This document shows positions 1 through 41,058 of a stretch of 41,058 nucleotides of DNA, in pieces. The stretch is from Anaerolineae bacterium (GTDB lineage: Bacteria > Chloroflexota > Anaerolineae > UBA7937 > B3-Chlor). Location: positions 1-41,058 of the forward strand of contig DATKVP010000382.1 in NCBI GenBank assembly GCA_035530015.1. The letters are read 5' to 3'. The notes below the pieces were generated by a model. That model was not told where the DNA came from. It ran no database searches and saw only the letters and a list, made by a program, of their open reading frames with translations. Numbering within the stretch: the stretch's first letter is position 1; each line of letters begins with the position of its first letter. The translations under genes and the position numbers were made by a program.

Positions 1-21
1 TACCGGACACCGCTGGATTGA
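1..21 (+). CDS. 3' end of a Dit-like tail gene (partial), allele of 37860..39905
   Basis: Reads tac cgg aca ccg ctg gat tga (YRTPLD*). The 3' end of 37860..39905 reads YRSPLD*. In both cases the next ATG lies 1-2 nt downstream. Confidence 0.5.
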   Translation, partial: YRTPLD

Positions 22-22
22 G

Positions 23-2245
23 ATGATCACGAAGAAGCTGCGGGTAGAGGCGTTCGACGCGGTGGGGATGCAGTATCCCTTGCCGGCTCGAAATGGCCGT
101 CTGAGCAAATGCTTCCAGGGCGGGGAGGACCTGGGGCTGTCGTTCGACCTGGACCGGGATCCCCGGATCGACTACCGCGACGTGGCGTATGGGAACACTG
201 TGGTCGTGCGGCGGGGGCTGAACGCGGTCTGGAAGGGGGAGATGCGGCAGATCACGCAGGGGAAGGAGTCACTGACGGTAGGGTGCGTGGGGCAGTGGAT
301 CCACCTGGATGATAAGAACTGCGGGGGCCAGGGACGTCTGTGGTGCGAAGCCAGGTACAAAAAGTGGGAACCGATGACGCGCAACAAGGATTCATCGTGT
401 TGGTCGGAATCCTTCAACATGAACAACAGCGGCCAATTGTACATAGCCCCGAGGAAAGGCGAAACCTTTAGCATGACCGGGCCCTATGGGGAATACTACT
501 TTTACTCTCCATATGCCAACATCGTGAGGGTGTCATTTGACTACGATTTCGTGGACCCGGACAGTTGGGTGATTGTGCTTTATCGGACTGTGGGCGACCC
601 TTGGAACATCGGTGCGGACACACTTGAGTGGCTAGTCAACGCCACCGGGTCGGGCGTGAAGGACATCACGCTCACAGGCAATAGCCAATTCATCCGGTTT
701 CGAATGTACTACGCACAGGCAGCCGCGGTCTACAACCTCGATACGGGCATCTGTCGGGCCAACATCTCCAACCTCCGCATCTGGGGCCAGGCCACGGAGA
801 GCCCCAGCGTGATCCACGTGGCGGAGGACGCGATCGACCAGGTGGAGGCGGCCAGCCCCATCGATGCCAGCCACGACCTGGTGCAGGAGCAGTTGGCGGT
901 GCGGGATACGTTCACGGATGCGAATGGGGTACTGTTGGCGAACCACCAGCCGGACGTGGACGCACTGAGGGGCGGGTGGACGGTAGTAGTCGGTGGCTAT
1001 GACATCCAGGGGAACCAGGCCAATTGCACCGCGCTAGGGGGCGCTCCGTTAGTTGAAGCTGTGGCTGTGGCTGATTCGGGTCTCTCGGATGGGATCGTAG
1101 CGTGTGATATTCCGATTCTGGCCGCAGGCACTCATGCCATCGGAATCGTCTTTCGTTATCAGGACGCGAACAATTTCTGGATCTGGCAGATTCACAGCAA
1201 TGGGAACGCCTATCTGGGGTACATCCAGGCGGGCGCCTGGATTGCAGTGAGCACTCTGACCCTGGGCATGGAGCGAAGTTATTGGTATCACCTGATGGTG
1301 AAAATGAGGGCGGACCGGATCGATTGCTACATCGGCGGAATCTGGAGAACGGGTACGAACAACGCCCTCTTCCAGACTGAGACGGAACATGGGATTAGAG
1401 ATAGTTCGTCAACTGGGGGTAGACATGACAATTTCGAGGTCTACCAGGCGTTACCTCTGTGGCCACTATTCTACGAGGACGGGGAGAGCTGCTACGCAGC
1501 ACTGAAGGATGCAGCGTCATTCGGAGATTGGGATTACCGAGCGCTCGGTTGGGGCGTGGAGACAGGCGGCGATCGGGTCTATCTCAGGGAGGCGGACCGG
1601 GAGAGCGTGAGATACGTGATCCCGGCACAGTATTGCCGGCAGCTCTCCTCGAGGGGCGAGACGCAGAGGGGCTTTTACTCGTCGGGGTGGGCGAAATACA
1701 TCGACGAGGAGGGGATGCAGCGGTTCACCGTGCCATATTACGTGCACGTGACGAACGATGGGCTGGAAGTGAACACCACGGCGACGGGGGACGATCTGGC
1801 CAGCGTGGTATATGGCGTGGATCGGGATCACGTGTTCGATTTCGGCCGGGTGGATGAGGGGCTGGCGGTAGAGTATCTGCAGCAGGCGCTGAGGGAGAGC
1901 GGCCATCCACAGGTGAAGGCCTCGATCGAGGTGTATGGCCCGGTGCAGGATCTACACCGCGGAGGGGCCTTGATCGAGCCGGTGGAGATGGAGATGGGGT
2001 ATCTGGTGAGGATACCGTATTTCAGGGCCACGGAGGCGCAGGGGGGCGGGGGAGTGGACCTGCGAGATTATGATACCACGCTATTGATGGTGGGGCTGGA
2101 TGTGGACCTGGAGGGGGGAACGGCGAGGCTGATCCCGGAGGGCGCGCAAGAGGATCTGGAGAGGATCATCAAGTATGCCAGGGCCTTTGTGCAGAAGGAG
2201 GAGACGGAGCACATCGCCAAGAGAAGCCGGGTGATAGGGGGATAG
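23..2245 (+). CDS. Tail-tip / receptor-binding protein (Tal-like position), allele A, with an internal lectin-like beta-sandwich module
   Basis: 740-aa ORF directly after the Dit-like gene. Its N-terminus is shared with 39908... Its central module (DTFTDANGVLLANHQPDVD...FRYQDANNFW) is shared with 32640..33803. Confidence 0.5.
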   Translation: MITKKLRVEAFDAVGMQYPLPARNGRLSKCFQGGEDLGLSFDLDRDPRIDYRDVAYGNTVVVRRGLNAVWKGEMRQITQGKESLTVGCVGQWIHLDDKNCGGQGRLWCEARYKKWEPMTRNKDSSCWSESFNMNNSGQLYIAPRKGETFSMTGPYGEYYFYSPYANIVRVSFDYDFVDPDSWVIVLYRTVGDPWNIGADTLEWLVNATGSGVKDITLTGNSQFIRFRMYYAQAAAVYNLDTGICRANISNLRIWGQATESPSVIHVAEDAIDQVEAASPIDASHDLVQEQLAVRDTFTDANGVLLANHQPDVDALRGGWTVVVGGYDIQGNQANCTALGGAPLVEAVAVADSGLSDGIVACDIPILAAGTHAIGIVFRYQDANNFWIWQIHSNGNAYLGYIQAGAWIAVSTLTLGMERSYWYHLMVKMRADRIDCYIGGIWRTGTNNALFQTETEHGIRDSSSTGGRHDNFEVYQALPLWPLFYEDGESCYAALKDAASFGDWDYRALGWGVETGGDRVYLREADRESVRYVIPAQYCRQLSSRGETQRGFYSSGWAKYIDEEGMQRFTVPYYVHVTNDGLEVNTTATGDDLASVVYGVDRDHVFDFGRVDEGLAVEYLQQALRESGHPQVKASIEVYGPVQDLHRGGALIEPVEMEMGYLVRIPYFRATEAQGGGGVDLRDYDTTLLMVGLDVDLEGGTARLIPEGAQEDLERIIKYARAFVQKEETEHIAKRSRVIGG
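83..329 (+). repeat. Conserved block 1 of the tail-tip gene, direct repeat of 39968..40214
   Basis: Aligned by eye with a constant offset of 39,885. Only scattered single-nucleotide differences, mostly transitions. Confidence 0.85.
770..1040 (+). repeat. Conserved block 2 of the tail-tip gene, direct repeat of about 40673..40943
   Basis: The run gagagccccagcgtgatccacgtggcggagga...gacatccaggggaaccagg occurs in both, at offset 39,903. Block boundaries are approximate. Confidence 0.8.
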
Positions 2246-2246
2246 A

Positions 2247-2477
2247 GTGGACCATGATGGGCTGGTCAAGGAGGCGGAGGGCATAGCCGCGAAGCTAACG
2301 GCGGGGGAGCGATCGGAGCAGGGATACATCTGGGCATACGTGGCCAACCATGAGCTGCGGATGGTGATCGAGAAACTAGCGGCTCTCACGAAGCTGGTCT
2401 GGGGGATCCTGCTGGCGCTGGTGCTGACTCTGGGCAGCGCGGTGATAGGGATGGTCTTCAAGGTGCTGACGGGATAG
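2247..2477 (+). CDS. Small membrane protein with one C-terminal TM helix, possible holin or lysis accessory protein
   Basis: GTG start 2 nt after the upstream stop. Hydrophobic segment LVWGILLALVLTLGSAVIGMVF. Lies immediately upstream of the endolysin. Confidence 0.4.
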   Translation: MDHDGLVKEAEGIAAKLTAGERSEQGYIWAYVANHELRMVIEKLAALTKLVWGILLALVLTLGSAVIGMVFKVLTG

Positions 2478-2486
2478 GAGAGGGAG

Positions 2487-4565
2487 ATGAGACCGGGGCT
2501 GCATCTATCGAATGTTTCACCCATTACGCCGGCCGACGTGGACATCGTTCGCCGGTGGACTCCGCTCAGCGCGCTGCTGGCGATGAACAACATCGTGGAG
2601 GACAACGATGAGATAGTGAAGCTCGTCGCGCTGTGGGAGCTGGCGGGCCGGCCGCTGCTGATCCTGCGGAAGTATTTCAATCCAGAGTGGGGGTTGAAAC
2701 CCGGGAAGTGGGGCCTCCATGCGATAGAATCGACGATCATGGCCAGGCGGTGCATAGCCCTGGGGGTGCCTCCCGGGCGGATCGCGCATAAGCCCTTCAA
2801 CGAACCGAACATGCCTACCTGGGCGCTGAATGAGCCATTTGGGGAGGGGTTCGGAGATAAGCCGGAACAGATTGAGCGGTTCGGTCAGGCGCTCAATACG
2901 TTCATCGATGTGGCCAAGAACGAAGAGCCCGAGATCCTGATCGGGGGCCCGCACCTGACCATAGGCAATCATGATGTGCGGTTCCCCAATGACGCGGAGG
3001 GGCGATACTACTATGGGCCCAACTCGCTGTGCCAGGATGCGCTGGATCGCCTGGATCTGCACTTCGTGCACCTCTATGGCTTCAGGCAGGGGCAATACAA
3101 GGATCCGGCGCATGGGCTGCGCTTCCTGGAGTACGAGAAGTACTTCTCGGGCAAGCCGATCTACATCGTGGAGGGCTGCTACGGAATCCAAGGGCCGAAT
3201 GGGGAGGCGATCGACCCTTCGCAGAACAAGGTGAGGGGAGAGGACACCGTAGCCTACCTGCGGATGCTGGATCAGCACCCCCAGGTGAAGGGGATCACAC
3301 TATGGATCTTCGGCTGGACGGGGTGGCAGGATCACCGGCACTCAGACGATGCGGGTCCTGGCTCTCACCGGCCGGTCGTATTCTACGTGGAGGATTATTG
3401 CAAGAATGAACCGGGGCCGGGGCCGGATCCTGACCCGGGCCCCGACCCAGATCCAGGGCCGGATCCTCAGCCACAACCGGAGGTGAAGATGAGAGCATAC
3501 AGGGCAGACGGAAGTGAGATCGAGCCGGCGGAGCTCCTCCAGGAGTACGCGATGAGCATCGAACCCTGCGAGGGACCTGGATTCAGGGTTGTGGAGCTGC
3601 GGGAACGGTGCGAGAGCAACACCTGCGACGTCCACGTGAAGGGCATGGGCGGGGAGCTCCTGGTGGGGCAGGCGGTGCGCTGGGGTTGGCCGGGGACGGA
3701 GATCAGCCAGGGTACGGGCTACGATGGCCGGGTGGGGTTCGTGATGGGCAAAGATTCCTACTACAACCCCGCAGACGGCCCGGGCCCCCACTGGGTGGCA
3801 GTCGCTGGAACCTCCGAGCTGGTGAGCGGGATCGGGATGATCCCCGGGACGGTGCACTGTACGGTGAACGTGATCTTCCAGTATCTGGAGACGGCGCCCG
3901 AACCGCAACCAGAGCCATCACCGGACCCGGAGCCGGGACCAGACCCGGAACTTGACATCGATGTACCCTATAGGTTTCTGACGGGCGTAAACAGGCGCCT
4001 GGAGCGTCACGGCCTTCCTCCGATCGTAGATCTGAGAGAACAGGTGAAGGCGATCAGCCGGCTGGGCGAGATCCCGAAACGTGAGTTTGGGATGATCACT
4101 ACGATCATGGGCCATCACACGGGTTCAAATGCAGCTCAGACACCGATGGGGATCGTCCATGACCACATCGAGAATCGCGGCTGGCCGACGGTGGGGTATC
4201 ACCTGCTGGTGGGTTGGCAGGGCGAGACATACTTCCTGGCGCCTTTCGCGTGGGAGATCCACGACGTTGGCGCCCACCTGAACCCAGAGACGATCGGCAT
4301 TGCGGCGATGGGCAATTTCACATCGGGCTATCCCAGCGATACGCAACTACTGGCCGTGCGGCTGCTGATCGAGGAGGTCTGGCAGTTTCTGGGCCAGGGC
4401 TGGGGGAAGTGCCGCCGGACCTATCTGCTGCCGCATAGCCATTTGACATACGTGAAGGATGGTCAACCATGGCGGACGGCCTGCCCGGGTAAGCTGAAGG
4501 ACGCGCTGATCTGGGAGGGCGAGTGGCCGATGCTGCCCTTTCGGCGAGAGCCGGCTGGTGAGTGA
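2487..4565 (+). CDS. Three-domain endolysin: N-terminal glycosidase-like domain, central domain, C-terminal N-acetylmuramoyl-L-alanine amidase (Amidase_2/PGRP type)
   Basis: The C-terminus has IMGHHTGS...GYHLLVGWQGE...HDVGAHLNPETIGIAAMGNF...PHSHL...CPG. The N-terminus has an FNEPN motif typical of TIM-barrel glycosidases. Two Pro/Asp-rich linkers lie at about 3410-3482 and 3897-3950. Confidence 0.75.
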   Translation: MRPGLHLSNVSPITPADVDIVRRWTPLSALLAMNNIVEDNDEIVKLVALWELAGRPLLILRKYFNPEWGLKPGKWGLHAIESTIMARRCIALGVPPGRIAHKPFNEPNMPTWALNEPFGEGFGDKPEQIERFGQALNTFIDVAKNEEPEILIGGPHLTIGNHDVRFPNDAEGRYYYGPNSLCQDALDRLDLHFVHLYGFRQGQYKDPAHGLRFLEYEKYFSGKPIYIVEGCYGIQGPNGEAIDPSQNKVRGEDTVAYLRMLDQHPQVKGITLWIFGWTGWQDHRHSDDAGPGSHRPVVFYVEDYCKNEPGPGPDPDPGPDPDPGPDPQPQPEVKMRAYRADGSEIEPAELLQEYAMSIEPCEGPGFRVVELRERCESNTCDVHVKGMGGELLVGQAVRWGWPGTEISQGTGYDGRVGFVMGKDSYYNPADGPGPHWVAVAGTSELVSGIGMIPGTVHCTVNVIFQYLETAPEPQPEPSPDPEPGPDPELDIDVPYRFLTGVNRRLERHGLPPIVDLREQVKAISRLGEIPKREFGMITTIMGHHTGSNAAQTPMGIVHDHIENRGWPTVGYHLLVGWQGETYFLAPFAWEIHDVGAHLNPETIGIAAMGNFTSGYPSDTQLLAVRLLIEEVWQFLGQGWGKCRRTYLLPHSHLTYVKDGQPWRTACPGKLKDALIWEGEWPMLPFRREPAGE

Positions 4566-4569
4566 GTGG

Positions 4570-4668
4570 ATGGACACGTTTGAGGCGAGGGCGCTGGAGA
4601 GACGGATCGAGGGGGAGACATCGATCGAGTTAAACGTGGAGGAGAAGAACGGAAAAGAGGAGGTGTGA
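4570..4668 (+). CDS. Small acidic ORF (32 aa) in the lysis cassette
   Basis: ATG at 4570 and TGA at 4666-4668, one nt before the GTG of the next ORF. Below the size cut-off of the ORF track. No similarity recognised. Confidence 0.25.
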   Translation: MDTFEARALERRIEGETSIELNVEEKNGKEEV

Positions 4669-4669
4669 G

Positions 4670-5050
4670 GTGGGAATACTAGCAGCAGTGGCGTTTGTGG
4701 CGTTCGTGGGAGAGAAGTTCGCCGAGCGAACTGTGAAGATGATCGTCAAGGCGATCTCTCCATATTTCGCCGACAAGGTGAATCAGGACCTCGCCGACCT
4801 GCTGGAGGCAGTGGTGTGTGCGATACCAGGATTCGCCCTGAGTCTGTTGGCGGGGCTTGATCTGTTCCCCGCCGTAGGGTTGCCCCTGGCTGGATCGAGC
4901 GGCCTTTGGATCACGGCACTCGGCGCTGGATTCGGCAGCAACCTGATTCACGAGATCGTGGGCGCGATCCCTGATGGTACGACTATCAACTGGGCGCTGT
5001 ATGAGATGGGAAGCGCGCTGGAGAAGGAGCGGAAGGACCCTGACGTTTGA
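4670..5050 (+). CDS. Multi-TM membrane protein, holin-like candidate
   Basis: GTG start preceded by gaggagg. It has about three hydrophobic segments (ILAAVAFVAFV, AVVCAIPGFALSLLAGL, LWITALGAGFG) and follows the endolysin. Confidence 0.45.
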   Translation: MGILAAVAFVAFVGEKFAERTVKMIVKAISPYFADKVNQDLADLLEAVVCAIPGFALSLLAGLDLFPAVGLPLAGSSGLWITALGAGFGSNLIHEIVGAIPDGTTINWALYEMGSALEKERKDPDV

Positions 5051-5178
5051 TGAGTTGGAGACCCGAGAGGGTCGCGTTAGTTTTTCTCCTCCCCCGAGCC
5101 CCCTGGGCGTCAAGCCTGGGGGGTTTCGGGTTTGGGGTGGCTCGCAGTGGTTCTCGAAGCGGCGCAGCGGGCGCGAAA

Positions 5179-6693
5179 TCAATGCGAGAGGGCGATGGAT
5201 TGCGAGCCCTGGCGGACTTCGACGCGGAGGCCGATGCGGCGCAGGAGTACCTTGACGCGACGCGCGACCTCGGGGTCATGCCAGTGGGCGCGTAGATAGT
5301 CCAGGCCCGGAGCCATGCCCGTCTCGAGGGTGACGCTGAGGACGTCAGGATCCAGGCGAGGGCGACGCTCCTGGATCTGCTGTAGAGATGCGTCCAGGAC
5401 CTCGATGTCGTCCTCGAGGCGCCGCCGGTGCTCGTAGTATTCGTACCGCCCCAGCAACCCATCTTCGTAGTCGCGGGCCCAGCGGTCCAACGCGGCTCGC
5501 TTGCTTTGCCGTGCCCTCTCCAGCTCTGCTTCCCGCTCCTCGTCCGCCTGTAGCTGATCCCCCATCATGGCTGCCATGTCATTCGCCAGGAGGTCGGGCC
5601 GCGTAGCCCGATCGTAGAGCCATTGGAGCACGGCCTGGTCGAGGAGGTCCATACGGATCGTGTTTCTCCGTGTGGGGCGGTCGCATTCAGAGCGCGGGGT
5701 GCGACAGATGAAATAGCGATAGACGTGCTCTCCCGAACTGGTGACGGTGGCAGACATGCGTTGCCCACAATAGCCGCAATAGATCGAACCGCTGAGGGGG
5801 TAGCGCCGGAGGGGAGCGTGGCCGTTCTCCCGGGCATCGAGTTCGAGCTGGGCGGCCTCCCACGTTTCCTCAGAGATGAGGGCCTGGTGGAGTCCAGCGC
5901 CGGTGATCCATTCTGAGCGATCGCGGAACCTGTGACCTGACTCATCGATGCGGTGATAGCCGATGGTGCCCATGTAGAAGGGGTTGCGGAGGATGTATTT
6001 GATGCCATAGAAGGAGCGGGGATACCGACCCGAGGCCACGGTAGGGACCTGCTCCTGGATATGGCTGATAGGGACGCCATCCAGGAGCCAGTCGAACATC
6101 TGGCGGACTACAGGGGCCTCCGGCTCGTAGATCTGACAGATGCCCTCGGCCCCGAGCCGGTATCCATAAGGGATCATGTTGGCGTGGTAGCCGTCTCTGG
6201 CGCGACGTCGCATCCCCGTTCGATGACGGGCCCGGATCTCTGCGGTCTCATCCTGGGCCTTGGCCCTCTCCACGGAGCGCATCCAGATCGAGGCGCGATC
6301 GGTGTGCTGGGCGAACTCCTCTGGATCCAGGATCCGCGTGGGCATAGTCAGTGAGTGGACCTGGACATTGTAGGAGGCGAGATACTCCTCCACCTGGGCG
6401 ATGAGGGCATCGGTGCGCCCCAGGCGGTCGCGTCCTCGGCAGATGAGGAGGTCAATACTACCCGAACGGGCTAGAGACATCACCTCTGTGTACACAGGCA
6501 TCTCGGCCGCAGCGTCGGCCAGGAAGATGTAGCTGCGGGAGTGGCCACCTACGACGAGAGGCTCGTGGACCTCATGCCAGCCCTCGTTGCGGGCGACGAG
6601 CTCGCGGGCGGAGTCGAGTTGAGAGGGGATGGAATCCTTCTCTTCGGAGGCCTGCGGTTTGGAGGAGACGGCCGCCCAGATGATACATCTCAT
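5179..6693 (-). CDS. int: Large serine recombinase (phage integrase)
   Basis: N-terminal resolvase-type catalytic domain (RCIIWAAVSSKPQ...ICRGRDRLGR). It also has a recombinase domain, a zinc ribbon (CGYCGQRM...YFIC) and a C-terminal coiled coil. Confidence 0.9.
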   Translation of the reverse strand: MRCIIWAAVSSKPQASEEKDSIPSQLDSARELVARNEGWHEVHEPLVVGGHSRSYIFLADAAAEMPVYTEVMSLARSGSIDLLICRGRDRLGRTDALIAQVEEYLASYNVQVHSLTMPTRILDPEEFAQHTDRASIWMRSVERAKAQDETAEIRARHRTGMRRRARDGYHANMIPYGYRLGAEGICQIYEPEAPVVRQMFDWLLDGVPISHIQEQVPTVASGRYPRSFYGIKYILRNPFYMGTIGYHRIDESGHRFRDRSEWITGAGLHQALISEETWEAAQLELDARENGHAPLRRYPLSGSIYCGYCGQRMSATVTSSGEHVYRYFICRTPRSECDRPTRRNTIRMDLLDQAVLQWLYDRATRPDLLANDMAAMMGDQLQADEEREAELERARQSKRAALDRWARDYEDGLLGRYEYYEHRRRLEDDIEVLDASLQQIQERRPRLDPDVLSVTLETGMAPGLDYLRAHWHDPEVARRVKVLLRRIGLRVEVRQGSQSIALSH

Positions 6694-6715
6694 AGTGCTA
6701 CCGCGCGCTCGGTAT

Positions 6716-6841
6716 TCACGGGGTGAGCTGGGGGACGTACCAGAGCAGGGCGCAACCGCAGATGAAGATGATGATCACAAAGACGATAGCGGTAGAGCAA
6801 TTGAAGGGGGCTCCTGATTTCTGAGGCTGCTCAGTGGTCAT
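6716..6841 (-). CDS. 41-aa single-TM peptide between repressor and integrase
   Basis: Its ATG overlaps the repressor stop as ATGA. Sequence is MTTEQPQKSGAPFNCSTAIVFVIIIFICGCALLWYVPQLTP. GC3 is roughly 70 percent by eye. Too short for the ORF track. Confidence 0.45.
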   Translation of the reverse strand: MTTEQPQKSGAPFNCSTAIVFVIIIFICGCALLWYVPQLTP

Positions 6842-7302
6842 GATCCCTCCCTATACGCTTCCTGAGCTTCAGCGGCCTTCTTCAGCTCGTGGCCTCGTTC
6901 CGCATCGACGAGGGCCTGGGCCATCCAGATGAGTTGATCCAGTGCTTCTCGGCGCGTGTGATGCGCCCTGATCTGGCGGATGGTATCTATGAGTCGCTGT
7001 TCCCTGGGCATAAGGACCCCCAGGGAGGGCAGCGGGTGCTTCCAGCCGGCGGCCTCCATCAAGTAGTCAGTAGTGACATTCAGTGCATCAGCTATCCGCG
7101 CAAGAACGCGAGCGTTGATTGTCTCATGAACATCGCGCTCGATCTTGCTCAGATGAGACTGATCGATCCCGCTTCGGAGAGCCAACTGTCCTTGTGACCA
7201 ACCGCGTTCTTCGCGGAGCTGTCGAAGTGTGGGTCCTAGTGTCATAGGTCGCTCCGCCCTAGTTTCAATCATTATACCAGGTCTAACGGGAAGAGTGCTC
7301 AT
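6838..7302 (-). CDS. XRE-family HTH repressor (CI-like)
   Basis: HTH segment LRQLREERGWSQGQLALRSGIDQSHLSKIERD. Divergent from the cro-like gene and first gene of the int operon. Confidence 0.7.
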   Translation of the reverse strand: MSTLPVRPGIMIETRAERPMTLGPTLRQLREERGWSQGQLALRSGIDQSHLSKIERDVHETINARVLARIADALNVTTDYLMEAAGWKHPLPSLGVLMPREQRLIDTIRQIRAHHTRREALDQLIWMAQALVDAERGHELKKAAEAQEAYREGS

Positions 7303-7340
7303 TAAAGAGTGCGTCTAACCTTAAAATATTCCACAGATAC

Positions 7341-7369
7341 TTGACAACAGGAAAGAAAGTCTGTATACT
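7341..7369 (+). promoter_or_regulatory. Near-consensus sigma70-type early promoter with overlapping inverted repeats (candidate operators)
   Basis: TTGACA at 7341-7346, 17-nt spacer, TATACT at 7364-7369. ACAG-N10-CTGT lies at 7347-7364. AGGAAA at 7349-7354 pairs with TTTCCT at 7371-7376. Confidence 0.65.
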
Positions 7370-7401
7370 GTTTCCTAGAGGCAAGGGAAGAGTTACCAAA
7401 C

Positions 7402-7767
7402 ATGAGTGCTATCAACATTGTGGCGAGACTCAGGGAGAAACAGGAGGAACTCGGCAGCACCCAGGCAGAGCTGGCGGAGATGCTGGATGTCAGCGAGGGC
7501 ACGATTAGCCGTGTCTACTCCGGGCGGAGGAACCCCGGAAGGGCGGTGATCATGGGGATGCTGAAGGTATGGCCGGATGTGTTCAGCGAGAACGGAGGAG
7601 GCGATGAAGAGCCGGAGGGCGACGGAGGTAGTGGGGACGCTGGCGATGATCGCGCTGGTGATCCTGACGGCGACGGAGATAGTGGGGATGCTGGCGATGA
7701 TCGCGCTGGCGCTCCTGTGGCTCTGCGGGCTGCTGGGGCTCCCGCTGCCGTTGGGACAGTAGAGTGA
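7402..7767 (+). CDS. Cro-like HTH regulator; the HTH is in the first ~65 codons and the 3' part is probably overprinted
   Basis: HTH segment GSTQAELAEMLDVSEGTISRVYSG. Downstream of about 7600 the frame encodes low-complexity GD-rich sequence with low GC3. Confidence 0.55.
   Translation: MSAINIVARLREKQEELGSTQAELAEMLDVSEGTISRVYSGRRNPGRAVIMGMLKVWPDVFSENGGGDEEPEGDGGSGDAGDDRAGDPDGDGDSGDAGDDRAGAPVALRAAGAPAAVGTVE
7604..7762 (+). CDS. Hidden 52-aa two-TM membrane protein in the +1 frame of the cro ORF tail
   Basis: ggaggagg lies 3-5 nt upstream of the ATG at 7604. Sequence is MKSRRATEVVGTLAMIALVILTATEIVGMLAMIALALLWLCGLLGLPLPLGQ. GC3 is about 90 percent by eye, against roughly 50 percent for the cro frame over the same nucleotides. 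Confidence 0.6.
   Translation: MKSRRATEVVGTLAMIALVILTATEIVGMLAMIALALLWLCGLLGLPLPLGQ
7630..7717 (+). repeat. 51-nt-period tandem duplication (37-nt cores at 7630-7666 and 7681-7717)
   Basis: The cores are agtggggacgctggcgatgatcgcgctggtgatcctg and agtggggatgctggcgatgatcgcgctggcgctcctg. Each copy encodes one TM helix of the hidden ORF. Confidence 0.85.
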
Positions 7768-8033
7768 CGATAGACGGGTTCACGATCACGGCGCAGGCCT
7801 CGGACGAGGAGATCGGCCGGGCGTTCCTGCGCCTGCTGCTTTCTCTGGGAGGAGAAACCGATGAGACCCACCAACCTGAGCATGAGCAACTTCATGCCCT
7901 ACGCCGACGCCGAGCTGGATCTGAGCTCGCTACACCTGGCGTGTCTGGCCGGCGAGAACGGCCACGGCAAGTCGGCGATCATCGACGCCATCACCTGGGC
8001 GTTGTGGGGCAAGGCACGGGCCCGGCGGGATGA
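7764..8033 (+). CDS. Small ORF of uncertain extent, overlapping the SbcC-like start
   Basis: GTG at 7764 overlaps the upstream stop. The first ~33 codons have high GC3. After 7861 the frame looks like a shadow of the SbcC-like gene. Confidence 0.2.
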   Translation: MTIDGFTITAQASDEEIGRAFLRLLLSLGGETDETHQPEHEQLHALRRRRAGSELATPGVSGRRERPRQVGDHRRHHLGVVGQGTGPAG

Positions 8034-10122
8034 TGAGCTGATCCGCCTGGGCGAAGAGCAGATGGAGGTCCGCCTGGACTTCCTCCTCGGTGACCAGCGA
8101 TACCGAGTGATCCGCCAGAGGGACAGCTCAGGCCGGGGCAACTCCACGCTGGAGTTCCAGGTGGGGGGCAATGGGCAGTGGAGCGCGCTCTCGGGCAGCG
8201 CCATCAGGGAGACGCAGACGATCATCAACGAGACGCTCTCCATGGATTACGACACCTTCATCAACTCGGCGCTCTTGCTCCAGGGCCGGGCGGATGAGTT
8301 CACGAATCAACCCCCAGGGAAGCGCAAGGAGATCCTGGGGGAGATTTTACGCCTCCACGATTGGGATGATCTGGAGGAGAGGGCCAAGATCCGGGCCAGA
8401 GAGGCGCAGGGAGCGGCCAGCGCCATCGAGGCGAAGGCGCAGAGCATGGACGAGGAACTGGAGAAGCTCCCCGCCTATGAGGCTGAGCTCGAGGAGGCTT
8501 CGGAGCGAGCAGAACTGATCGGGGGTGAGATCGACGAGGCCCAGGGCAGCCTGGACCGGAAGAAGGAACAGGTCACAGAGCTATCATTCAAGCAACAGGC
8601 GCTGGCAGACGTGGAAGGGGAGGGGCGCCGGCGGAGGGAGGAACTAGAGTCGCTGCGGCGGCGGATCGAGCATCCTGGTAACCATCTCGGGGCTGATCTG
8701 GGATTGGTGCAGGATCAGATCACCGGCTACCAGAAGGAAGCAGCGGAGATCACGCAGCGGATGATCGGTTTTCATCCCGTGAAGTTGGAGTCATGCCGGG
8801 CAAAGGTGGCAGCGGTCCGGAGTGACTTGGCCGGGATGGCGGATCTGGCCGACAAGAGGAAGGCGCATGAGCAAGAGATTGGCCATCTCTCTGCAGAGAA
8901 GGCCAGCCTGACGGCCACGAATACGAGGCTACGAGAGGACATGGACGCCTTGAAGGAGGAGATGGCGCTCCTCGAGAGAGCGGGGGCCGCATGTCCTCTT
9001 TGCGATTCTGAGCTCACCGACGAACACCGCCAGGAGATTCTCTCGGGCAAGCAGGCCGAGGGCAAGGCGAAGGCGGACGAATATCGGAAGAACAAGGAGA
9101 TCATCGAGGAAGATGACAACGAATTGAGCGCGTGGCAGCAGGCCCTGCGTGAGATAGAGACGGAACTCAATCGGGAGAGATTGCTCCGACAACAGGAGAG
9201 TGAAGGCGTCGCGCTAGTAGCGAAGCTAGAGGCCGAACAAGAACGCCTCGAGGAGTGGAGCGCGCAGGTAGAGAAGCTCAAAGAGTCTATCAGGGAAGCC
9301 AAGGATCGCCACGAGACCATGAAGGCCGAGCGGATCGCCGAATGGGAGGGAGAAGCGGCGAAGCTCGAGGAGACCGTCGGCGAGCTCAGGACCAAGAGCG
9401 ACGCGCTGCGACTAGAGCTGGCCGGTGCGGACGAACTGACCCGAGCGATGGGGGAACTACAGGCGCAGATCCAGAGGCTGGATTTGGAGCTTAATCACGT
9501 CCGGCAGAAGGTAGGCGGGGCCCAGCAGAAGCTCGATCATTGCCAGTACCTCGAGAAGGAGAAGGCGAAGCTGGAGCAGCAGCACGCGGAGGCCTCCTCC
9601 TCCTCCTATCTCTACGAGCAGTTGAAGCTGGCCTTCGGCAAACGGGGCATCCAGGCCATGATCATCGAGACGGTGCTCCCCGAGATCGAGGAGGGCGCCA
9701 ACGAGCTGCTCGGGAGGATGACGGACGGGCGGATGAGCGTCCAGTTCGAGAGCCAGAGGGAGACCAAAGCGGGCACCATCAGTGAGACGCTGGACATCCA
9801 GGTGGGAGACGAGCTCGGGACGAGGAGCTATGACCTGTTCTCGGGTGGAGAGCGGTACAGACTGGACTTCGCCATCAGGATCGCCATCTCGCAACTCCTG
9901 GCCAGGAGAGCGGGGGCGAGGCTGGAGACGTTGATCCTCGATGAGGGCTTTGGATCGCAGGACGCCGCCGGCCGTGAGAGGCTGGTGGAGGCGATCAACT
10001 CCATTCAGGGCGACTTCGGATTGGTCCTGGTGGTGACGCACATCGAGGAGTTGAAGGAGCAGTTCCCCGCGCGGATCGAGGTGGTGAAGGGCCCGGCGGG
10101 GAGCGTGGTGAGTGTGAACTGA
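7861..10122 (+). CDS. SbcC/Rad50-family SMC-like ATPase
   Basis: Walker A GENGHGKSAIIDAI, long coiled coil with zinc hook CPLC, signature LSGGERYRLDFAIRIA, Walker B LILDEGFGSQD, and VVTHIEEL. Confidence 0.85.
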   Translation: MRPTNLSMSNFMPYADAELDLSSLHLACLAGENGHGKSAIIDAITWALWGKARARRDDELIRLGEEQMEVRLDFLLGDQRYRVIRQRDSSGRGNSTLEFQVGGNGQWSALSGSAIRETQTIINETLSMDYDTFINSALLLQGRADEFTNQPPGKRKEILGEILRLHDWDDLEERAKIRAREAQGAASAIEAKAQSMDEELEKLPAYEAELEEASERAELIGGEIDEAQGSLDRKKEQVTELSFKQQALADVEGEGRRRREELESLRRRIEHPGNHLGADLGLVQDQITGYQKEAAEITQRMIGFHPVKLESCRAKVAAVRSDLAGMADLADKRKAHEQEIGHLSAEKASLTATNTRLREDMDALKEEMALLERAGAACPLCDSELTDEHRQEILSGKQAEGKAKADEYRKNKEIIEEDDNELSAWQQALREIETELNRERLLRQQESEGVALVAKLEAEQERLEEWSAQVEKLKESIREAKDRHETMKAERIAEWEGEAAKLEETVGELRTKSDALRLELAGADELTRAMGELQAQIQRLDLELNHVRQKVGGAQQKLDHCQYLEKEKAKLEQQHAEASSSSYLYEQLKLAFGKRGIQAMIIETVLPEIEEGANELLGRMTDGRMSVQFESQRETKAGTISETLDIQVGDELGTRSYDLFSGGERYRLDFAIRIAISQLLARRAGARLETLILDEGFGSQDAAGRERLVEAINSIQGDFGLVLVVTHIEELKEQFPARIEVVKGPAGSVVSVN

Positions 10123-10123
10123 G

Positions 10124-10630
10124 ATGATATTCAAGCAGTGGGAGCAAGTGCTGGGGTTGACCCTACCGCTCAAGAGCCAGACGCGGCGGGTCAATTGCCC
10201 CTACGAACTCGCCGTGCAGCTATGGAAGCATGGGTGGAGCTATCCCCGGAACAATCGTAGGACTTCAGGAGGGAGTGTTTATCGTCCATATACTCCTTGG
10301 GATGAATGGCAGAAGCGACATCCGATCACCGATGCCCAGATTGCCGAGGCCAACCGCATCCTTGCTGAGCACGTCGTCACCCTTCCGGTCCAGCCGGGCC
10401 GGGGCAAGAAGTCTATGGGCCGGATACGAATAACCAAGATACGGCGGGAGAGGCTACAAGACATCAAGCCAGAAGAGTTCCGTAAGGAAGGGCTAGTCAG
10501 TGGTGCCCCGATTATGATTCTGTGGTTTATCGAACTGTGGAGCAAGATGTACCGGAAGCCCTACCGCTGGGAGGACAACCCCGATGTGTGGGTGCTGGAG
10601 TTTGAACTGGTCAAAGGGAGTGAATCATGA
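10124..10630 (+). CDS. ASCH-domain-like protein
   Basis: N-terminal K-x-QTRR motif and C-terminal NPDVWVLEFELV pattern typical of ASCH beta-barrels. Inserted between the SbcC-like and SbcD-like genes. Confidence 0.5.
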   Translation: MIFKQWEQVLGLTLPLKSQTRRVNCPYELAVQLWKHGWSYPRNNRRTSGGSVYRPYTPWDEWQKRHPITDAQIAEANRILAEHVVTLPVQPGRGKKSMGRIRITKIRRERLQDIKPEEFRKEGLVSGAPIMILWFIELWSKMYRKPYRWEDNPDVWVLEFELVKGSES

Positions 10631-11856
10631 GAATCCTACACTTCGCTGATGCGCACACTGGTTTGGATGACTCAGGGCCCATCGATCGGCAGACAGGGCT
10701 GAGCGCGCGCTTGACGGACTACCTGGATTCGCTGGACCGGATCGCCGAGTACGTGGAAACGCAGGACATCAACGTGGTGGTCTTCTCCGGCGATGCCTTC
10801 CACGTCTGCCGGCCCACCCCCACTTTCGAGCGGGAGTTCGCCAAGAGAATCAACAGGATGGCCTCCAGTGCCCCCGTGGTCGTGCTGGTGGGCAACCATG
10901 ACATGCCGGGAGCGTTCGGAAAGGCGCATCCTCTGGCGATCTACTCGGCACTCCATGTGCCGGAGGTGCATGTGGTGGACCGGCCTCAGTTGCTGCACCT
11001 GGAGACCCATGCAGGCTCGATCCAAGTCGTGGGGATCCCCTGGCCCAGCAGGCACAACGTGATGACCTCTGAGAAGGTCGCCGGTTTGCCCAAAGAGGAA
11101 GTCAACCGCCTGATCGGCGAAGCGGTGGCGGAGAGCATACAGAAGCTGGCCCGGAAGATGGACCCCGATTTGCCCTCCATCCTGGCGGCCCATCTGAGCG
11201 TCGAGGGCGGCGACATGGGCGGAGGCACGCCGGTGGGGTTGGGAACTGAGATCTCCTTGCCTCTCGAGGCGGTGGCGCTGCCACAGTTTGACTACGTGGC
11301 CCTGGGCCACCTCCACAAATACCAATCGCTGAACGACAGCCCGCCCGTGGTGTATGCCGGCAGCATCGAGAGGAACGACTTCGGCGAGGAGCACGAGGAG
11401 AAGGGCTTCGTGGTAGTGGAGTTGGGGAACGGGGACGAGGATGATCTGCTCGAGGGGGCATTCACCAGCGTGGAGTTCGTGCCCCTGCCGGCGAGGAAGT
11501 TCGTGACCATCCAGGTCTCTCTTGATGGTACGGATCCCACCCAGGCGGTGCTCCAGGCGATCGGGGAGCGGCAGATCGAGGACGCGATAGTGAGGGTGAT
11601 CATCGAGGGCACGGCGGAGCAAGCGGCGCTGCTGGATGAGACGCAGGTGCAGCGGGCGCTGAAGCCGGCCCTGCGCCAGGCGGTGAACAAGAGGATCGAG
11701 CGGGAGACCAGGACGCGCCTCGAGGGGATGAGCTATCAGGAGATGAGTCCCTATGCTCTGCTGGGGGCATATCTGGAGAGCAACGGGAAGGGGCCGGAGG
11801 AGTGTGAGGCGCTGATGAAGGCGGCAGAGGAGTTGATGATGGAGGTGGCGGCATGA
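10627..11856 (+). CDS. SbcD/Mre11-family nuclease
   Basis: Calcineurin-type phosphoesterase motifs ILHFADAH, VVFSGDAFH, VGNHD, AHLSVEG and LGHLH. Confidence 0.85.
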   Translation: MRILHFADAHTGLDDSGPIDRQTGLSARLTDYLDSLDRIAEYVETQDINVVVFSGDAFHVCRPTPTFEREFAKRINRMASSAPVVVLVGNHDMPGAFGKAHPLAIYSALHVPEVHVVDRPQLLHLETHAGSIQVVGIPWPSRHNVMTSEKVAGLPKEEVNRLIGEAVAESIQKLARKMDPDLPSILAAHLSVEGGDMGGGTPVGLGTEISLPLEAVALPQFDYVALGHLHKYQSLNDSPPVVYAGSIERNDFGEEHEEKGFVVVELGNGDEDDLLEGAFTSVEFVPLPARKFVTIQVSLDGTDPTQAVLQAIGERQIEDAIVRVIIEGTAEQAALLDETQVQRALKPALRQAVNKRIERETRTRLEGMSYQEMSPYALLGAYLESNGKGPEECEALMKAAEELMMEVAA

Positions 11857-12068
11857 GCTGCGAGATCGAGGGCTACTGCGAGAACTGTAGACGGATTGTG
11901 AGTTGTGGCCAGTTGAAAGGTGAAGACAGTCTCTTCACGATTTGTCTGAGTTGTGGCGCGCTCATCATGTCTCAGCCCGTAGATAAGTTCACGAAGCTAG
12001 AGCAGAGGATCAGGGAGTTGGAAGAGTTCGCGGAGGAGCTGAAACAAAGGGAGGAGAAGGATGTCTAA
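11853..12068 (+). CDS. Small zinc-ribbon protein with a coiled-coil tail
   Basis: CENC...CLSC pairs. ATGA overlap with the SbcD-like gene. Confidence 0.45.
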   Translation: MSCEIEGYCENCRRIVSCGQLKGEDSLFTICLSCGALIMSQPVDKFTKLEQRIRELEEFAEELKQREEKDV

Positions 12069-12288
12069 CATAGTCCAGCAGATCGTGGAGCGGGGAATGG
12101 AGGAGAAACAGGGCAAGCCCAATTGCTCACGCTGTGCCGATGAAGACCATTGCCTGATTGCCTTCATGGGTCCAGCGATCAAGATCAAGCCCAGCTACGT
12201 TGCAGCTCCTGGCTGTGGCCGGTTCGAGCCCAAGAGATATGATGCGGGGGAGGAGGACGATGCAGATCAAGGGTCTGAGAAAGGTTAA
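12061..12288 (+). CDS. Small Cys-containing protein with an acidic tail
   Basis: ATG preceded by gggaggagaagg. Has CSRC...HC...GC residues. No family recognised. Confidence 0.4.
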   Translation: MSNIVQQIVERGMEEKQGKPNCSRCADEDHCLIAFMGPAIKIKPSYVAAPGCGRFEPKRYDAGEEDDADQGSEKG

Positions 12289-13234
12289 GCGGTTCAAAAT
12301 CATCGGGCGGATCGGCCTGGGGATCACCGTGCCTGTCCTGGACAAAAAGACGGGGCAGCAGGTGATCAGGGATGGGGAGCCGGTGACCATGCCGCAGTCC
12401 ACCGATCATTTCGTTGTGCCCCCAGAAGTGGCTGAGGTCCTGCGCGACAGCACGCCCAAGGCGATGCGGATCCACTTCGAGAGAGACAGCCTGGATGACG
12501 TGTTCCCCACCGGCCTGATGCAGTTCCGGGGCAACGGCGATCTGATCTGCATGGGCGATGGCGAGAGGGTCACCTTCCGCCGGCACATCGCTTCCGATCA
12601 CTCCACCGAGACGGTGGTCTACGAGAGGGTCGCGCGTTGGGATCGGATCGAGGAGCTGGGCCTGCTGGAGGAGAAGAAGTGGGCCGACGAGAAGAACGGC
12701 TACGGCACCACCGAGCGGATCGGAACGAACGCGATCAAGTGTCTCTACATGGATTGCCCGCGGTACAAGGCGCTGCTCTGCAAACCCACCGGGAAGCTCA
12801 GGTTCTGCATCGAGGGCGTCACCACGCGCCAAGGGTATTACCAAATGACCGTCCACTTCAACCCCATGAGAGAGATCATCACTCAGCTCGACGATGGCCG
12901 GCAGCGGATCAGGAACCACACTGGCCGGGCCACCATCGTCTGGCCCGCGAAGTGGCGGCTGAAGCTCACGGGGCCCACAGAGCAATGGATGAATGTCAGG
13001 AAGGGCGGGCAGACCGAGAAGCGCCTGATCAAAAACATCTACACGCCCGAGCTGGAGCTGGATCCTCTGTGGCTGGAGGACCTCGAGGCGGGCCGGGTGG
13101 AGTTTCCCCAGATGGAGACGCTGACGGACACCGACGTCTGGGGTCCGCAAGAGGAAGAGTTGGACAAGAGCCTTCTCGATCCAGAGCCGTTCGTGGAGAG
13201 CAGCAACGACGAAGAGGATGATCTGCCGTTCTGA
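12260..13234 (+). CDS. 324-aa protein of unknown family ending in an SSB-like acidic tip (DEEDDLPF); candidate ssDNA-binding/annealing protein
   Basis: ATG at 12260 preceded by gggggaggagg (the tracked ORF starts upstream at 12158). The C-terminus SSNDEEDDLPF resembles the bacterial SSB tip DDDIPF. It sits in the recombination module. Confidence 0.4.
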   Translation: MQIKGLRKVKRFKIIGRIGLGITVPVLDKKTGQQVIRDGEPVTMPQSTDHFVVPPEVAEVLRDSTPKAMRIHFERDSLDDVFPTGLMQFRGNGDLICMGDGERVTFRRHIASDHSTETVVYERVARWDRIEELGLLEEKKWADEKNGYGTTERIGTNAIKCLYMDCPRYKALLCKPTGKLRFCIEGVTTRQGYYQMTVHFNPMREIITQLDDGRQRIRNHTGRATIVWPAKWRLKLTGPTEQWMNVRKGGQTEKRLIKNIYTPELELDPLWLEDLEAGRVEFPQMETLTDTDVWGPQEEELDKSLLDPEPFVESSNDEEDDLPF

Positions 13235-13259
13235 GATAGTAGCGGGCGGGAAGTGAGAT

Positions 13260-13493
13260 ATGGCCTGGCCTAAGCACGTCGGACAGGTGATTCAACTGCT
13301 GGAGGATGGAATCTATGTCATCATCGAACTCCGGGGATACCTCGAAGCCAAGGCTGGCGACGGTGATACGCGGGCAGCCCAATATGCGGGCCGACTGGAG
13401 GGAGTCCAGAACCTCTTCAAGCTCATCCGGCAGCAGCAGTATGAACAGATTGGACTCTTCGGGCCCGAAGAACACAGCAAAGCCAAAGAGTGA
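13260..13493 (+). CDS. Hypothetical protein (77 aa)
   Basis: ORF with plausible codon bias. No motif recognised. Confidence 0.4.
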   Translation: MAWPKHVGQVIQLLEDGIYVIIELRGYLEAKAGDGDTRAAQYAGRLEGVQNLFKLIRQQQYEQIGLFGPEEHSKAKE

Positions 13494-13530
13494 TCTCCGC
13501 ATCCCCTGGGATGAGCAGGGCTCGCTGGCC

Positions 13531-13746
13531 ATGGTCTACAGCCTGAGCTACTTGGGGATCGATTGTCGCTTCCACGCGGACAACGGCGCGGGGGTGCTGC
13601 TGATCAGCATGGACGAGGAGCAGGATGCCCGGGTTCATACCCTGTGGGACGCGCTCAGCGATCTGAGGGTGAGATACATCGAGGCCAGACAAGAGGCCGC
13701 AGGCACGCAGCTCACGTATCTGGAGGGCGATGGTGCTGCCGAGTAG
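13531..13746 (+). CDS. Hypothetical protein (71 aa; start chosen inside tracked ORF 13306..13746)
   Basis: In-frame ATG at 13531 after the end of the previous gene. The upstream part of the tracked ORF overlaps 13260..13493. Confidence 0.3.
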   Translation: MVYSLSYLGIDCRFHADNGAGVLLISMDEEQDARVHTLWDALSDLRVRYIEARQEAAGTQLTYLEGDGAAE

Positions 13747-14422
13747 ATATACGCTCTATCCCACGTCGGTGCTCAGGATGTCGGAGGTGCCGATTCACCT
13801 GCGCTGGACCTACCTGGTGCTGTACGCGCTGGCGTGGGTGCACGATTATCAGTGGCTCGACCAGACGCATCAGCAGCTCTCACAAACATTCACAGCCCTG
13901 GAGGGAGAGGAGATCAGTCCCAGGGGGATCAGACAGCGGCTTACCGACCTGGCTGGGCATGGCCTCATCGAGAGGCGGCAGGTGGGAGGTCGATACAGAA
14001 CGTACCTCATGGTACGCCACGACAAGGGTGACGCCCCCAGCGTCACCTCTGAGGCGAGGGGTGACGCCCAGCAACGTCACCCTATTAAGAATAACTATGT
14101 TGTTGATGGGATTGATGTATCTGATTCACCAGAACAACAACAACATAATATTAAACAGGGTGACGTTGACGAAATCTGCGCGCTCCTCGAAGGCATAGGG
14201 GTCTGGGGGAATGTGGCCCGGCGCCTGGCGGAGCAGGAGCACGTCAGTCTGGAGTACGTGGAGCAGATCATCGCGCACCGGGCCCGGGAGGCAGGGCGGG
14301 GCAATAACCTGGGGGTGCCATGGGTGGTGAAGATGATCGGTGAGGGTTGGCAGCCCCCCCAGGAAGTGCCCGATCGATACCGCTACGTGCACGGGAAGTA
14401 TGCGGAGTACGTGAAGCGATGA
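13730..14422 (+). CDS. Winged-helix DNA-binding protein, candidate replication initiator (lambda O-like role)
   Basis: wHTH-like segment ISPRGIRQRLTDLAGHGLIERRQVGGRYRTYLMV. A linker encoded by an AT-rich block flanked by iterons lies inside the gene. Confidence 0.5.
   Translation: MVLPSRYTLYPTSVLRMSEVPIHLRWTYLVLYALAWVHDYQWLDQTHQQLSQTFTALEGEEISPRGIRQRLTDLAGHGLIERRQVGGRYRTYLMVRHDKGDAPSVTSEARGDAQQRHPIKNNYVVDGIDVSDSPEQQQHNIKQGDVDEICALLEGIGVWGNVARRLAEQEHVSLEYVEQIIAHRAREAGRGNNLGVPWVVKMIGEGWQPPQEVPDRYRYVHGKYAEYVKR
14027..14165. other. Candidate replication origin: two palindromic iterons, a ~75-bp AT-rich block and a third half-site
   Basis: GGTGACGC-N5-GCGTCACC at 14027-14047. GGGTGACG-N8-CGTCACCC at 14059-14082. 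The block 14083-14157 is about 28 percent GC by hand count. GGGTGACG recurs at 14158-14165. Confidence 0.55.
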
Positions 14423-14847
14423 GAGCCAGAGAGTGCGTCCTGACCTTCGTGGAACCAGGTCTCCAGCGGCGGGTGTTCGCAGGGAAGATCGTCTGGCTGC
14501 ACGTTCGGCATGGAGGCGGAATCTATGCCTACATGAACGACGTCAGGCTGGATCGGGACCTGATGAGGGACCTGGACGCCTGGGGCGTGGCGCCGTGCGT
14601 CCTGGAAGTGATGGGCCGCATGGCGATCGACGTGATCCACTACTGCTGCCGCGACGAGGATGTCACCTACGTGAGCTCGCCGGGGCAGGTGAGGCGATAC
14701 GGGGAGCTGCTGCGTTGCTCGGGGCGGGGGGCGCACTGGCACCTGCCGCGGCGGTACTGGCAGAGGGTCAAGGGGATCCAGCGATACCGTTGGATCAACA
14801 CGCAGATGGAGCTGGAATGGCTGGAGCCGGAGGTGGTGCGTGGCTGA
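14419..14847 (+). CDS. Hypothetical protein (142 aa)
   Basis: ATG at 14419 overlaps the upstream stop as ATGA. Ends ...LEPEVVRG* inside junction module type I. Confidence 0.45.
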   Translation: MRARECVLTFVEPGLQRRVFAGKIVWLHVRHGGGIYAYMNDVRLDRDLMRDLDAWGVAPCVLEVMGRMAIDVIHYCCRDEDVTYVSSPGQVRRYGELLRCSGRGAHWHLPRRYWQRVKGIQRYRWINTQMELEWLEPEVVRG

Positions 14848-15079
14848 GTTGGTGGGGATCCAACGATGCCTCGCTTCCGAAATCTGGGTCGGCTTTCCCG
14901 CCAAGATCATCAAGGCGGCATGTATCAAGGAATGCGGCGAAGACGAGATGGGGGAATGCTGGGGTGAGCATGGTCCGCAGCCCGGGCAACGTTATGAGTG
15001 CACCTCTTGCTACTGCGAGGCTGTGTGGACATACCCTGACGAGATAGGTTACATCGAGCCGGAGGTGGCGCGTGGCTGA
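14824..15079 (+). repeat. Junction module type I, two copies (14824-14847 and 15056-15079)
   Basis: gagccggaggtggYgcgtggctga, 23 of 24 nt identical. Each copy supplies the upstream C-terminus, a GGAGGTG Shine-Dalgarno, a GTG start and an overlapping TGA stop. Confidence 0.85.
14840..15079 (+). CDS. Cys-rich hypothetical protein (79 aa)
   Basis: GTG start embedded in junction module type I. Ends ...IEPEVARG* in the second copy of the module. Confidence 0.4.
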   Translation: MAELVGIQRCLASEIWVGFPAKIIKAACIKECGEDEMGECWGEHGPQPGQRYECTSCYCEAVWTYPDEIGYIEPEVARG

Positions 15080-15242
15080 TCGGAGATGCGTGGTCTGCAA
15101 GAAACCGATCATAGAGGGCGACAATTCTGTGACGATGAGTGTGCCTAGCACGGGCAAGGAATGGAGTTGTCACTCAGAATGCTTCGATAGGCTGCCGAGC
15201 CTGATAGACAAGGCTCTGGCGAAGAAGGGGAGGAGACGATGA
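15072..15242 (+). CDS. Hidden 56-aa zinc-ribbon ORF
   Basis: GTG at the same module position as the 14840 start. Sequence is VADRRCVVCKKPIIEGDNSVTMSVPSTGKEWSCHSECFDRLPSLIDKALAKKGRRR. It ends in junction module type III. Below the ORF-track cut-off. Confidence 0.45.
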   Translation: MADRRCVVCKKPIIEGDNSVTMSVPSTGKEWSCHSECFDRLPSLIDKALAKKGRRR

Positions 15243-15460
15243 TACGGGAGAACCTGAGTGACCCGATGAAACGGGCATTGCTGATGATCGGGGCGCTCTA
15301 CTATCTCCAAAACATCCGCTGGGATACTTACGGTGCGCTCGTCCGGCGCGGTTTAATTGTCCGGGAGGCCCGATCTAACAAGAAAGTAATCGGCCTCACG
15401 GATGAGGGCATGAAGGCGTATTGGGATACTCTCGATGAGTTGAGGGGGAGGAGACGATGA
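15227..15460 (+). repeat. Junction module type III, two copies (15227-15242 and 15445-15460)
   Basis: ggggaggagacgatga is identical in both copies. It encodes ...GRRR*, a Shine-Dalgarno and an ATGA stop/start overlap. Confidence 0.85.
15239..15460 (+). CDS. Hypothetical protein (73 aa)
   Basis: Delimited by the two type III junction modules. Confidence 0.45.
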   Translation: MIRENLSDPMKRALLMIGALYYLQNIRWDTYGALVRRGLIVREARSNKKVIGLTDEGMKAYWDTLDELRGRRR

Positions 15461-17127
15461 CACAGAGGATGGAGCTCTCACCGACTGAGATTGTGAGGTC
15501 CCGCTTTCAGACGAGGCAGGATGGATACCAGGGGGAGTCGTTCGAGGGGCTGGTGAGCTCCGTGAAACGCCACGGGCTGATCAACCCCCTGGGGGTGATC
15601 GTCAACGAGTCAAATGAGTTCGAGCTGGTGTACGGCCACCGCCGGCTGGAGGCGGCGCGCAAGGCGCAGCTCAAAACGCTGCCAGTGGACGTGATCGCCA
15701 GCCTGATCAGCACCGATGACGTGGCGGGTGAGTTGGACAAGATCCAGGAGATGGTGCTGGTAGACAACCTCTTCCACGAGGACCTGACAGCGCTGGAAGT
15801 TGCTCGGGGGCTCCAGGAGCTGATCAGACTACAGGGGCTCAGCCAGGAGCAGGTCGCCCAGGTCGTGGGGAAGAGCCAGCAATGGGTGAGCGACAAGCTG
15901 CGCCTGCTCGACCTGGCTGAGCCGGTGAAGAAGGCGGTCACCGGGCGCTCGGTAGAGGAGACGGTGGCGCGGCGGCTGGCCACACTGCCCGAGAACATGC
16001 AGGAGTCGGTCCTCGAGTATGTGAAGGGGAAGGCGTCGAGGGAAGCCAATGAGATCATCGGGGAGATCAAGGAGGCTACGGATCCTGAGTTCTGGGACCT
16101 GCCCGAAGACAAGCCGTGGGAGCCGGAGAAGATCAACGTCAAGGCCATGTTAGACGATTGCCTGGACCAGGTGCCCCCAGAGAAGAAGGGCGAGGCGCTA
16201 GTCAATCTGCAGGCACGCGGGCTCCTGAAGGGGCCGGGCCAGCAGTACGCCTATTCGATGGGTGGCTTCCCATCCGCGTGCGGGTTGAAGCACAAGAGCA
16301 TGGGCGCATGGCAGAAGGCGCAGGAGCGGACTTGCGAGCACTGTGTGTGGCAGGGAGAGCACATACATTATCAGTGCGGCCAGGAGAGGGAGACCTGTGA
16401 ATCTTGCCTCATCGAGACTGACGAGGTGAGGCTGCCGGTGCCCTGCGGGGAGACGGAGGCGGATTGCCAGGCCTGTGAGAAGGACCCGGGCTGGTGCACC
16501 GACGTGGCCTGCTACATCGAGCACTGCAAGGCGGTCTCCCGAGAGGCCGAGGCTGCGGTAGATGAGGCAGGGCTCGAGAGGGACATCGAGGCGCAAGAGG
16601 CCCTGCGGGCATTCTATGATCGGCAGACAGGAGAGGGGATCACCCGGGATCATTGGCTGGCTCAAGCCTGTGAGTATTGCGCGCTGTGGCGAGGGCCGGA
16701 GCAGCGGGATCAGTGTAACGCGGAAAAGCCGCAGCATATACAGACAGGCTTCTGGCAGAGCGAGGGGGTGACCGTGCCCCGCTGCACCGGCTTCGGGCTG
16801 AGGAATCTGGCGAGAGTGCCCGAGATCGATCAGGCGCGCTTCGAGGAGATCCTGCTCGTGGGGCTGGATGAGCTACGCCGGATGGGCAGTCTGAGGCCTC
16901 GGGGGATTTATAAGGGGGGTGAAGATGACGACTTCATCGCCACCATCAAAGAGGCTGGACTGAACAAGCGGCAGCTCGTGGCGCTCTGGATCTCCGCCAT
17001 CAACTCCCGCGTCGATGGCGTTTGGGGCGGTACGGAGAGGAGCCTGATCAACCCCATCACGGGGGAGAAGACGATATGGCTTGTGATCCCCCAACAGCCG
17101 GAGGACGATGAAGACGCAGATTCCTGA
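15457..17127 (+). CDS. ParB/Srx-like nuclease-domain protein with HTH and a Cys-rich C-terminal region
   Basis: ParB N-terminal motif ELVYGHRRLEAARKAQLKTLPVDVI. HTH segment LSQEQVAQVVGKSQQWVSDKLRLLDL. Multiple CxxC pairs after residue ~290. Confidence 0.7.
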   Translation: MTQRMELSPTEIVRSRFQTRQDGYQGESFEGLVSSVKRHGLINPLGVIVNESNEFELVYGHRRLEAARKAQLKTLPVDVIASLISTDDVAGELDKIQEMVLVDNLFHEDLTALEVARGLQELIRLQGLSQEQVAQVVGKSQQWVSDKLRLLDLAEPVKKAVTGRSVEETVARRLATLPENMQESVLEYVKGKASREANEIIGEIKEATDPEFWDLPEDKPWEPEKINVKAMLDDCLDQVPPEKKGEALVNLQARGLLKGPGQQYAYSMGGFPSACGLKHKSMGAWQKAQERTCEHCVWQGEHIHYQCGQERETCESCLIETDEVRLPVPCGETEADCQACEKDPGWCTDVACYIEHCKAVSREAEAAVDEAGLERDIEAQEALRAFYDRQTGEGITRDHWLAQACEYCALWRGPEQRDQCNAEKPQHIQTGFWQSEGVTVPRCTGFGLRNLARVPEIDQARFEEILLVGLDELRRMGSLRPRGIYKGGEDDDFIATIKEAGLNKRQLVALWISAINSRVDGVWGGTERSLINPITGEKTIWLVIPQQPEDDEDADS

Positions 17128-17770
17128 AGGCTGGATCGGCTCGGTGGAGATCTCCCAGCGGATGGGGTTCTCGACGTCGTGGAATGCGATCAAACTGTGT
17201 CGCTCCCGGGGCATCGAGGAGTACCGGCATGAGAATCCCGGCGGTGGGCATCCCCTGGCGCTGTTCCGCCGCGATGAGGTGGAGGCGCTAATCAGGGAGC
17301 GGCGCCATGAGCAGTGGCTGGAGGCGCAGGGCTTGAAGAAGTGCGCCACCTGCGGAGAGTGGAAGGATCGGGAGCATCAATATTGGGGCAGAAACTCTCA
17401 GTGCATCGAATGCGCCAAGGAGACGGGCCGAAAAGACCGGCAGAAGCACCCCCGATCGAGGCGCAGTAGCACGCCGGCAGAAGATCATCCCTGGCGCCAG
17501 TCGGGGATCCACGTAGGGGCGGGGTCGGCTGGCCCGGTGGATGAGTACGTGGCCTCGGGCGGCGGCCCTTCTCCTGATGATAGTCTGCAATATGCCTGCC
17601 TGGATCGCGGTTTTGCGGTGAGGCCGTGCCTGCCAGGGAAGAAGAGGGCCACATTCTGCATCAAGTGCACGGCGGGACGATGCCAATGGCATCCGAAATT
17701 GACCCCCGGGCAGATCAGGGTGAGAGCGGGGCTGCCGGCTGAGGTCCAGGTAGAGGCTGAAGGCACATGA
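17108..17770 (+). CDS. HTH plus zinc-ribbon protein (excisionase/MerR-like N-terminus), possible regulator
   Basis: WIGSVEISQRMGFSTSWNAIKLCRSRG followed by CATCGEW...CIECAKE. Confidence 0.35.
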   Translation: MKTQIPEGWIGSVEISQRMGFSTSWNAIKLCRSRGIEEYRHENPGGGHPLALFRRDEVEALIRERRHEQWLEAQGLKKCATCGEWKDREHQYWGRNSQCIECAKETGRKDRQKHPRSRRSSTPAEDHPWRQSGIHVGAGSAGPVDEYVASGGGPSPDDSLQYACLDRGFAVRPCLPGKKRATFCIKCTAGRCQWHPKLTPGQIRVRAGLPAEVQVEAEGT

Positions 17771-17880
17771 AGAGACCCACCATCGGCGAAGTGGCGCGCT
17801 TCATCGGGATCTCGATCGGCCGGTGGGTGCAGTTCCTGGGGCTGCTGTTGTGGGCGCTGTTACACCCGAGAGAACGCTAG
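17767..17880 (+). CDS. 37-aa membrane peptide
   Basis: ATGA overlap with the previous gene. Sequence is MKRPTIGEVARFIGISIGRWVQFLGLLLWALLHPRER. Below the ORF-track cut-off. Confidence 0.3.
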   Translation: MKRPTIGEVARFIGISIGRWVQFLGLLLWALLHPRER

Positions 17881-17901
17881 AGTGCGATCGCATCTAGCAA
17901 T

Positions 17902-17939
17902 AGGCGGGAGAGGGGTACGGTGGGCGCTCCTCCCCGCCT
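17902..17939 (+). terminator. GC-rich hairpin (about 13 bp with one bulge) ending the early operon segment; no U-tract
   Basis: aggcgggagagggg pairs with ctcctccccgcct around an 11-nt loop, followed by ggaataataga. Its terminator function is uncertain. Confidence 0.35.
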
Positions 17940-17952
17940 GGAATAATAGATC

Positions 17953-18477
17953 ATGAATGCTGATGACATCTATCGTGCTCTTCAGAACCGCCATAAGCTG
18001 CCCGAGTGGGTGCTGGTTAGGGAACTCTGTTTGGCAACCGGGGATTATCGCTGGCGTCAGCCTGTCTTAAACCCCCCACGACTCAATCGTCGCTGGCGGT
18101 GTGATGCCATGCAGAGAATTGATGCGTTCGCAATCAACTGCTATGAATCGCAGCGCTTCATGAAGGTCGCCTACGAGATCAAGATCAGTCACAGTGACTT
18201 CATTCGTGAAAAACGTGATCCCGACAAACGTCAGGGCGCTATGGAAGTCGCCGATTACTTCTATTTCGCGGCACCCCGAGGAGTGATCGCCCCTATGGAA
18301 CTGCCAACGGGCACAGGCTTGCTCGTAGTCTATGATTCGGGACGCACTGAAATCTTAGAACGAGCGCCCAGGCTACCCGCGACGCGGCTTGATTGGGCCT
18401 TCGTGGCTTCTCTGATGCGGAACGCGATGATGATGCGAAGGAAGGATCTGCCTCGAGATCGATTTGAGGACCGATGA
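17953..18477 (+). CDS. MmcB-like PD-(D/E)XK nuclease-fold protein
   Basis: RIDAFAI...VAYEIKISHSDFIREKRDPDK...ADYFYFAAP matches the D...EIK core and the fyfA motif of the MmcB family. GC is visibly lower than in the neighbours. Confidence 0.55.
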   Translation: MNADDIYRALQNRHKLPEWVLVRELCLATGDYRWRQPVLNPPRLNRRWRCDAMQRIDAFAINCYESQRFMKVAYEIKISHSDFIREKRDPDKRQGAMEVADYFYFAAPRGVIAPMELPTGTGLLVVYDSGRTEILERAPRLPATRLDWAFVASLMRNAMMMRRKDLPRDRFEDR

Positions 18478-18947
18478 ACCTCTTCTACTACGCCACGATC
18501 ATCGCCATGACCATCCTCTGGGAGGCGCCTCACCAGCCGCCCATGGGACAAGAGCTGGTGGCGCACACCATCGTCAACCGGGCGGAGATCTCCGGCATGG
18601 ACATCGAGGCGGTGGTGATGCAGCGCGGGCAGTATGCCGGCTGGACGGAGCAGCGGAGGAGAGAGTGGCTGCGCTGCGCCGTCGAGGGGGAGCTGCCCTG
18701 GGGCATGGATCCGGTGGGGCACCTGCACCTGATCTGGACCGGCGATGGATGGCGTGAGGCCACGGAGGCGGACTGGTGGGCGATCTGGTGGATGAGCCTC
18801 TCGGTGCTCCTGGGGAAGGAGGAGCCGTTGGGCTTCGAGGGTGTGACGCACTTCGATAATCCTGGCTTTTGGGACGGTGGAGATCCTCCGTGGGCATGGG
18901 AGAAGGAGACGCTGGGGCGTGTGGGGGATCATGTCTTCTATAGGTGA
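18474..18947 (+). CDS. SleB/CwlJ-type cell-wall hydrolase domain protein
   Basis: TILWEAPHQPPMGQELVAHTIVNRA...QYAGW resembles the Hydrolase_2 core (GEA...VAxVIxNR...QF). Confidence 0.5.
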   Translation: MNLFYYATIIAMTILWEAPHQPPMGQELVAHTIVNRAEISGMDIEAVVMQRGQYAGWTEQRRREWLRCAVEGELPWGMDPVGHLHLIWTGDGWREATEADWWAIWWMSLSVLLGKEEPLGFEGVTHFDNPGFWDGGDPPWAWEKETLGRVGDHVFYR

Positions 18948-19113
18948 GATGCTCAGGCGGTGGTGCAGCAAAGGAGAGCCGCCCGAGGAGCAGAAGCAGA
19001 TGCGGGCGCCGGAGGGGTACGGGATGATTCTCAGGATCCCCATCGAGCGCCAGTATCCCGATGGCTCGAAATCGGGCAAGCTCTTCTGGCACATCATAGT
19101 ATGGTGGAATTGA
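18931..19113 (+). CDS. Hypothetical protein (60 aa; start chosen within tracked ORF 18877..19113)
   Basis: In-frame ATG at 18931, close to the end of the previous gene. Confidence 0.3.
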   Translation: MSSIGEMLRRWCSKGEPPEEQKQMRAPEGYGMILRIPIERQYPDGSKSGKLFWHIIVWWN

Positions 19114-19114
19114 G

Positions 19115-19480
19115 ATGACGATCTCTAACGCGATCGAGATGCCCTGGCTCAAGGACCTCTCGGTCAATCACATGAGATATGGCAGCGAGGGGGGCTACCA
19201 CCGCAAAGGGGACATCCAGGGCTGGATGAACCGCCTAGCATGGGAGGTGAAGCTGCTCCAGGTGGTGAATTGGGGCTTGCCTATCACGATCATTGTCGAT
19301 TGCCGCTATCCCGACAAGCGCCGGCGGGATGATCACAACCTCTACAAGGCGATCGCGGACGCGGTGGCGGAGGGGTTGGACATCGATGACCGGCACATCA
19401 GGATCAGGAGCGGGAGCGTGGAGGTGGTCCCGGACGATCCGGGGTTCACCATCACGCTGACGGATGAGGACGCGGCATGA
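19115..19480 (+). CDS. rusA: RusA-family Holliday junction resolvase
   Basis: PITIIVDCRYPDKRRRDDHNLYKAIADAVAEGLDIDDRHI aligns with E. coli RusA [41 protein letters not shown], as recalled from memory. Confidence 0.85.
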   Translation: MTISNAIEMPWLKDLSVNHMRYGSEGGYHRKGDIQGWMNRLAWEVKLLQVVNWGLPITIIVDCRYPDKRRRDDHNLYKAIADAVAEGLDIDDRHIRIRSGSVEVVPDDPGFTITLTDEDAA

Positions 19481-19938
19481 ACTGGCTACTGGTGATCTTG
19501 ATTCTCTGCTATCCGGGGCTGGCCATCAAACCGGAATGGTATAGCCGTCTACGGAGCGCTGATGTCCGCGGGCACTACATGGACTCCAGGGGACGCATCG
19601 GCTGGTACAACCCCGAGACCTGGGAGATCCACATCGTCTACAGCTATGAGCAGGGCGGCCGGCCGATGCTGCGCCGGCTGTCGCATGAGGCGCACCACTA
19701 CCTGGCCAGGAAGGCCAAGTTGGGCGATTGGGAGAAGTTCGCGGACCTCACGATGAAGCTGGCGCGGAGGGATCATTGCTCGGCACATCAATTGAAGACG
19801 ATCAAGGGCATGATCGCCTACGGAGGGGGGTACGAGCTACATGCTGAGCTGCCCTGGATCCTGGAGGGGGAGATACCGCGGGAGCTGCAGATGTGGTATC
19901 CTTGGTTCGTGCTCAGGGAGGCGAAGGCGAAACCGTGA
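19477..19938 (+). CDS. Hypothetical protein with a hydrophobic N-terminus and an HExxH motif (possible zinc metallopeptidase)
   Basis: N-terminus MNWLLVILILCYPGLA, then SHEAHHY. No family recognised. Confidence 0.3.
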   Translation: MNWLLVILILCYPGLAIKPEWYSRLRSADVRGHYMDSRGRIGWYNPETWEIHIVYSYEQGGRPMLRRLSHEAHHYLARKAKLGDWEKFADLTMKLARRDHCSAHQLKTIKGMIAYGGGYELHAELPWILEGEIPRELQMWYPWFVLREAKAKP

Positions 19939-20135
19939 CGGGAGCGACGTTGATTACGGCTAATGGTGAGCTGCACCTGGGGAAGCGGACCACGGCCATC
20001 GTGGAGGAATTGCTCGCCATCGCGGCCAAGATCGAGGTGCCTCGCAAGGGGAAGGTGGAGATCACCGTGGACTTCTCCAACGGCTCGCTGACGGTAGCGG
20101 TGAGAGAGGTAGGGGAGAGCAGGAGGATTGAGTGA
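19935..20135 (+). CDS. Hypothetical protein (66 aa; GTG start)
   Basis: GTG at 19935 overlaps the upstream TGA. Ends in junction module type II, copy 1. Confidence 0.35.
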   Translation: MTGATLITANGELHLGKRTTAIVEELLAIAAKIEVPRKGKVEITVDFSNGSLTVAVREVGESRRIE

Positions 20136-20539
20136 TGGACGAATGGGAACGGCAGTACCAAGCAGAGCTCGAGACATTGTTGTCAGTCGTGGCCCTGAGT
20201 GATGATTTTTGGGGGAATGTAGAGCCGAAATTCGCCGCTCAGGCGACATTTGGAGTGTATCGTCACGCAATTATGCGGTTGCCAGTGTTGCGGCAACATC
20301 TGACCCTACAGGCCGTGGATGCAAGTTGCTGGGATGGCATCAAAAGGAGATGGCTGCCTGATCGGCTCCAGCGGATTTTCATCCCGCATGTACGGTGCTT
20401 TGACATCAATGAGATCACGAGTCCGAACGGAAAGGTTACTAGATATTTGCTGCGAACGGATTATCTCACGCAGAAGGAATGGGGCGCGAAACTGAGGAGG
20501 CTAATGGCGGAGGAACATAGGGCAGAGCAGGAGGATTGA
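20132..20539 (+). CDS. Hypothetical protein (135 aa), accessory island
   Basis: Bounded by module II copies 1 and 2. Lower GC than the genome average by eye. Confidence 0.5.
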   Translation: MMDEWERQYQAELETLLSVVALSDDFWGNVEPKFAAQATFGVYRHAIMRLPVLRQHLTLQAVDASCWDGIKRRWLPDRLQRIFIPHVRCFDINEITSPNGKVTRYLLRTDYLTQKEWGAKLRRLMAEEHRAEQED

Positions 20540-20962
20540 GTGAGCAACATCTCAAGGCGAGGCTTCATAGGATTCATCGGCGCGTGTATAGCAGGCCTGA
20601 TCCGCATAGGCAAGACAGAGGCGGGCTTTCAGTCCATCGTAGATGAGATGGACCACCCGACCCTGCCGGATACGCTGCTCGGGTTCCCCATCGAGTGGAC
20701 CGACACCAAGTTTGTCGGGAGTGAGAAGATTATCCTGTCGCCCTTGTCATGTGGCGAGGCGGAACTCGAAGCGGCGAGGATAGCGCGATGGAAAGCCTGG
20801 ACAAGTCTTGACCTGCCCTGCAACAGGTGCGGCACTACTATGGTGTTTTCGTCGGGCAACCGGTCAGGCTATCGGTTCAGCAAGCTGGTTTACAAATGCC
20901 CGGATTGTGGTTGGGGGATTGAGATGCCGATCCTGTCATGCGAGATCCCGCAGGAGGATTGA
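20540..20962 (+). CDS. Tat-signal-like / C-terminal zinc-ribbon protein, paralog 1
   Basis: The N-terminus SRRGFIGFIGACIAGLIRIG resembles a twin-arginine signal. The C-terminus has CNRC...CPDC. Paralog of 21378..21818. Confidence 0.55.
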   Translation: MSNISRRGFIGFIGACIAGLIRIGKTEAGFQSIVDEMDHPTLPDTLLGFPIEWTDTKFVGSEKIILSPLSCGEAELEAARIARWKAWTSLDLPCNRCGTTMVFSSGNRSGYRFSKLVYKCPDCGWGIEMPILSCEIPQED

Positions 20963-21148
20963 ATGAGCAACACTGTCAACCGTGCTGAAGTGCTCCCCTT
21001 GGTAGTCGCGGCTCTGAAGGCGTCCAGCCTCAAACCTGTCTGGTATGTGGACAACGAAATGCAGTATCAAGATGCTGCCCACAAGGTCTTGACTGAGCTA
21101 CTGGACGCCGGCGCGCTTCTGCTTGAGGGGGAAGTAGAAGGTGAGTGA
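20963..21148 (+). CDS. Hypothetical protein (61 aa)
   Basis: ATG directly after module II copy 3. Confidence 0.4.
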   Translation: MSNTVNRAEVLPLVVAALKASSLKPVWYVDNEMQYQDAAHKVLTELLDAGALLLEGEVEGE

Positions 21149-21377
21149 CCCGCTTCTTTACTGTAGTGATTTCAATGCTGGCCCCTGTTGCTCAAGCTGT
21201 CACTACGATGAAGAGCTGGGCTATGCTGACATGATTGAGCTAGAGGATAGTCATGGTGCATACTGTGGGCGCGTATGCTGCGTCGTTTGGAATGAATGCC
21301 TAGAGCCTTTGTCGGATACAGAGCAGGAAGCGCTAATCGAGCGCAAGCAGCAGGAGAAGGGAGAGCAGGAGGATTGA
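21141..21377 (+). CDS. Cys-rich hypothetical protein (78 aa)
   Basis: GTG start. Has CCSSCHY...CGRVCC. Ends in module II copy 4. Confidence 0.4.
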   Translation: MSDPLLYCSDFNAGPCCSSCHYDEELGYADMIELEDSHGAYCGRVCCVVWNECLEPLSDTEQEALIERKQQEKGEQED

Positions 21378-21818
21378 ATGACGGTATCAAGGCGAGGCTT
21401 CATGGGGCTTCTTCTCGCGTGTTTCGCAGGTCTGACGCGCATAGGCAAGACAGAGGCGGCCTTTCAACGGCTCGCAGATCAGGTGGACCACCCGACCCTG
21501 CCGGATACGCTGCTCGGTCGGCCGCTCCTATACTCCAGCAACTATGGCGAGGCGAGGGAGTCCTTCTGGAAGGAGACCCTCATGCCCTTCTACCGGGACA
21601 CGCTTGGCGAGGCGGAACTCGAGGCGGCGAGGGTAGCGCGATGGAAAGCCTGGACCAGTCTTGACCTGGCTTGCAGTAGGTGCGGCGCTCCTATGGTGTT
21701 TTCATGCGTCACTCGCTCGGACGGCCATTGGTTCAGCAAGTTGGTTTACAAATGCCCGGATTGTGTTTGGCAGTTTGAGGTGCCAATCAAGACATGCGAG
21801 ATCCCGCAGGAGGATTGA
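21378..21818 (+). CDS. Tat-signal-like / zinc-ribbon protein, paralog 2, carrying a portal-derived peptide segment
   Basis: SRRGFMGLLLACFAGLTRIG...CSRC...CPDC. The central segment YSSNYGEARESFWKETLMPFYRDTL matches portal residues encoded at 25012-25092. Confidence 0.6.
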   Translation: MTVSRRGFMGLLLACFAGLTRIGKTEAAFQRLADQVDHPTLPDTLLGRPLLYSSNYGEARESFWKETLMPFYRDTLGEAELEAARVARWKAWTSLDLACSRCGAPMVFSCVTRSDGHWFSKLVYKCPDCVWQFEVPIKTCEIPQED

Positions 21819-22064
21819 ATGACTGAGACGGAGAAGATGGCGAAACAGATCAAGACGCTCCTCTATCTCCTGGGTGATCCGGGTGGCCGCGAGCTACTGG
21901 ACAGGATGGTGGCAGCCCAGCTTGGTGAAGTTCGCAAGGCCGTGTGGATGGGCGGGGTCAAGATAAACTGTGGCAGCCTGGTCGTGACAGATGAGGACGT
22001 CACGCGATGGGATCACCTCGAGGGCAAGGAAGTGACGATGTACCTAGTGGACGAAGCCGCTTGA
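21819..22064 (+). CDS. Hypothetical protein (81 aa) immediately upstream of the late promoter
   Basis: ATG directly after module II copy 5. Its stop codon lies inside the -35 hexamer of the late promoter. Confidence 0.45.
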   Translation: MTETEKMAKQIKTLLYLLGDPGGRELLDRMVAAQLGEVRKAVWMGGVKINCGSLVVTDEDVTRWDHLEGKEVTMYLVDEAA

Positions 22065-22090
22065 CAGTCCACTAGATGTTGTGGTATACT
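22061..22090 (+). promoter_or_regulatory. Near-consensus sigma70-type promoter with extended -10 (candidate late promoter)
   Basis: TTGACA at 22061-22066, 18-nt spacer, TGgTATACT at 22082-22090. It shares GTATACTGT with the early promoter. Confidence 0.65.
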
Positions 22091-22096
22091 GTAGGC

Positions 22097-22186
22097 TGAC
22101 AACCAAATAAGGCTGCGAGAGCAGCCGGAACGGTTACCGTAGGAAGGGCCGTCGATCTTCCCGAAAGGGAGTCGGCGGCCTTTTTT
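22097..22186 (+). ncRNA. Predicted ~90-nt terminated leader transcript, analogous to the lambda pR'-tR' 6S RNA arrangement
   Basis: The start is inferred about 7 nt after the -10 hexamer. It contains hairpin GGCTGC-gaga-GCAGCC (22111-22126), small hairpin ACGG-tta-CCGT, and an intrinsic terminator. No ORF is present. Confidence 0.45.
22144..22186 (+). terminator. Intrinsic terminator upstream of the packaging genes
   Basis: Long GC-rich stem GGGCCGTCGAtcttccc-gaaa-gggagTCGGCGGCC followed by TTTTTT at 22181-22186. Confidence 0.7.
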
Positions 22187-22209
22187 GTTGCCACCGGGAG
22201 CGTATAGAC

Positions 22210-22662
22210 ATGGCACGAGGGAAGAAGTATTCGGATGCACAGATCGAGGTCGCCCTGCAGGCGCTCATCGAGCATGACGGCAATGCAGAGGCGGCTTCCA
22301 AGCAGACGAAGATCCCCGCCCGCACGCTCAGGGATTGGCGCGGCAAAGAGTTCGCCGATGAGTTCGCCAGGCTTCGCCGGGAAAAAAGGAAGGGCTTCAT
22401 CGAGAAGGTCTGGGAGGTTGCCGGGCAGGCGCTGGAGCAACTGACGAAGAAGCTCCCTGAGATGAAGGGCAAGGACATCGCCATCACCATCGGTATCCTG
22501 GCTGATAAGGGACTGGCTGCCGGGGGCGAGGCATCGAGGAGGATCGACGTCACGAGTGCAGACAAGCCGCTGGAGGGGAGAAGTGACGACGAGCGGATTG
22601 AGCGGCTGTTCTCGATCTTTGACCAGGCAAGAGCGCGCCGAGATTCTGAGCCTAGCGACTGA
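22210..22662 (+). CDS. terS: Terminase small subunit
   Basis: The N-terminal HTH (YSDAQIEVALQALIEHDGNAEAASKQTKIPARTLRDW) and its position directly upstream of terL support the call. Confidence 0.55.
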   Translation: MARGKKYSDAQIEVALQALIEHDGNAEAASKQTKIPARTLRDWRGKEFADEFARLRREKRKGFIEKVWEVAGQALEQLTKKLPEMKGKDIAITIGILADKGLAAGGEASRRIDVTSADKPLEGRSDDERIERLFSIFDQARARRDSEPSD

Positions 22663-24079
22663 CTCTGTACTTTTCAAACTGCAATACCAGTATGACCCCT
22701 TGGCCTTCGTCCATGACTGTGTGAGATTCGCCGCCGGCGAACAGTTGGCCGAGTACCAAGAGGAGATCCTGGAGGAGCTGATCCCTCGCAAGAGGATTGC
22801 GGTGAGGGGCCCCCATGGCCTGGGCAAGACGGCGCTCGCGGCGTGGATCGTGCTCTGGGCGGTGCTCACAGCAGAGGATGTCAAAGTCCCGACCACGGCA
22901 TCGGCGTGGCGCCAGGTCACCAAGTTTCTCTGGCCGGAGATCCACAAGTGGTCTTATCGGCTGGACTGGAACCGGGTGGGCCGGGCGGCATTCAGCAGAG
23001 ACGAACTGCTCACACTCTCGCTGAAACTCTCACCAATCCGCGAGGCCTTCGGGGTGGTCTCGGACAATGCAGCTCTGATCGAGGGGGCCCATGCCCAGCG
23101 GATCGTGTACGTGTTCGATGAGGCCAAAGAGATCCCGGATCCAACCTGGGACGCAGCAGAAGGGGCGTTCGCGGGCGCTGGGGAGGATACGGGAGCAGAG
23201 GCTTACGCCTTTGCTATCTCCACCCCAGGGGCACCCGTGGGACGCTTCTATGACATCCATGCCCGGAAGCCAGGTTACGATGATTGGTGGCCCAGGCACG
23301 TCACGCTCGAGGAGGCGATCAAGGCACGGCGGATCAGCAGGGAATGGGCTGACCGCAGACGCACGCAGTGGGGGGAGAAGTCGGCGGTCTTTCTCAATCG
23401 CGTAGAAGGGGAGTTTGCCAGCTCTGAAGCGGATAGCATCATCTCCCTGAGCTGGGTGGAAGCGGCCAATGACCGCTGGCGGGAGTGGGTGGAGGCGGGG
23501 TCGCCTATGTGCCACAACGAGGATGGCACGTTGAAGCCCATGGACGTCGTGGGGGTGGACGTAGCCCGATCGGGTGAGGATCAGACCGTCCTGGCCCTGA
23601 GATACGGCCAGATCATCACTGAGATCAGGGCGTATAGCAAAGAGGACACGATGCAGACCACCGGGCGCGTGGTAGGGGTCCTTGAGGGGCATGGGGGCAA
23701 GGCCATCGTAGACGTGATCGGGATAGGCGCTGGGGTCTACGATCGTCTGAGAGAACAACAGTACGACGCGGAGCCCTTTAATGCAGCCGCGGGCTCCAAG
23801 ATCAGGGATCAAAGTGGAGAATGGGGTTTCGTGAATCAACGGGCGGAGGCCTGGTGGACGCTGAGGGAGCTCCTCAGTGACCCGGAGAGCCAGGTGGCAT
23901 TGCCGCCCGATGATCAGTTGACGGGGGACCTGACCGCACCGACGTGGAAGGCCGTGAGCGGAGGCAAGATCAGGGTGGAGGCCAAAGAGGACATCAAGAA
24001 ACGGATCGGCCGCAGCACTGACTACGGGGACGGTGTAGTGCAAGCGTTCTGGCCCGGCGCGCCCAAGGCGTACTACTAA
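22556..24079 (+). CDS. terL: Terminase large subunit (start uncertain: GTG 22556 or TTG 22619)
   Basis: Walker A-like GPHGLGKTALAAW and Walker B-like VYVFDEAKE. The nuclease domain begins VGVDVARSGEDQTVL. Confidence 0.85.
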   Translation: MQTSRWRGEVTTSGLSGCSRSLTRQERAEILSLATDSVLFKLQYQYDPLAFVHDCVRFAAGEQLAEYQEEILEELIPRKRIAVRGPHGLGKTALAAWIVLWAVLTAEDVKVPTTASAWRQVTKFLWPEIHKWSYRLDWNRVGRAAFSRDELLTLSLKLSPIREAFGVVSDNAALIEGAHAQRIVYVFDEAKEIPDPTWDAAEGAFAGAGEDTGAEAYAFAISTPGAPVGRFYDIHARKPGYDDWWPRHVTLEEAIKARRISREWADRRRTQWGEKSAVFLNRVEGEFASSEADSIISLSWVEAANDRWREWVEAGSPMCHNEDGTLKPMDVVGVDVARSGEDQTVLALRYGQIITEIRAYSKEDTMQTTGRVVGVLEGHGGKAIVDVIGIGAGVYDRLREQQYDAEPFNAAAGSKIRDQSGEWGFVNQRAEAWWTLRELLSDPESQVALPPDDQLTGDLTAPTWKAVSGGKIRVEAKEDIKKRIGRSTDYGDGVVQAFWPGAPKAYY

Positions 24080-26172
24080 TGGGATTGAGAGACAGGCTGC
24101 AACTAGCGGCATGGGCACTGTTCAACAGCAAGGGCATCTCGGGCCTGGACATGCTGATGGGCGCCGATGCCAAGAGCTGGTTCCCCAAGACCGATTTCAA
24201 CCGCCTCTCTGCCGAGGGCTACGAGTACAACGCGGTGGTCTATGCCTGTGTGAATGAGCGGGCCACGTCCACCTCCGAGCCCAGGGTGGTAGTAGAGACC
24301 AAGGATCGCAAAGGCGAATGGCAGGAGAAACCGGATCACTCGATGGCGCGGCTGCTCGACAGGCCAAACGTGGAGATGAGCCAGTACGACTTCTTCTTCA
24401 CCACTGTGATGTATCTGGACATCGCGGGGAACGCCTTCTGGGAGAAGGAGCGGAGCAAGGCGGGCAGAGTAGTGGGGCTCTGGCCCATGCGGCCCGATCG
24501 CGTGGGAATCGTCGCTCTGGAGAGCAAGCCTGGCGAGAGGATCAAGCGCCGGATCGAAAGCTATACCTGGCGGTATATGGCTGATCTGATCACCCTGCCG
24601 GCCCGAAATGTGATCCAGTTCAAGCATCAGCACCCCCGGGATGATCTCTTCGGGTGGCCTCCGCTGGGATCCGCCGCGCGCCAGGGAGACACGGACAACC
24701 GCGCCACGAACTACGTGGCCAGCTTCTTCGACAACGCCGCGGTGCCGAAAGGGCTGCTCTCGGTCAAGGGGCGCATCGATGACGCCGAAGAGAAGCGACT
24801 GAAGAAGCGCATTCATGCTCAGTTCACAGGTCAGGGCGGATGGCACGATACGCTGATCCTGGGAGAGGGCTCCACGTGGACCGAGCTGGCCGAGACCTTC
24901 AAGGACATGGACTTCCCCAATCTCCGCAAGATGACGGAGAGCCGGATCTGCATGGTCTTCCAGGTGCCGCCAATCCTCATCGGTGCGTTCGTGGGTTTGG
25001 AGCACGCTACATACAGCAACTATGGCGAGGCCAGGGAGAGCTTCTGGAAGGAGACGCTGATGCCCTTCTACCGGAAGCTCCAAGACACGCTCAATCGGGG
25101 CCTGGCGCCGGAGTTTGGGCCGGACGTGCGGATGAGGTTCGACTTCTCGACGGTGATGGCCCTCCAGGAGGACAAGAATCAGATCTGGACTCGGGCCAGG
25201 GAGGCGGCCACTGCCGGCTTCATCACTGTCAACGACTTCCGGGAGCAGGTGGGCTTGCCCAGGGTGCAGGATGGAGACGTCTTCCTGCGGCCAATGATGA
25301 TCTCGGAGATCCCCGCGCTGGAGGAGGGGCAGCAGAAGGCGCTCCAGATCAGCTCGCCAGAGACGAAGATGGCCAGCAAGCTCGACGAGGAGAAGCTGGA
25401 GGTCTACTACAAGGCCTTCGACATGGTGGCCCGGGCCTGGGAGGCACAGTTCCGCCGCAAGGCACAGCAGCTATTCGCGGAGGAGCTGGCGCAGATCCTG
25501 GCCATTCTCCGCAAGGAGGGCAAGGCCTCGATCGAAGGGCTGGCGTTTGCGGGGTTCCTGGATGCGGTGATCGCCTTCCTCATTGGTCGAAACGGCCAGC
25601 AGGGGGCTTGGGCGCAGGGCTTCTTCCCACTGTTCGAGGGGCTGATGGAGAGCCAGGCGGAGAACGTGGCCGGCGCGCTGGGCATCGCCTGGGACATCGC
25701 CTCTCCGGAGGCGCAGGAGTTCATCCGGGGATACACGATCAAGTTCGCCGACACGGTGGTGCCCACTACCGAGCGCGCGGTGAGGGAGCTGGTGGGGCAG
25801 GCGCAGGAGGAGGGGTGGTCGGTGCCCCGGCTGCGCGAGGAGATCACTGAGCGGTTCACTGAGTTCGATGAACAGCGGGCGAACGCCATCGCCAGATCGG
25901 AGACCATCAGGAGCTCCAACGCCGGGACGCATGAGGCCTGGAGATCGGCGGGGATAGAGAGGACGCAGTGGTATGCGAGTATCGATGGCCGGCAGTGTCC
26001 CTTCTGCGAGGACCTATACATCAAATACGGCCCGGGGACGCCGGGCATCTCGATCACAGAGAACTATGTCAATCTGGGGGATACGCTGACGGTGGATGCG
26101 GGCGATGGGAAGAGCAAGAGCATGACGGTCACTTATACGGACGTCGCCTATCCCCCCCTGCACGCGCTTTGA
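24079..26172 (+). CDS. Portal protein (HK97 family) fused to a C-terminal MuF/SPP1 gp7-like head morphogenesis domain
   Basis: Portal core includes YSNYGEARESFWKETLMPFY. The C-terminus has RANAIARSETIRSSNAG...IDGRQCPFCEDL...YPPLHAL* followed by in-frame RCT. Confidence 0.85.
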   Translation: MGLRDRLQLAAWALFNSKGISGLDMLMGADAKSWFPKTDFNRLSAEGYEYNAVVYACVNERATSTSEPRVVVETKDRKGEWQEKPDHSMARLLDRPNVEMSQYDFFFTTVMYLDIAGNAFWEKERSKAGRVVGLWPMRPDRVGIVALESKPGERIKRRIESYTWRYMADLITLPARNVIQFKHQHPRDDLFGWPPLGSAARQGDTDNRATNYVASFFDNAAVPKGLLSVKGRIDDAEEKRLKKRIHAQFTGQGGWHDTLILGEGSTWTELAETFKDMDFPNLRKMTESRICMVFQVPPILIGAFVGLEHATYSNYGEARESFWKETLMPFYRKLQDTLNRGLAPEFGPDVRMRFDFSTVMALQEDKNQIWTRAREAATAGFITVNDFREQVGLPRVQDGDVFLRPMMISEIPALEEGQQKALQISSPETKMASKLDEEKLEVYYKAFDMVARAWEAQFRRKAQQLFAEELAQILAILRKEGKASIEGLAFAGFLDAVIAFLIGRNGQQGAWAQGFFPLFEGLMESQAENVAGALGIAWDIASPEAQEFIRGYTIKFADTVVPTTERAVRELVGQAQEEGWSVPRLREEITERFTEFDEQRANAIARSETIRSSNAGTHEAWRSAGIERTQWYASIDGRQCPFCEDLYIKYGPGTPGISITENYVNLGDTLTVDAGDGKSKSMTVTYTDVAYPPLHAL

Positions 26173-26211
26173 CGGTGCACGATCCTGGCCGTGAGCCAGT
26201 AGGAGGCGAAC

Positions 26212-26604
26212 ATGCAACAGTCTGGACAGGACTACAAGCAAAACCGCGACTTCCATCTGAACGGGATGCACCGCAAGACCTTCGTAGAGACGGCAATCAT
26301 CGACTACGACGCCGATGCTCGAAACTCAAGCGCCGTGGACCTGCGTGGTTACGGCCTCCTCGGCCTGATCGTGCCCGTGATAGACAATGCGGCGATCACA
26401 TTCTACGTGTCGGACACCGAGGCCGGGACTTACGTGCAGGTGCAAAACGCGACGCCCGCAGCGGTGACGATCGCGGCCAGCGTGGGAACCATCGCCATCG
26501 ACAGCACGGTGCTGGCAGCGCTGTCGGGCTACCGTTGGGTGAAGGTCCAGACGGGGGCTGACCAGACGGCGGATCGCACCTTCCTGTGGATCCTGAAGGG
26601 GTAG
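26212..26604 (+). CDS. Hypothetical head-module protein (130 aa)
   Basis: Lies between the portal and protease genes. Has a loosely similar beta-rich pattern to 29142..29603 and 29617..30111. Confidence 0.45.
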   Translation: MQQSGQDYKQNRDFHLNGMHRKTFVETAIIDYDADARNSSAVDLRGYGLLGLIVPVIDNAAITFYVSDTEAGTYVQVQNATPAAVTIAASVGTIAIDSTVLAALSGYRWVKVQTGADQTADRTFLWILKG

Positions 26605-26613
26605 GGGGTTGAT

Positions 26614-27588
26614 ATGGAGATCGAGCGGAAGAGCTTCCCGTTTGAGCTGGAGGAGAAGGGCCTGGATCCGGAGGCCAGGACGATCAAGGGGTACGCTGCG
26701 ATCACGGGCAACGTAGATGATTGGGGCGACATCATCGATCGGGGCGCGTTCAAAAAGACGCTCCAGGAGCAAGGGTCCCGGGTGAAGGTGTACTACATTC
26801 ACGACTTCTGGGAGCCGATTGGCAAGCCGCTGGAGATGAAGGAGGTGCCCAGGAAGCAGCTCCCTACGCGGATCCAGGAGGCCTTCCCCGACGCCACGGG
26901 CGGGCTATTCGTGCACTTCTACATCAGCGAGACGAGCAGGGGCAACGATGCGCTGACGCTGGCCAGGGATGGTGTGCTCGACGAGATGAGCATCGGGTTC
27001 CGCTCTATCAAGGACGACGAGGAGGAGCGTGATGATGGAAGCCTGGTGCGCCACCTCAAGGAGATCTCGCTGCTGGACGTCTCCCTCGTACCGCTGGCGG
27101 CCAATGCGGGGGCGCTGGTGACGGACGTAAAGCTGGCGGAGATAGCCCAGGAGCTCCAGAAGCGGATGGGGTCCATGGGCAGAGATGTGGCCCTGGAGAA
27201 GCTGGCCGGCCTCCTCGCGGCCGAAGAGAAGGTCGAGGAGACGGAGGATTACATCGAGATCCCGGTGCAGGATGCGGGCGATTTCGTGGATGACAGCTTC
27301 CGCACCATCACTCTGAGCGAGGATGAAGGGATCCAGGAGGTGATCGGCAAACTGAAGAGCGACCCCGACGGGCCCACCCACGTCCAGAAGTACCGCTTCG
27401 ACAAGGAGAAGGGCTGGACGATGGCGAAGGCCAAGGCCTGGGTGGAAGAGCACGAGGAAGACGACAAGGCGCTGGCCGCGGAAGTACCGCCGGCTGAGGA
27501 CACCGGCGACGCGGTGAAGGCGCTGGCGAGGGCCAAGCTGCAGGAGGCCCTCATGCGAGGAGAGGAGTTGGAAGCGCGAATGCGCTAG
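26614..27588 (+). CDS. HK97-family prohead protease with an acidic/coiled C-terminal extension (scaffold-like)
   Basis: IKGYAAITGNVDDWGDIIDRGAFKKTL...YYIHD...PIGKP...GLFVHFYISETSRGNDALTLARDGVLDEMSIGF. Confidence 0.8.
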   Translation: MEIERKSFPFELEEKGLDPEARTIKGYAAITGNVDDWGDIIDRGAFKKTLQEQGSRVKVYYIHDFWEPIGKPLEMKEVPRKQLPTRIQEAFPDATGGLFVHFYISETSRGNDALTLARDGVLDEMSIGFRSIKDDEEERDDGSLVRHLKEISLLDVSLVPLAANAGALVTDVKLAEIAQELQKRMGSMGRDVALEKLAGLLAAEEKVEETEDYIEIPVQDAGDFVDDSFRTITLSEDEGIQEVIGKLKSDPDGPTHVQKYRFDKEKGWTMAKAKAWVEEHEEDDKALAAEVPPAEDTGDAVKALARAKLQEALMRGEELEARMR

Positions 27589-27722
27589 GCAAGCAATCAG
27601 GTCACGACGCTACGGGTAGCCGGAGCCGGTCTTGGGATCACTCCACTACGGCGAGGCGGAAGGCCAGGGTCTTCCGACGAGCATGGCAAGGGACCGCCAG
27701 ACCATGGTGGAGGTGAACGAAA

Positions 27723-29096
27723 GTGGGAAACGAAATCGATCCTAGAGTGCAGAAGATCCTGGAAGAGGCTCATGCCGTCAATCAGAAGGGCATTGAGCTC
27801 TATACGGCTATCGTGGCAGGGGACCGCGGCATCGAGGACATGCCACAGGCCGACGCCTGGCTCGACGAAGCGAAGAAGAAGGCGGACGGCGCGCACAGGT
27901 TTGAGGGCGGGCTGGAGCTGAACGCCTATCTGAACGACGGCGAAGGCTCCCTCACGGCGGGGACCGTGGAGGTCTTGACACCCGGCAAGATCAAGGGTGG
28001 CAATGGACACGGAGCCGGCGATGGAGATCGTTACTGGCGCGACAGTGGGCATTTCGGGATGGCCGTGCTGGCCGCTGGGGACCTGGACCTGGAGCGCAAG
28101 CTGCGGAGCCAGGGCCTGGTGAACGAGGAGGACATCGCTCACCTGTACGAGCGGCAGAAGGAGACCAAGACCCTCATGCAGGAGGGGTTGGGGGCCTCCG
28201 GTGGCTTCCTGGTGGAAGTGCCGTATCTGGCCGAGCTGTTCATGAAGGCGTGGGAGGGCTCGATTGTGCGCCGTCGCGCTCGGGTGATCCCGATGGGGAC
28301 GCGGCAGATTCAGATGCCAACCATCGACCAGACGATCACCCCGGCCAACCAGAAGTCGGCCTTCTTCGGCGGCGTCAACTACCAATGGATCGAGGAGGGC
28401 GAGAGCAAGCCCGAATTGGAGTTGAAGTTCAAGCTGGTCACCCTCACGGTGCACGAGCTGGCGGGCTACCTGCCGGTGACGAACAACCTGATCGAGGACT
28501 CGGCCATCAGTATCAACGGCATCTTGAACACGATGCTGCCTGCAAGTATGGCTGACGCCGAAGATTGGTGGTTTATCAACGGCAATGGCGCGGGGGTTCC
28601 GCAGGGGATCATTTCGGCCCCCTGCACCATCCAGGTTGCCAGGGCCGGGGCGACGGCCATTGCCTGGGCGGACATCAAGGCCATGGTCCACGCCTTCCAG
28701 CCCGGCGCTAACGGTGTCTGGATAGCGCACATCTGCTGCAAGGAAGAGATCATGGAGTTGCAGGACGCGGCCGGAAACGCGCTGTGGCTTGCCAACATCG
28801 TGAGCGGTATGCCTGAGCGGCTGATGGGCTACCCGATCATCTGGACTGAGAAGACCCCGAACCTGGGGACCAAGGGAGACATCGGCTTATACGATCTCTC
28901 CTACTACCTGCTCGGCGATCGCCGGGGGCCGACGTTGGAGATGAGCAAGGAGTACCTGTTCAGATACAACCAGACCGCCTTCCGGATCTCCGAAAGGGTG
29001 GATGGGCAGCCGTGGCTTTCGGCTGACGTGGACCTGCGGCCGACAGGTGCGGTGAGCATTTCGCCGTTCGTCACGCTCAATACCTACGGTGCGTAG
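27723..29096 (+). CDS. Major capsid protein, HK97 fold, with an N-terminal delta-like coiled segment
   Basis: GTG start preceded by ggaggtg. Has GASGGFLVEVPYLAELF...RRRARVIPMGTRQIQMPT... typical of the HK97 MCP family. Confidence 0.85.
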   Translation: MGNEIDPRVQKILEEAHAVNQKGIELYTAIVAGDRGIEDMPQADAWLDEAKKKADGAHRFEGGLELNAYLNDGEGSLTAGTVEVLTPGKIKGGNGHGAGDGDRYWRDSGHFGMAVLAAGDLDLERKLRSQGLVNEEDIAHLYERQKETKTLMQEGLGASGGFLVEVPYLAELFMKAWEGSIVRRRARVIPMGTRQIQMPTIDQTITPANQKSAFFGGVNYQWIEEGESKPELELKFKLVTLTVHELAGYLPVTNNLIEDSAISINGILNTMLPASMADAEDWWFINGNGAGVPQGIISAPCTIQVARAGATAIAWADIKAMVHAFQPGANGVWIAHICCKEEIMELQDAAGNALWLANIVSGMPERLMGYPIIWTEKTPNLGTKGDIGLYDLSYYLLGDRRGPTLEMSKEYLFRYNQTAFRISERVDGQPWLSADVDLRPTGAVSISPFVTLNTYGA

Positions 29097-29103
29097 ACAA
29101 TCG

Positions 29104-29127
29104 GGGGAGGGGTGAAAGCCCCTCCCC
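29104..29127 (+). promoter_or_regulatory. Perfect 9-bp GC hairpin just after the capsid gene (attenuator or mRNA-stability element); no U-tract
   Basis: GGGGAGGGG-tgaaag-CCCCTCCCC starts 8 nt after the MCP stop codon. Confidence 0.5.
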
Positions 29128-29141
29128 AGCAGGAGGCCAAT

Positions 29142-29603
29142 ATGGAGAGAGCACTGTACGAACTGGACAGGTTCGACAATGACGTGACGGCGAGCTATTT
29201 CGAGCCTCAGCTCGTAGCCGCAGGCGCGGAGCCGACTGGAGCATGGCTGAGTATGCTACCCTATGACAGGGCGATGTTCATGCTCATGGCCGGCGACTGG
29301 ACCAATATCGGGGACCAGTTGGACGCGCAGGTGTACCAGGCCACGACCAACGCTGGAGCTGGCGCGAAGGTCATCGCCGGCAAGGCGATCACGACGTACA
29401 CCAGCCTGGCGACGGACGAGGACAATCTCTGGTACATCCACATCGATGTGTCAGAGCTGGACGTGGACCTCTACTTTGCCTACATCCAGCTTCAGATCAC
29501 CGTTTCGGCAAACGATTCGGTCTATATCGCCGCGCTGTGTGAGCGGGAGAGCCGCGTGTTCGAGCCCGTTCCTGTAATCAACGTGACTGAGATTATCGCA
29601 TAG
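29142..29603 (+). CDS. Head accessory protein, tandem paralog 1 (possible decoration protein)
   Basis: ATG at 29142 preceded by caggagg (the tracked ORF starts at GTG 29112, inside the hairpin). Paralogous to 29617..30111. Confidence 0.45.
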   Translation: MERALYELDRFDNDVTASYFEPQLVAAGAEPTGAWLSMLPYDRAMFMLMAGDWTNIGDQLDAQVYQATTNAGAGAKVIAGKAITTYTSLATDEDNLWYIHIDVSELDVDLYFAYIQLQITVSANDSVYIAALCERESRVFEPVPVINVTEIIA

Positions 29604-29616
29604 CCAGGAGGGCGAA

Positions 29617-30111
29617 ATGCCAGAAGACAGCTTGATCGAGAGAGACCGGCACGATGGGGACGCGGTGGCTTGTTTGGTGGAGCCGCAGATCCTCGCCGCC
29701 GGCGTGACCACGACCCCAACGGTGACCATGAGGGGCTATGACCGCGTTGTGTTCTCCATCCTGGGCGGCGCGGCCAATGACGCTAACGCCACGCTGGATG
29801 TGCTGGTGCAGCAATGCACGCAGGCGAACGACGCGGGCGCCGACGACAAGAACCTTGCGGGCCTGTATGGCAGCAAGGCGATCACCCAGGTGACGGCTGG
29901 AGCGGACTTCGCCACTCTCAATCAGAAGTGGCTGATCGAGGTGAGTACCGAGGAAATGGACGTCGATGCCTACTTCGACTTCCTCCTGCTGGAGATCACC
30001 GTGAGCGCGGACGACACCTGGTACATTGCAGTCGAGGCCCAGCGCAGCGGGGCCGATTACGAGCCAGTGGCAATCACGAACATCACTCAGGCGATAGGCA
30101 CGACCGCATAA
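29617..30111 (+). CDS. Head accessory protein, tandem paralog 2
   Basis: Shares with paralog 1 the pattern YDR..F.....G.......LD..V.Q.T......D.......WLIEVS.EEMDVD.YF....L.ITVSA.D. Confidence 0.45.
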   Translation: MPEDSLIERDRHDGDAVACLVEPQILAAGVTTTPTVTMRGYDRVVFSILGGAANDANATLDVLVQQCTQANDAGADDKNLAGLYGSKAITQVTAGADFATLNQKWLIEVSTEEMDVDAYFDFLLLEITVSADDTWYIAVEAQRSGADYEPVAITNITQAIGTTA

Positions 30112-30131
30112 TCTAAGGGGGAGAGGAGAGT

Positions 30132-30464
30132 ATGCCAACACCTATAGAGCAACGTATATACCACGCCAAGATCGAGGAGAAGGATGGGCTGCGGGTCATC
30201 GACAACGGCACTACGCTCGTCGAGACCATAGGCCCTTGGCACACGCACATCGGGAGGCCGGGAGAGGCCGTTCATTCGACCAAGTTCTTCCCGCCCGAGC
30301 GTGTGCTGGTGCCGGAGAGCATGGCGGAGCACCTGGTAAAGGGCAACGCCGCGGTGATCCTGGGCACGGGGGCGAAGGCCAGGAAGAAAGGCCCGGCGCC
30401 GGAGAACAAGTTGCTGGTGCCCCAGGAGAACAAGGCGGACGACGACGGTTTGCTGGAGGAATAG
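30132..30464 (+). CDS. Hypothetical protein (110 aa)
   Basis: ORF with a Shine-Dalgarno (gggggagaggag). No motif recognised. Confidence 0.45.
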   Translation: MPTPIEQRIYHAKIEEKDGLRVIDNGTTLVETIGPWHTHIGRPGEAVHSTKFFPPERVLVPESMAEHLVKGNAAVILGTGAKARKKGPAPENKLLVPQENKADDDGLLEE

Positions 30465-30500
30465 CTTACCGGGCGCTCGGTAAACCACAAGGAGCTCGAG

Positions 30501-31277
30501 ATGCGCGTCTTAGTGGCGACGCCGATGGTGAGAGGCGCTGTCTACCGTCAGGCTCTGGATAGCGCCTTGAGCCTGAAGTGGCCGGAGCGGCTGGATTACT
30601 TCGCACCTGTGGGCGGCGACGTGGCGGGGGATCCGCACCAGAACGTCACCGATAAGTACAACGTGGCGCGAGAGGTGATGCTGGCCGGCCCCTACGAGGC
30701 GATGCTCACGCTGGACAGTGACATCATTCCGCCGCCGGATGCCCTGATGAAGCTGGCCGCGGCAGATGCAGATGTGGCGTATGGCCTGTACGTGATGGGC
30801 CGATCGTGGCCGATCTGGAGCGCCCACGACGAAGTGGACATGACGAAGGCAACGCCCCTGAGCAAGGTGCGGACCAAGGCGGAGGCTGCCTGGGGCAAGG
30901 TCGTGGAGGTGAAGGGCATGGGCCACGGCTGCACACTGTTCCGGAGACACGTCTTGGAGCAGCTAGAATGGCGGCTGGTGGACACCCTGGACGTGTGCAG
31001 CGATTGGATCATAGGCCTGGATTGCGTCGAACAGGGATTCAGCCAGGTGTGCGATATGACGGTGATCTGCGGGCACATACGCACCGCACCGATGCTCAAT
31101 GTGATGTGGCCCGACATTGAGATGGTGAACTGTTACCGTCGGGCCGCACTCCCGCCGGTGCCACTCGGCGTAGCGGGCGCGGAAAAGACCTATACCAGGG
31201 CGATGATGGCCAAGACGCTAGAGGGGTATGAGTACGACAGGGACCGCAATCAGGTTGGTATCCATCCCGGTTCCTGA
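30501..31277 (+). CDS. GT-A fold glycosyltransferase (GT2-like)
   Basis: N-terminal RVLVATPM strand, DxD motif in TLDSDIIPPPDAL, and GMGHGCTLFRRHVLEQL resembling the GT2 acceptor loop. Confidence 0.55.
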   Translation: MRVLVATPMVRGAVYRQALDSALSLKWPERLDYFAPVGGDVAGDPHQNVTDKYNVAREVMLAGPYEAMLTLDSDIIPPPDALMKLAAADADVAYGLYVMGRSWPIWSAHDEVDMTKATPLSKVRTKAEAAWGKVVEVKGMGHGCTLFRRHVLEQLEWRLVDTLDVCSDWIIGLDCVEQGFSQVCDMTVICGHIRTAPMLNVMWPDIEMVNCYRRAALPPVPLGVAGAEKTYTRAMMAKTLEGYEYDRDRNQVGIHPGS

Positions 31278-31288
31278 GAGGGTGCAGA

Positions 31289-31507
31289 ATGAGCCTCATA
31301 CGAGTGCAGGCATTGCAGCGATTCCGGCTTAAACCGGGCGGGCCCTGGATCGCCAAAGGGGCGATCCTGCATCTGGCGCCCAGGAAGGCGCGCACGATGC
31401 AGAAGCGGGGCCACGTGGTGCCGCTGGACGACGAGACGCTCGAGGAGATGGAGCCAGGCTGGTATCCCAAAGAGGATGCTAAACCGGATCCCTGCTCCAG
31501 GTGCTGA
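31289..31507 (+). CDS. Hypothetical protein (72 aa)
   Basis: ORF only. Confidence 0.4.
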   Translation: MSLIRVQALQRFRLKPGGPWIAKGAILHLAPRKARTMQKRGHVVPLDDETLEEMEPGWYPKEDAKPDPCSRC

Positions 31508-31525
31508 GAAAGAAGGAGGCGACTG

Positions 31526-32410
31526 ATGCCATACAACAAGACAAAGTGGGGAGGGGAGCGCGCCATCCCGGCCATGCCGGCGGCGGCCCTGAACAACATC
31601 GAGGATGCGCTGGAGCTGGGCTATCACGTGCTCACTGTAGGGGCCTGTGCTCAGATGATGGAGATCTTCGGCGATGTGGTGGCCTTCTGGCCCTTCTTCG
31701 AGAATGCCAGGAACAGGGCGCAGGATTTCGGCCCCAACGGCTATCACCTCTATACCGATATAGGTGCCGCCGAGGACCTGGACGCCTGGGATACAGCGCC
31801 CGAGCTCCAGGGTGTGATGAGGGCGTATGTATTCAACGGCACCGATGAGTACCTGATGGCCTTGGATCAGGACCTGTTCACAGTCGTGGCTACCAACGCG
31901 TTCAGCATGGGCATGTGGGTGAAGATGACCACTGCCGCGGACAATTGCTTCCTCTCTAAGTGGGATGAGACAAACCTGGCCGAGGCGAGGGAGTGGCTGT
32001 TCTGCACGGATAACACTGGCTACATCACGATGATCCTCTACGACGAGACGAACACCGCCCAGATCGGCAGGGAGTATCAAACGGCCCTGGGGACAGAGGG
32101 CTGGCATTACATCGTGGGCGTCTACGACGGGGGTACTGATGCTGCGAACATCGCCATCTATCTCGATGGGCTAAAGGTGGATGATGCGGATGTGGCCGAC
32201 GATGCGGGCTTCGCCAGCATGGTGAATCAGGCCACGCCGGTACGGTGCGGCTCATACGAAGACGCTGCTGGTGATGAGGAATACCTGTTTGACGGTCGCG
32301 GGTGGGGGCCGTTCTTCACCCGCAAGGAATTGAGCGCGGATGAAGTCTGGAACCTGTATCAGCTCGGGCGGGCGGTATTGCACCTGCCGCTGTCTGCGGG
32401 GATGCCATAG
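31526..32410 (+). CDS. LamG (Laminin_G_3 / concanavalin-like lectin) domain protein
   Basis: FNGTDEYLMA...AFSMGMWVKM...FLSKWD...WHYIVGVYDG...IAIYLDGLKV...FDGRGWGPFFTRKELSADEVWNLY matches the LamG jelly-roll pattern. Confidence 0.7.
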   Translation: MPYNKTKWGGERAIPAMPAAALNNIEDALELGYHVLTVGACAQMMEIFGDVVAFWPFFENARNRAQDFGPNGYHLYTDIGAAEDLDAWDTAPELQGVMRAYVFNGTDEYLMALDQDLFTVVATNAFSMGMWVKMTTAADNCFLSKWDETNLAEAREWLFCTDNTGYITMILYDETNTAQIGREYQTALGTEGWHYIVGVYDGGTDAANIAIYLDGLKVDDADVADDAGFASMVNQATPVRCGSYEDAAGDEEYLFDGRGWGPFFTRKELSADEVWNLYQLGRAVLHLPLSAGMP

Positions 32411-32643
32411 TGAAAGGGGAGGAGAAGGTGGCACCGACAGGATCAGTCTCTGTGAACATCCGCAGGAGTAAGTGGAACTGGAAGGGCAAACTGGTCACGG
32501 CTTCATTGAAGCTGCCGAGGGTTGGGATCAGATTCGCCGGCTGGCTCTGGGATGAGTTGAAGCCACTATCGATCCAGACAGGGAGCCAACCCCCTCATTA
32601 CATGACGTGGAGTGAAGTGATCACGAGGGGAACCGTGCAATGA
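32410..32643 (+). CDS. Hypothetical protein (77 aa; GTG start)
   Basis: ORF with moderate GC3. The start is uncertain (alternative GTG at 32428). Confidence 0.3.
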   Translation: MKGEEKVAPTGSVSVNIRRSKWNWKGKLVTASLKLPRVGIRFAGWLWDELKPLSIQTGSQPPHYMTWSEVITRGTVQ

Positions 32644-33803
32644 AGTACGTCGAGGATACCTTCATAGGGGCGGATGGAACGGACCTGAGCGCGCACGCGC
32701 CGGACATCGACCGGCCAGGGGGCGGGTACGCGGAGATCGCCGGCGATTGGGAGATCGCCTCGAACGCCGCGGGGGTGACGTCGGTGGCCAACGCCAGGGT
32801 GGTGATCCTGACAGATCTGGCCGACGGGCGCTTCAAGGTGGACGCCTCGATCGTGGCCGCGACTAAGGGGGCGTTCCTGGTATTCCGCAGCAATGCCGGA
32901 TGCACCAACTACTGGCTGGCGGGGTTGGACGATACAGCGCAGCAGGTGCAGCTCCTGGTGGCCTCGGGAGGGGCCCCGGCGGTGCAGGCCTTTCGCGCTT
33001 ATGCCGTGGACGAGGCCGAGACCTACGAGATCAAGGTGGTGTGCCGGGCAGATGAGATCACGGTCTACATCGACGATGCGGTCCAGATCCGCCACACCAG
33101 CGCCACCCACGAGACGGAGGAGCACGCCGGCCTATACTCCGATACGAACGTGGATGTGGCCTTCGATGATCTGGTGGCTGATGAGAGGCCGACGTGTCAC
33201 TACTGCACCACGGCGGACGTGAAGAGCCGGCTGGGGGCGCAGTTTACCTCGGGGACGACCTACGACGAGGAGCTGGAGGCGGACATCGAGGAGGCGTCCC
33301 GCCTGATCGACCTGGAGAAGGGGTGGGAGGAGTGCCACTACTCCGCCTCGGACCTGGCCATGGTGACCCGGTATTATGATGGGCTGGGCGGGACCGAGCA
33401 GGAGATCGATCGCTTCCTGGACGACGCGGCTTTCGCGGTGGCCGTGGACGACGACGGTGACGGGGTGTATACGGCCTGGGTGAGGAATACCGATTACATC
33501 ACCTGGCCCTACAATGTGGAGTACATCACGGAGCTCTTCCTGGCCACAGGATCCACGGTCAGCTTCACGGTGGCGCAGCGGTCCGTGCAGGTGACGGGCA
33601 GGTTGGGGGCGTATAGCGAGCCGCCGGCGGTGGTCAGGAAGGCGGCGGTGATCATGGTGGCCAAGGCGTACAAGCGCGGGATGCAGATGTTCCAGGACAC
33701 GGGGGCCATCGTAGAGCTGGGGCAGTTGAAGTACGTGCTGGCCATCGATCCGGAGGTGGAGAAGATCCTGAGCGTGCTGCCCAGGAGGGTCAACTATGGC
33801 TGA
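32640..33803 (+). CDS. Fusion of a lectin-like beta-sandwich module and a head-tail adaptor (gp6-like connector)
   Basis: The N-terminal half shares VxDTFxxAxGxxLxxHxPDxD...FR with the tail-tip protein. The C-terminal half starts YCTTADVKSRLG...YDEELEADIEEASRLID, typical of connector/adaptor proteins. Confidence 0.5.
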   Translation: MKYVEDTFIGADGTDLSAHAPDIDRPGGGYAEIAGDWEIASNAAGVTSVANARVVILTDLADGRFKVDASIVAATKGAFLVFRSNAGCTNYWLAGLDDTAQQVQLLVASGGAPAVQAFRAYAVDEAETYEIKVVCRADEITVYIDDAVQIRHTSATHETEEHAGLYSDTNVDVAFDDLVADERPTCHYCTTADVKSRLGAQFTSGTTYDEELEADIEEASRLIDLEKGWEECHYSASDLAMVTRYYDGLGGTEQEIDRFLDDAAFAVAVDDDGDGVYTAWVRNTDYITWPYNVEYITELFLATGSTVSFTVAQRSVQVTGRLGAYSEPPAVVRKAAVIMVAKAYKRGMQMFQDTGAIVELGQLKYVLAIDPEVEKILSVLPRRVNYG

Positions 33804-34308
33804 GCAGCCCCTGATCATCGAGGTGGACGGTTTGGATGAGCTCCAGGAGGCGCTGAAGGAGTTCGTTGACGACTGGCAGCCCATCGCCAACCGGGCCCTG
33901 ACGCCAGGATTGGCGATCCTGGTGAGCGCCGTCAAGAAAGGCGCCCGATGGGATACCGGGACGGCACGGGCCAGGGTGGGTTCGGAGATCACCAGGACAG
34001 CGGGTTCGGAGATTATCGGAAAGGTTGGCATAAGCGGTAGCGACGCTACGGAAGTCCCATATGGACCCTACGCACTGGAGTATGGCCGGCTGCCGGGGCG
34101 GATGCCACCTCCCGATCGGCTGGAGGAATGGGCTGGCCGGCACGGGATGGTGGGAGCGGGGTTTGCTATCGCCAGGGCGATCGCGGCTCGAGGGGTGAAG
34201 GCGCCCCACACCATGAGCAAGGTGGCGAAGGCCAAGGCCGGGGAAGTGGTGAAGAAGTTCGAGGAGGGGATCGTGAGAGAGCTGCGGAGGTTGAAACTGA
34301 AGGAATGA
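33796..34308 (+). CDS. HK97 gp10-family head-tail joining protein
   Basis: AVKKGARWDTGTARARV...YALEYG matches the gp10 family pattern (P.DTG.L...EfG). Confidence 0.55.
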   Translation: MAEQPLIIEVDGLDELQEALKEFVDDWQPIANRALTPGLAILVSAVKKGARWDTGTARARVGSEITRTAGSEIIGKVGISGSDATEVPYGPYALEYGRLPGRMPPPDRLEEWAGRHGMVGAGFAIARAIAARGVKAPHTMSKVAKAKAGEVVKKFEEGIVRELRRLKLKE

Positions 34309-34865
34309 CCTGCATAGTAGGGTTGGCGGAAAACAACACGGTATACATGGGCGCGGACTCTGGATCGGGATCCAGCGGGGATTGGGACATGAGGATCAGC
34401 GCAGTTCCCAAGCTGTTCCGCTCAGGGCCTTTCCTCATTGGCTATACCAGCTCGTGGAGGATGGGACAGATATTGCAGCACCATCTCCACATGGAGGAAT
34501 TGGTATTGCCTGTGAGCGGATCCGATGTGCAGGAGTTCATGGTGTGCACATTCATTGAGAAAGTACGGGAAGCCCTCAAGACGTTCGCATACGCGACCAA
34601 AGAGCATAATGAGGAGACCGGCGGACAGTTTCTGGTAGGTTGCTTTGGGCATCTGTTCCACATCGAGAGCGACTATCAAGTGAACGAGGCGGCGGATGGC
34701 ATGGACGCCTGTGGATGCGCTGAGAAGTTTGCTCTCGGGGCATTGTGGTCAAGTCGTGCAGAAAAACCGAGAGAACGAATAGCAAAAGCTCTGGACGCGG
34801 CTGCATACTTCAGCGGCGGGGTGCGACCACCGATGATAATCGAATCCGTGGATGATGAACGATGA
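34305..34865 (+). CDS. Proteasome beta / HslV-like N-terminal nucleophile (Ntn) hydrolase
   Basis: Starts MTCIVGL, so Thr follows the initiator Met. GADS places Asp at position 17 counted from Thr1, with Lys at about position 35. Late motifs are ACGCAEKFALGAL and YFSGGV. The ATG overlaps the upstream stop, and GC is lower than in the neighbours. Confidence 0.6.
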   Translation: MTCIVGLAENNTVYMGADSGSGSSGDWDMRISAVPKLFRSGPFLIGYTSSWRMGQILQHHLHMEELVLPVSGSDVQEFMVCTFIEKVREALKTFAYATKEHNEETGGQFLVGCFGHLFHIESDYQVNEAADGMDACGCAEKFALGALWSSRAEKPRERIAKALDAAAYFSGGVRPPMIIESVDDER

Positions 34866-35311
34866 GCCTACCTGCGATTCTGACGGCTAGTGCAGCGCTG
34901 GAGAATGCCAACCTGGCGGCGTTGGGGATCAAACACGCCTTCGACACGCCGCCGGAGGCGCTGACGGCCCTGCCCGTGGCGGTGCGCTTCGCGGAGGGGA
35001 CGGCGCAGATGCACGCCAGCCGCAGCATGGGCAGGTATAACATCTGGAACTTTAAGATCGAGGTGCATTGGCCTCGAGGGGTGATCTGGGAGGCCGTGGC
35101 GCAGTGCTTTCCCACGATCGAGGCGTATCAGACTCTGTATAGCGCCAACTTGAGCATCAGCGCGAGCTGCGACGTGAGCGGCTTCAGGGAGCCCGCCTGC
35201 GAGGGTCCGGTGGTGCTGAGATACTCGCCCATCGATGCGACGGAGACCATCGGGGTGATCTTCTACCTTTGGGCAAAGGAAATCCTGGACGACATAACAG
35301 TAGCATTGTGA
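34862..35311 (+). CDS. Tail completion/terminator-like protein (assigned by position)
   Basis: 149-aa ORF between the neck genes and the tail tube gene. No strong motif. Confidence 0.35.
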   Translation: MSLPAILTASAALENANLAALGIKHAFDTPPEALTALPVAVRFAEGTAQMHASRSMGRYNIWNFKIEVHWPRGVIWEAVAQCFPTIEAYQTLYSANLSISASCDVSGFREPACEGPVVLRYSPIDATETIGVIFYLWAKEILDDITVAL

Positions 35312-35320
35312 GATGAGACT

Positions 35321-36358
35321 ATGCCAGCAGTAAAGGGAATCACAGACCTGCGGCAGATCCAGATCTGCTTCCAAACGAACTGCGCGACGCCAGGGACGGT
35401 TACCGCGCGCCTGATAGGGACGTGCGGGATCGATCGGGAGACGGGACGAGTGCTCCCGACGAACCCCATCGGCTTGATGTCGAAGAACATCATAGGCCGG
35501 GCTTATGACACCTACTACTCCGGAGTGGGCCCCCTGGCGACAGGGGAGGATGGTCTGACGTTCCAGCAGATCATTTGGTGGCTGTCCATGGGGACTGTGG
35601 GGGGCGTGGTGCCCGTACCGGCAGCCCCCGTCTATACCTGGACGTTCGCGCCGGACTTGGACGATGGGGACCTGCCGGACGTGGCTCACCTGATCTACGG
35701 GGACAACGCGGCGGAGTGGGAGGGGACCTGCGGCTTCGGCACGCAGACCAAGATCTCCGCGGCCTTCAAGGCGCCCTGGCAGATCGAGATGGATACGATC
35801 TGGCAGAACTGGGACAACGCGGGGGTGGCGTTCGAGACCATCGCTTACCCGACGCCGCTGGACACGATCCTGGGGCAGATGACGACCTTCGCGCTGGATA
35901 CGACCTGCCTGTTCGGGGCCACGCCGACGGTGAGGGAGTGCGCGCTGATCGATTGGACGTTGACCATCCCTGGCTTCCACCCGAAATATTTCCAGGATGG
36001 AACGATGTACTACAACTGTTACGGCCTGGCCTCGAGGGCGCTGAGCTTCGATTTTACATTGGAGTTCGACGATTTGCTGACGAAGGCGATCGTGTGGGAT
36101 GCGTACAGGGACGGGACGCCGCTGTACGTGCAGCTCGTCGCCACCGGCGGGGTGATCCCTGGGGATAGCGGGACGAACTACAGCGTGACGATCAATATGT
36201 GCCTGGAGATCAAGGATGCGAATCCGCTGGACACGCGGGATGGGAATGACATCCAGAAGTTCACAGCGGAGACAGTGTACGACGTGGACTGCGCGGATTG
36301 CGTGGAGTGGGAGATCATCGTGGTGAACGGGGAATCGACCTTGCCGGCGTGCACGTGA
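35321..36358 (+). CDS. Major tail (tube) protein (assigned by position)
   Basis: 345-aa ORF immediately upstream of the G/GT chaperone pair and the tape measure gene. Confidence 0.45.
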   Translation: MPAVKGITDLRQIQICFQTNCATPGTVTARLIGTCGIDRETGRVLPTNPIGLMSKNIIGRAYDTYYSGVGPLATGEDGLTFQQIIWWLSMGTVGGVVPVPAAPVYTWTFAPDLDDGDLPDVAHLIYGDNAAEWEGTCGFGTQTKISAAFKAPWQIEMDTIWQNWDNAGVAFETIAYPTPLDTILGQMTTFALDTTCLFGATPTVRECALIDWTLTIPGFHPKYFQDGTMYYNCYGLASRALSFDFTLEFDDLLTKAIVWDAYRDGTPLYVQLVATGGVIPGDSGTNYSVTINMCLEIKDANPLDTRDGNDIQKFTAETVYDVDCADCVEWEIIVVNGESTLPACT

Positions 36359-36399
36359 GATCCTTCGCTGCGCTCAGGATGACATAGAGGGAGGAGAAG

Positions 36400-36642
36400 A
36401 TGGCAGAGGATACGTGGGAGATCGATGGCAACAGTCTGACTCTGGATGAGTACATCGTGCTGAGCCAAAACCCTGCGGTTGATCCGGCAGAATCAAAGCG
36501 GGTCCTCGGCAAACTGGTGACCAACAAAACGGCGGAGGAGCTGGGACGGGACTATACCTGGAAGGAGATCAACAGCCGTATTCGCAGCGCCATCAGGGCG
36601 GTGGACGAATCTGCCGTCCCAAAACTGACCGACACGCCCTGA
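36400..36642 (+). CDS. Tail assembly chaperone G
   Basis: 80-aa ORF upstream of the tape measure gene with a slippery heptamer near its 3' end. Confidence 0.6.
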   Translation: MAEDTWEIDGNSLTLDEYIVLSQNPAVDPAESKRVLGKLVTNKTAEELGRDYTWKEINSRIRSAIRAVDESAVPKLTDTP

Positions 36643-36812
36643 TCGCCTGGTCAGATGGAATCAAGGGCGTGTCGTTGCCTGAGTGGGCCACAAAATGTGC
36701 GATCGCTGATACATTCGACATGAAGCCATGGGAGGTAGGCGAGATCCCCATATTGTGGGTGCTGAGATACAGCGAATACCTGAAGTGGGCGAAGCGGAGG
36801 CGTCGTGCCTGA
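36400..36812 (+). CDS. Tail assembly chaperone GT (frameshift fusion: 36400-36624 joined to 36624-36812)
   Basis: The -1 frame encodes ...GVSLPEWATKCAIADTFDMKPWEVGEIPILWVLRYSEYLKWAKRRRRA*, ending 8 nt into the tape measure gene. This is the canonical arrangement in long-tailed phages. Confidence 0.55.
36618..36624 (+). promoter_or_regulatory. -1 programmed ribosomal frameshift site CCCAAAA
   Basis: In the G frame it reads gtC CCA AAA ctg, fitting X XXY YYZ. The -1 frame is open from here to the TGA at 36810-36812. Confidence 0.6.
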
Positions 36813-37863
36813 AGTCAATATCATCGTCAAAGCGAAGGACCAGGTAAGCAGCGTCTTCAAGAATATCAACAAGAACCTGTTTGGGTTCAATGAAAACCTG
36901 CTTCTGGCGGGCACCGTCGGCGTCGGCGCGTTGGCTGTCGTGGGCGCGGCGGCCGGCAAACTGGCCTGGGATGCAGCGCAAGTCGAGCCGACGGTGATGA
37001 CCTTCGAGAACCTGACCCAAGAGATCGGTTCGACGGCCGACGAAATGCTCACCTCCCTGCGCCCTGCCACCCTGGGGATAGTTTCGGACATCGACCTGAT
37101 GAAGGCCGCCAACAAGCTGATGATGATGGGGTTGGCGGAGAGTGAAGAGGAAGCGGCCAACCTGGCCGAAGCCGCGGTCAAACTGGGGATGGCCATGGGC
37201 AATGATGCGCTGCCGTCTCTGGAAGATTTCACGCTGATGCTGGCCAATCAGAGCATCCTCCGCATGGACACCTTCGGCCTCTCGTCTGGTAGAGCCAGGG
37301 AGGAGATCAACAAACTCGTAGATGAGGGGTTGTCCAAGGAAGAGGCGTTCAAGTTGGTGGTACTCGACCAGGCCAACGACCGCCTCAAGGATCTGGGCGA
37401 CTTCGGCGACACAGCCAAGGTAAAGATGGGCGCGCTCCAGACCAAGTTCGGCAACGTGAAGGACGAACTAGGGGACGCCTTGTTACCCGCGTTAGAGACG
37501 CTACTCGATGATCTGATCATCCCGCTGGCCGATGCCATAGCGGATGATTTGGCCCCGGTGTTGGCGGAGACCTTGCCAGGAGCGATCGAGGCCACAGTGG
37601 GCGCTTTACAAGGCGTAGCGGATCTGCTCGGTGACATCCTGGAGGCGATTCAACGGCTTGATGAGTGGACGGCGACATACCTGGCGCCTCCCGAGCTGCG
37701 GGGCTACCAGGGTAGAACTGTGGCAGCCGGCTATGCGGAGGAGAGCTATCTGGGGCAGAGCGAGGGCGGTCGCTGGGGCCAGAGAGCGACGATTAACGTG
37801 TACGGCGTCCCCGGGGTGGCGGAGTACCTGCGGGACGTGGAGGGGCATACGGTAGCACCATGA
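36805..37863 (+). CDS. Tape measure protein (short, 352 aa)
   Basis: GTG start, helical Ala/Leu-rich sequence, and a position after G/GT. Confidence 0.65.
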   Translation: MPEVNIIVKAKDQVSSVFKNINKNLFGFNENLLLAGTVGVGALAVVGAAAGKLAWDAAQVEPTVMTFENLTQEIGSTADEMLTSLRPATLGIVSDIDLMKAANKLMMMGLAESEEEAANLAEAAVKLGMAMGNDALPSLEDFTLMLANQSILRMDTFGLSSGRAREEINKLVDEGLSKEEAFKLVVLDQANDRLKDLGDFGDTAKVKMGALQTKFGNVKDELGDALLPALETLLDDLIIPLADAIADDLAPVLAETLPGAIEATVGALQGVADLLGDILEAIQRLDEWTATYLAPPELRGYQGRTVAAGYAEESYLGQSEGGRWGQRATINVYGVPGVAEYLRDVEGHTVAP

Positions 37864-39905
37864 CAGAATACTTCCGGATCGAGGGCACGAATCTGATCGA
37901 TTTCGACCGGCAAATGGTGTCGGCGACGGCGCCGATCTACAACCTCGGTGAAAGGCGGCCACCTCGAGATATGAGCAAGCCGATGACGCAACAGGAGATC
38001 GTGATGGCGTTGCCCAGCCTGCCGCTGGGGGTGAGAGGACATGCCCTGAACCGGGGGATGTCGATGGTCACCTTCCCCTTCGACATCCAGGCGGGGAGCG
38101 ACGTGGCCATGGAGCAGGCGCTGCACGATCTGGCGCAGACGCTGAACGATGGGCAGCTCCACATCGAGAGCGAGGACGCCAGGGGCACGCAGGCGGTGGT
38201 CCATTACAAGGCGAACAACGCGGTGCAGCACTCCTACAAGACGATCTACTTCGGCCGGGTGGGAGAGGCGGGCAGCCGGGACGTGCTGGGGGCCCGGGCG
38301 AAGGCCAGCTATCTGCGGGGGCTGGAGCTGACGCTGTACATGGAGCCCAAATGGAGGCCGGAGACAAACGTGGCCTTGGGGCCCAATGAGATTTACTGCC
38401 CAGGGCTCGAGGAGGACGGGAACGCGGACGGCCTGGCGGACAACTGGAACCTGGTCAACGTGCCTACCTGCACGATGGAGAGCGCGATCGTTCTCCAGGG
38501 CTTCTACAGCCAGAAGGTCGTGACGCGCAACATGATCGGCGACGGGATTCAGGGCGATGTCTTCGTCGCCCCTGCGGGCGTGACAACCTGCATCGCCTAC
38601 GCCTGGATCGCGCGGCCCGCTGCTCCTCCTTCTGACATCATCGTGGAGCTTTACGACTCGACAGCTCCTGCGGTGAGGGGATCGGCCCTATACGATACGG
38701 GAGGCTGGGATGAGGCAACAGCCAAGGATGGCGCGACTACCTTCTATCGCGTGGAGGTTGCCGTGGCCGCCGGCATTGTGCCGGCCAACAACCACAGGCT
38801 GCGGATTCGCAACACGCAAGACACGTCAACCACCTTCTACGTGGACAAGGCGTACTGGAAGTGGGACACCATCACCGTCCCCGACGAATGGTGCGATCAC
38901 CCGCTGATCTACAGCCACTATGACACGACCGAGGCTCCGGCATATGAAGGGCACCAGAACTACTTCGACGTGTGCGACCTGAAGGGGACGGATGAGGCGC
39001 GGCTCCTGCTGAGAGTGGAATACGATCGGACTGCGGATCTAACCCATACGGCAGACCTGATCGTGGGCAGGAGGAGCCAGTGGGATTATCCGAGCCCAGC
39101 AACGGTTTTGGTGCGCGACATTCATTGGCTGGAGGCGGAGAACGCCACGACGCTAACCAACTGGGCCGCTGCTGCGTTGGCTAGATGTTCTGGCGGCAAC
39201 TGCATTTCCAATGCGGCCAATATTGCAGGGTCGGCGCAGTACAGATTCTTCATCACTCCAGGTGCTGGTCAATATGGGTCCCAGTATATGCGGGGCCGCC
39301 ATGATGTGTTCGGAGTGGTCTATACAGATGATGCTGCCAATACGCAGTATCGCTTGAGCTATACCAACATGCATGGGCAACTGACGTTCTACAATAAGTG
39401 GGTCAAGCAGCCACTGGCTTCCACATGGCAGCTAATCTACCTGGGGGAGATCAATTTCGACAAGTTCCTCAGAAGTAGCACGGTGGCGAATGATTTATAC
39501 CTAACCATAGAGTATGCAAAGGATGCTGTCGATACGGTGAGCCTTGATTGCATGTGGCTACTATCTAAGACGGAACCAGAGGCAAGGCTGCATTGTGCTG
39601 AGGGTGATTGGCTAGGAATGCCGCATTACTGGGCCATGGACCGCACAGAAGACTTCGACTATGAAGAGAAAGAGTATACGCCCGTCGCCACGGTAACTGT
39701 CCTTGGAGAGCTGTGTTTGCAGGGCGATGTGATAACCTTAACTCCAAATATGGTAGTTGGACAGCGCCTCTATTTCTCCTGCGAAAGCGTAGATACCGCA
39801 GCGGCTCCTGATGAACGTGAATGGGAAGGCCATGGAGTCGGCACCGATCTGCAAATGATCGTCAATCTATCCTACTTGCCACAATATCGGTCTCCGCTGG
39901 ACTAG
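37860..39905 (+). CDS. Distal tail (Dit-like) / baseplate protein with a lower-GC C-terminal region
   Basis: 681-aa ORF coupled to the tape measure gene by ATGA. Its last codons are repeated at 1-21. Confidence 0.4.
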   Translation: MTEYFRIEGTNLIDFDRQMVSATAPIYNLGERRPPRDMSKPMTQQEIVMALPSLPLGVRGHALNRGMSMVTFPFDIQAGSDVAMEQALHDLAQTLNDGQLHIESEDARGTQAVVHYKANNAVQHSYKTIYFGRVGEAGSRDVLGARAKASYLRGLELTLYMEPKWRPETNVALGPNEIYCPGLEEDGNADGLADNWNLVNVPTCTMESAIVLQGFYSQKVVTRNMIGDGIQGDVFVAPAGVTTCIAYAWIARPAAPPSDIIVELYDSTAPAVRGSALYDTGGWDEATAKDGATTFYRVEVAVAAGIVPANNHRLRIRNTQDTSTTFYVDKAYWKWDTITVPDEWCDHPLIYSHYDTTEAPAYEGHQNYFDVCDLKGTDEARLLLRVEYDRTADLTHTADLIVGRRSQWDYPSPATVLVRDIHWLEAENATTLTNWAAAALARCSGGNCISNAANIAGSAQYRFFITPGAGQYGSQYMRGRHDVFGVVYTDDAANTQYRLSYTNMHGQLTFYNKWVKQPLASTWQLIYLGEINFDKFLRSSTVANDLYLTIEYAKDAVDTVSLDCMWLLSKTEPEARLHCAEGDWLGMPHYWAMDRTEDFDYEEKEYTPVATVTVLGELCLQGDVITLTPNMVVGQRLYFSCESVDTAAAPDEREWEGHGVGTDLQMIVNLSYLPQYRSPLD

Positions 39906-39907
39906 GC

Positions 39908-41058
39908 ATGATCACGAAGGGACTGAGGATCGAGAGCTTCACGCCGGAGGGCTTACAGTTCCCTATGCCGGCTCGAAATGGCCGGCTGAGCAAGTGCTTC
40001 CAGGGCGGGGAGGACCTGGGGCTGTCGTTCGACCTGGACCGGGATCCCCGAATCGACTACCGCGACGTGGCGTATGGGAACACTGTGGTCGTGCGGCGGG
40101 GGCTGAACGCGGTCTGGAAGGGGGAGATGCGACAGATCACGCAGGGGAAGGAGTCGCTGACGGTAGGGTGCGTGGGGCAGTGGATCCACCTGGATGATAA
40201 GAACTACGGGGGCCGAATACGGATCTGGTGCGACAACAGGTATAAGAAGTGGATCGAGATGTCAAATAATCGGGGCTTCGGCAACGGCTTCACGCCGCAA
40301 CAATACGCCATGGACACGAACGATCGGCTATTCATCGCGCCGAGGAAAAACGAGAGCTTCAGGGCTGGAGCAGGGCTGGATGAAGGGTCTCACTTCTACT
40401 TTGCAGACAAGACGGTATTGTCACCTCTGCGGGACATCAGCAGAGTCTCATTTGATTACGATGTGATCTTACCGTCGGACTGGACATTCCAACTTTGGTA
40501 CTGGGGCGCGGGCATCGCAGTGGTCTGGCAGGTGGTGGGCGTAACACAATCCGGCGTCAAGGATATTACTCTCCCAGGACTCTGCTATGCTTTGCAGTTC
40601 ACGTTGTGGAAGGGCACTGGGCCAGCGACGTATAGTGGCAATACCGGGGTGGATTGCTACGCGGAGGTGACGAACCTCAGAGTCTGGGGCCAGACGACGG
40701 AGAGCCCCAGCGTGATCCACGTGGCGGAGGATGTGATCGACCAGGTGGAGGCGGCCAGCCCCATCGATGCCAGCCACGACCTGGTGCAGGAGCAGTTAGC
40801 GGTGCGCGATACCTTCACCGATGCGAATGGGACGCTGCTGGCGAACCACCAGCCCGACGTGGATGCGCTGAGGGGCGGGTGGACGGTGGTAGTCGGTGGC
40901 TTCGACATCCAGGGGAACCAGGCGAATTGCACGGTGCTGGCGGGCAACGAGGCACTGGCCGTGATCGACAGCGGGATGAACGATGGGATCCTGCCCCTGG
41001 ATGCGGTGGTAGAACCCGCCGGGACGGAGTTCCTGGGCATCGTATTCCGGTATCAGGA
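39908..41058 (+). CDS. Tail-tip / receptor-binding protein, allele B (partial, runs off the window)
   Basis: ATG at 39908. The frame is open to the window end. It is mosaic-homologous to 23..2245, with conserved blocks and a diverged cassette at 40215-40672. Confidence 0.6.
   Translation, partial: MITKGLRIESFTPEGLQFPMPARNGRLSKCFQGGEDLGLSFDLDRDPRIDYRDVAYGNTVVVRRGLNAVWKGEMRQITQGKESLTVGCVGQWIHLDDKNYGGRIRIWCDNRYKKWIEMSNNRGFGNGFTPQQYAMDTNDRLFIAPRKNESFRAGAGLDEGSHFYFADKTVLSPLRDISRVSFDYDVILPSDWTFQLWYWGAGIAVVWQVVGVTQSGVKDITLPGLCYALQFTLWKGTGPATYSGNTGVDCYAEVTNLRVWGQTTESPSVIHVAEDVIDQVEAASPIDASHDLVQEQLAVRDTFTDANGTLLANHQPDVDALRGGWTVVVGGFDIQGNQANCTVLAGNEALAVIDSGMNDGILPLDAVVEPAGTEFLGIVFRYQ

Follow-up and report, generated by a model that had tools for sequence, protein, structure and literature searches.

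The window, by which we mean the whole stretch of 41,058 nucleotides analysed here, is filled by a temperate tailed-phage genome of ~40 kb with a G+C content of 60.8%. Among its temperate-phage functions are a large serine recombinase encoded on the minus strand (5179-6693) and a Gp3-like recombination directionality factor (12158-13234). The window also encodes an SbcC/Rad50-like ATPase followed by a metallophosphoesterase (7861-11856, the SbcC/Rad50-like gene itself occupying 7861-10122), a ParB-like protein (15457-17127) and a cell-wall hydrolase, and no tRNA genes were found in it. The head module comprises the small terminase, the large terminase, a portal-MuF fusion, an S78 protease and an HK97-type capsid protein. 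Just 5' of the SbcC/Rad50-like gene lies a 51-bp tandem repeat (7618-7717, two copies, 91% matching), and 3' of the capsid gene two adjacent paralogs (29112-29603 and 29617-30111) share 38% identity over ~170 aa and have no family assignment. The window ends (1-1042 and 39885-40945) are mutually repeated with 89-90% identity, and the proteins of the genes at 23-2245 and 39821-41056 are 64% identical, both being more distantly like that of 32640-33803; these repeats mean either that a circular genome was put together from two strain variants or that the genes are tail-fibre-like paralogs. We sought a host match for the phage in a phage collection and, with the portal as query, in a genome collection, and found none. 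Relatives of the phage, with 78-95% identity in the portal gene, occur in metagenomes of marine sediment (run X8), other soils (X9-X11) and estuaries (X7 and X12), and include the loci L009 and L010.

Five consecutive small genes are joined by a 15-mer on the plus strand, CAGGAGGATTGA(A/G)TG (20120-20134, 20528-20542, 20951-20965, 21366-21380 and 21807-21821), in which a Shine-Dalgarno site is found together with overlapping stop and start codons, and which was matched 5 times against 0.1 expected. These junctions look like translational coupling, and it is plausible that they also serve as sites of cassette exchange. Three of the proteins upstream of such junctions end in QED. Two of the small genes, paralog A (20540-20962, plus strand, 140 aa) and gene B (21378-21818, plus strand, 146 aa), stand in tandem and are 83-86% identical in their flanks while their middles are unrelated. 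Gene B encodes a twin-arginine-like N-terminus (SRRGFMG and an uncharged stretch), a middle derived from the portal gene and a C-terminal CxxC...CxxC zinc ribbon. In A, the middle (20683-20751, FPIEWTDTKFVGSEKIILSPLSC) is of the ancestral family type.

By searching 5.8 billion proteins, we found only B, A, P0002 and P0003 as members of this family. When 1.84 billion cluster representatives were searched exhaustively with a profile, no more than three distant clusters (P0125, P0126 and P0128) were gained, which makes 7 clusters in total; two further profile matches were set aside as non-members, P0127 being a repeat protein of 1169 aa and P0129 a multi-zinc-ribbon protein of 284 aa. No Pfam, PHROG or PADLOC model matched, and A and B belong to an uncharacterised and extremely rare phage protein family, whose members sit in differing gene contexts among related phages. 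The N-terminal motif reads SRRGFMG in B, SRRGFIG in A and TRRSFLK in the distant P0128, followed by ~14 uncharged residues; in B the uncharged stretch that goes with the twin-arginine motif, read from the sequence and starting at the Gly that follows RR, is 14 residues long (GFMGLLLACFAGLT). With the model TIGR01409 (cut-off 16.7 bits), P0002 and P0128 scored just under the cut-off (14.6 and 15.6 bits, respectively), and A and B were not listed. The twin-arginine-type N-terminus probably directs export or membrane anchoring of the protein. In a PROSITE-type lipobox, [LIVM..]x[AGS]C must be preceded by six or more uncharged residues. In this family RR falls within the six positions required to be uncharged, for which reason a lipoprotein signal was rejected; A14-C15 is invariant in the four close members and absent from P0125, P0126 and P0128. 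At the other end of the protein, C94, C97, C120 and C123 (A numbering) are invariant in the 7 sequences, as two CxxC pairs ~20-25 residues apart. These pairs make up a predicted four-cysteine zinc ribbon, which zinc-ribbon models matched only below threshold (e.g. Zn_ribbon_Com, 14.3 bits vs 22.9).

The middle of the family carries the motif [LM]G[FL]P[IT]xW...LSP..SGEAE, which is kept even in the distant P0125 and P0128. The ancestral middle is present in A, P0002, P0003, P0125 and P0128 and only partly recognisable in P0126, and B alone has this conserved middle replaced by a piece of the portal gene. The reading frame of B is intact and translationally coupled, and its flanks show a dN/dS of 0.2-0.5. 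The structure model of B is poor (pLDDT 53); in it the patch is predicted, with low confidence, to be a helix, after which come another helix and a zinc ribbon rich in beta structure.

The portal gene (24079-26172, plus strand, 697 aa) encodes an HK97-family portal domain fused to a Mu-F-like head-morphogenesis domain, a fusion common to its closest several dozen database relatives. Residues 53-390 matched PF04860 with 242.6 bits (gathering cut-off 39.1, E 7.7e-72) and PF04233 was matched as well; phrog_2662 gave E 2e-98, and the PDB entries 6TBA and 8CEZ, the RcGTA and HK97 portals, gave E 4e-29 and 9e-13, respectively. Judged by these matches, the gene encodes a bona fide HK97-family portal. 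An AlphaFold model built from a 93-sequence alignment was confident (pLDDT 85) and predicted a stem helix (279-294), a loop at the tunnel-loop position (295-311) and a 30-residue helix (312-341). The residues that recur in B (313-332) would form the N-terminal first two-thirds of this long helix, directly after the tunnel-loop position, and N314, A318, W323 and P329 among them are nearly invariant across the 93 portals. In the T4 portal, the tunnel loop likewise lies between the stem helix and a long bent helix (PMC4493910). From general portal architecture, the copied helix would be an interior, subunit-packing helix beside the channel and not an obvious exposed surface.

The core of the copy lies at 21537-21596 (plus strand) and corresponds to portal codons 313-332 (25015-25074), both stretches being translated as SNYGEARESFWKETLMPFYR, with 55/60 nt and 20/20 aa identical. 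The five nucleotide differences fall in four codons (B/portal: GCG/GCC, TCC/AGC, ACC/ACG and CTC/CTG) and all are synonymous. In a self-BLAST of the window, the two segments aligned with E 2e-17 over a tract of 61 nt at 92% identity, as direct repeats 3.4 kb apart. The source-type segment of the portal (25015-25091, plus strand) continues with KLQ, which is not in B, and then DTL. Hence, B has a 9-nt gap where the portal has AAGCTCCAA (KLQ), after which homology is renewed for eight bases, GACACGCT (DTL; 21597-21604 on the plus strand, identical to 25084-25091). The portal segment is flanked by GCTACATAC on its 5' side and by AAGCTCCAA on its 3' side, and both indels adjoining the core are multiples of three. 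We tried to extend the portal homology 5' into 21523-21536, but this needed two indels and was not convincing. The original prediction had described an in-frame, DNA-level copy of the portal gene in an accessory gene, its five synonymous differences with a TCC/AGC serine switch, the return of homology past a 9-nt indel and a source in a conserved helix of HK97-family portals, and each of these points was borne out by our comparison of the two segments and by the four near-invariant residues in helix 312-341. Its suggestion that the accessory protein may mimic a portal surface was not, as the piece would, from general portal architecture, be an interior helix by the tunnel loop. No Pfam or PHROG portal model matched B as a portal homologue, and the likeness is limited to 20+3 residues.

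In nucleotide alignments with A, L003 and L004, B can be aligned with A up to 21517 and again from 21605. Between these positions (21518-21604, plus strand), 87 nt stand in place of the family's conserved 69 nt, and 21537-21604 of them are portal-derived. Logan contigs of paralog A skip exactly 21517-21605 of B. Such sharp homology boundaries, together with relatives that have no inserted segment, mark a mosaic joint. Since only B is devoid of the family middle, B is a derived chimera and not a member of a family that normally contains portal sequence. The 9-mer TGGCGAGGC is found in the patch (21545-21553, plus strand), in the portal gene (25023) and in the family gene just 3' of the middle (20752 and 21605), and a second shared word, GCCCTT, occurs at 20740, 21584 and 25062; both may possibly have acted as recombination anchors. 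In a low-coverage X8 contig, the N-flank sequence of B runs into an ancestral-type middle (MPIKWTNANV).

As the contig is metagenomic and its ends carry the 89-90% repeats that hint at strain mixing, an assembler could have built a chimeric contig via shared k-mers. This is barely credible, because gene B has the same sequence (100% identity) in JGI, ENA and Logan assemblies, which are independent of one another and cover six soil runs. Moreover, contigs of B cover the patch without differences at depths of 57.9 and 376.8, against 66.7 and 536.6 for the portal, and the five differences from the portal give the patch k-mers of its own. Three assembly pipelines, six runs and comparable depth effectively refute an assembly chimera.

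We then asked how a copy can differ from its source at synonymous positions only. When random substitutions were simulated, the peptide stayed intact with P = 1.5e-4 for five changes and 8e-4 for four, which rules out, at P about 1e-4 to 1e-3, that the copy simply decayed neutrally. On this point the original prediction was right, but its further statement that the peptide looks maintained in both contexts does not follow, since B is a mosaic, a diverged donor is possible and the GCG difference is maybe related to the junction. The latter recreates the family 9-mer GGCGAGGCG, which is present twice in B, and may be a junction effect. Because B is itself mosaic, selection on the copied peptide in B is possible, not proven. 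We think it most likely, by a small margin, that the five synonymous differences predate the copying, the donor being the portal of an unsampled, diverged phage lineage. The N flank of B is 94.2% identical (dS 0.14) to an L004-type allele that keeps the ancestral middle and has no patch; for the C flank, identity to all known alleles is only 81-88%. With a C flank 12-19% diverged from the known alleles, the 8% divergence of the patch can be explained by a diverged, unsampled donor allele, and if the donor portal was 10-15% diverged, the synonymous differences would have accumulated under the portal's own constraint. Also, dS in the flanks (0.22-0.50) and pS in the patch (0.27) are similar in magnitude, and diverged relatives of the phage co-occur in sediment, soil and estuary metagenomes, which supports this reading. 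In the more distant portal L011, these Ala and Ser residues are encoded by GCG and TCG; thus, both serine codon families occur in this portal clade.

Several observations count against such a donor. AGC, ACG and CTG are found in all five sampled portal alleles, namely those of the window, of L009 and L010 (genes 78% identical to the window portal), of the X8 marine-sediment contigs (90-95%) and of the X9 soil-run contig (about 85%). The most parsimonious reading is therefore that TCC, ACC and CTC arose on the B branch. In a k-mer search, 31-mers of the patch occurred only in the six runs that hold this phage. Furthermore, a donor would have to encode exactly this 20-aa peptide, from which portals that are 15-22% diverged already depart at 1-3 residues. 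A degenerate-pattern scan of IMG/VR for a portal allele with B-type codons gave 0 matches, the same scan of a metagenome collection returned only L009, which has portal-type codons, and the closest portal loci and the Logan contigs of sister strains contained none either. A possible but lesser candidate is that the patch was copied in situ from the resident portal long ago and then kept by purifying selection on the protein in B, an explanation that needs no portal role; the patch could for example be an amphipathic helix linking the signal or N-helix to the zinc ribbon. The rejection of neutral decay favours it, as do codons that are B-specific while the portal-type ones are conserved in five portal alleles, the intact and translationally coupled frame with flanks under purifying selection, the two indels in multiples of three, the helix predicted for the patch in B (with low confidence), and a shift from the top-preferred codons of the structural genes to codons relatively commoner in accessory genes. 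However, the patch would require a dN/dS near zero against the 0.2-0.5 of the B flanks. At the flank values, four synonymous-only codon changes would by our calculation have a probability of a few percent, so that in-situ selection needs a patch far more constrained than the rest of B. A patch that old (pS about 0.3) would also be expected in diverged relatives and is known from a single clone only, the L004-type allele with an N flank at a dS of only 0.14 from B has none, and the sample consists of four codons only. We rank a diverged donor slightly above selection in situ. Recurrent gene conversion between the portal and B is far less probable than either. The two copies are direct repeats 3.4 kb apart with a 61-nt tract at 92% identity, but conversion would remove differences and not leave the synonymous ones alone, the longest exact runs are short and hence a poor substrate, and the portal copy is unchanged at these sites in four portal relatives. 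Searches for more B-like alleles, which included a protein search, the exhaustive HMM search and scans of IMG/VR in which the portal or the family alignment served as query, returned none, and nothing was found with the patch peptide alone; the patch is known from that one clone.

The original prediction had further proposed that B may mimic the portal, either as a decoy for a host sensor, as a dominant-negative inhibitor of competing phages' portal assembly or as a regulator contacting a portal partner. We consider it doubtful that B shows the portal helix in order to bind a portal partner, to poison the portal assembly of competitors or to titrate a host sensor. The identical peptide with synonymous divergence only and the near-invariant N314, A318, W323 and P329 among the copied residues speak for such a role. 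So does the existence of Lit and CapRel, sensors of short capsid motifs that make short-motif sensing possible in principle (PMC13581612), along with a weak hint of likeness to a major-capsid motif in the ancestral family middle. On the other hand, the twin-arginine-type N-terminus probably takes B out of the cytoplasm, in which portals assemble, and the copied piece is predicted to be an interior helix beside the tunnel loop and not a surface. The characterised portal sensors bind whole folds: Avs4, which like Avs11 is a defence sensor of the portal, and Avs1-4 as a group recognise whole folds by direct binding, and the Avs proteins generally have extended interfaces (PMC13581612). Moreover, with the phage's own portal peptide B would poison the assembly of its own phage, the only middle motif conserved in the family was lost to the patch, and the patch is found in one clone. 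A PADLOC search for membership in a defence system gave no match. The decoy, dominant-negative and regulator ideas are thus without support, with the Tat-type signal, the interior helix, the lost motif and the single clone opposing them.

The ancestral middle PDTLLGFPIEWTDT resembles the conserved motif LMGYPIIWTEKT of the capsid protein, and LPDTLLGFPIEWTDT in gene A (20668-20709) is like MPERLMGYPIIWTEKT (~28812-28853) in the capsid gene (27723-29096). This likeness exists at the protein level only, with no DNA-level identity, and the real score was reached by 1 to 27 of 1000 shuffles depending on the query, so that it may be within reach of chance. If it were real, mimicry would gain ground for the whole family. 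We accordingly thought of a broader scheme in which B, and perhaps the whole family, displays head-assembly peptides, the portal helix of B being under strong selection and the middle being a diverged capsid LMGYPIIWTEK, so as to titrate a short-motif factor of the host or of a rival phage or to regulate head assembly; we hold this scheme to be unlikely.

The feature is real, statistically solid and well delimited, and is most aptly classed as phage mosaicism below the gene level, from which a chimeric accessory gene arose. Our preferred, still tentative, account is that B is a sub-genic mosaic made by recombination, in which the helix is a tolerated passenger and not a portal mimic. In one allele, a short piece of a portal gene would have taken the place of the conserved middle with the reading frame kept, probably through short-patch illegitimate or homeologous recombination perhaps seeded by TGGCGAGGC and GCCCTT. 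The patch would come from the portal of an unsampled related phage lineage in which the B allele evolved, and the purifying selection on that donor portal would have filtered the changes before copying. Later, cassette exchange at the 15-bp gene junctions could have brought the B allele beside paralog A. Our best guess is that the portal helix would now be tolerated, or serve as a generic helical linker, in a diverging paralog, and that it would have no portal-related function; portal mimicry is unlikely. If mosaicism is all there is to it, the locus shows in a clear natural case how a new chimeric phage ORF is made: the helix is conserved and belongs to an essential gene, and it was put, in frame, in place of the conserved core of a paralogous accessory gene. 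It also calls for caution: where alleles are exchanged between diverged genomes, that two copies encode the same peptide and differ only synonymously does not prove that both are under selection. Should selection act on the peptide in B, this would be a rare reuse of a structural-protein motif by an accessory protein and would suggest that the long portal helix has a partner so far unknown.

Mosaicism by illegitimate or homeologous recombination is familiar from the classic HK97/HK022 and mycobacteriophage comparisons. B has in common with it the abrupt edges of homology, perhaps the short shared words near the joints, patch-free relatives, survivors that are in frame and conserved short gene-junction sequences as potential exchange points. 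Unlike in usual phage mosaicism, where joints fall between genes, B has its joints within a gene, the donated piece comes from an essential structural gene of the same or a sister genome, and a chimeric ORF has arisen that lost a conserved family motif to the exchange. Lambda Red is reported to promote recombination between diverged sequences, and homeologous or illegitimate recombination of this kind is known to build phage mosaics (PMC2327257). With respect to HK97-family portals (PF04860; 6TBA, 8CEZ), the donor is a member and the copied residues start the long helix after the tunnel-loop position, but B shares 20 (plus 3) residues and none of the portal fold. Phage-encoded mimics that act against host defence are exemplified by the Ocr-type DNA mimics. 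Another phage-encoded protein acting against defence is DSAD1, which is reported to act against DSR2 (PMC11087589). The idea shared with such mimics and decoys is an accessory protein that imitates what a sensor or partner recognises, but portal sensing in known systems concerns the whole fold, while B shares a single helix. Two near-identical short repeats, one of them inside a gene, also recall a diversity-generating retroelement. We rejected this candidate since the differences in B (C/G, AG/TC, G/C and G/C) are not at adenines, the peptide of B is unchanged instead of diversified, and no RT domain was found among the 30 of the window's ORFs that were scanned against Pfam. As for Tat signal peptides, the family motifs SRRGF(M/I)G and TRRSFLK with the uncharged stretch are alike, with scores below the curated TIGR01409 cut-off, and the putative cargo is here a small zinc-ribbon protein. 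Regardless of the patch, the combination of a Tat-like signal, the GFPIxW...LSP motif and a zinc ribbon makes this family of note.

Follow-up and report, generated by a model that had tools for sequence, protein, structure and literature searches.

The stretch of DNA analysed here, called the window in the following, comprises 41,058 nucleotides of a contig assigned to an Anaerolineae bacterium (DATKVP010000382.1). On its plus strand, at 34305-34865, lies an ORF for a protein of 186 aa with the N-terminus MTCIVGLAENNTVYMGADSGS, in agreement with the earlier note on this DNA, which had described a 186-aa ORF opening with Met-Thr-Cys. It is annotated as the gene of a proteasome-like Ntn hydrolase (HslV/BPH-type, probably of the 'AAH' group), based on the ORF and its sequence, PHROG 1040, an AF2 model, Foldseek searches and residue conservation. 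A longer in-frame ORF begins at 34128. However, M/V/L-T-C is found at residue 1 in almost all of 86 phage-locus homologs and in most cellular homologs, and the alignments begin at residue 1 in nearly all of the best 150 library representatives. Therefore, 34305 and not 34128 is the correct start.

The upstream neighbor at 33796-34308 (+) is an HK97 gp10-like / Neck1 (tail completion) gene, identified by Pfam PF04883 (E 0.0017, below the curated cut-off), by PHROG 5 'tail completion or Neck1' (E 2e-10) and by homologs in five related phages (L181-L185). Downstream, at 34862-35311 (+), follows a gene for a 149-aa protein without a PHROG or Pfam match. Its AF2 model (alignment A2; pLDDT 83.3) retrieved lambda gpU (3fzb, E 5.7e-5, TM 0.56-0.62) and further phage terminators in Foldseek, and the gene is annotated as a tail terminator with a lambda gpU-like fold. 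The gp10-like neck gene had been recognized from the sequence before, whereas the gene downstream, then called 'tail completion', is a gpU-type terminator by fold. The peptidase gene is joined to both neighbors by ATGA overlaps on the plus strand, a coupling that had also been noticed earlier. At 34305-34308 its start overlaps with the stop of the gp10-like gene and at 34862-34865 its stop overlaps with the start of the terminator gene.

The lower GC content compared to the neighbors, pointed out before, is evident from the numbers. The gene has a GC of 0.542 compared to a gene mean of 0.608 (z = -2.4) and a GC3 of 0.626 compared to 0.777, which is the second lowest among 38 genes; in the neighboring genes, GC3 ranges from 0.72 to 0.88. 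No promoter or terminator framing the gene was found in the 3.5 kb scanned, where one promoter-like and three terminator-like matches did not exceed the shuffled expectation. A canonical Peptidase_S78 prohead protease is encoded at 26614-27588, so that the protein is indeed a second, mechanistically different protease-like enzyme of this phage. A gene for an AAA+ unfoldase, including HslU, is not encoded in the window.

Family and predicted fold of the peptidase

Single-sequence searches of Pfam, NCBIfam, PDB sequences and PADLOC gave no match for the ORF, and the informative results came solely from PHROGs, the family profile and the fold search. The protein matches PHROG 1040 'peptidase HslV family' over residues 1-185 (E 3.4e-15, 57.4 bits). 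Compared to PDB sequences, the family profile identified HslV as best match (1.1e-6) and the BPH protein Cm-BPH over its full length (1.3e-5), with Thr1, Asp17, Lys33 and the G-S-G segment in register. Pfam PF00227 was reached by only 5 of 34 family members. At E<=1e-30, about 2,900 clusters (50% identity) belong to the family, and it has at least 546 matches in IMG/VR. The identical protein occurs on 15 contigs from several samples.

The AF2 model has a pLDDT of 93.1 and the topology S1-S2...H1-H2...H3-H4 (element order E-E...E-E-H-H-E...E-H-H-E), which is an alpha-beta-beta-alpha sandwich with the helix pairs H1/H2 and H3/H4. Helix H2 spans residues 75-93, the last strand lies at 178-183 and a helix H5 is absent from the model. 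A Foldseek search of the PDB gave 1,060 matches at E<=1e-3, led by BPH (5ovs, TM 0.79, E 4e-11) and followed by HslV, 20S beta and Anbu. Both types of search proposed in the earlier note, by profile HMM and by structure, thus recovered the Ntn family. The start MTCIVG recalls the MCGIVG start of GlmS-type Cys1 Ntn amidotransferases. Nevertheless, a class II glutamine amidotransferase was rejected, since every strong fold match is of the proteasome type.

The catalytic residues are highly conserved among 261 distinct relatives. Thr2, which corresponds to the mature Thr1, is Thr in 99% and Ser in 1% of them, and Asp18, Lys36 and the oxyanion Gly46 are conserved in 99% each; they represent the Asp17, Lys33 and Gly47-oxyanion residues of T1-type Ntn hydrolases. 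Counted without Met1, Asp18 is position 17 and Lys36 position 35, the values read from the sequence before. The lysine is found at 35 instead of 33 because of a 2-residue insertion at 25-26, which has no counterpart in 95-98% of the relatives. PHROG 1040, the fold and the conservation establish the fold and the catalytic residues of a proteasome/HslV-type Ntn hydrolase, as had been proposed, and the Thr1/Asp17/Lys33 triad is present in the aligned homologs. The two C-terminal motifs mentioned in the earlier note, ACGCAEKFALGAL and YFSGGV, are located at 135-147 and 168-173. A propeptide is absent, as nearly all of the 86 phage-locus homologs open with M-T-C. Cys3 was rejected as nucleophile, since 4% of the relatives have Ala at this position and BPH, with the same Thr1-Cys2, is labelled by epoxomicin on Thr1 (Fuchs et al., 2018, PMC5777263).

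Other positions are distinct from those of known proteasomal proteins. The position of the proteasomal Ser129 (Ser124 in HslV, Ser139 in BPH) is occupied by Cys138, and across the family by Cys in 53%, Ser in 40% and Ala in 4%. The proteasomal G-x-A-G-x-x-A-D segment is replaced by an invariant signature of the family's own, G-Y-T-S-S-F-R-M-G-Q-L-L. In addition, residues ~94-108 form a pore loop with three Glu, modelled as a hairpin of ~15 residues with strands at 98-100 and 103-105.

Relation to BPH, AAH and HslV

The best structural match is BPH, the Betaproteobacteria proteasome homolog (5OVS/5OVT/5OVU; Fuchs et al., 2018, PMC5777263), which is characterized by a tetradecameric assembly and a long, highly acidic pore loop. 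BPH also starts with M-T-C; removal of its Met was detected by mass spectrometry and its Thr1 was labelled by epoxomicin, but purified BPH, the closest relative with a solved structure, was inactive on model substrates (PMC5777263). Both proteins share the start without propeptide, the Thr1/Asp17/Lys triad and an extended loop with three Glu after helix 2, and for both neither an unfoldase partner nor a substrate is known. Judging from the family, removal of Met1, ring assembly and proteolytic activity may be expected for the phage protein as well. However, the identity to BPH is only 18-20% and the profile E value no better than that given above. The family described here carries a signature of its own (GYTSSFRMGQLL), either Cys or Ser where BPH has Ser139, and a shorter and less acidic loop, with three Glu compared to five consecutive Asp/Glu in Cm-BPH. 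Furthermore, BPH is not recorded in phages (Table 1 of PMC8665760).

Phage-borne 'group I' proteasome homologs, termed AAH, CPH and PPH, were catalogued by Fuchs, Alva and Lupas (2021, PMC8665760), who found no co-occurring AAA+ protein for them. The peptidase is a new member of a family already catalogued there and as PHROG 1040, and the novelty implied in the earlier note was overstated. Based on taxonomic distribution and architecture, it belongs most probably to the phage-spread AAH group. The occurrence of the family in alpha-proteobacteria, Actinobacteria, Firmicutes and many phages points to this group, for which such a distribution has been described. The model shows a compact group I subunit without insertions or S12/H5, and the lack of a conserved genomic context and of an AAA+ partner is shared with AAH, CPH and PPH. 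In contrast, many family members are found in Polyangiaceae/Myxococcota, a group not highlighted in PMC8665760. The representatives of AAH (WP_035979212) and CPH (WP_008185288) were not among the accessions in 20 family clusters. Identity with PPH was rejected, as PPH has about 140 residues and lacks helix H2. A literature search on phage HslV-like proteins found genome annotations and the two Fuchs papers, but no experimental work.

With HslV (ClpQ) the protein has in common the fold and size, the residues Asp17 and Lys33, the G-S-G segment and, presumably, a Met removal that exposes Thr1. It could therefore be imagined as a surrogate HslV which docks on the HslU (ClpY) ATPase of the host and redirects ATP-dependent degradation during infection. 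The best profile match in PDB sequences, the label 'HslVU peptidase subunit' given to family members in many databases, the comparable size and the missing propeptide fit such a role. However, the curated models for HslV and the proteasome in Pfam and NCBIfam all miss the peptidase, an HslU is missing in the window, and the structure is nearer to BPH, which has lost the residues of the HslU interface (PMC5777263). The pore-loop hairpin is also longer than the short linker of HslV. Moreover, the family is frequent among Actinobacteria, whereas Table 1 of PMC8665760 has no HslV entry for this phylum, and the authors of that paper did not find co-occurrence with AAA+ proteins. A function as surrogate HslV is for these reasons improbable.

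A probable accessory cassette between the neck and terminator genes

In the five related phages L181-L185, the gp10-like and terminator genes are directly adjacent and in most cases overlap by the same 4 nt; the peptidase gene is absent. Their flanking genes are 45-67% (adaptor), 44-65% (gp10-like) and 66-77% (terminator) identical to those in the window. Collinearity of the flanking DNA with L183 extends as far as the boundary of the cassette, where ...AAGGAC TGATGAGCC... in L183 is opposed to ...AAGGA[ATGACC... in the window. The insertion can be mapped with single-nucleotide precision. The left boundary is given by the sequence and the junction in L183, the right boundary by the sequence and the junctions in L181-L185, and both flanking genes lie outside of the cassette. 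Insertion and deviant composition together identify the gene as an accessory cassette at the neck-terminator junction.

Phage 'morons' (Juhala/Hendrix et al.), a term defined for HK97/lambda-like phages, are accessory genes inserted between neighboring late genes. The peptidase gene resembles them in separating two genes that lie next to each other in related phages, in its deviant composition and in a function unrelated to that of its neighbors. In contrast to morons, it lacks its own promoter and terminator, and at either end a start/stop overlap of 4 nt splices it into the operon. It would therefore rely on transcription of the late operon and is probably translationally coupled.

The location of homologs varies considerably. 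The closest homolog in IMG/VR (L019, 59% identity) lies between TerL and portal, although the head genes of this phage are related to those in the window (portal 48%, protease 57% identity). In L039 the homolog follows Neck1 and terminator, in L020 it precedes the connector, in L094 it lies between a minor tail protein and the tail chaperone, and in L024 two genes before the tape measure. Placement among early or nucleotide-metabolism genes was found in GVE3, D'Alembert, a Moorella phage and a B. pseudomallei prophage, with cultured phages among them. Copies with 45-50% identity are located outside of prophages on bacterial chromosomes. Matching genomes belong to Azospirillaceae, Rhodospirillaceae, Frankia, Actinomadura, Actinoplanes and Firmicutes, besides the many Polyangiaceae/Myxococcota. 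Synteny in bacterial genomes is kept within lineages (Polyangiaceae, Azospirillaceae, Frankia) but not across them, and a shared bacterial neighbor gene was rejected.

Terminase, portal or S78 protease is the immediate neighbor in about a third of 76 non-redundant viral loci, and a head gene lies within three genes in 40 of all 85 viral loci. The latter association is inflated, because short contigs are called viral by means of these genes. In the 44 loci that extend over 8 or more genes in both directions, a head gene is found within three genes in only 11, which roughly equals our own estimate for random placement, and in 23 there is none within 8 genes. As the signal fades in these loci, an association with the head and packaging module was rejected.

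These data bear on the idea of a genuine morphogenetic protease, which would trim the tape measure, the tail terminator or another tail protein, or be packaged in the virion. The coupling on both sides within the neck-tail operon, the homologs in neck and tail modules of L039, L094 and L024, and the frequent immediate head-gene neighbors are in its favor. Nevertheless, five relatives with flanks 44-77% identical have no gene at this junction, the placement varies even between phages with related head genes, and orthologs reside among early genes or on chromosomes outside of prophages. Together with the nearly random distance to head genes, this makes a morphogenetic protease improbable. The weight that had been placed on the neck-tail position finds no support, and the suggested processing of tail or tape-measure proteins is unlikely, because relatives sharing the flanks lack the gene and homologs are located elsewhere.

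Equally improbable is a non-proteolytic function, in which the Ntn site would serve for a connectase-like transpeptidation or ligation, or for the hydrolysis of an amide in a glycan or small molecule. Among relatives with long contexts, the three closest are located in glycosyltransferase, methyltransferase, sulfotransferase or ATP-grasp clusters; L036, L086 and L088 adjoin a CgtA-like glycosyltransferase and L039 an aminotransferase. Such a function would also fit the family's own signature in place of the proteasomal one, the protease activity of BPH not being demonstrated (PMC5777263), and connectase, which has the same fold and is able to act as a ligase. However, glycosyltransferases are not recurrent immediate neighbors in the 76 loci, and a link to glycosylation genes was rejected as a general feature. 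The S3/S4 insertion of the connectase type is absent, both helix pairs are present, and ring-forming proteases account for all of the best structural matches. Finally, a neutral or decaying passenger gene without current function in this phage, as might be suspected from its foreign base composition, its absence from relatives, two substituted near-invariant glycines (G95A, G139A) and two lineage-specific insertions, is very improbable, since the frame is intact, every catalytic residue is kept in a confident model, the identical protein recurs on its 15 contigs, and the clade sharing the insertions has many intact members (55-64% identity).

Proposed function of the peptidase

We consider it likely that the gene encodes a stand-alone proteasome-like Thr1 peptidase, related to HslV and BPH within 'group I', and that this accessory cassette is expressed with the late operon. 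Met1 would be removed by the host methionine aminopeptidase, and Thr1, through its freed amino group and its hydroxyl, would then provide nucleophile and base, assisted by Lys33 (Lys36 here) and Asp17 (Asp18 here), while Gly46 would form the oxyanion hole. The subunits are probably stacked as a two-ring barrel of 6- or 7-fold symmetry with the active sites inside, and the BPH-like pore loop may line its entrance. The cassette appears to have been inserted exactly at the translationally coupled Neck1/terminator junction. As neither a promoter nor a terminator belongs to the cassette itself, the peptidase would be made together with the late virion proteins, while neck and tail building would proceed without it. 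The site of action is most likely the cytoplasm of the infected cell, and the targets would be peptides or unfolded proteins from either the host or the phage. Both this accessory role in the cytoplasm and the absence of a partner beyond the window are presumed, and proteolysis itself is an assumption, because purified BPH is inactive on model substrates. The finding represents neither a new kind of system nor support for a new step in tail assembly.

Proteasome-like enzymes without a known partner are present in thousands of phage and bacterial lineages, and a function has been shown for none of them. This window offers a precisely bounded cassette, together with sister phages without the gene, in a small temperate siphophage. 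A pair of phages with and without the gene would permit an isogenic comparison to learn what such enzymes do.

It was also observed that the gene recurs in late structural operons of several unrelated phages, which could mean more than neutral insertion. Here it separates Neck1 from the terminator; in other phages it separates terminase from portal or portal from prohead protease, or lies beside tail genes. That late-operon insertion of a partner-less proteasome-like peptidase is a recurrent, selected strategy of phages and not neutral cargo is a speculative reading to which we assign a low probability. If true, the enzyme would be made in step with the virion proteins. During assembly it might remove structural proteins that have assembled wrongly, or attack a defence or stress factor of the host; carriage in the particle and delivery into the next cell are conceivable as well.

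Start, fold and active site of the peptidase

The peptidase ORF (34305-34865, +) encodes a protein of 186 aa with the N-terminus MTCIVGLAENNTVYMGADSGS, as the earlier note had proposed. The coupling to both flanking genes claimed there can be read at each end: the ATG and the stop codon of the upstream ORF (33796-34308) overlap as ATGA, and the peptidase stop and the ATG of ORF 34862-35311 likewise. M/V/L-T-C forms the N-terminus from residue 1 in nearly every one of the 86 phage-locus homologs and in the majority of cellular ones, and, of the top 150 representatives in the library, nearly all align from residue 1. For this reason 34305 was taken as the true start, and a longer in-frame ORF from 34128 was rejected. 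Every motif named earlier was found: G-A-D-S with Asp18, Lys36, ACGCAEKFALGAL at 135-147 and YFSGGV at 168-173. A propeptide is absent.

The single sequence had no match in Pfam, NCBIfam or PDB sequences. In PHROGs it belongs to phrog_1040, 'peptidase HslV family' (E 3.4e-15, residues 1-185). A homolog search returned 359 proteins, several with the JGI name 'HslVU peptidase subunit', and tblastn gave 72 records from phages that carry the annotation 'peptidase HslV family', 'Ntn hydrolase-like' or 'proteasome subunit', with Moorella phage MTATph1 as the top match (44.6% identity). The AlphaFold model (34 homologs as input; pLDDT 93.1, pTM 0.89) arranges its strands and helices in the order known from proteasome beta subunits. 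Profile and structure searches had been suggested, and a Foldseek search of the PDB yielded 1,060 matches (E≤1e-3). The Betaproteobacteria proteasome homolog (BPH) of Thiobacillus ranks first (E 4e-11, TM 0.79), ahead of HslV from several organisms, the BPH of Cupriavidus, 20S beta subunits and Anbu. Phage homologs matched at TM 0.9 among predicted viral structures, and the family profile matched HslV (1.1e-6) and Cm-BPH (1.3e-5, full length) in PDB sequences.

Profile alignments equate Thr2 with Thr1, Asp18 with Asp17, Lys36 with Lys33 and G137-C138 with G-S of the G-S-G segment. Over 261 distinct relatives, Thr2 (Ser 1%), Asp18, Lys36 and Gly46 are each conserved in 99%, and the Ser129 equivalent Cys138 is Cys in 53% and Ser in 40%. 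Two residues are inserted ahead of Lys36; in the 95-98% of relatives without this insertion, the Lys is exactly mature residue 33. Cys3 (95%, Ala 4%) is not essential; the M-T-C start also occurs in Cm-BPH. The family has its own invariant signature at 46-57 (G-Y-T-S-S-F-R-M-G-Q-L-L), and two near-invariant glycines are replaced in the peptidase (G95A, G139A). Loss of the fold or of the triad had been named as what would speak against a proteasome/HslV-like Ntn hydrolase. Neither was seen, so the molecular call, which phrog_1040 also bears out, stands.

Insertion at the neck-terminator junction

The peptidase ORF lies in the late operon of an HK97-like siphophage. It is preceded by genes for the terminase large subunit (22556-24079), a portal protein (PF04860) with a C-terminal Mu F-like domain (PF04233; 24079-26172, +), a Peptidase_S78 prohead protease (26614-27588), the major capsid protein (27723-29096), a head-tail adaptor of 387 aa (32640-33803, +) and an HK97 gp10-like/Neck1 protein (33796-34308). 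Genes for a 149-aa protein (34862-35311), a 345-aa protein (35321-36358) and tape-measure-like proteins (from 36805) follow. The S78 enzyme beside the Ntn hydrolase agrees with the claim of a second, mechanistically different protease-like enzyme. Family searches with the 149-aa protein gave no match. Its relatives were aligned and its structure predicted (pLDDT 83.3), and the model matches lambda gpU (E 5.7e-5, TM 0.56-0.62) and several other phage tail terminators; the peptidase ORF therefore lies between the Neck1 and tail-terminator genes.

Tail-terminator homologs on long contigs show 60-87% identity, and five such loci of related phages (L181-L185) were taken for comparison. In all five, the terminator homolog comes straight after the gp10-like gene, in most cases overlapping it by the same 4 nt; homologs of the 345-aa, ~80-aa and tape-measure proteins are next in line. 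No peptidase match was found anywhere in the five loci by tblastn. Identities to the window are 45-67% for the adaptor, 44-65% for gp10-like, 66-77% for the terminator, 45-52% for the 345-aa protein and 40-62% for the distal tape-measure-like protein. At the nucleotide level, the L183 junction reads ...GAGCTGCGGAGGTTGAAACTGAAGGAC TGATGAGCCTGCCCGCG, and that of the window reads ...GAGCTGCGGAGGTTGAAACTGAAGGA, then a cassette from ATGACCTGC ... to GATGAACG, then ATGAGCCTACCTGCG. This comparison places a gene-sized cassette exactly at a coupled gene junction. Its composition is foreign to the window: GC is below that of the neighbours, as noted before (0.542 against a mean of 0.608 over 38 genes, z = -2.4), and GC3 is 0.626 against 0.777, second lowest in the window, with 0.72-0.88 in the adjoining genes. 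Promoter or terminator signals for the cassette were none above chance.

The position of the peptidase is an insertion and not a feature of the module, which is the main new result. The enzyme class that the earlier note had read from the raw sequence is upheld by fold and triad; the weight it had given to the neck-tail position is not, with five sister phages lacking the gene at this junction and the position varying across phages. The modest value of the cassette is that of a natural insertion with clear bounds; together with the sister phages that lack it, it could serve for a first functional test of proteasome homologs from phages.

The window is a temperate phage, with a gene set for temperate lifestyle and DNA handling: a large serine recombinase, an SbcC/Rad50-like ATPase (zinc hook) and SbcD-like phosphoesterase, a Gp3-like recombination directionality factor and a ParB-like protein (5179-6693, -; 7861-11856, +; 12158-13234, +; 15457-17127, +). 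Two further genes (17953-18477 and 20132-20539, +) match the peptidase gene in their low GC3 (0.583 and 0.596) and may be foreign insertions as well. The portal fusion recurs in several related loci, e.g., L019, and in a B. pseudomallei prophage (L014). Directly after the capsid gene, tandem paralogs (29112-29603 and 29617-30111, +), both matching phrog_28483 (unknown function), may be duplicated decoration or head-completion proteins. Head and neck genes are separated by two unusual genes (30501-31277 and 31526-32410, +). The product of the first, 258 aa, weakly matches a glycosyltransferase PHROG (E 0.0046); that of the second, 294 aa, has a Laminin_G_3/ConA-like lectin domain. The PHROG match of the adaptor is limited to residues 178-347 of 387, and the 207-aa L181 adaptor matches only residues 183-387, so that an N-terminal domain of ~180 aa was gained or lost in this lineage. 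A 692-aa protein (2487-4565, +) has an Amidase_2 (N-acetylmuramoyl-L-alanine amidase) domain at its C-terminus and is possibly a lysin associated with the tail or else a large endolysin.

Proposed action and comparison with BPH and HslV

Among characterised proteins, BPH comes nearest. Its 14 subunits assemble into a double ring whose inner pore loop is acidic, and it has no partner unfoldase; loss of the initiator Met was seen by mass spectrometry, Thr1 is labelled by epoxomicin, and on model substrates no activity was found (PMC5777263). By analogy, methionine aminopeptidase would expose Thr1 of the peptidase, and Thr1, Lys33 and Asp17 would perform proteasome-type catalysis. Two stacked rings of subunits would enclose the active sites, and inside the infected cell the enzyme would act on peptides or unfolded proteins with no ATPase dedicated to it; an AAA+ unfoldase gene was not found among the window's encoded proteins. 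The peptidase would be made late, because it depends on late-operon transcription. It is dispensable for neck and tail assembly, because the sister phages lack it. We consider it probable that the gene encodes such a stand-alone Thr1 peptidase, inserted, late-expressed and not needed for neck and tail assembly.

A surrogate HslV working with the HslU of the host, to which the HslV matches would correspond, is unlikely. In the model, a loop of ~15 residues after helix 2, with a small hairpin and three Glu, resembles BPH more than HslV, where it is a short linker. A non-proteolytic Ntn enzyme is likewise improbable.

Family and positions in other phages

In the survey by Fuchs, Alva and Lupas (2021), which added 22 proteasome homologs, 'group I' takes in HslV, BPH, AAH, CPH, PPH, RPC and DPH; for these proteins the authors found no genomic context, co-occurrence or AAA+ partner (PMC8665760). 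The distribution of the family, a compact build that lacks H5, and the helix 2 seen in the model all fit AAH, to which the peptidase probably belongs. PPH, termed 'the first true viral member', has ~140 residues and lacks helix 2 (PMC8665760); this identity was excluded, helix 2 being present in the model. The family is already known and large, and this kind of gene already catalogued. An exhaustive profile search (clusters at 50% identity) gave 8,612 matches at E≤1e-3, 6,242 at ≤1e-10 and 2,894 at ≤1e-30, and IMG/VR holds at least 546 confirmed viral stretches with the family. Species-representative genomes with it belong to Polyangiaceae/Myxococcota, alpha-proteobacteria (Azospirillaceae, Rhodospirillaceae, Rhizobiales), Actinobacteria (Frankia, Parafrankia, Actinomadura, Actinoplanes, Amycolatopsis), Firmicutes and Chloroflexi.

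The position varies even among phages with related head genes. In L019, whose portal and prohead protease are 48% and 57% identical to those of the window, the homolog (59% identical, the closest in IMG/VR among the matches listed) lies between terminase and portal, genes which abut in the window. Elsewhere it follows Neck1 and the terminator and precedes an aminotransferase (L039), stands between a minor tail protein and the tail chaperone (L094) or between capsid gene and gp6-like connector (L020), lies two genes upstream of the tape measure (L024), or adjoins DNA methylase/RtcB or ParB/helicase-like genes (L035, L038). It is found beside thymidylate synthase and DHFR in Geobacillus virus E3, among small early genes in Psychrobacter phage D'Alembert and a Moorella phage, after DnaB and DUF968 in a B. 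pseudomallei prophage and, in a Pseudomonas prophage where it is listed as 'proteasome subunit beta', three genes ahead of the terminase.

A morphogenetic protease, suggested by neighbouring head genes, is likewise improbable. Over 76 non-redundant viral loci, with 149 immediate neighbours in all, the families that recur next to the gene are the terminase large subunit (~14), portal (8) and S78 protease (4), hallmark genes towards which short viral contigs are biased. Among 44 loci with at least eight genes per side, a head/packaging gene lies within three genes in 11 and none within eight in 23, by estimate close to random placement. With this bias and near-random placement, a dedicated tie to any morphogenetic step is not convincing. 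A decaying passenger gene, for which the replaced glycines might speak, is very improbable with an intact triad and fold.

On the Polyangiaceae chromosome (L016/L017), the homolog has an overlap with the stop codon of a PlsC-type acyltransferase gene (PF01553), and two HSP20 genes in divergent orientation come next. The order is kept within Polyangiaceae only and bears some resemblance to the stress-regulated operons that have been reported for BPH. The closest relatives with long contexts (L007/L009, P0010; L010/L011, P0005; L012, P0021) lie in clusters of glycosyltransferases, methyltransferases, sulfotransferases, an epimerase and an ATP-grasp enzyme. A CgtA-like glycosyltransferase is the next gene in L036, L086 and L088, as is an aminotransferase in L039; such a neighbourhood is not general across the 76 loci. 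One immediate neighbour in the viral loci (alignment A3) has an Acb2/Tad1 hairpin domain (E 8.9e-23) of the anti-CBASS/Thoeris sponge family, so that in this phage the peptidase gene lies beside a counter-defence gene.
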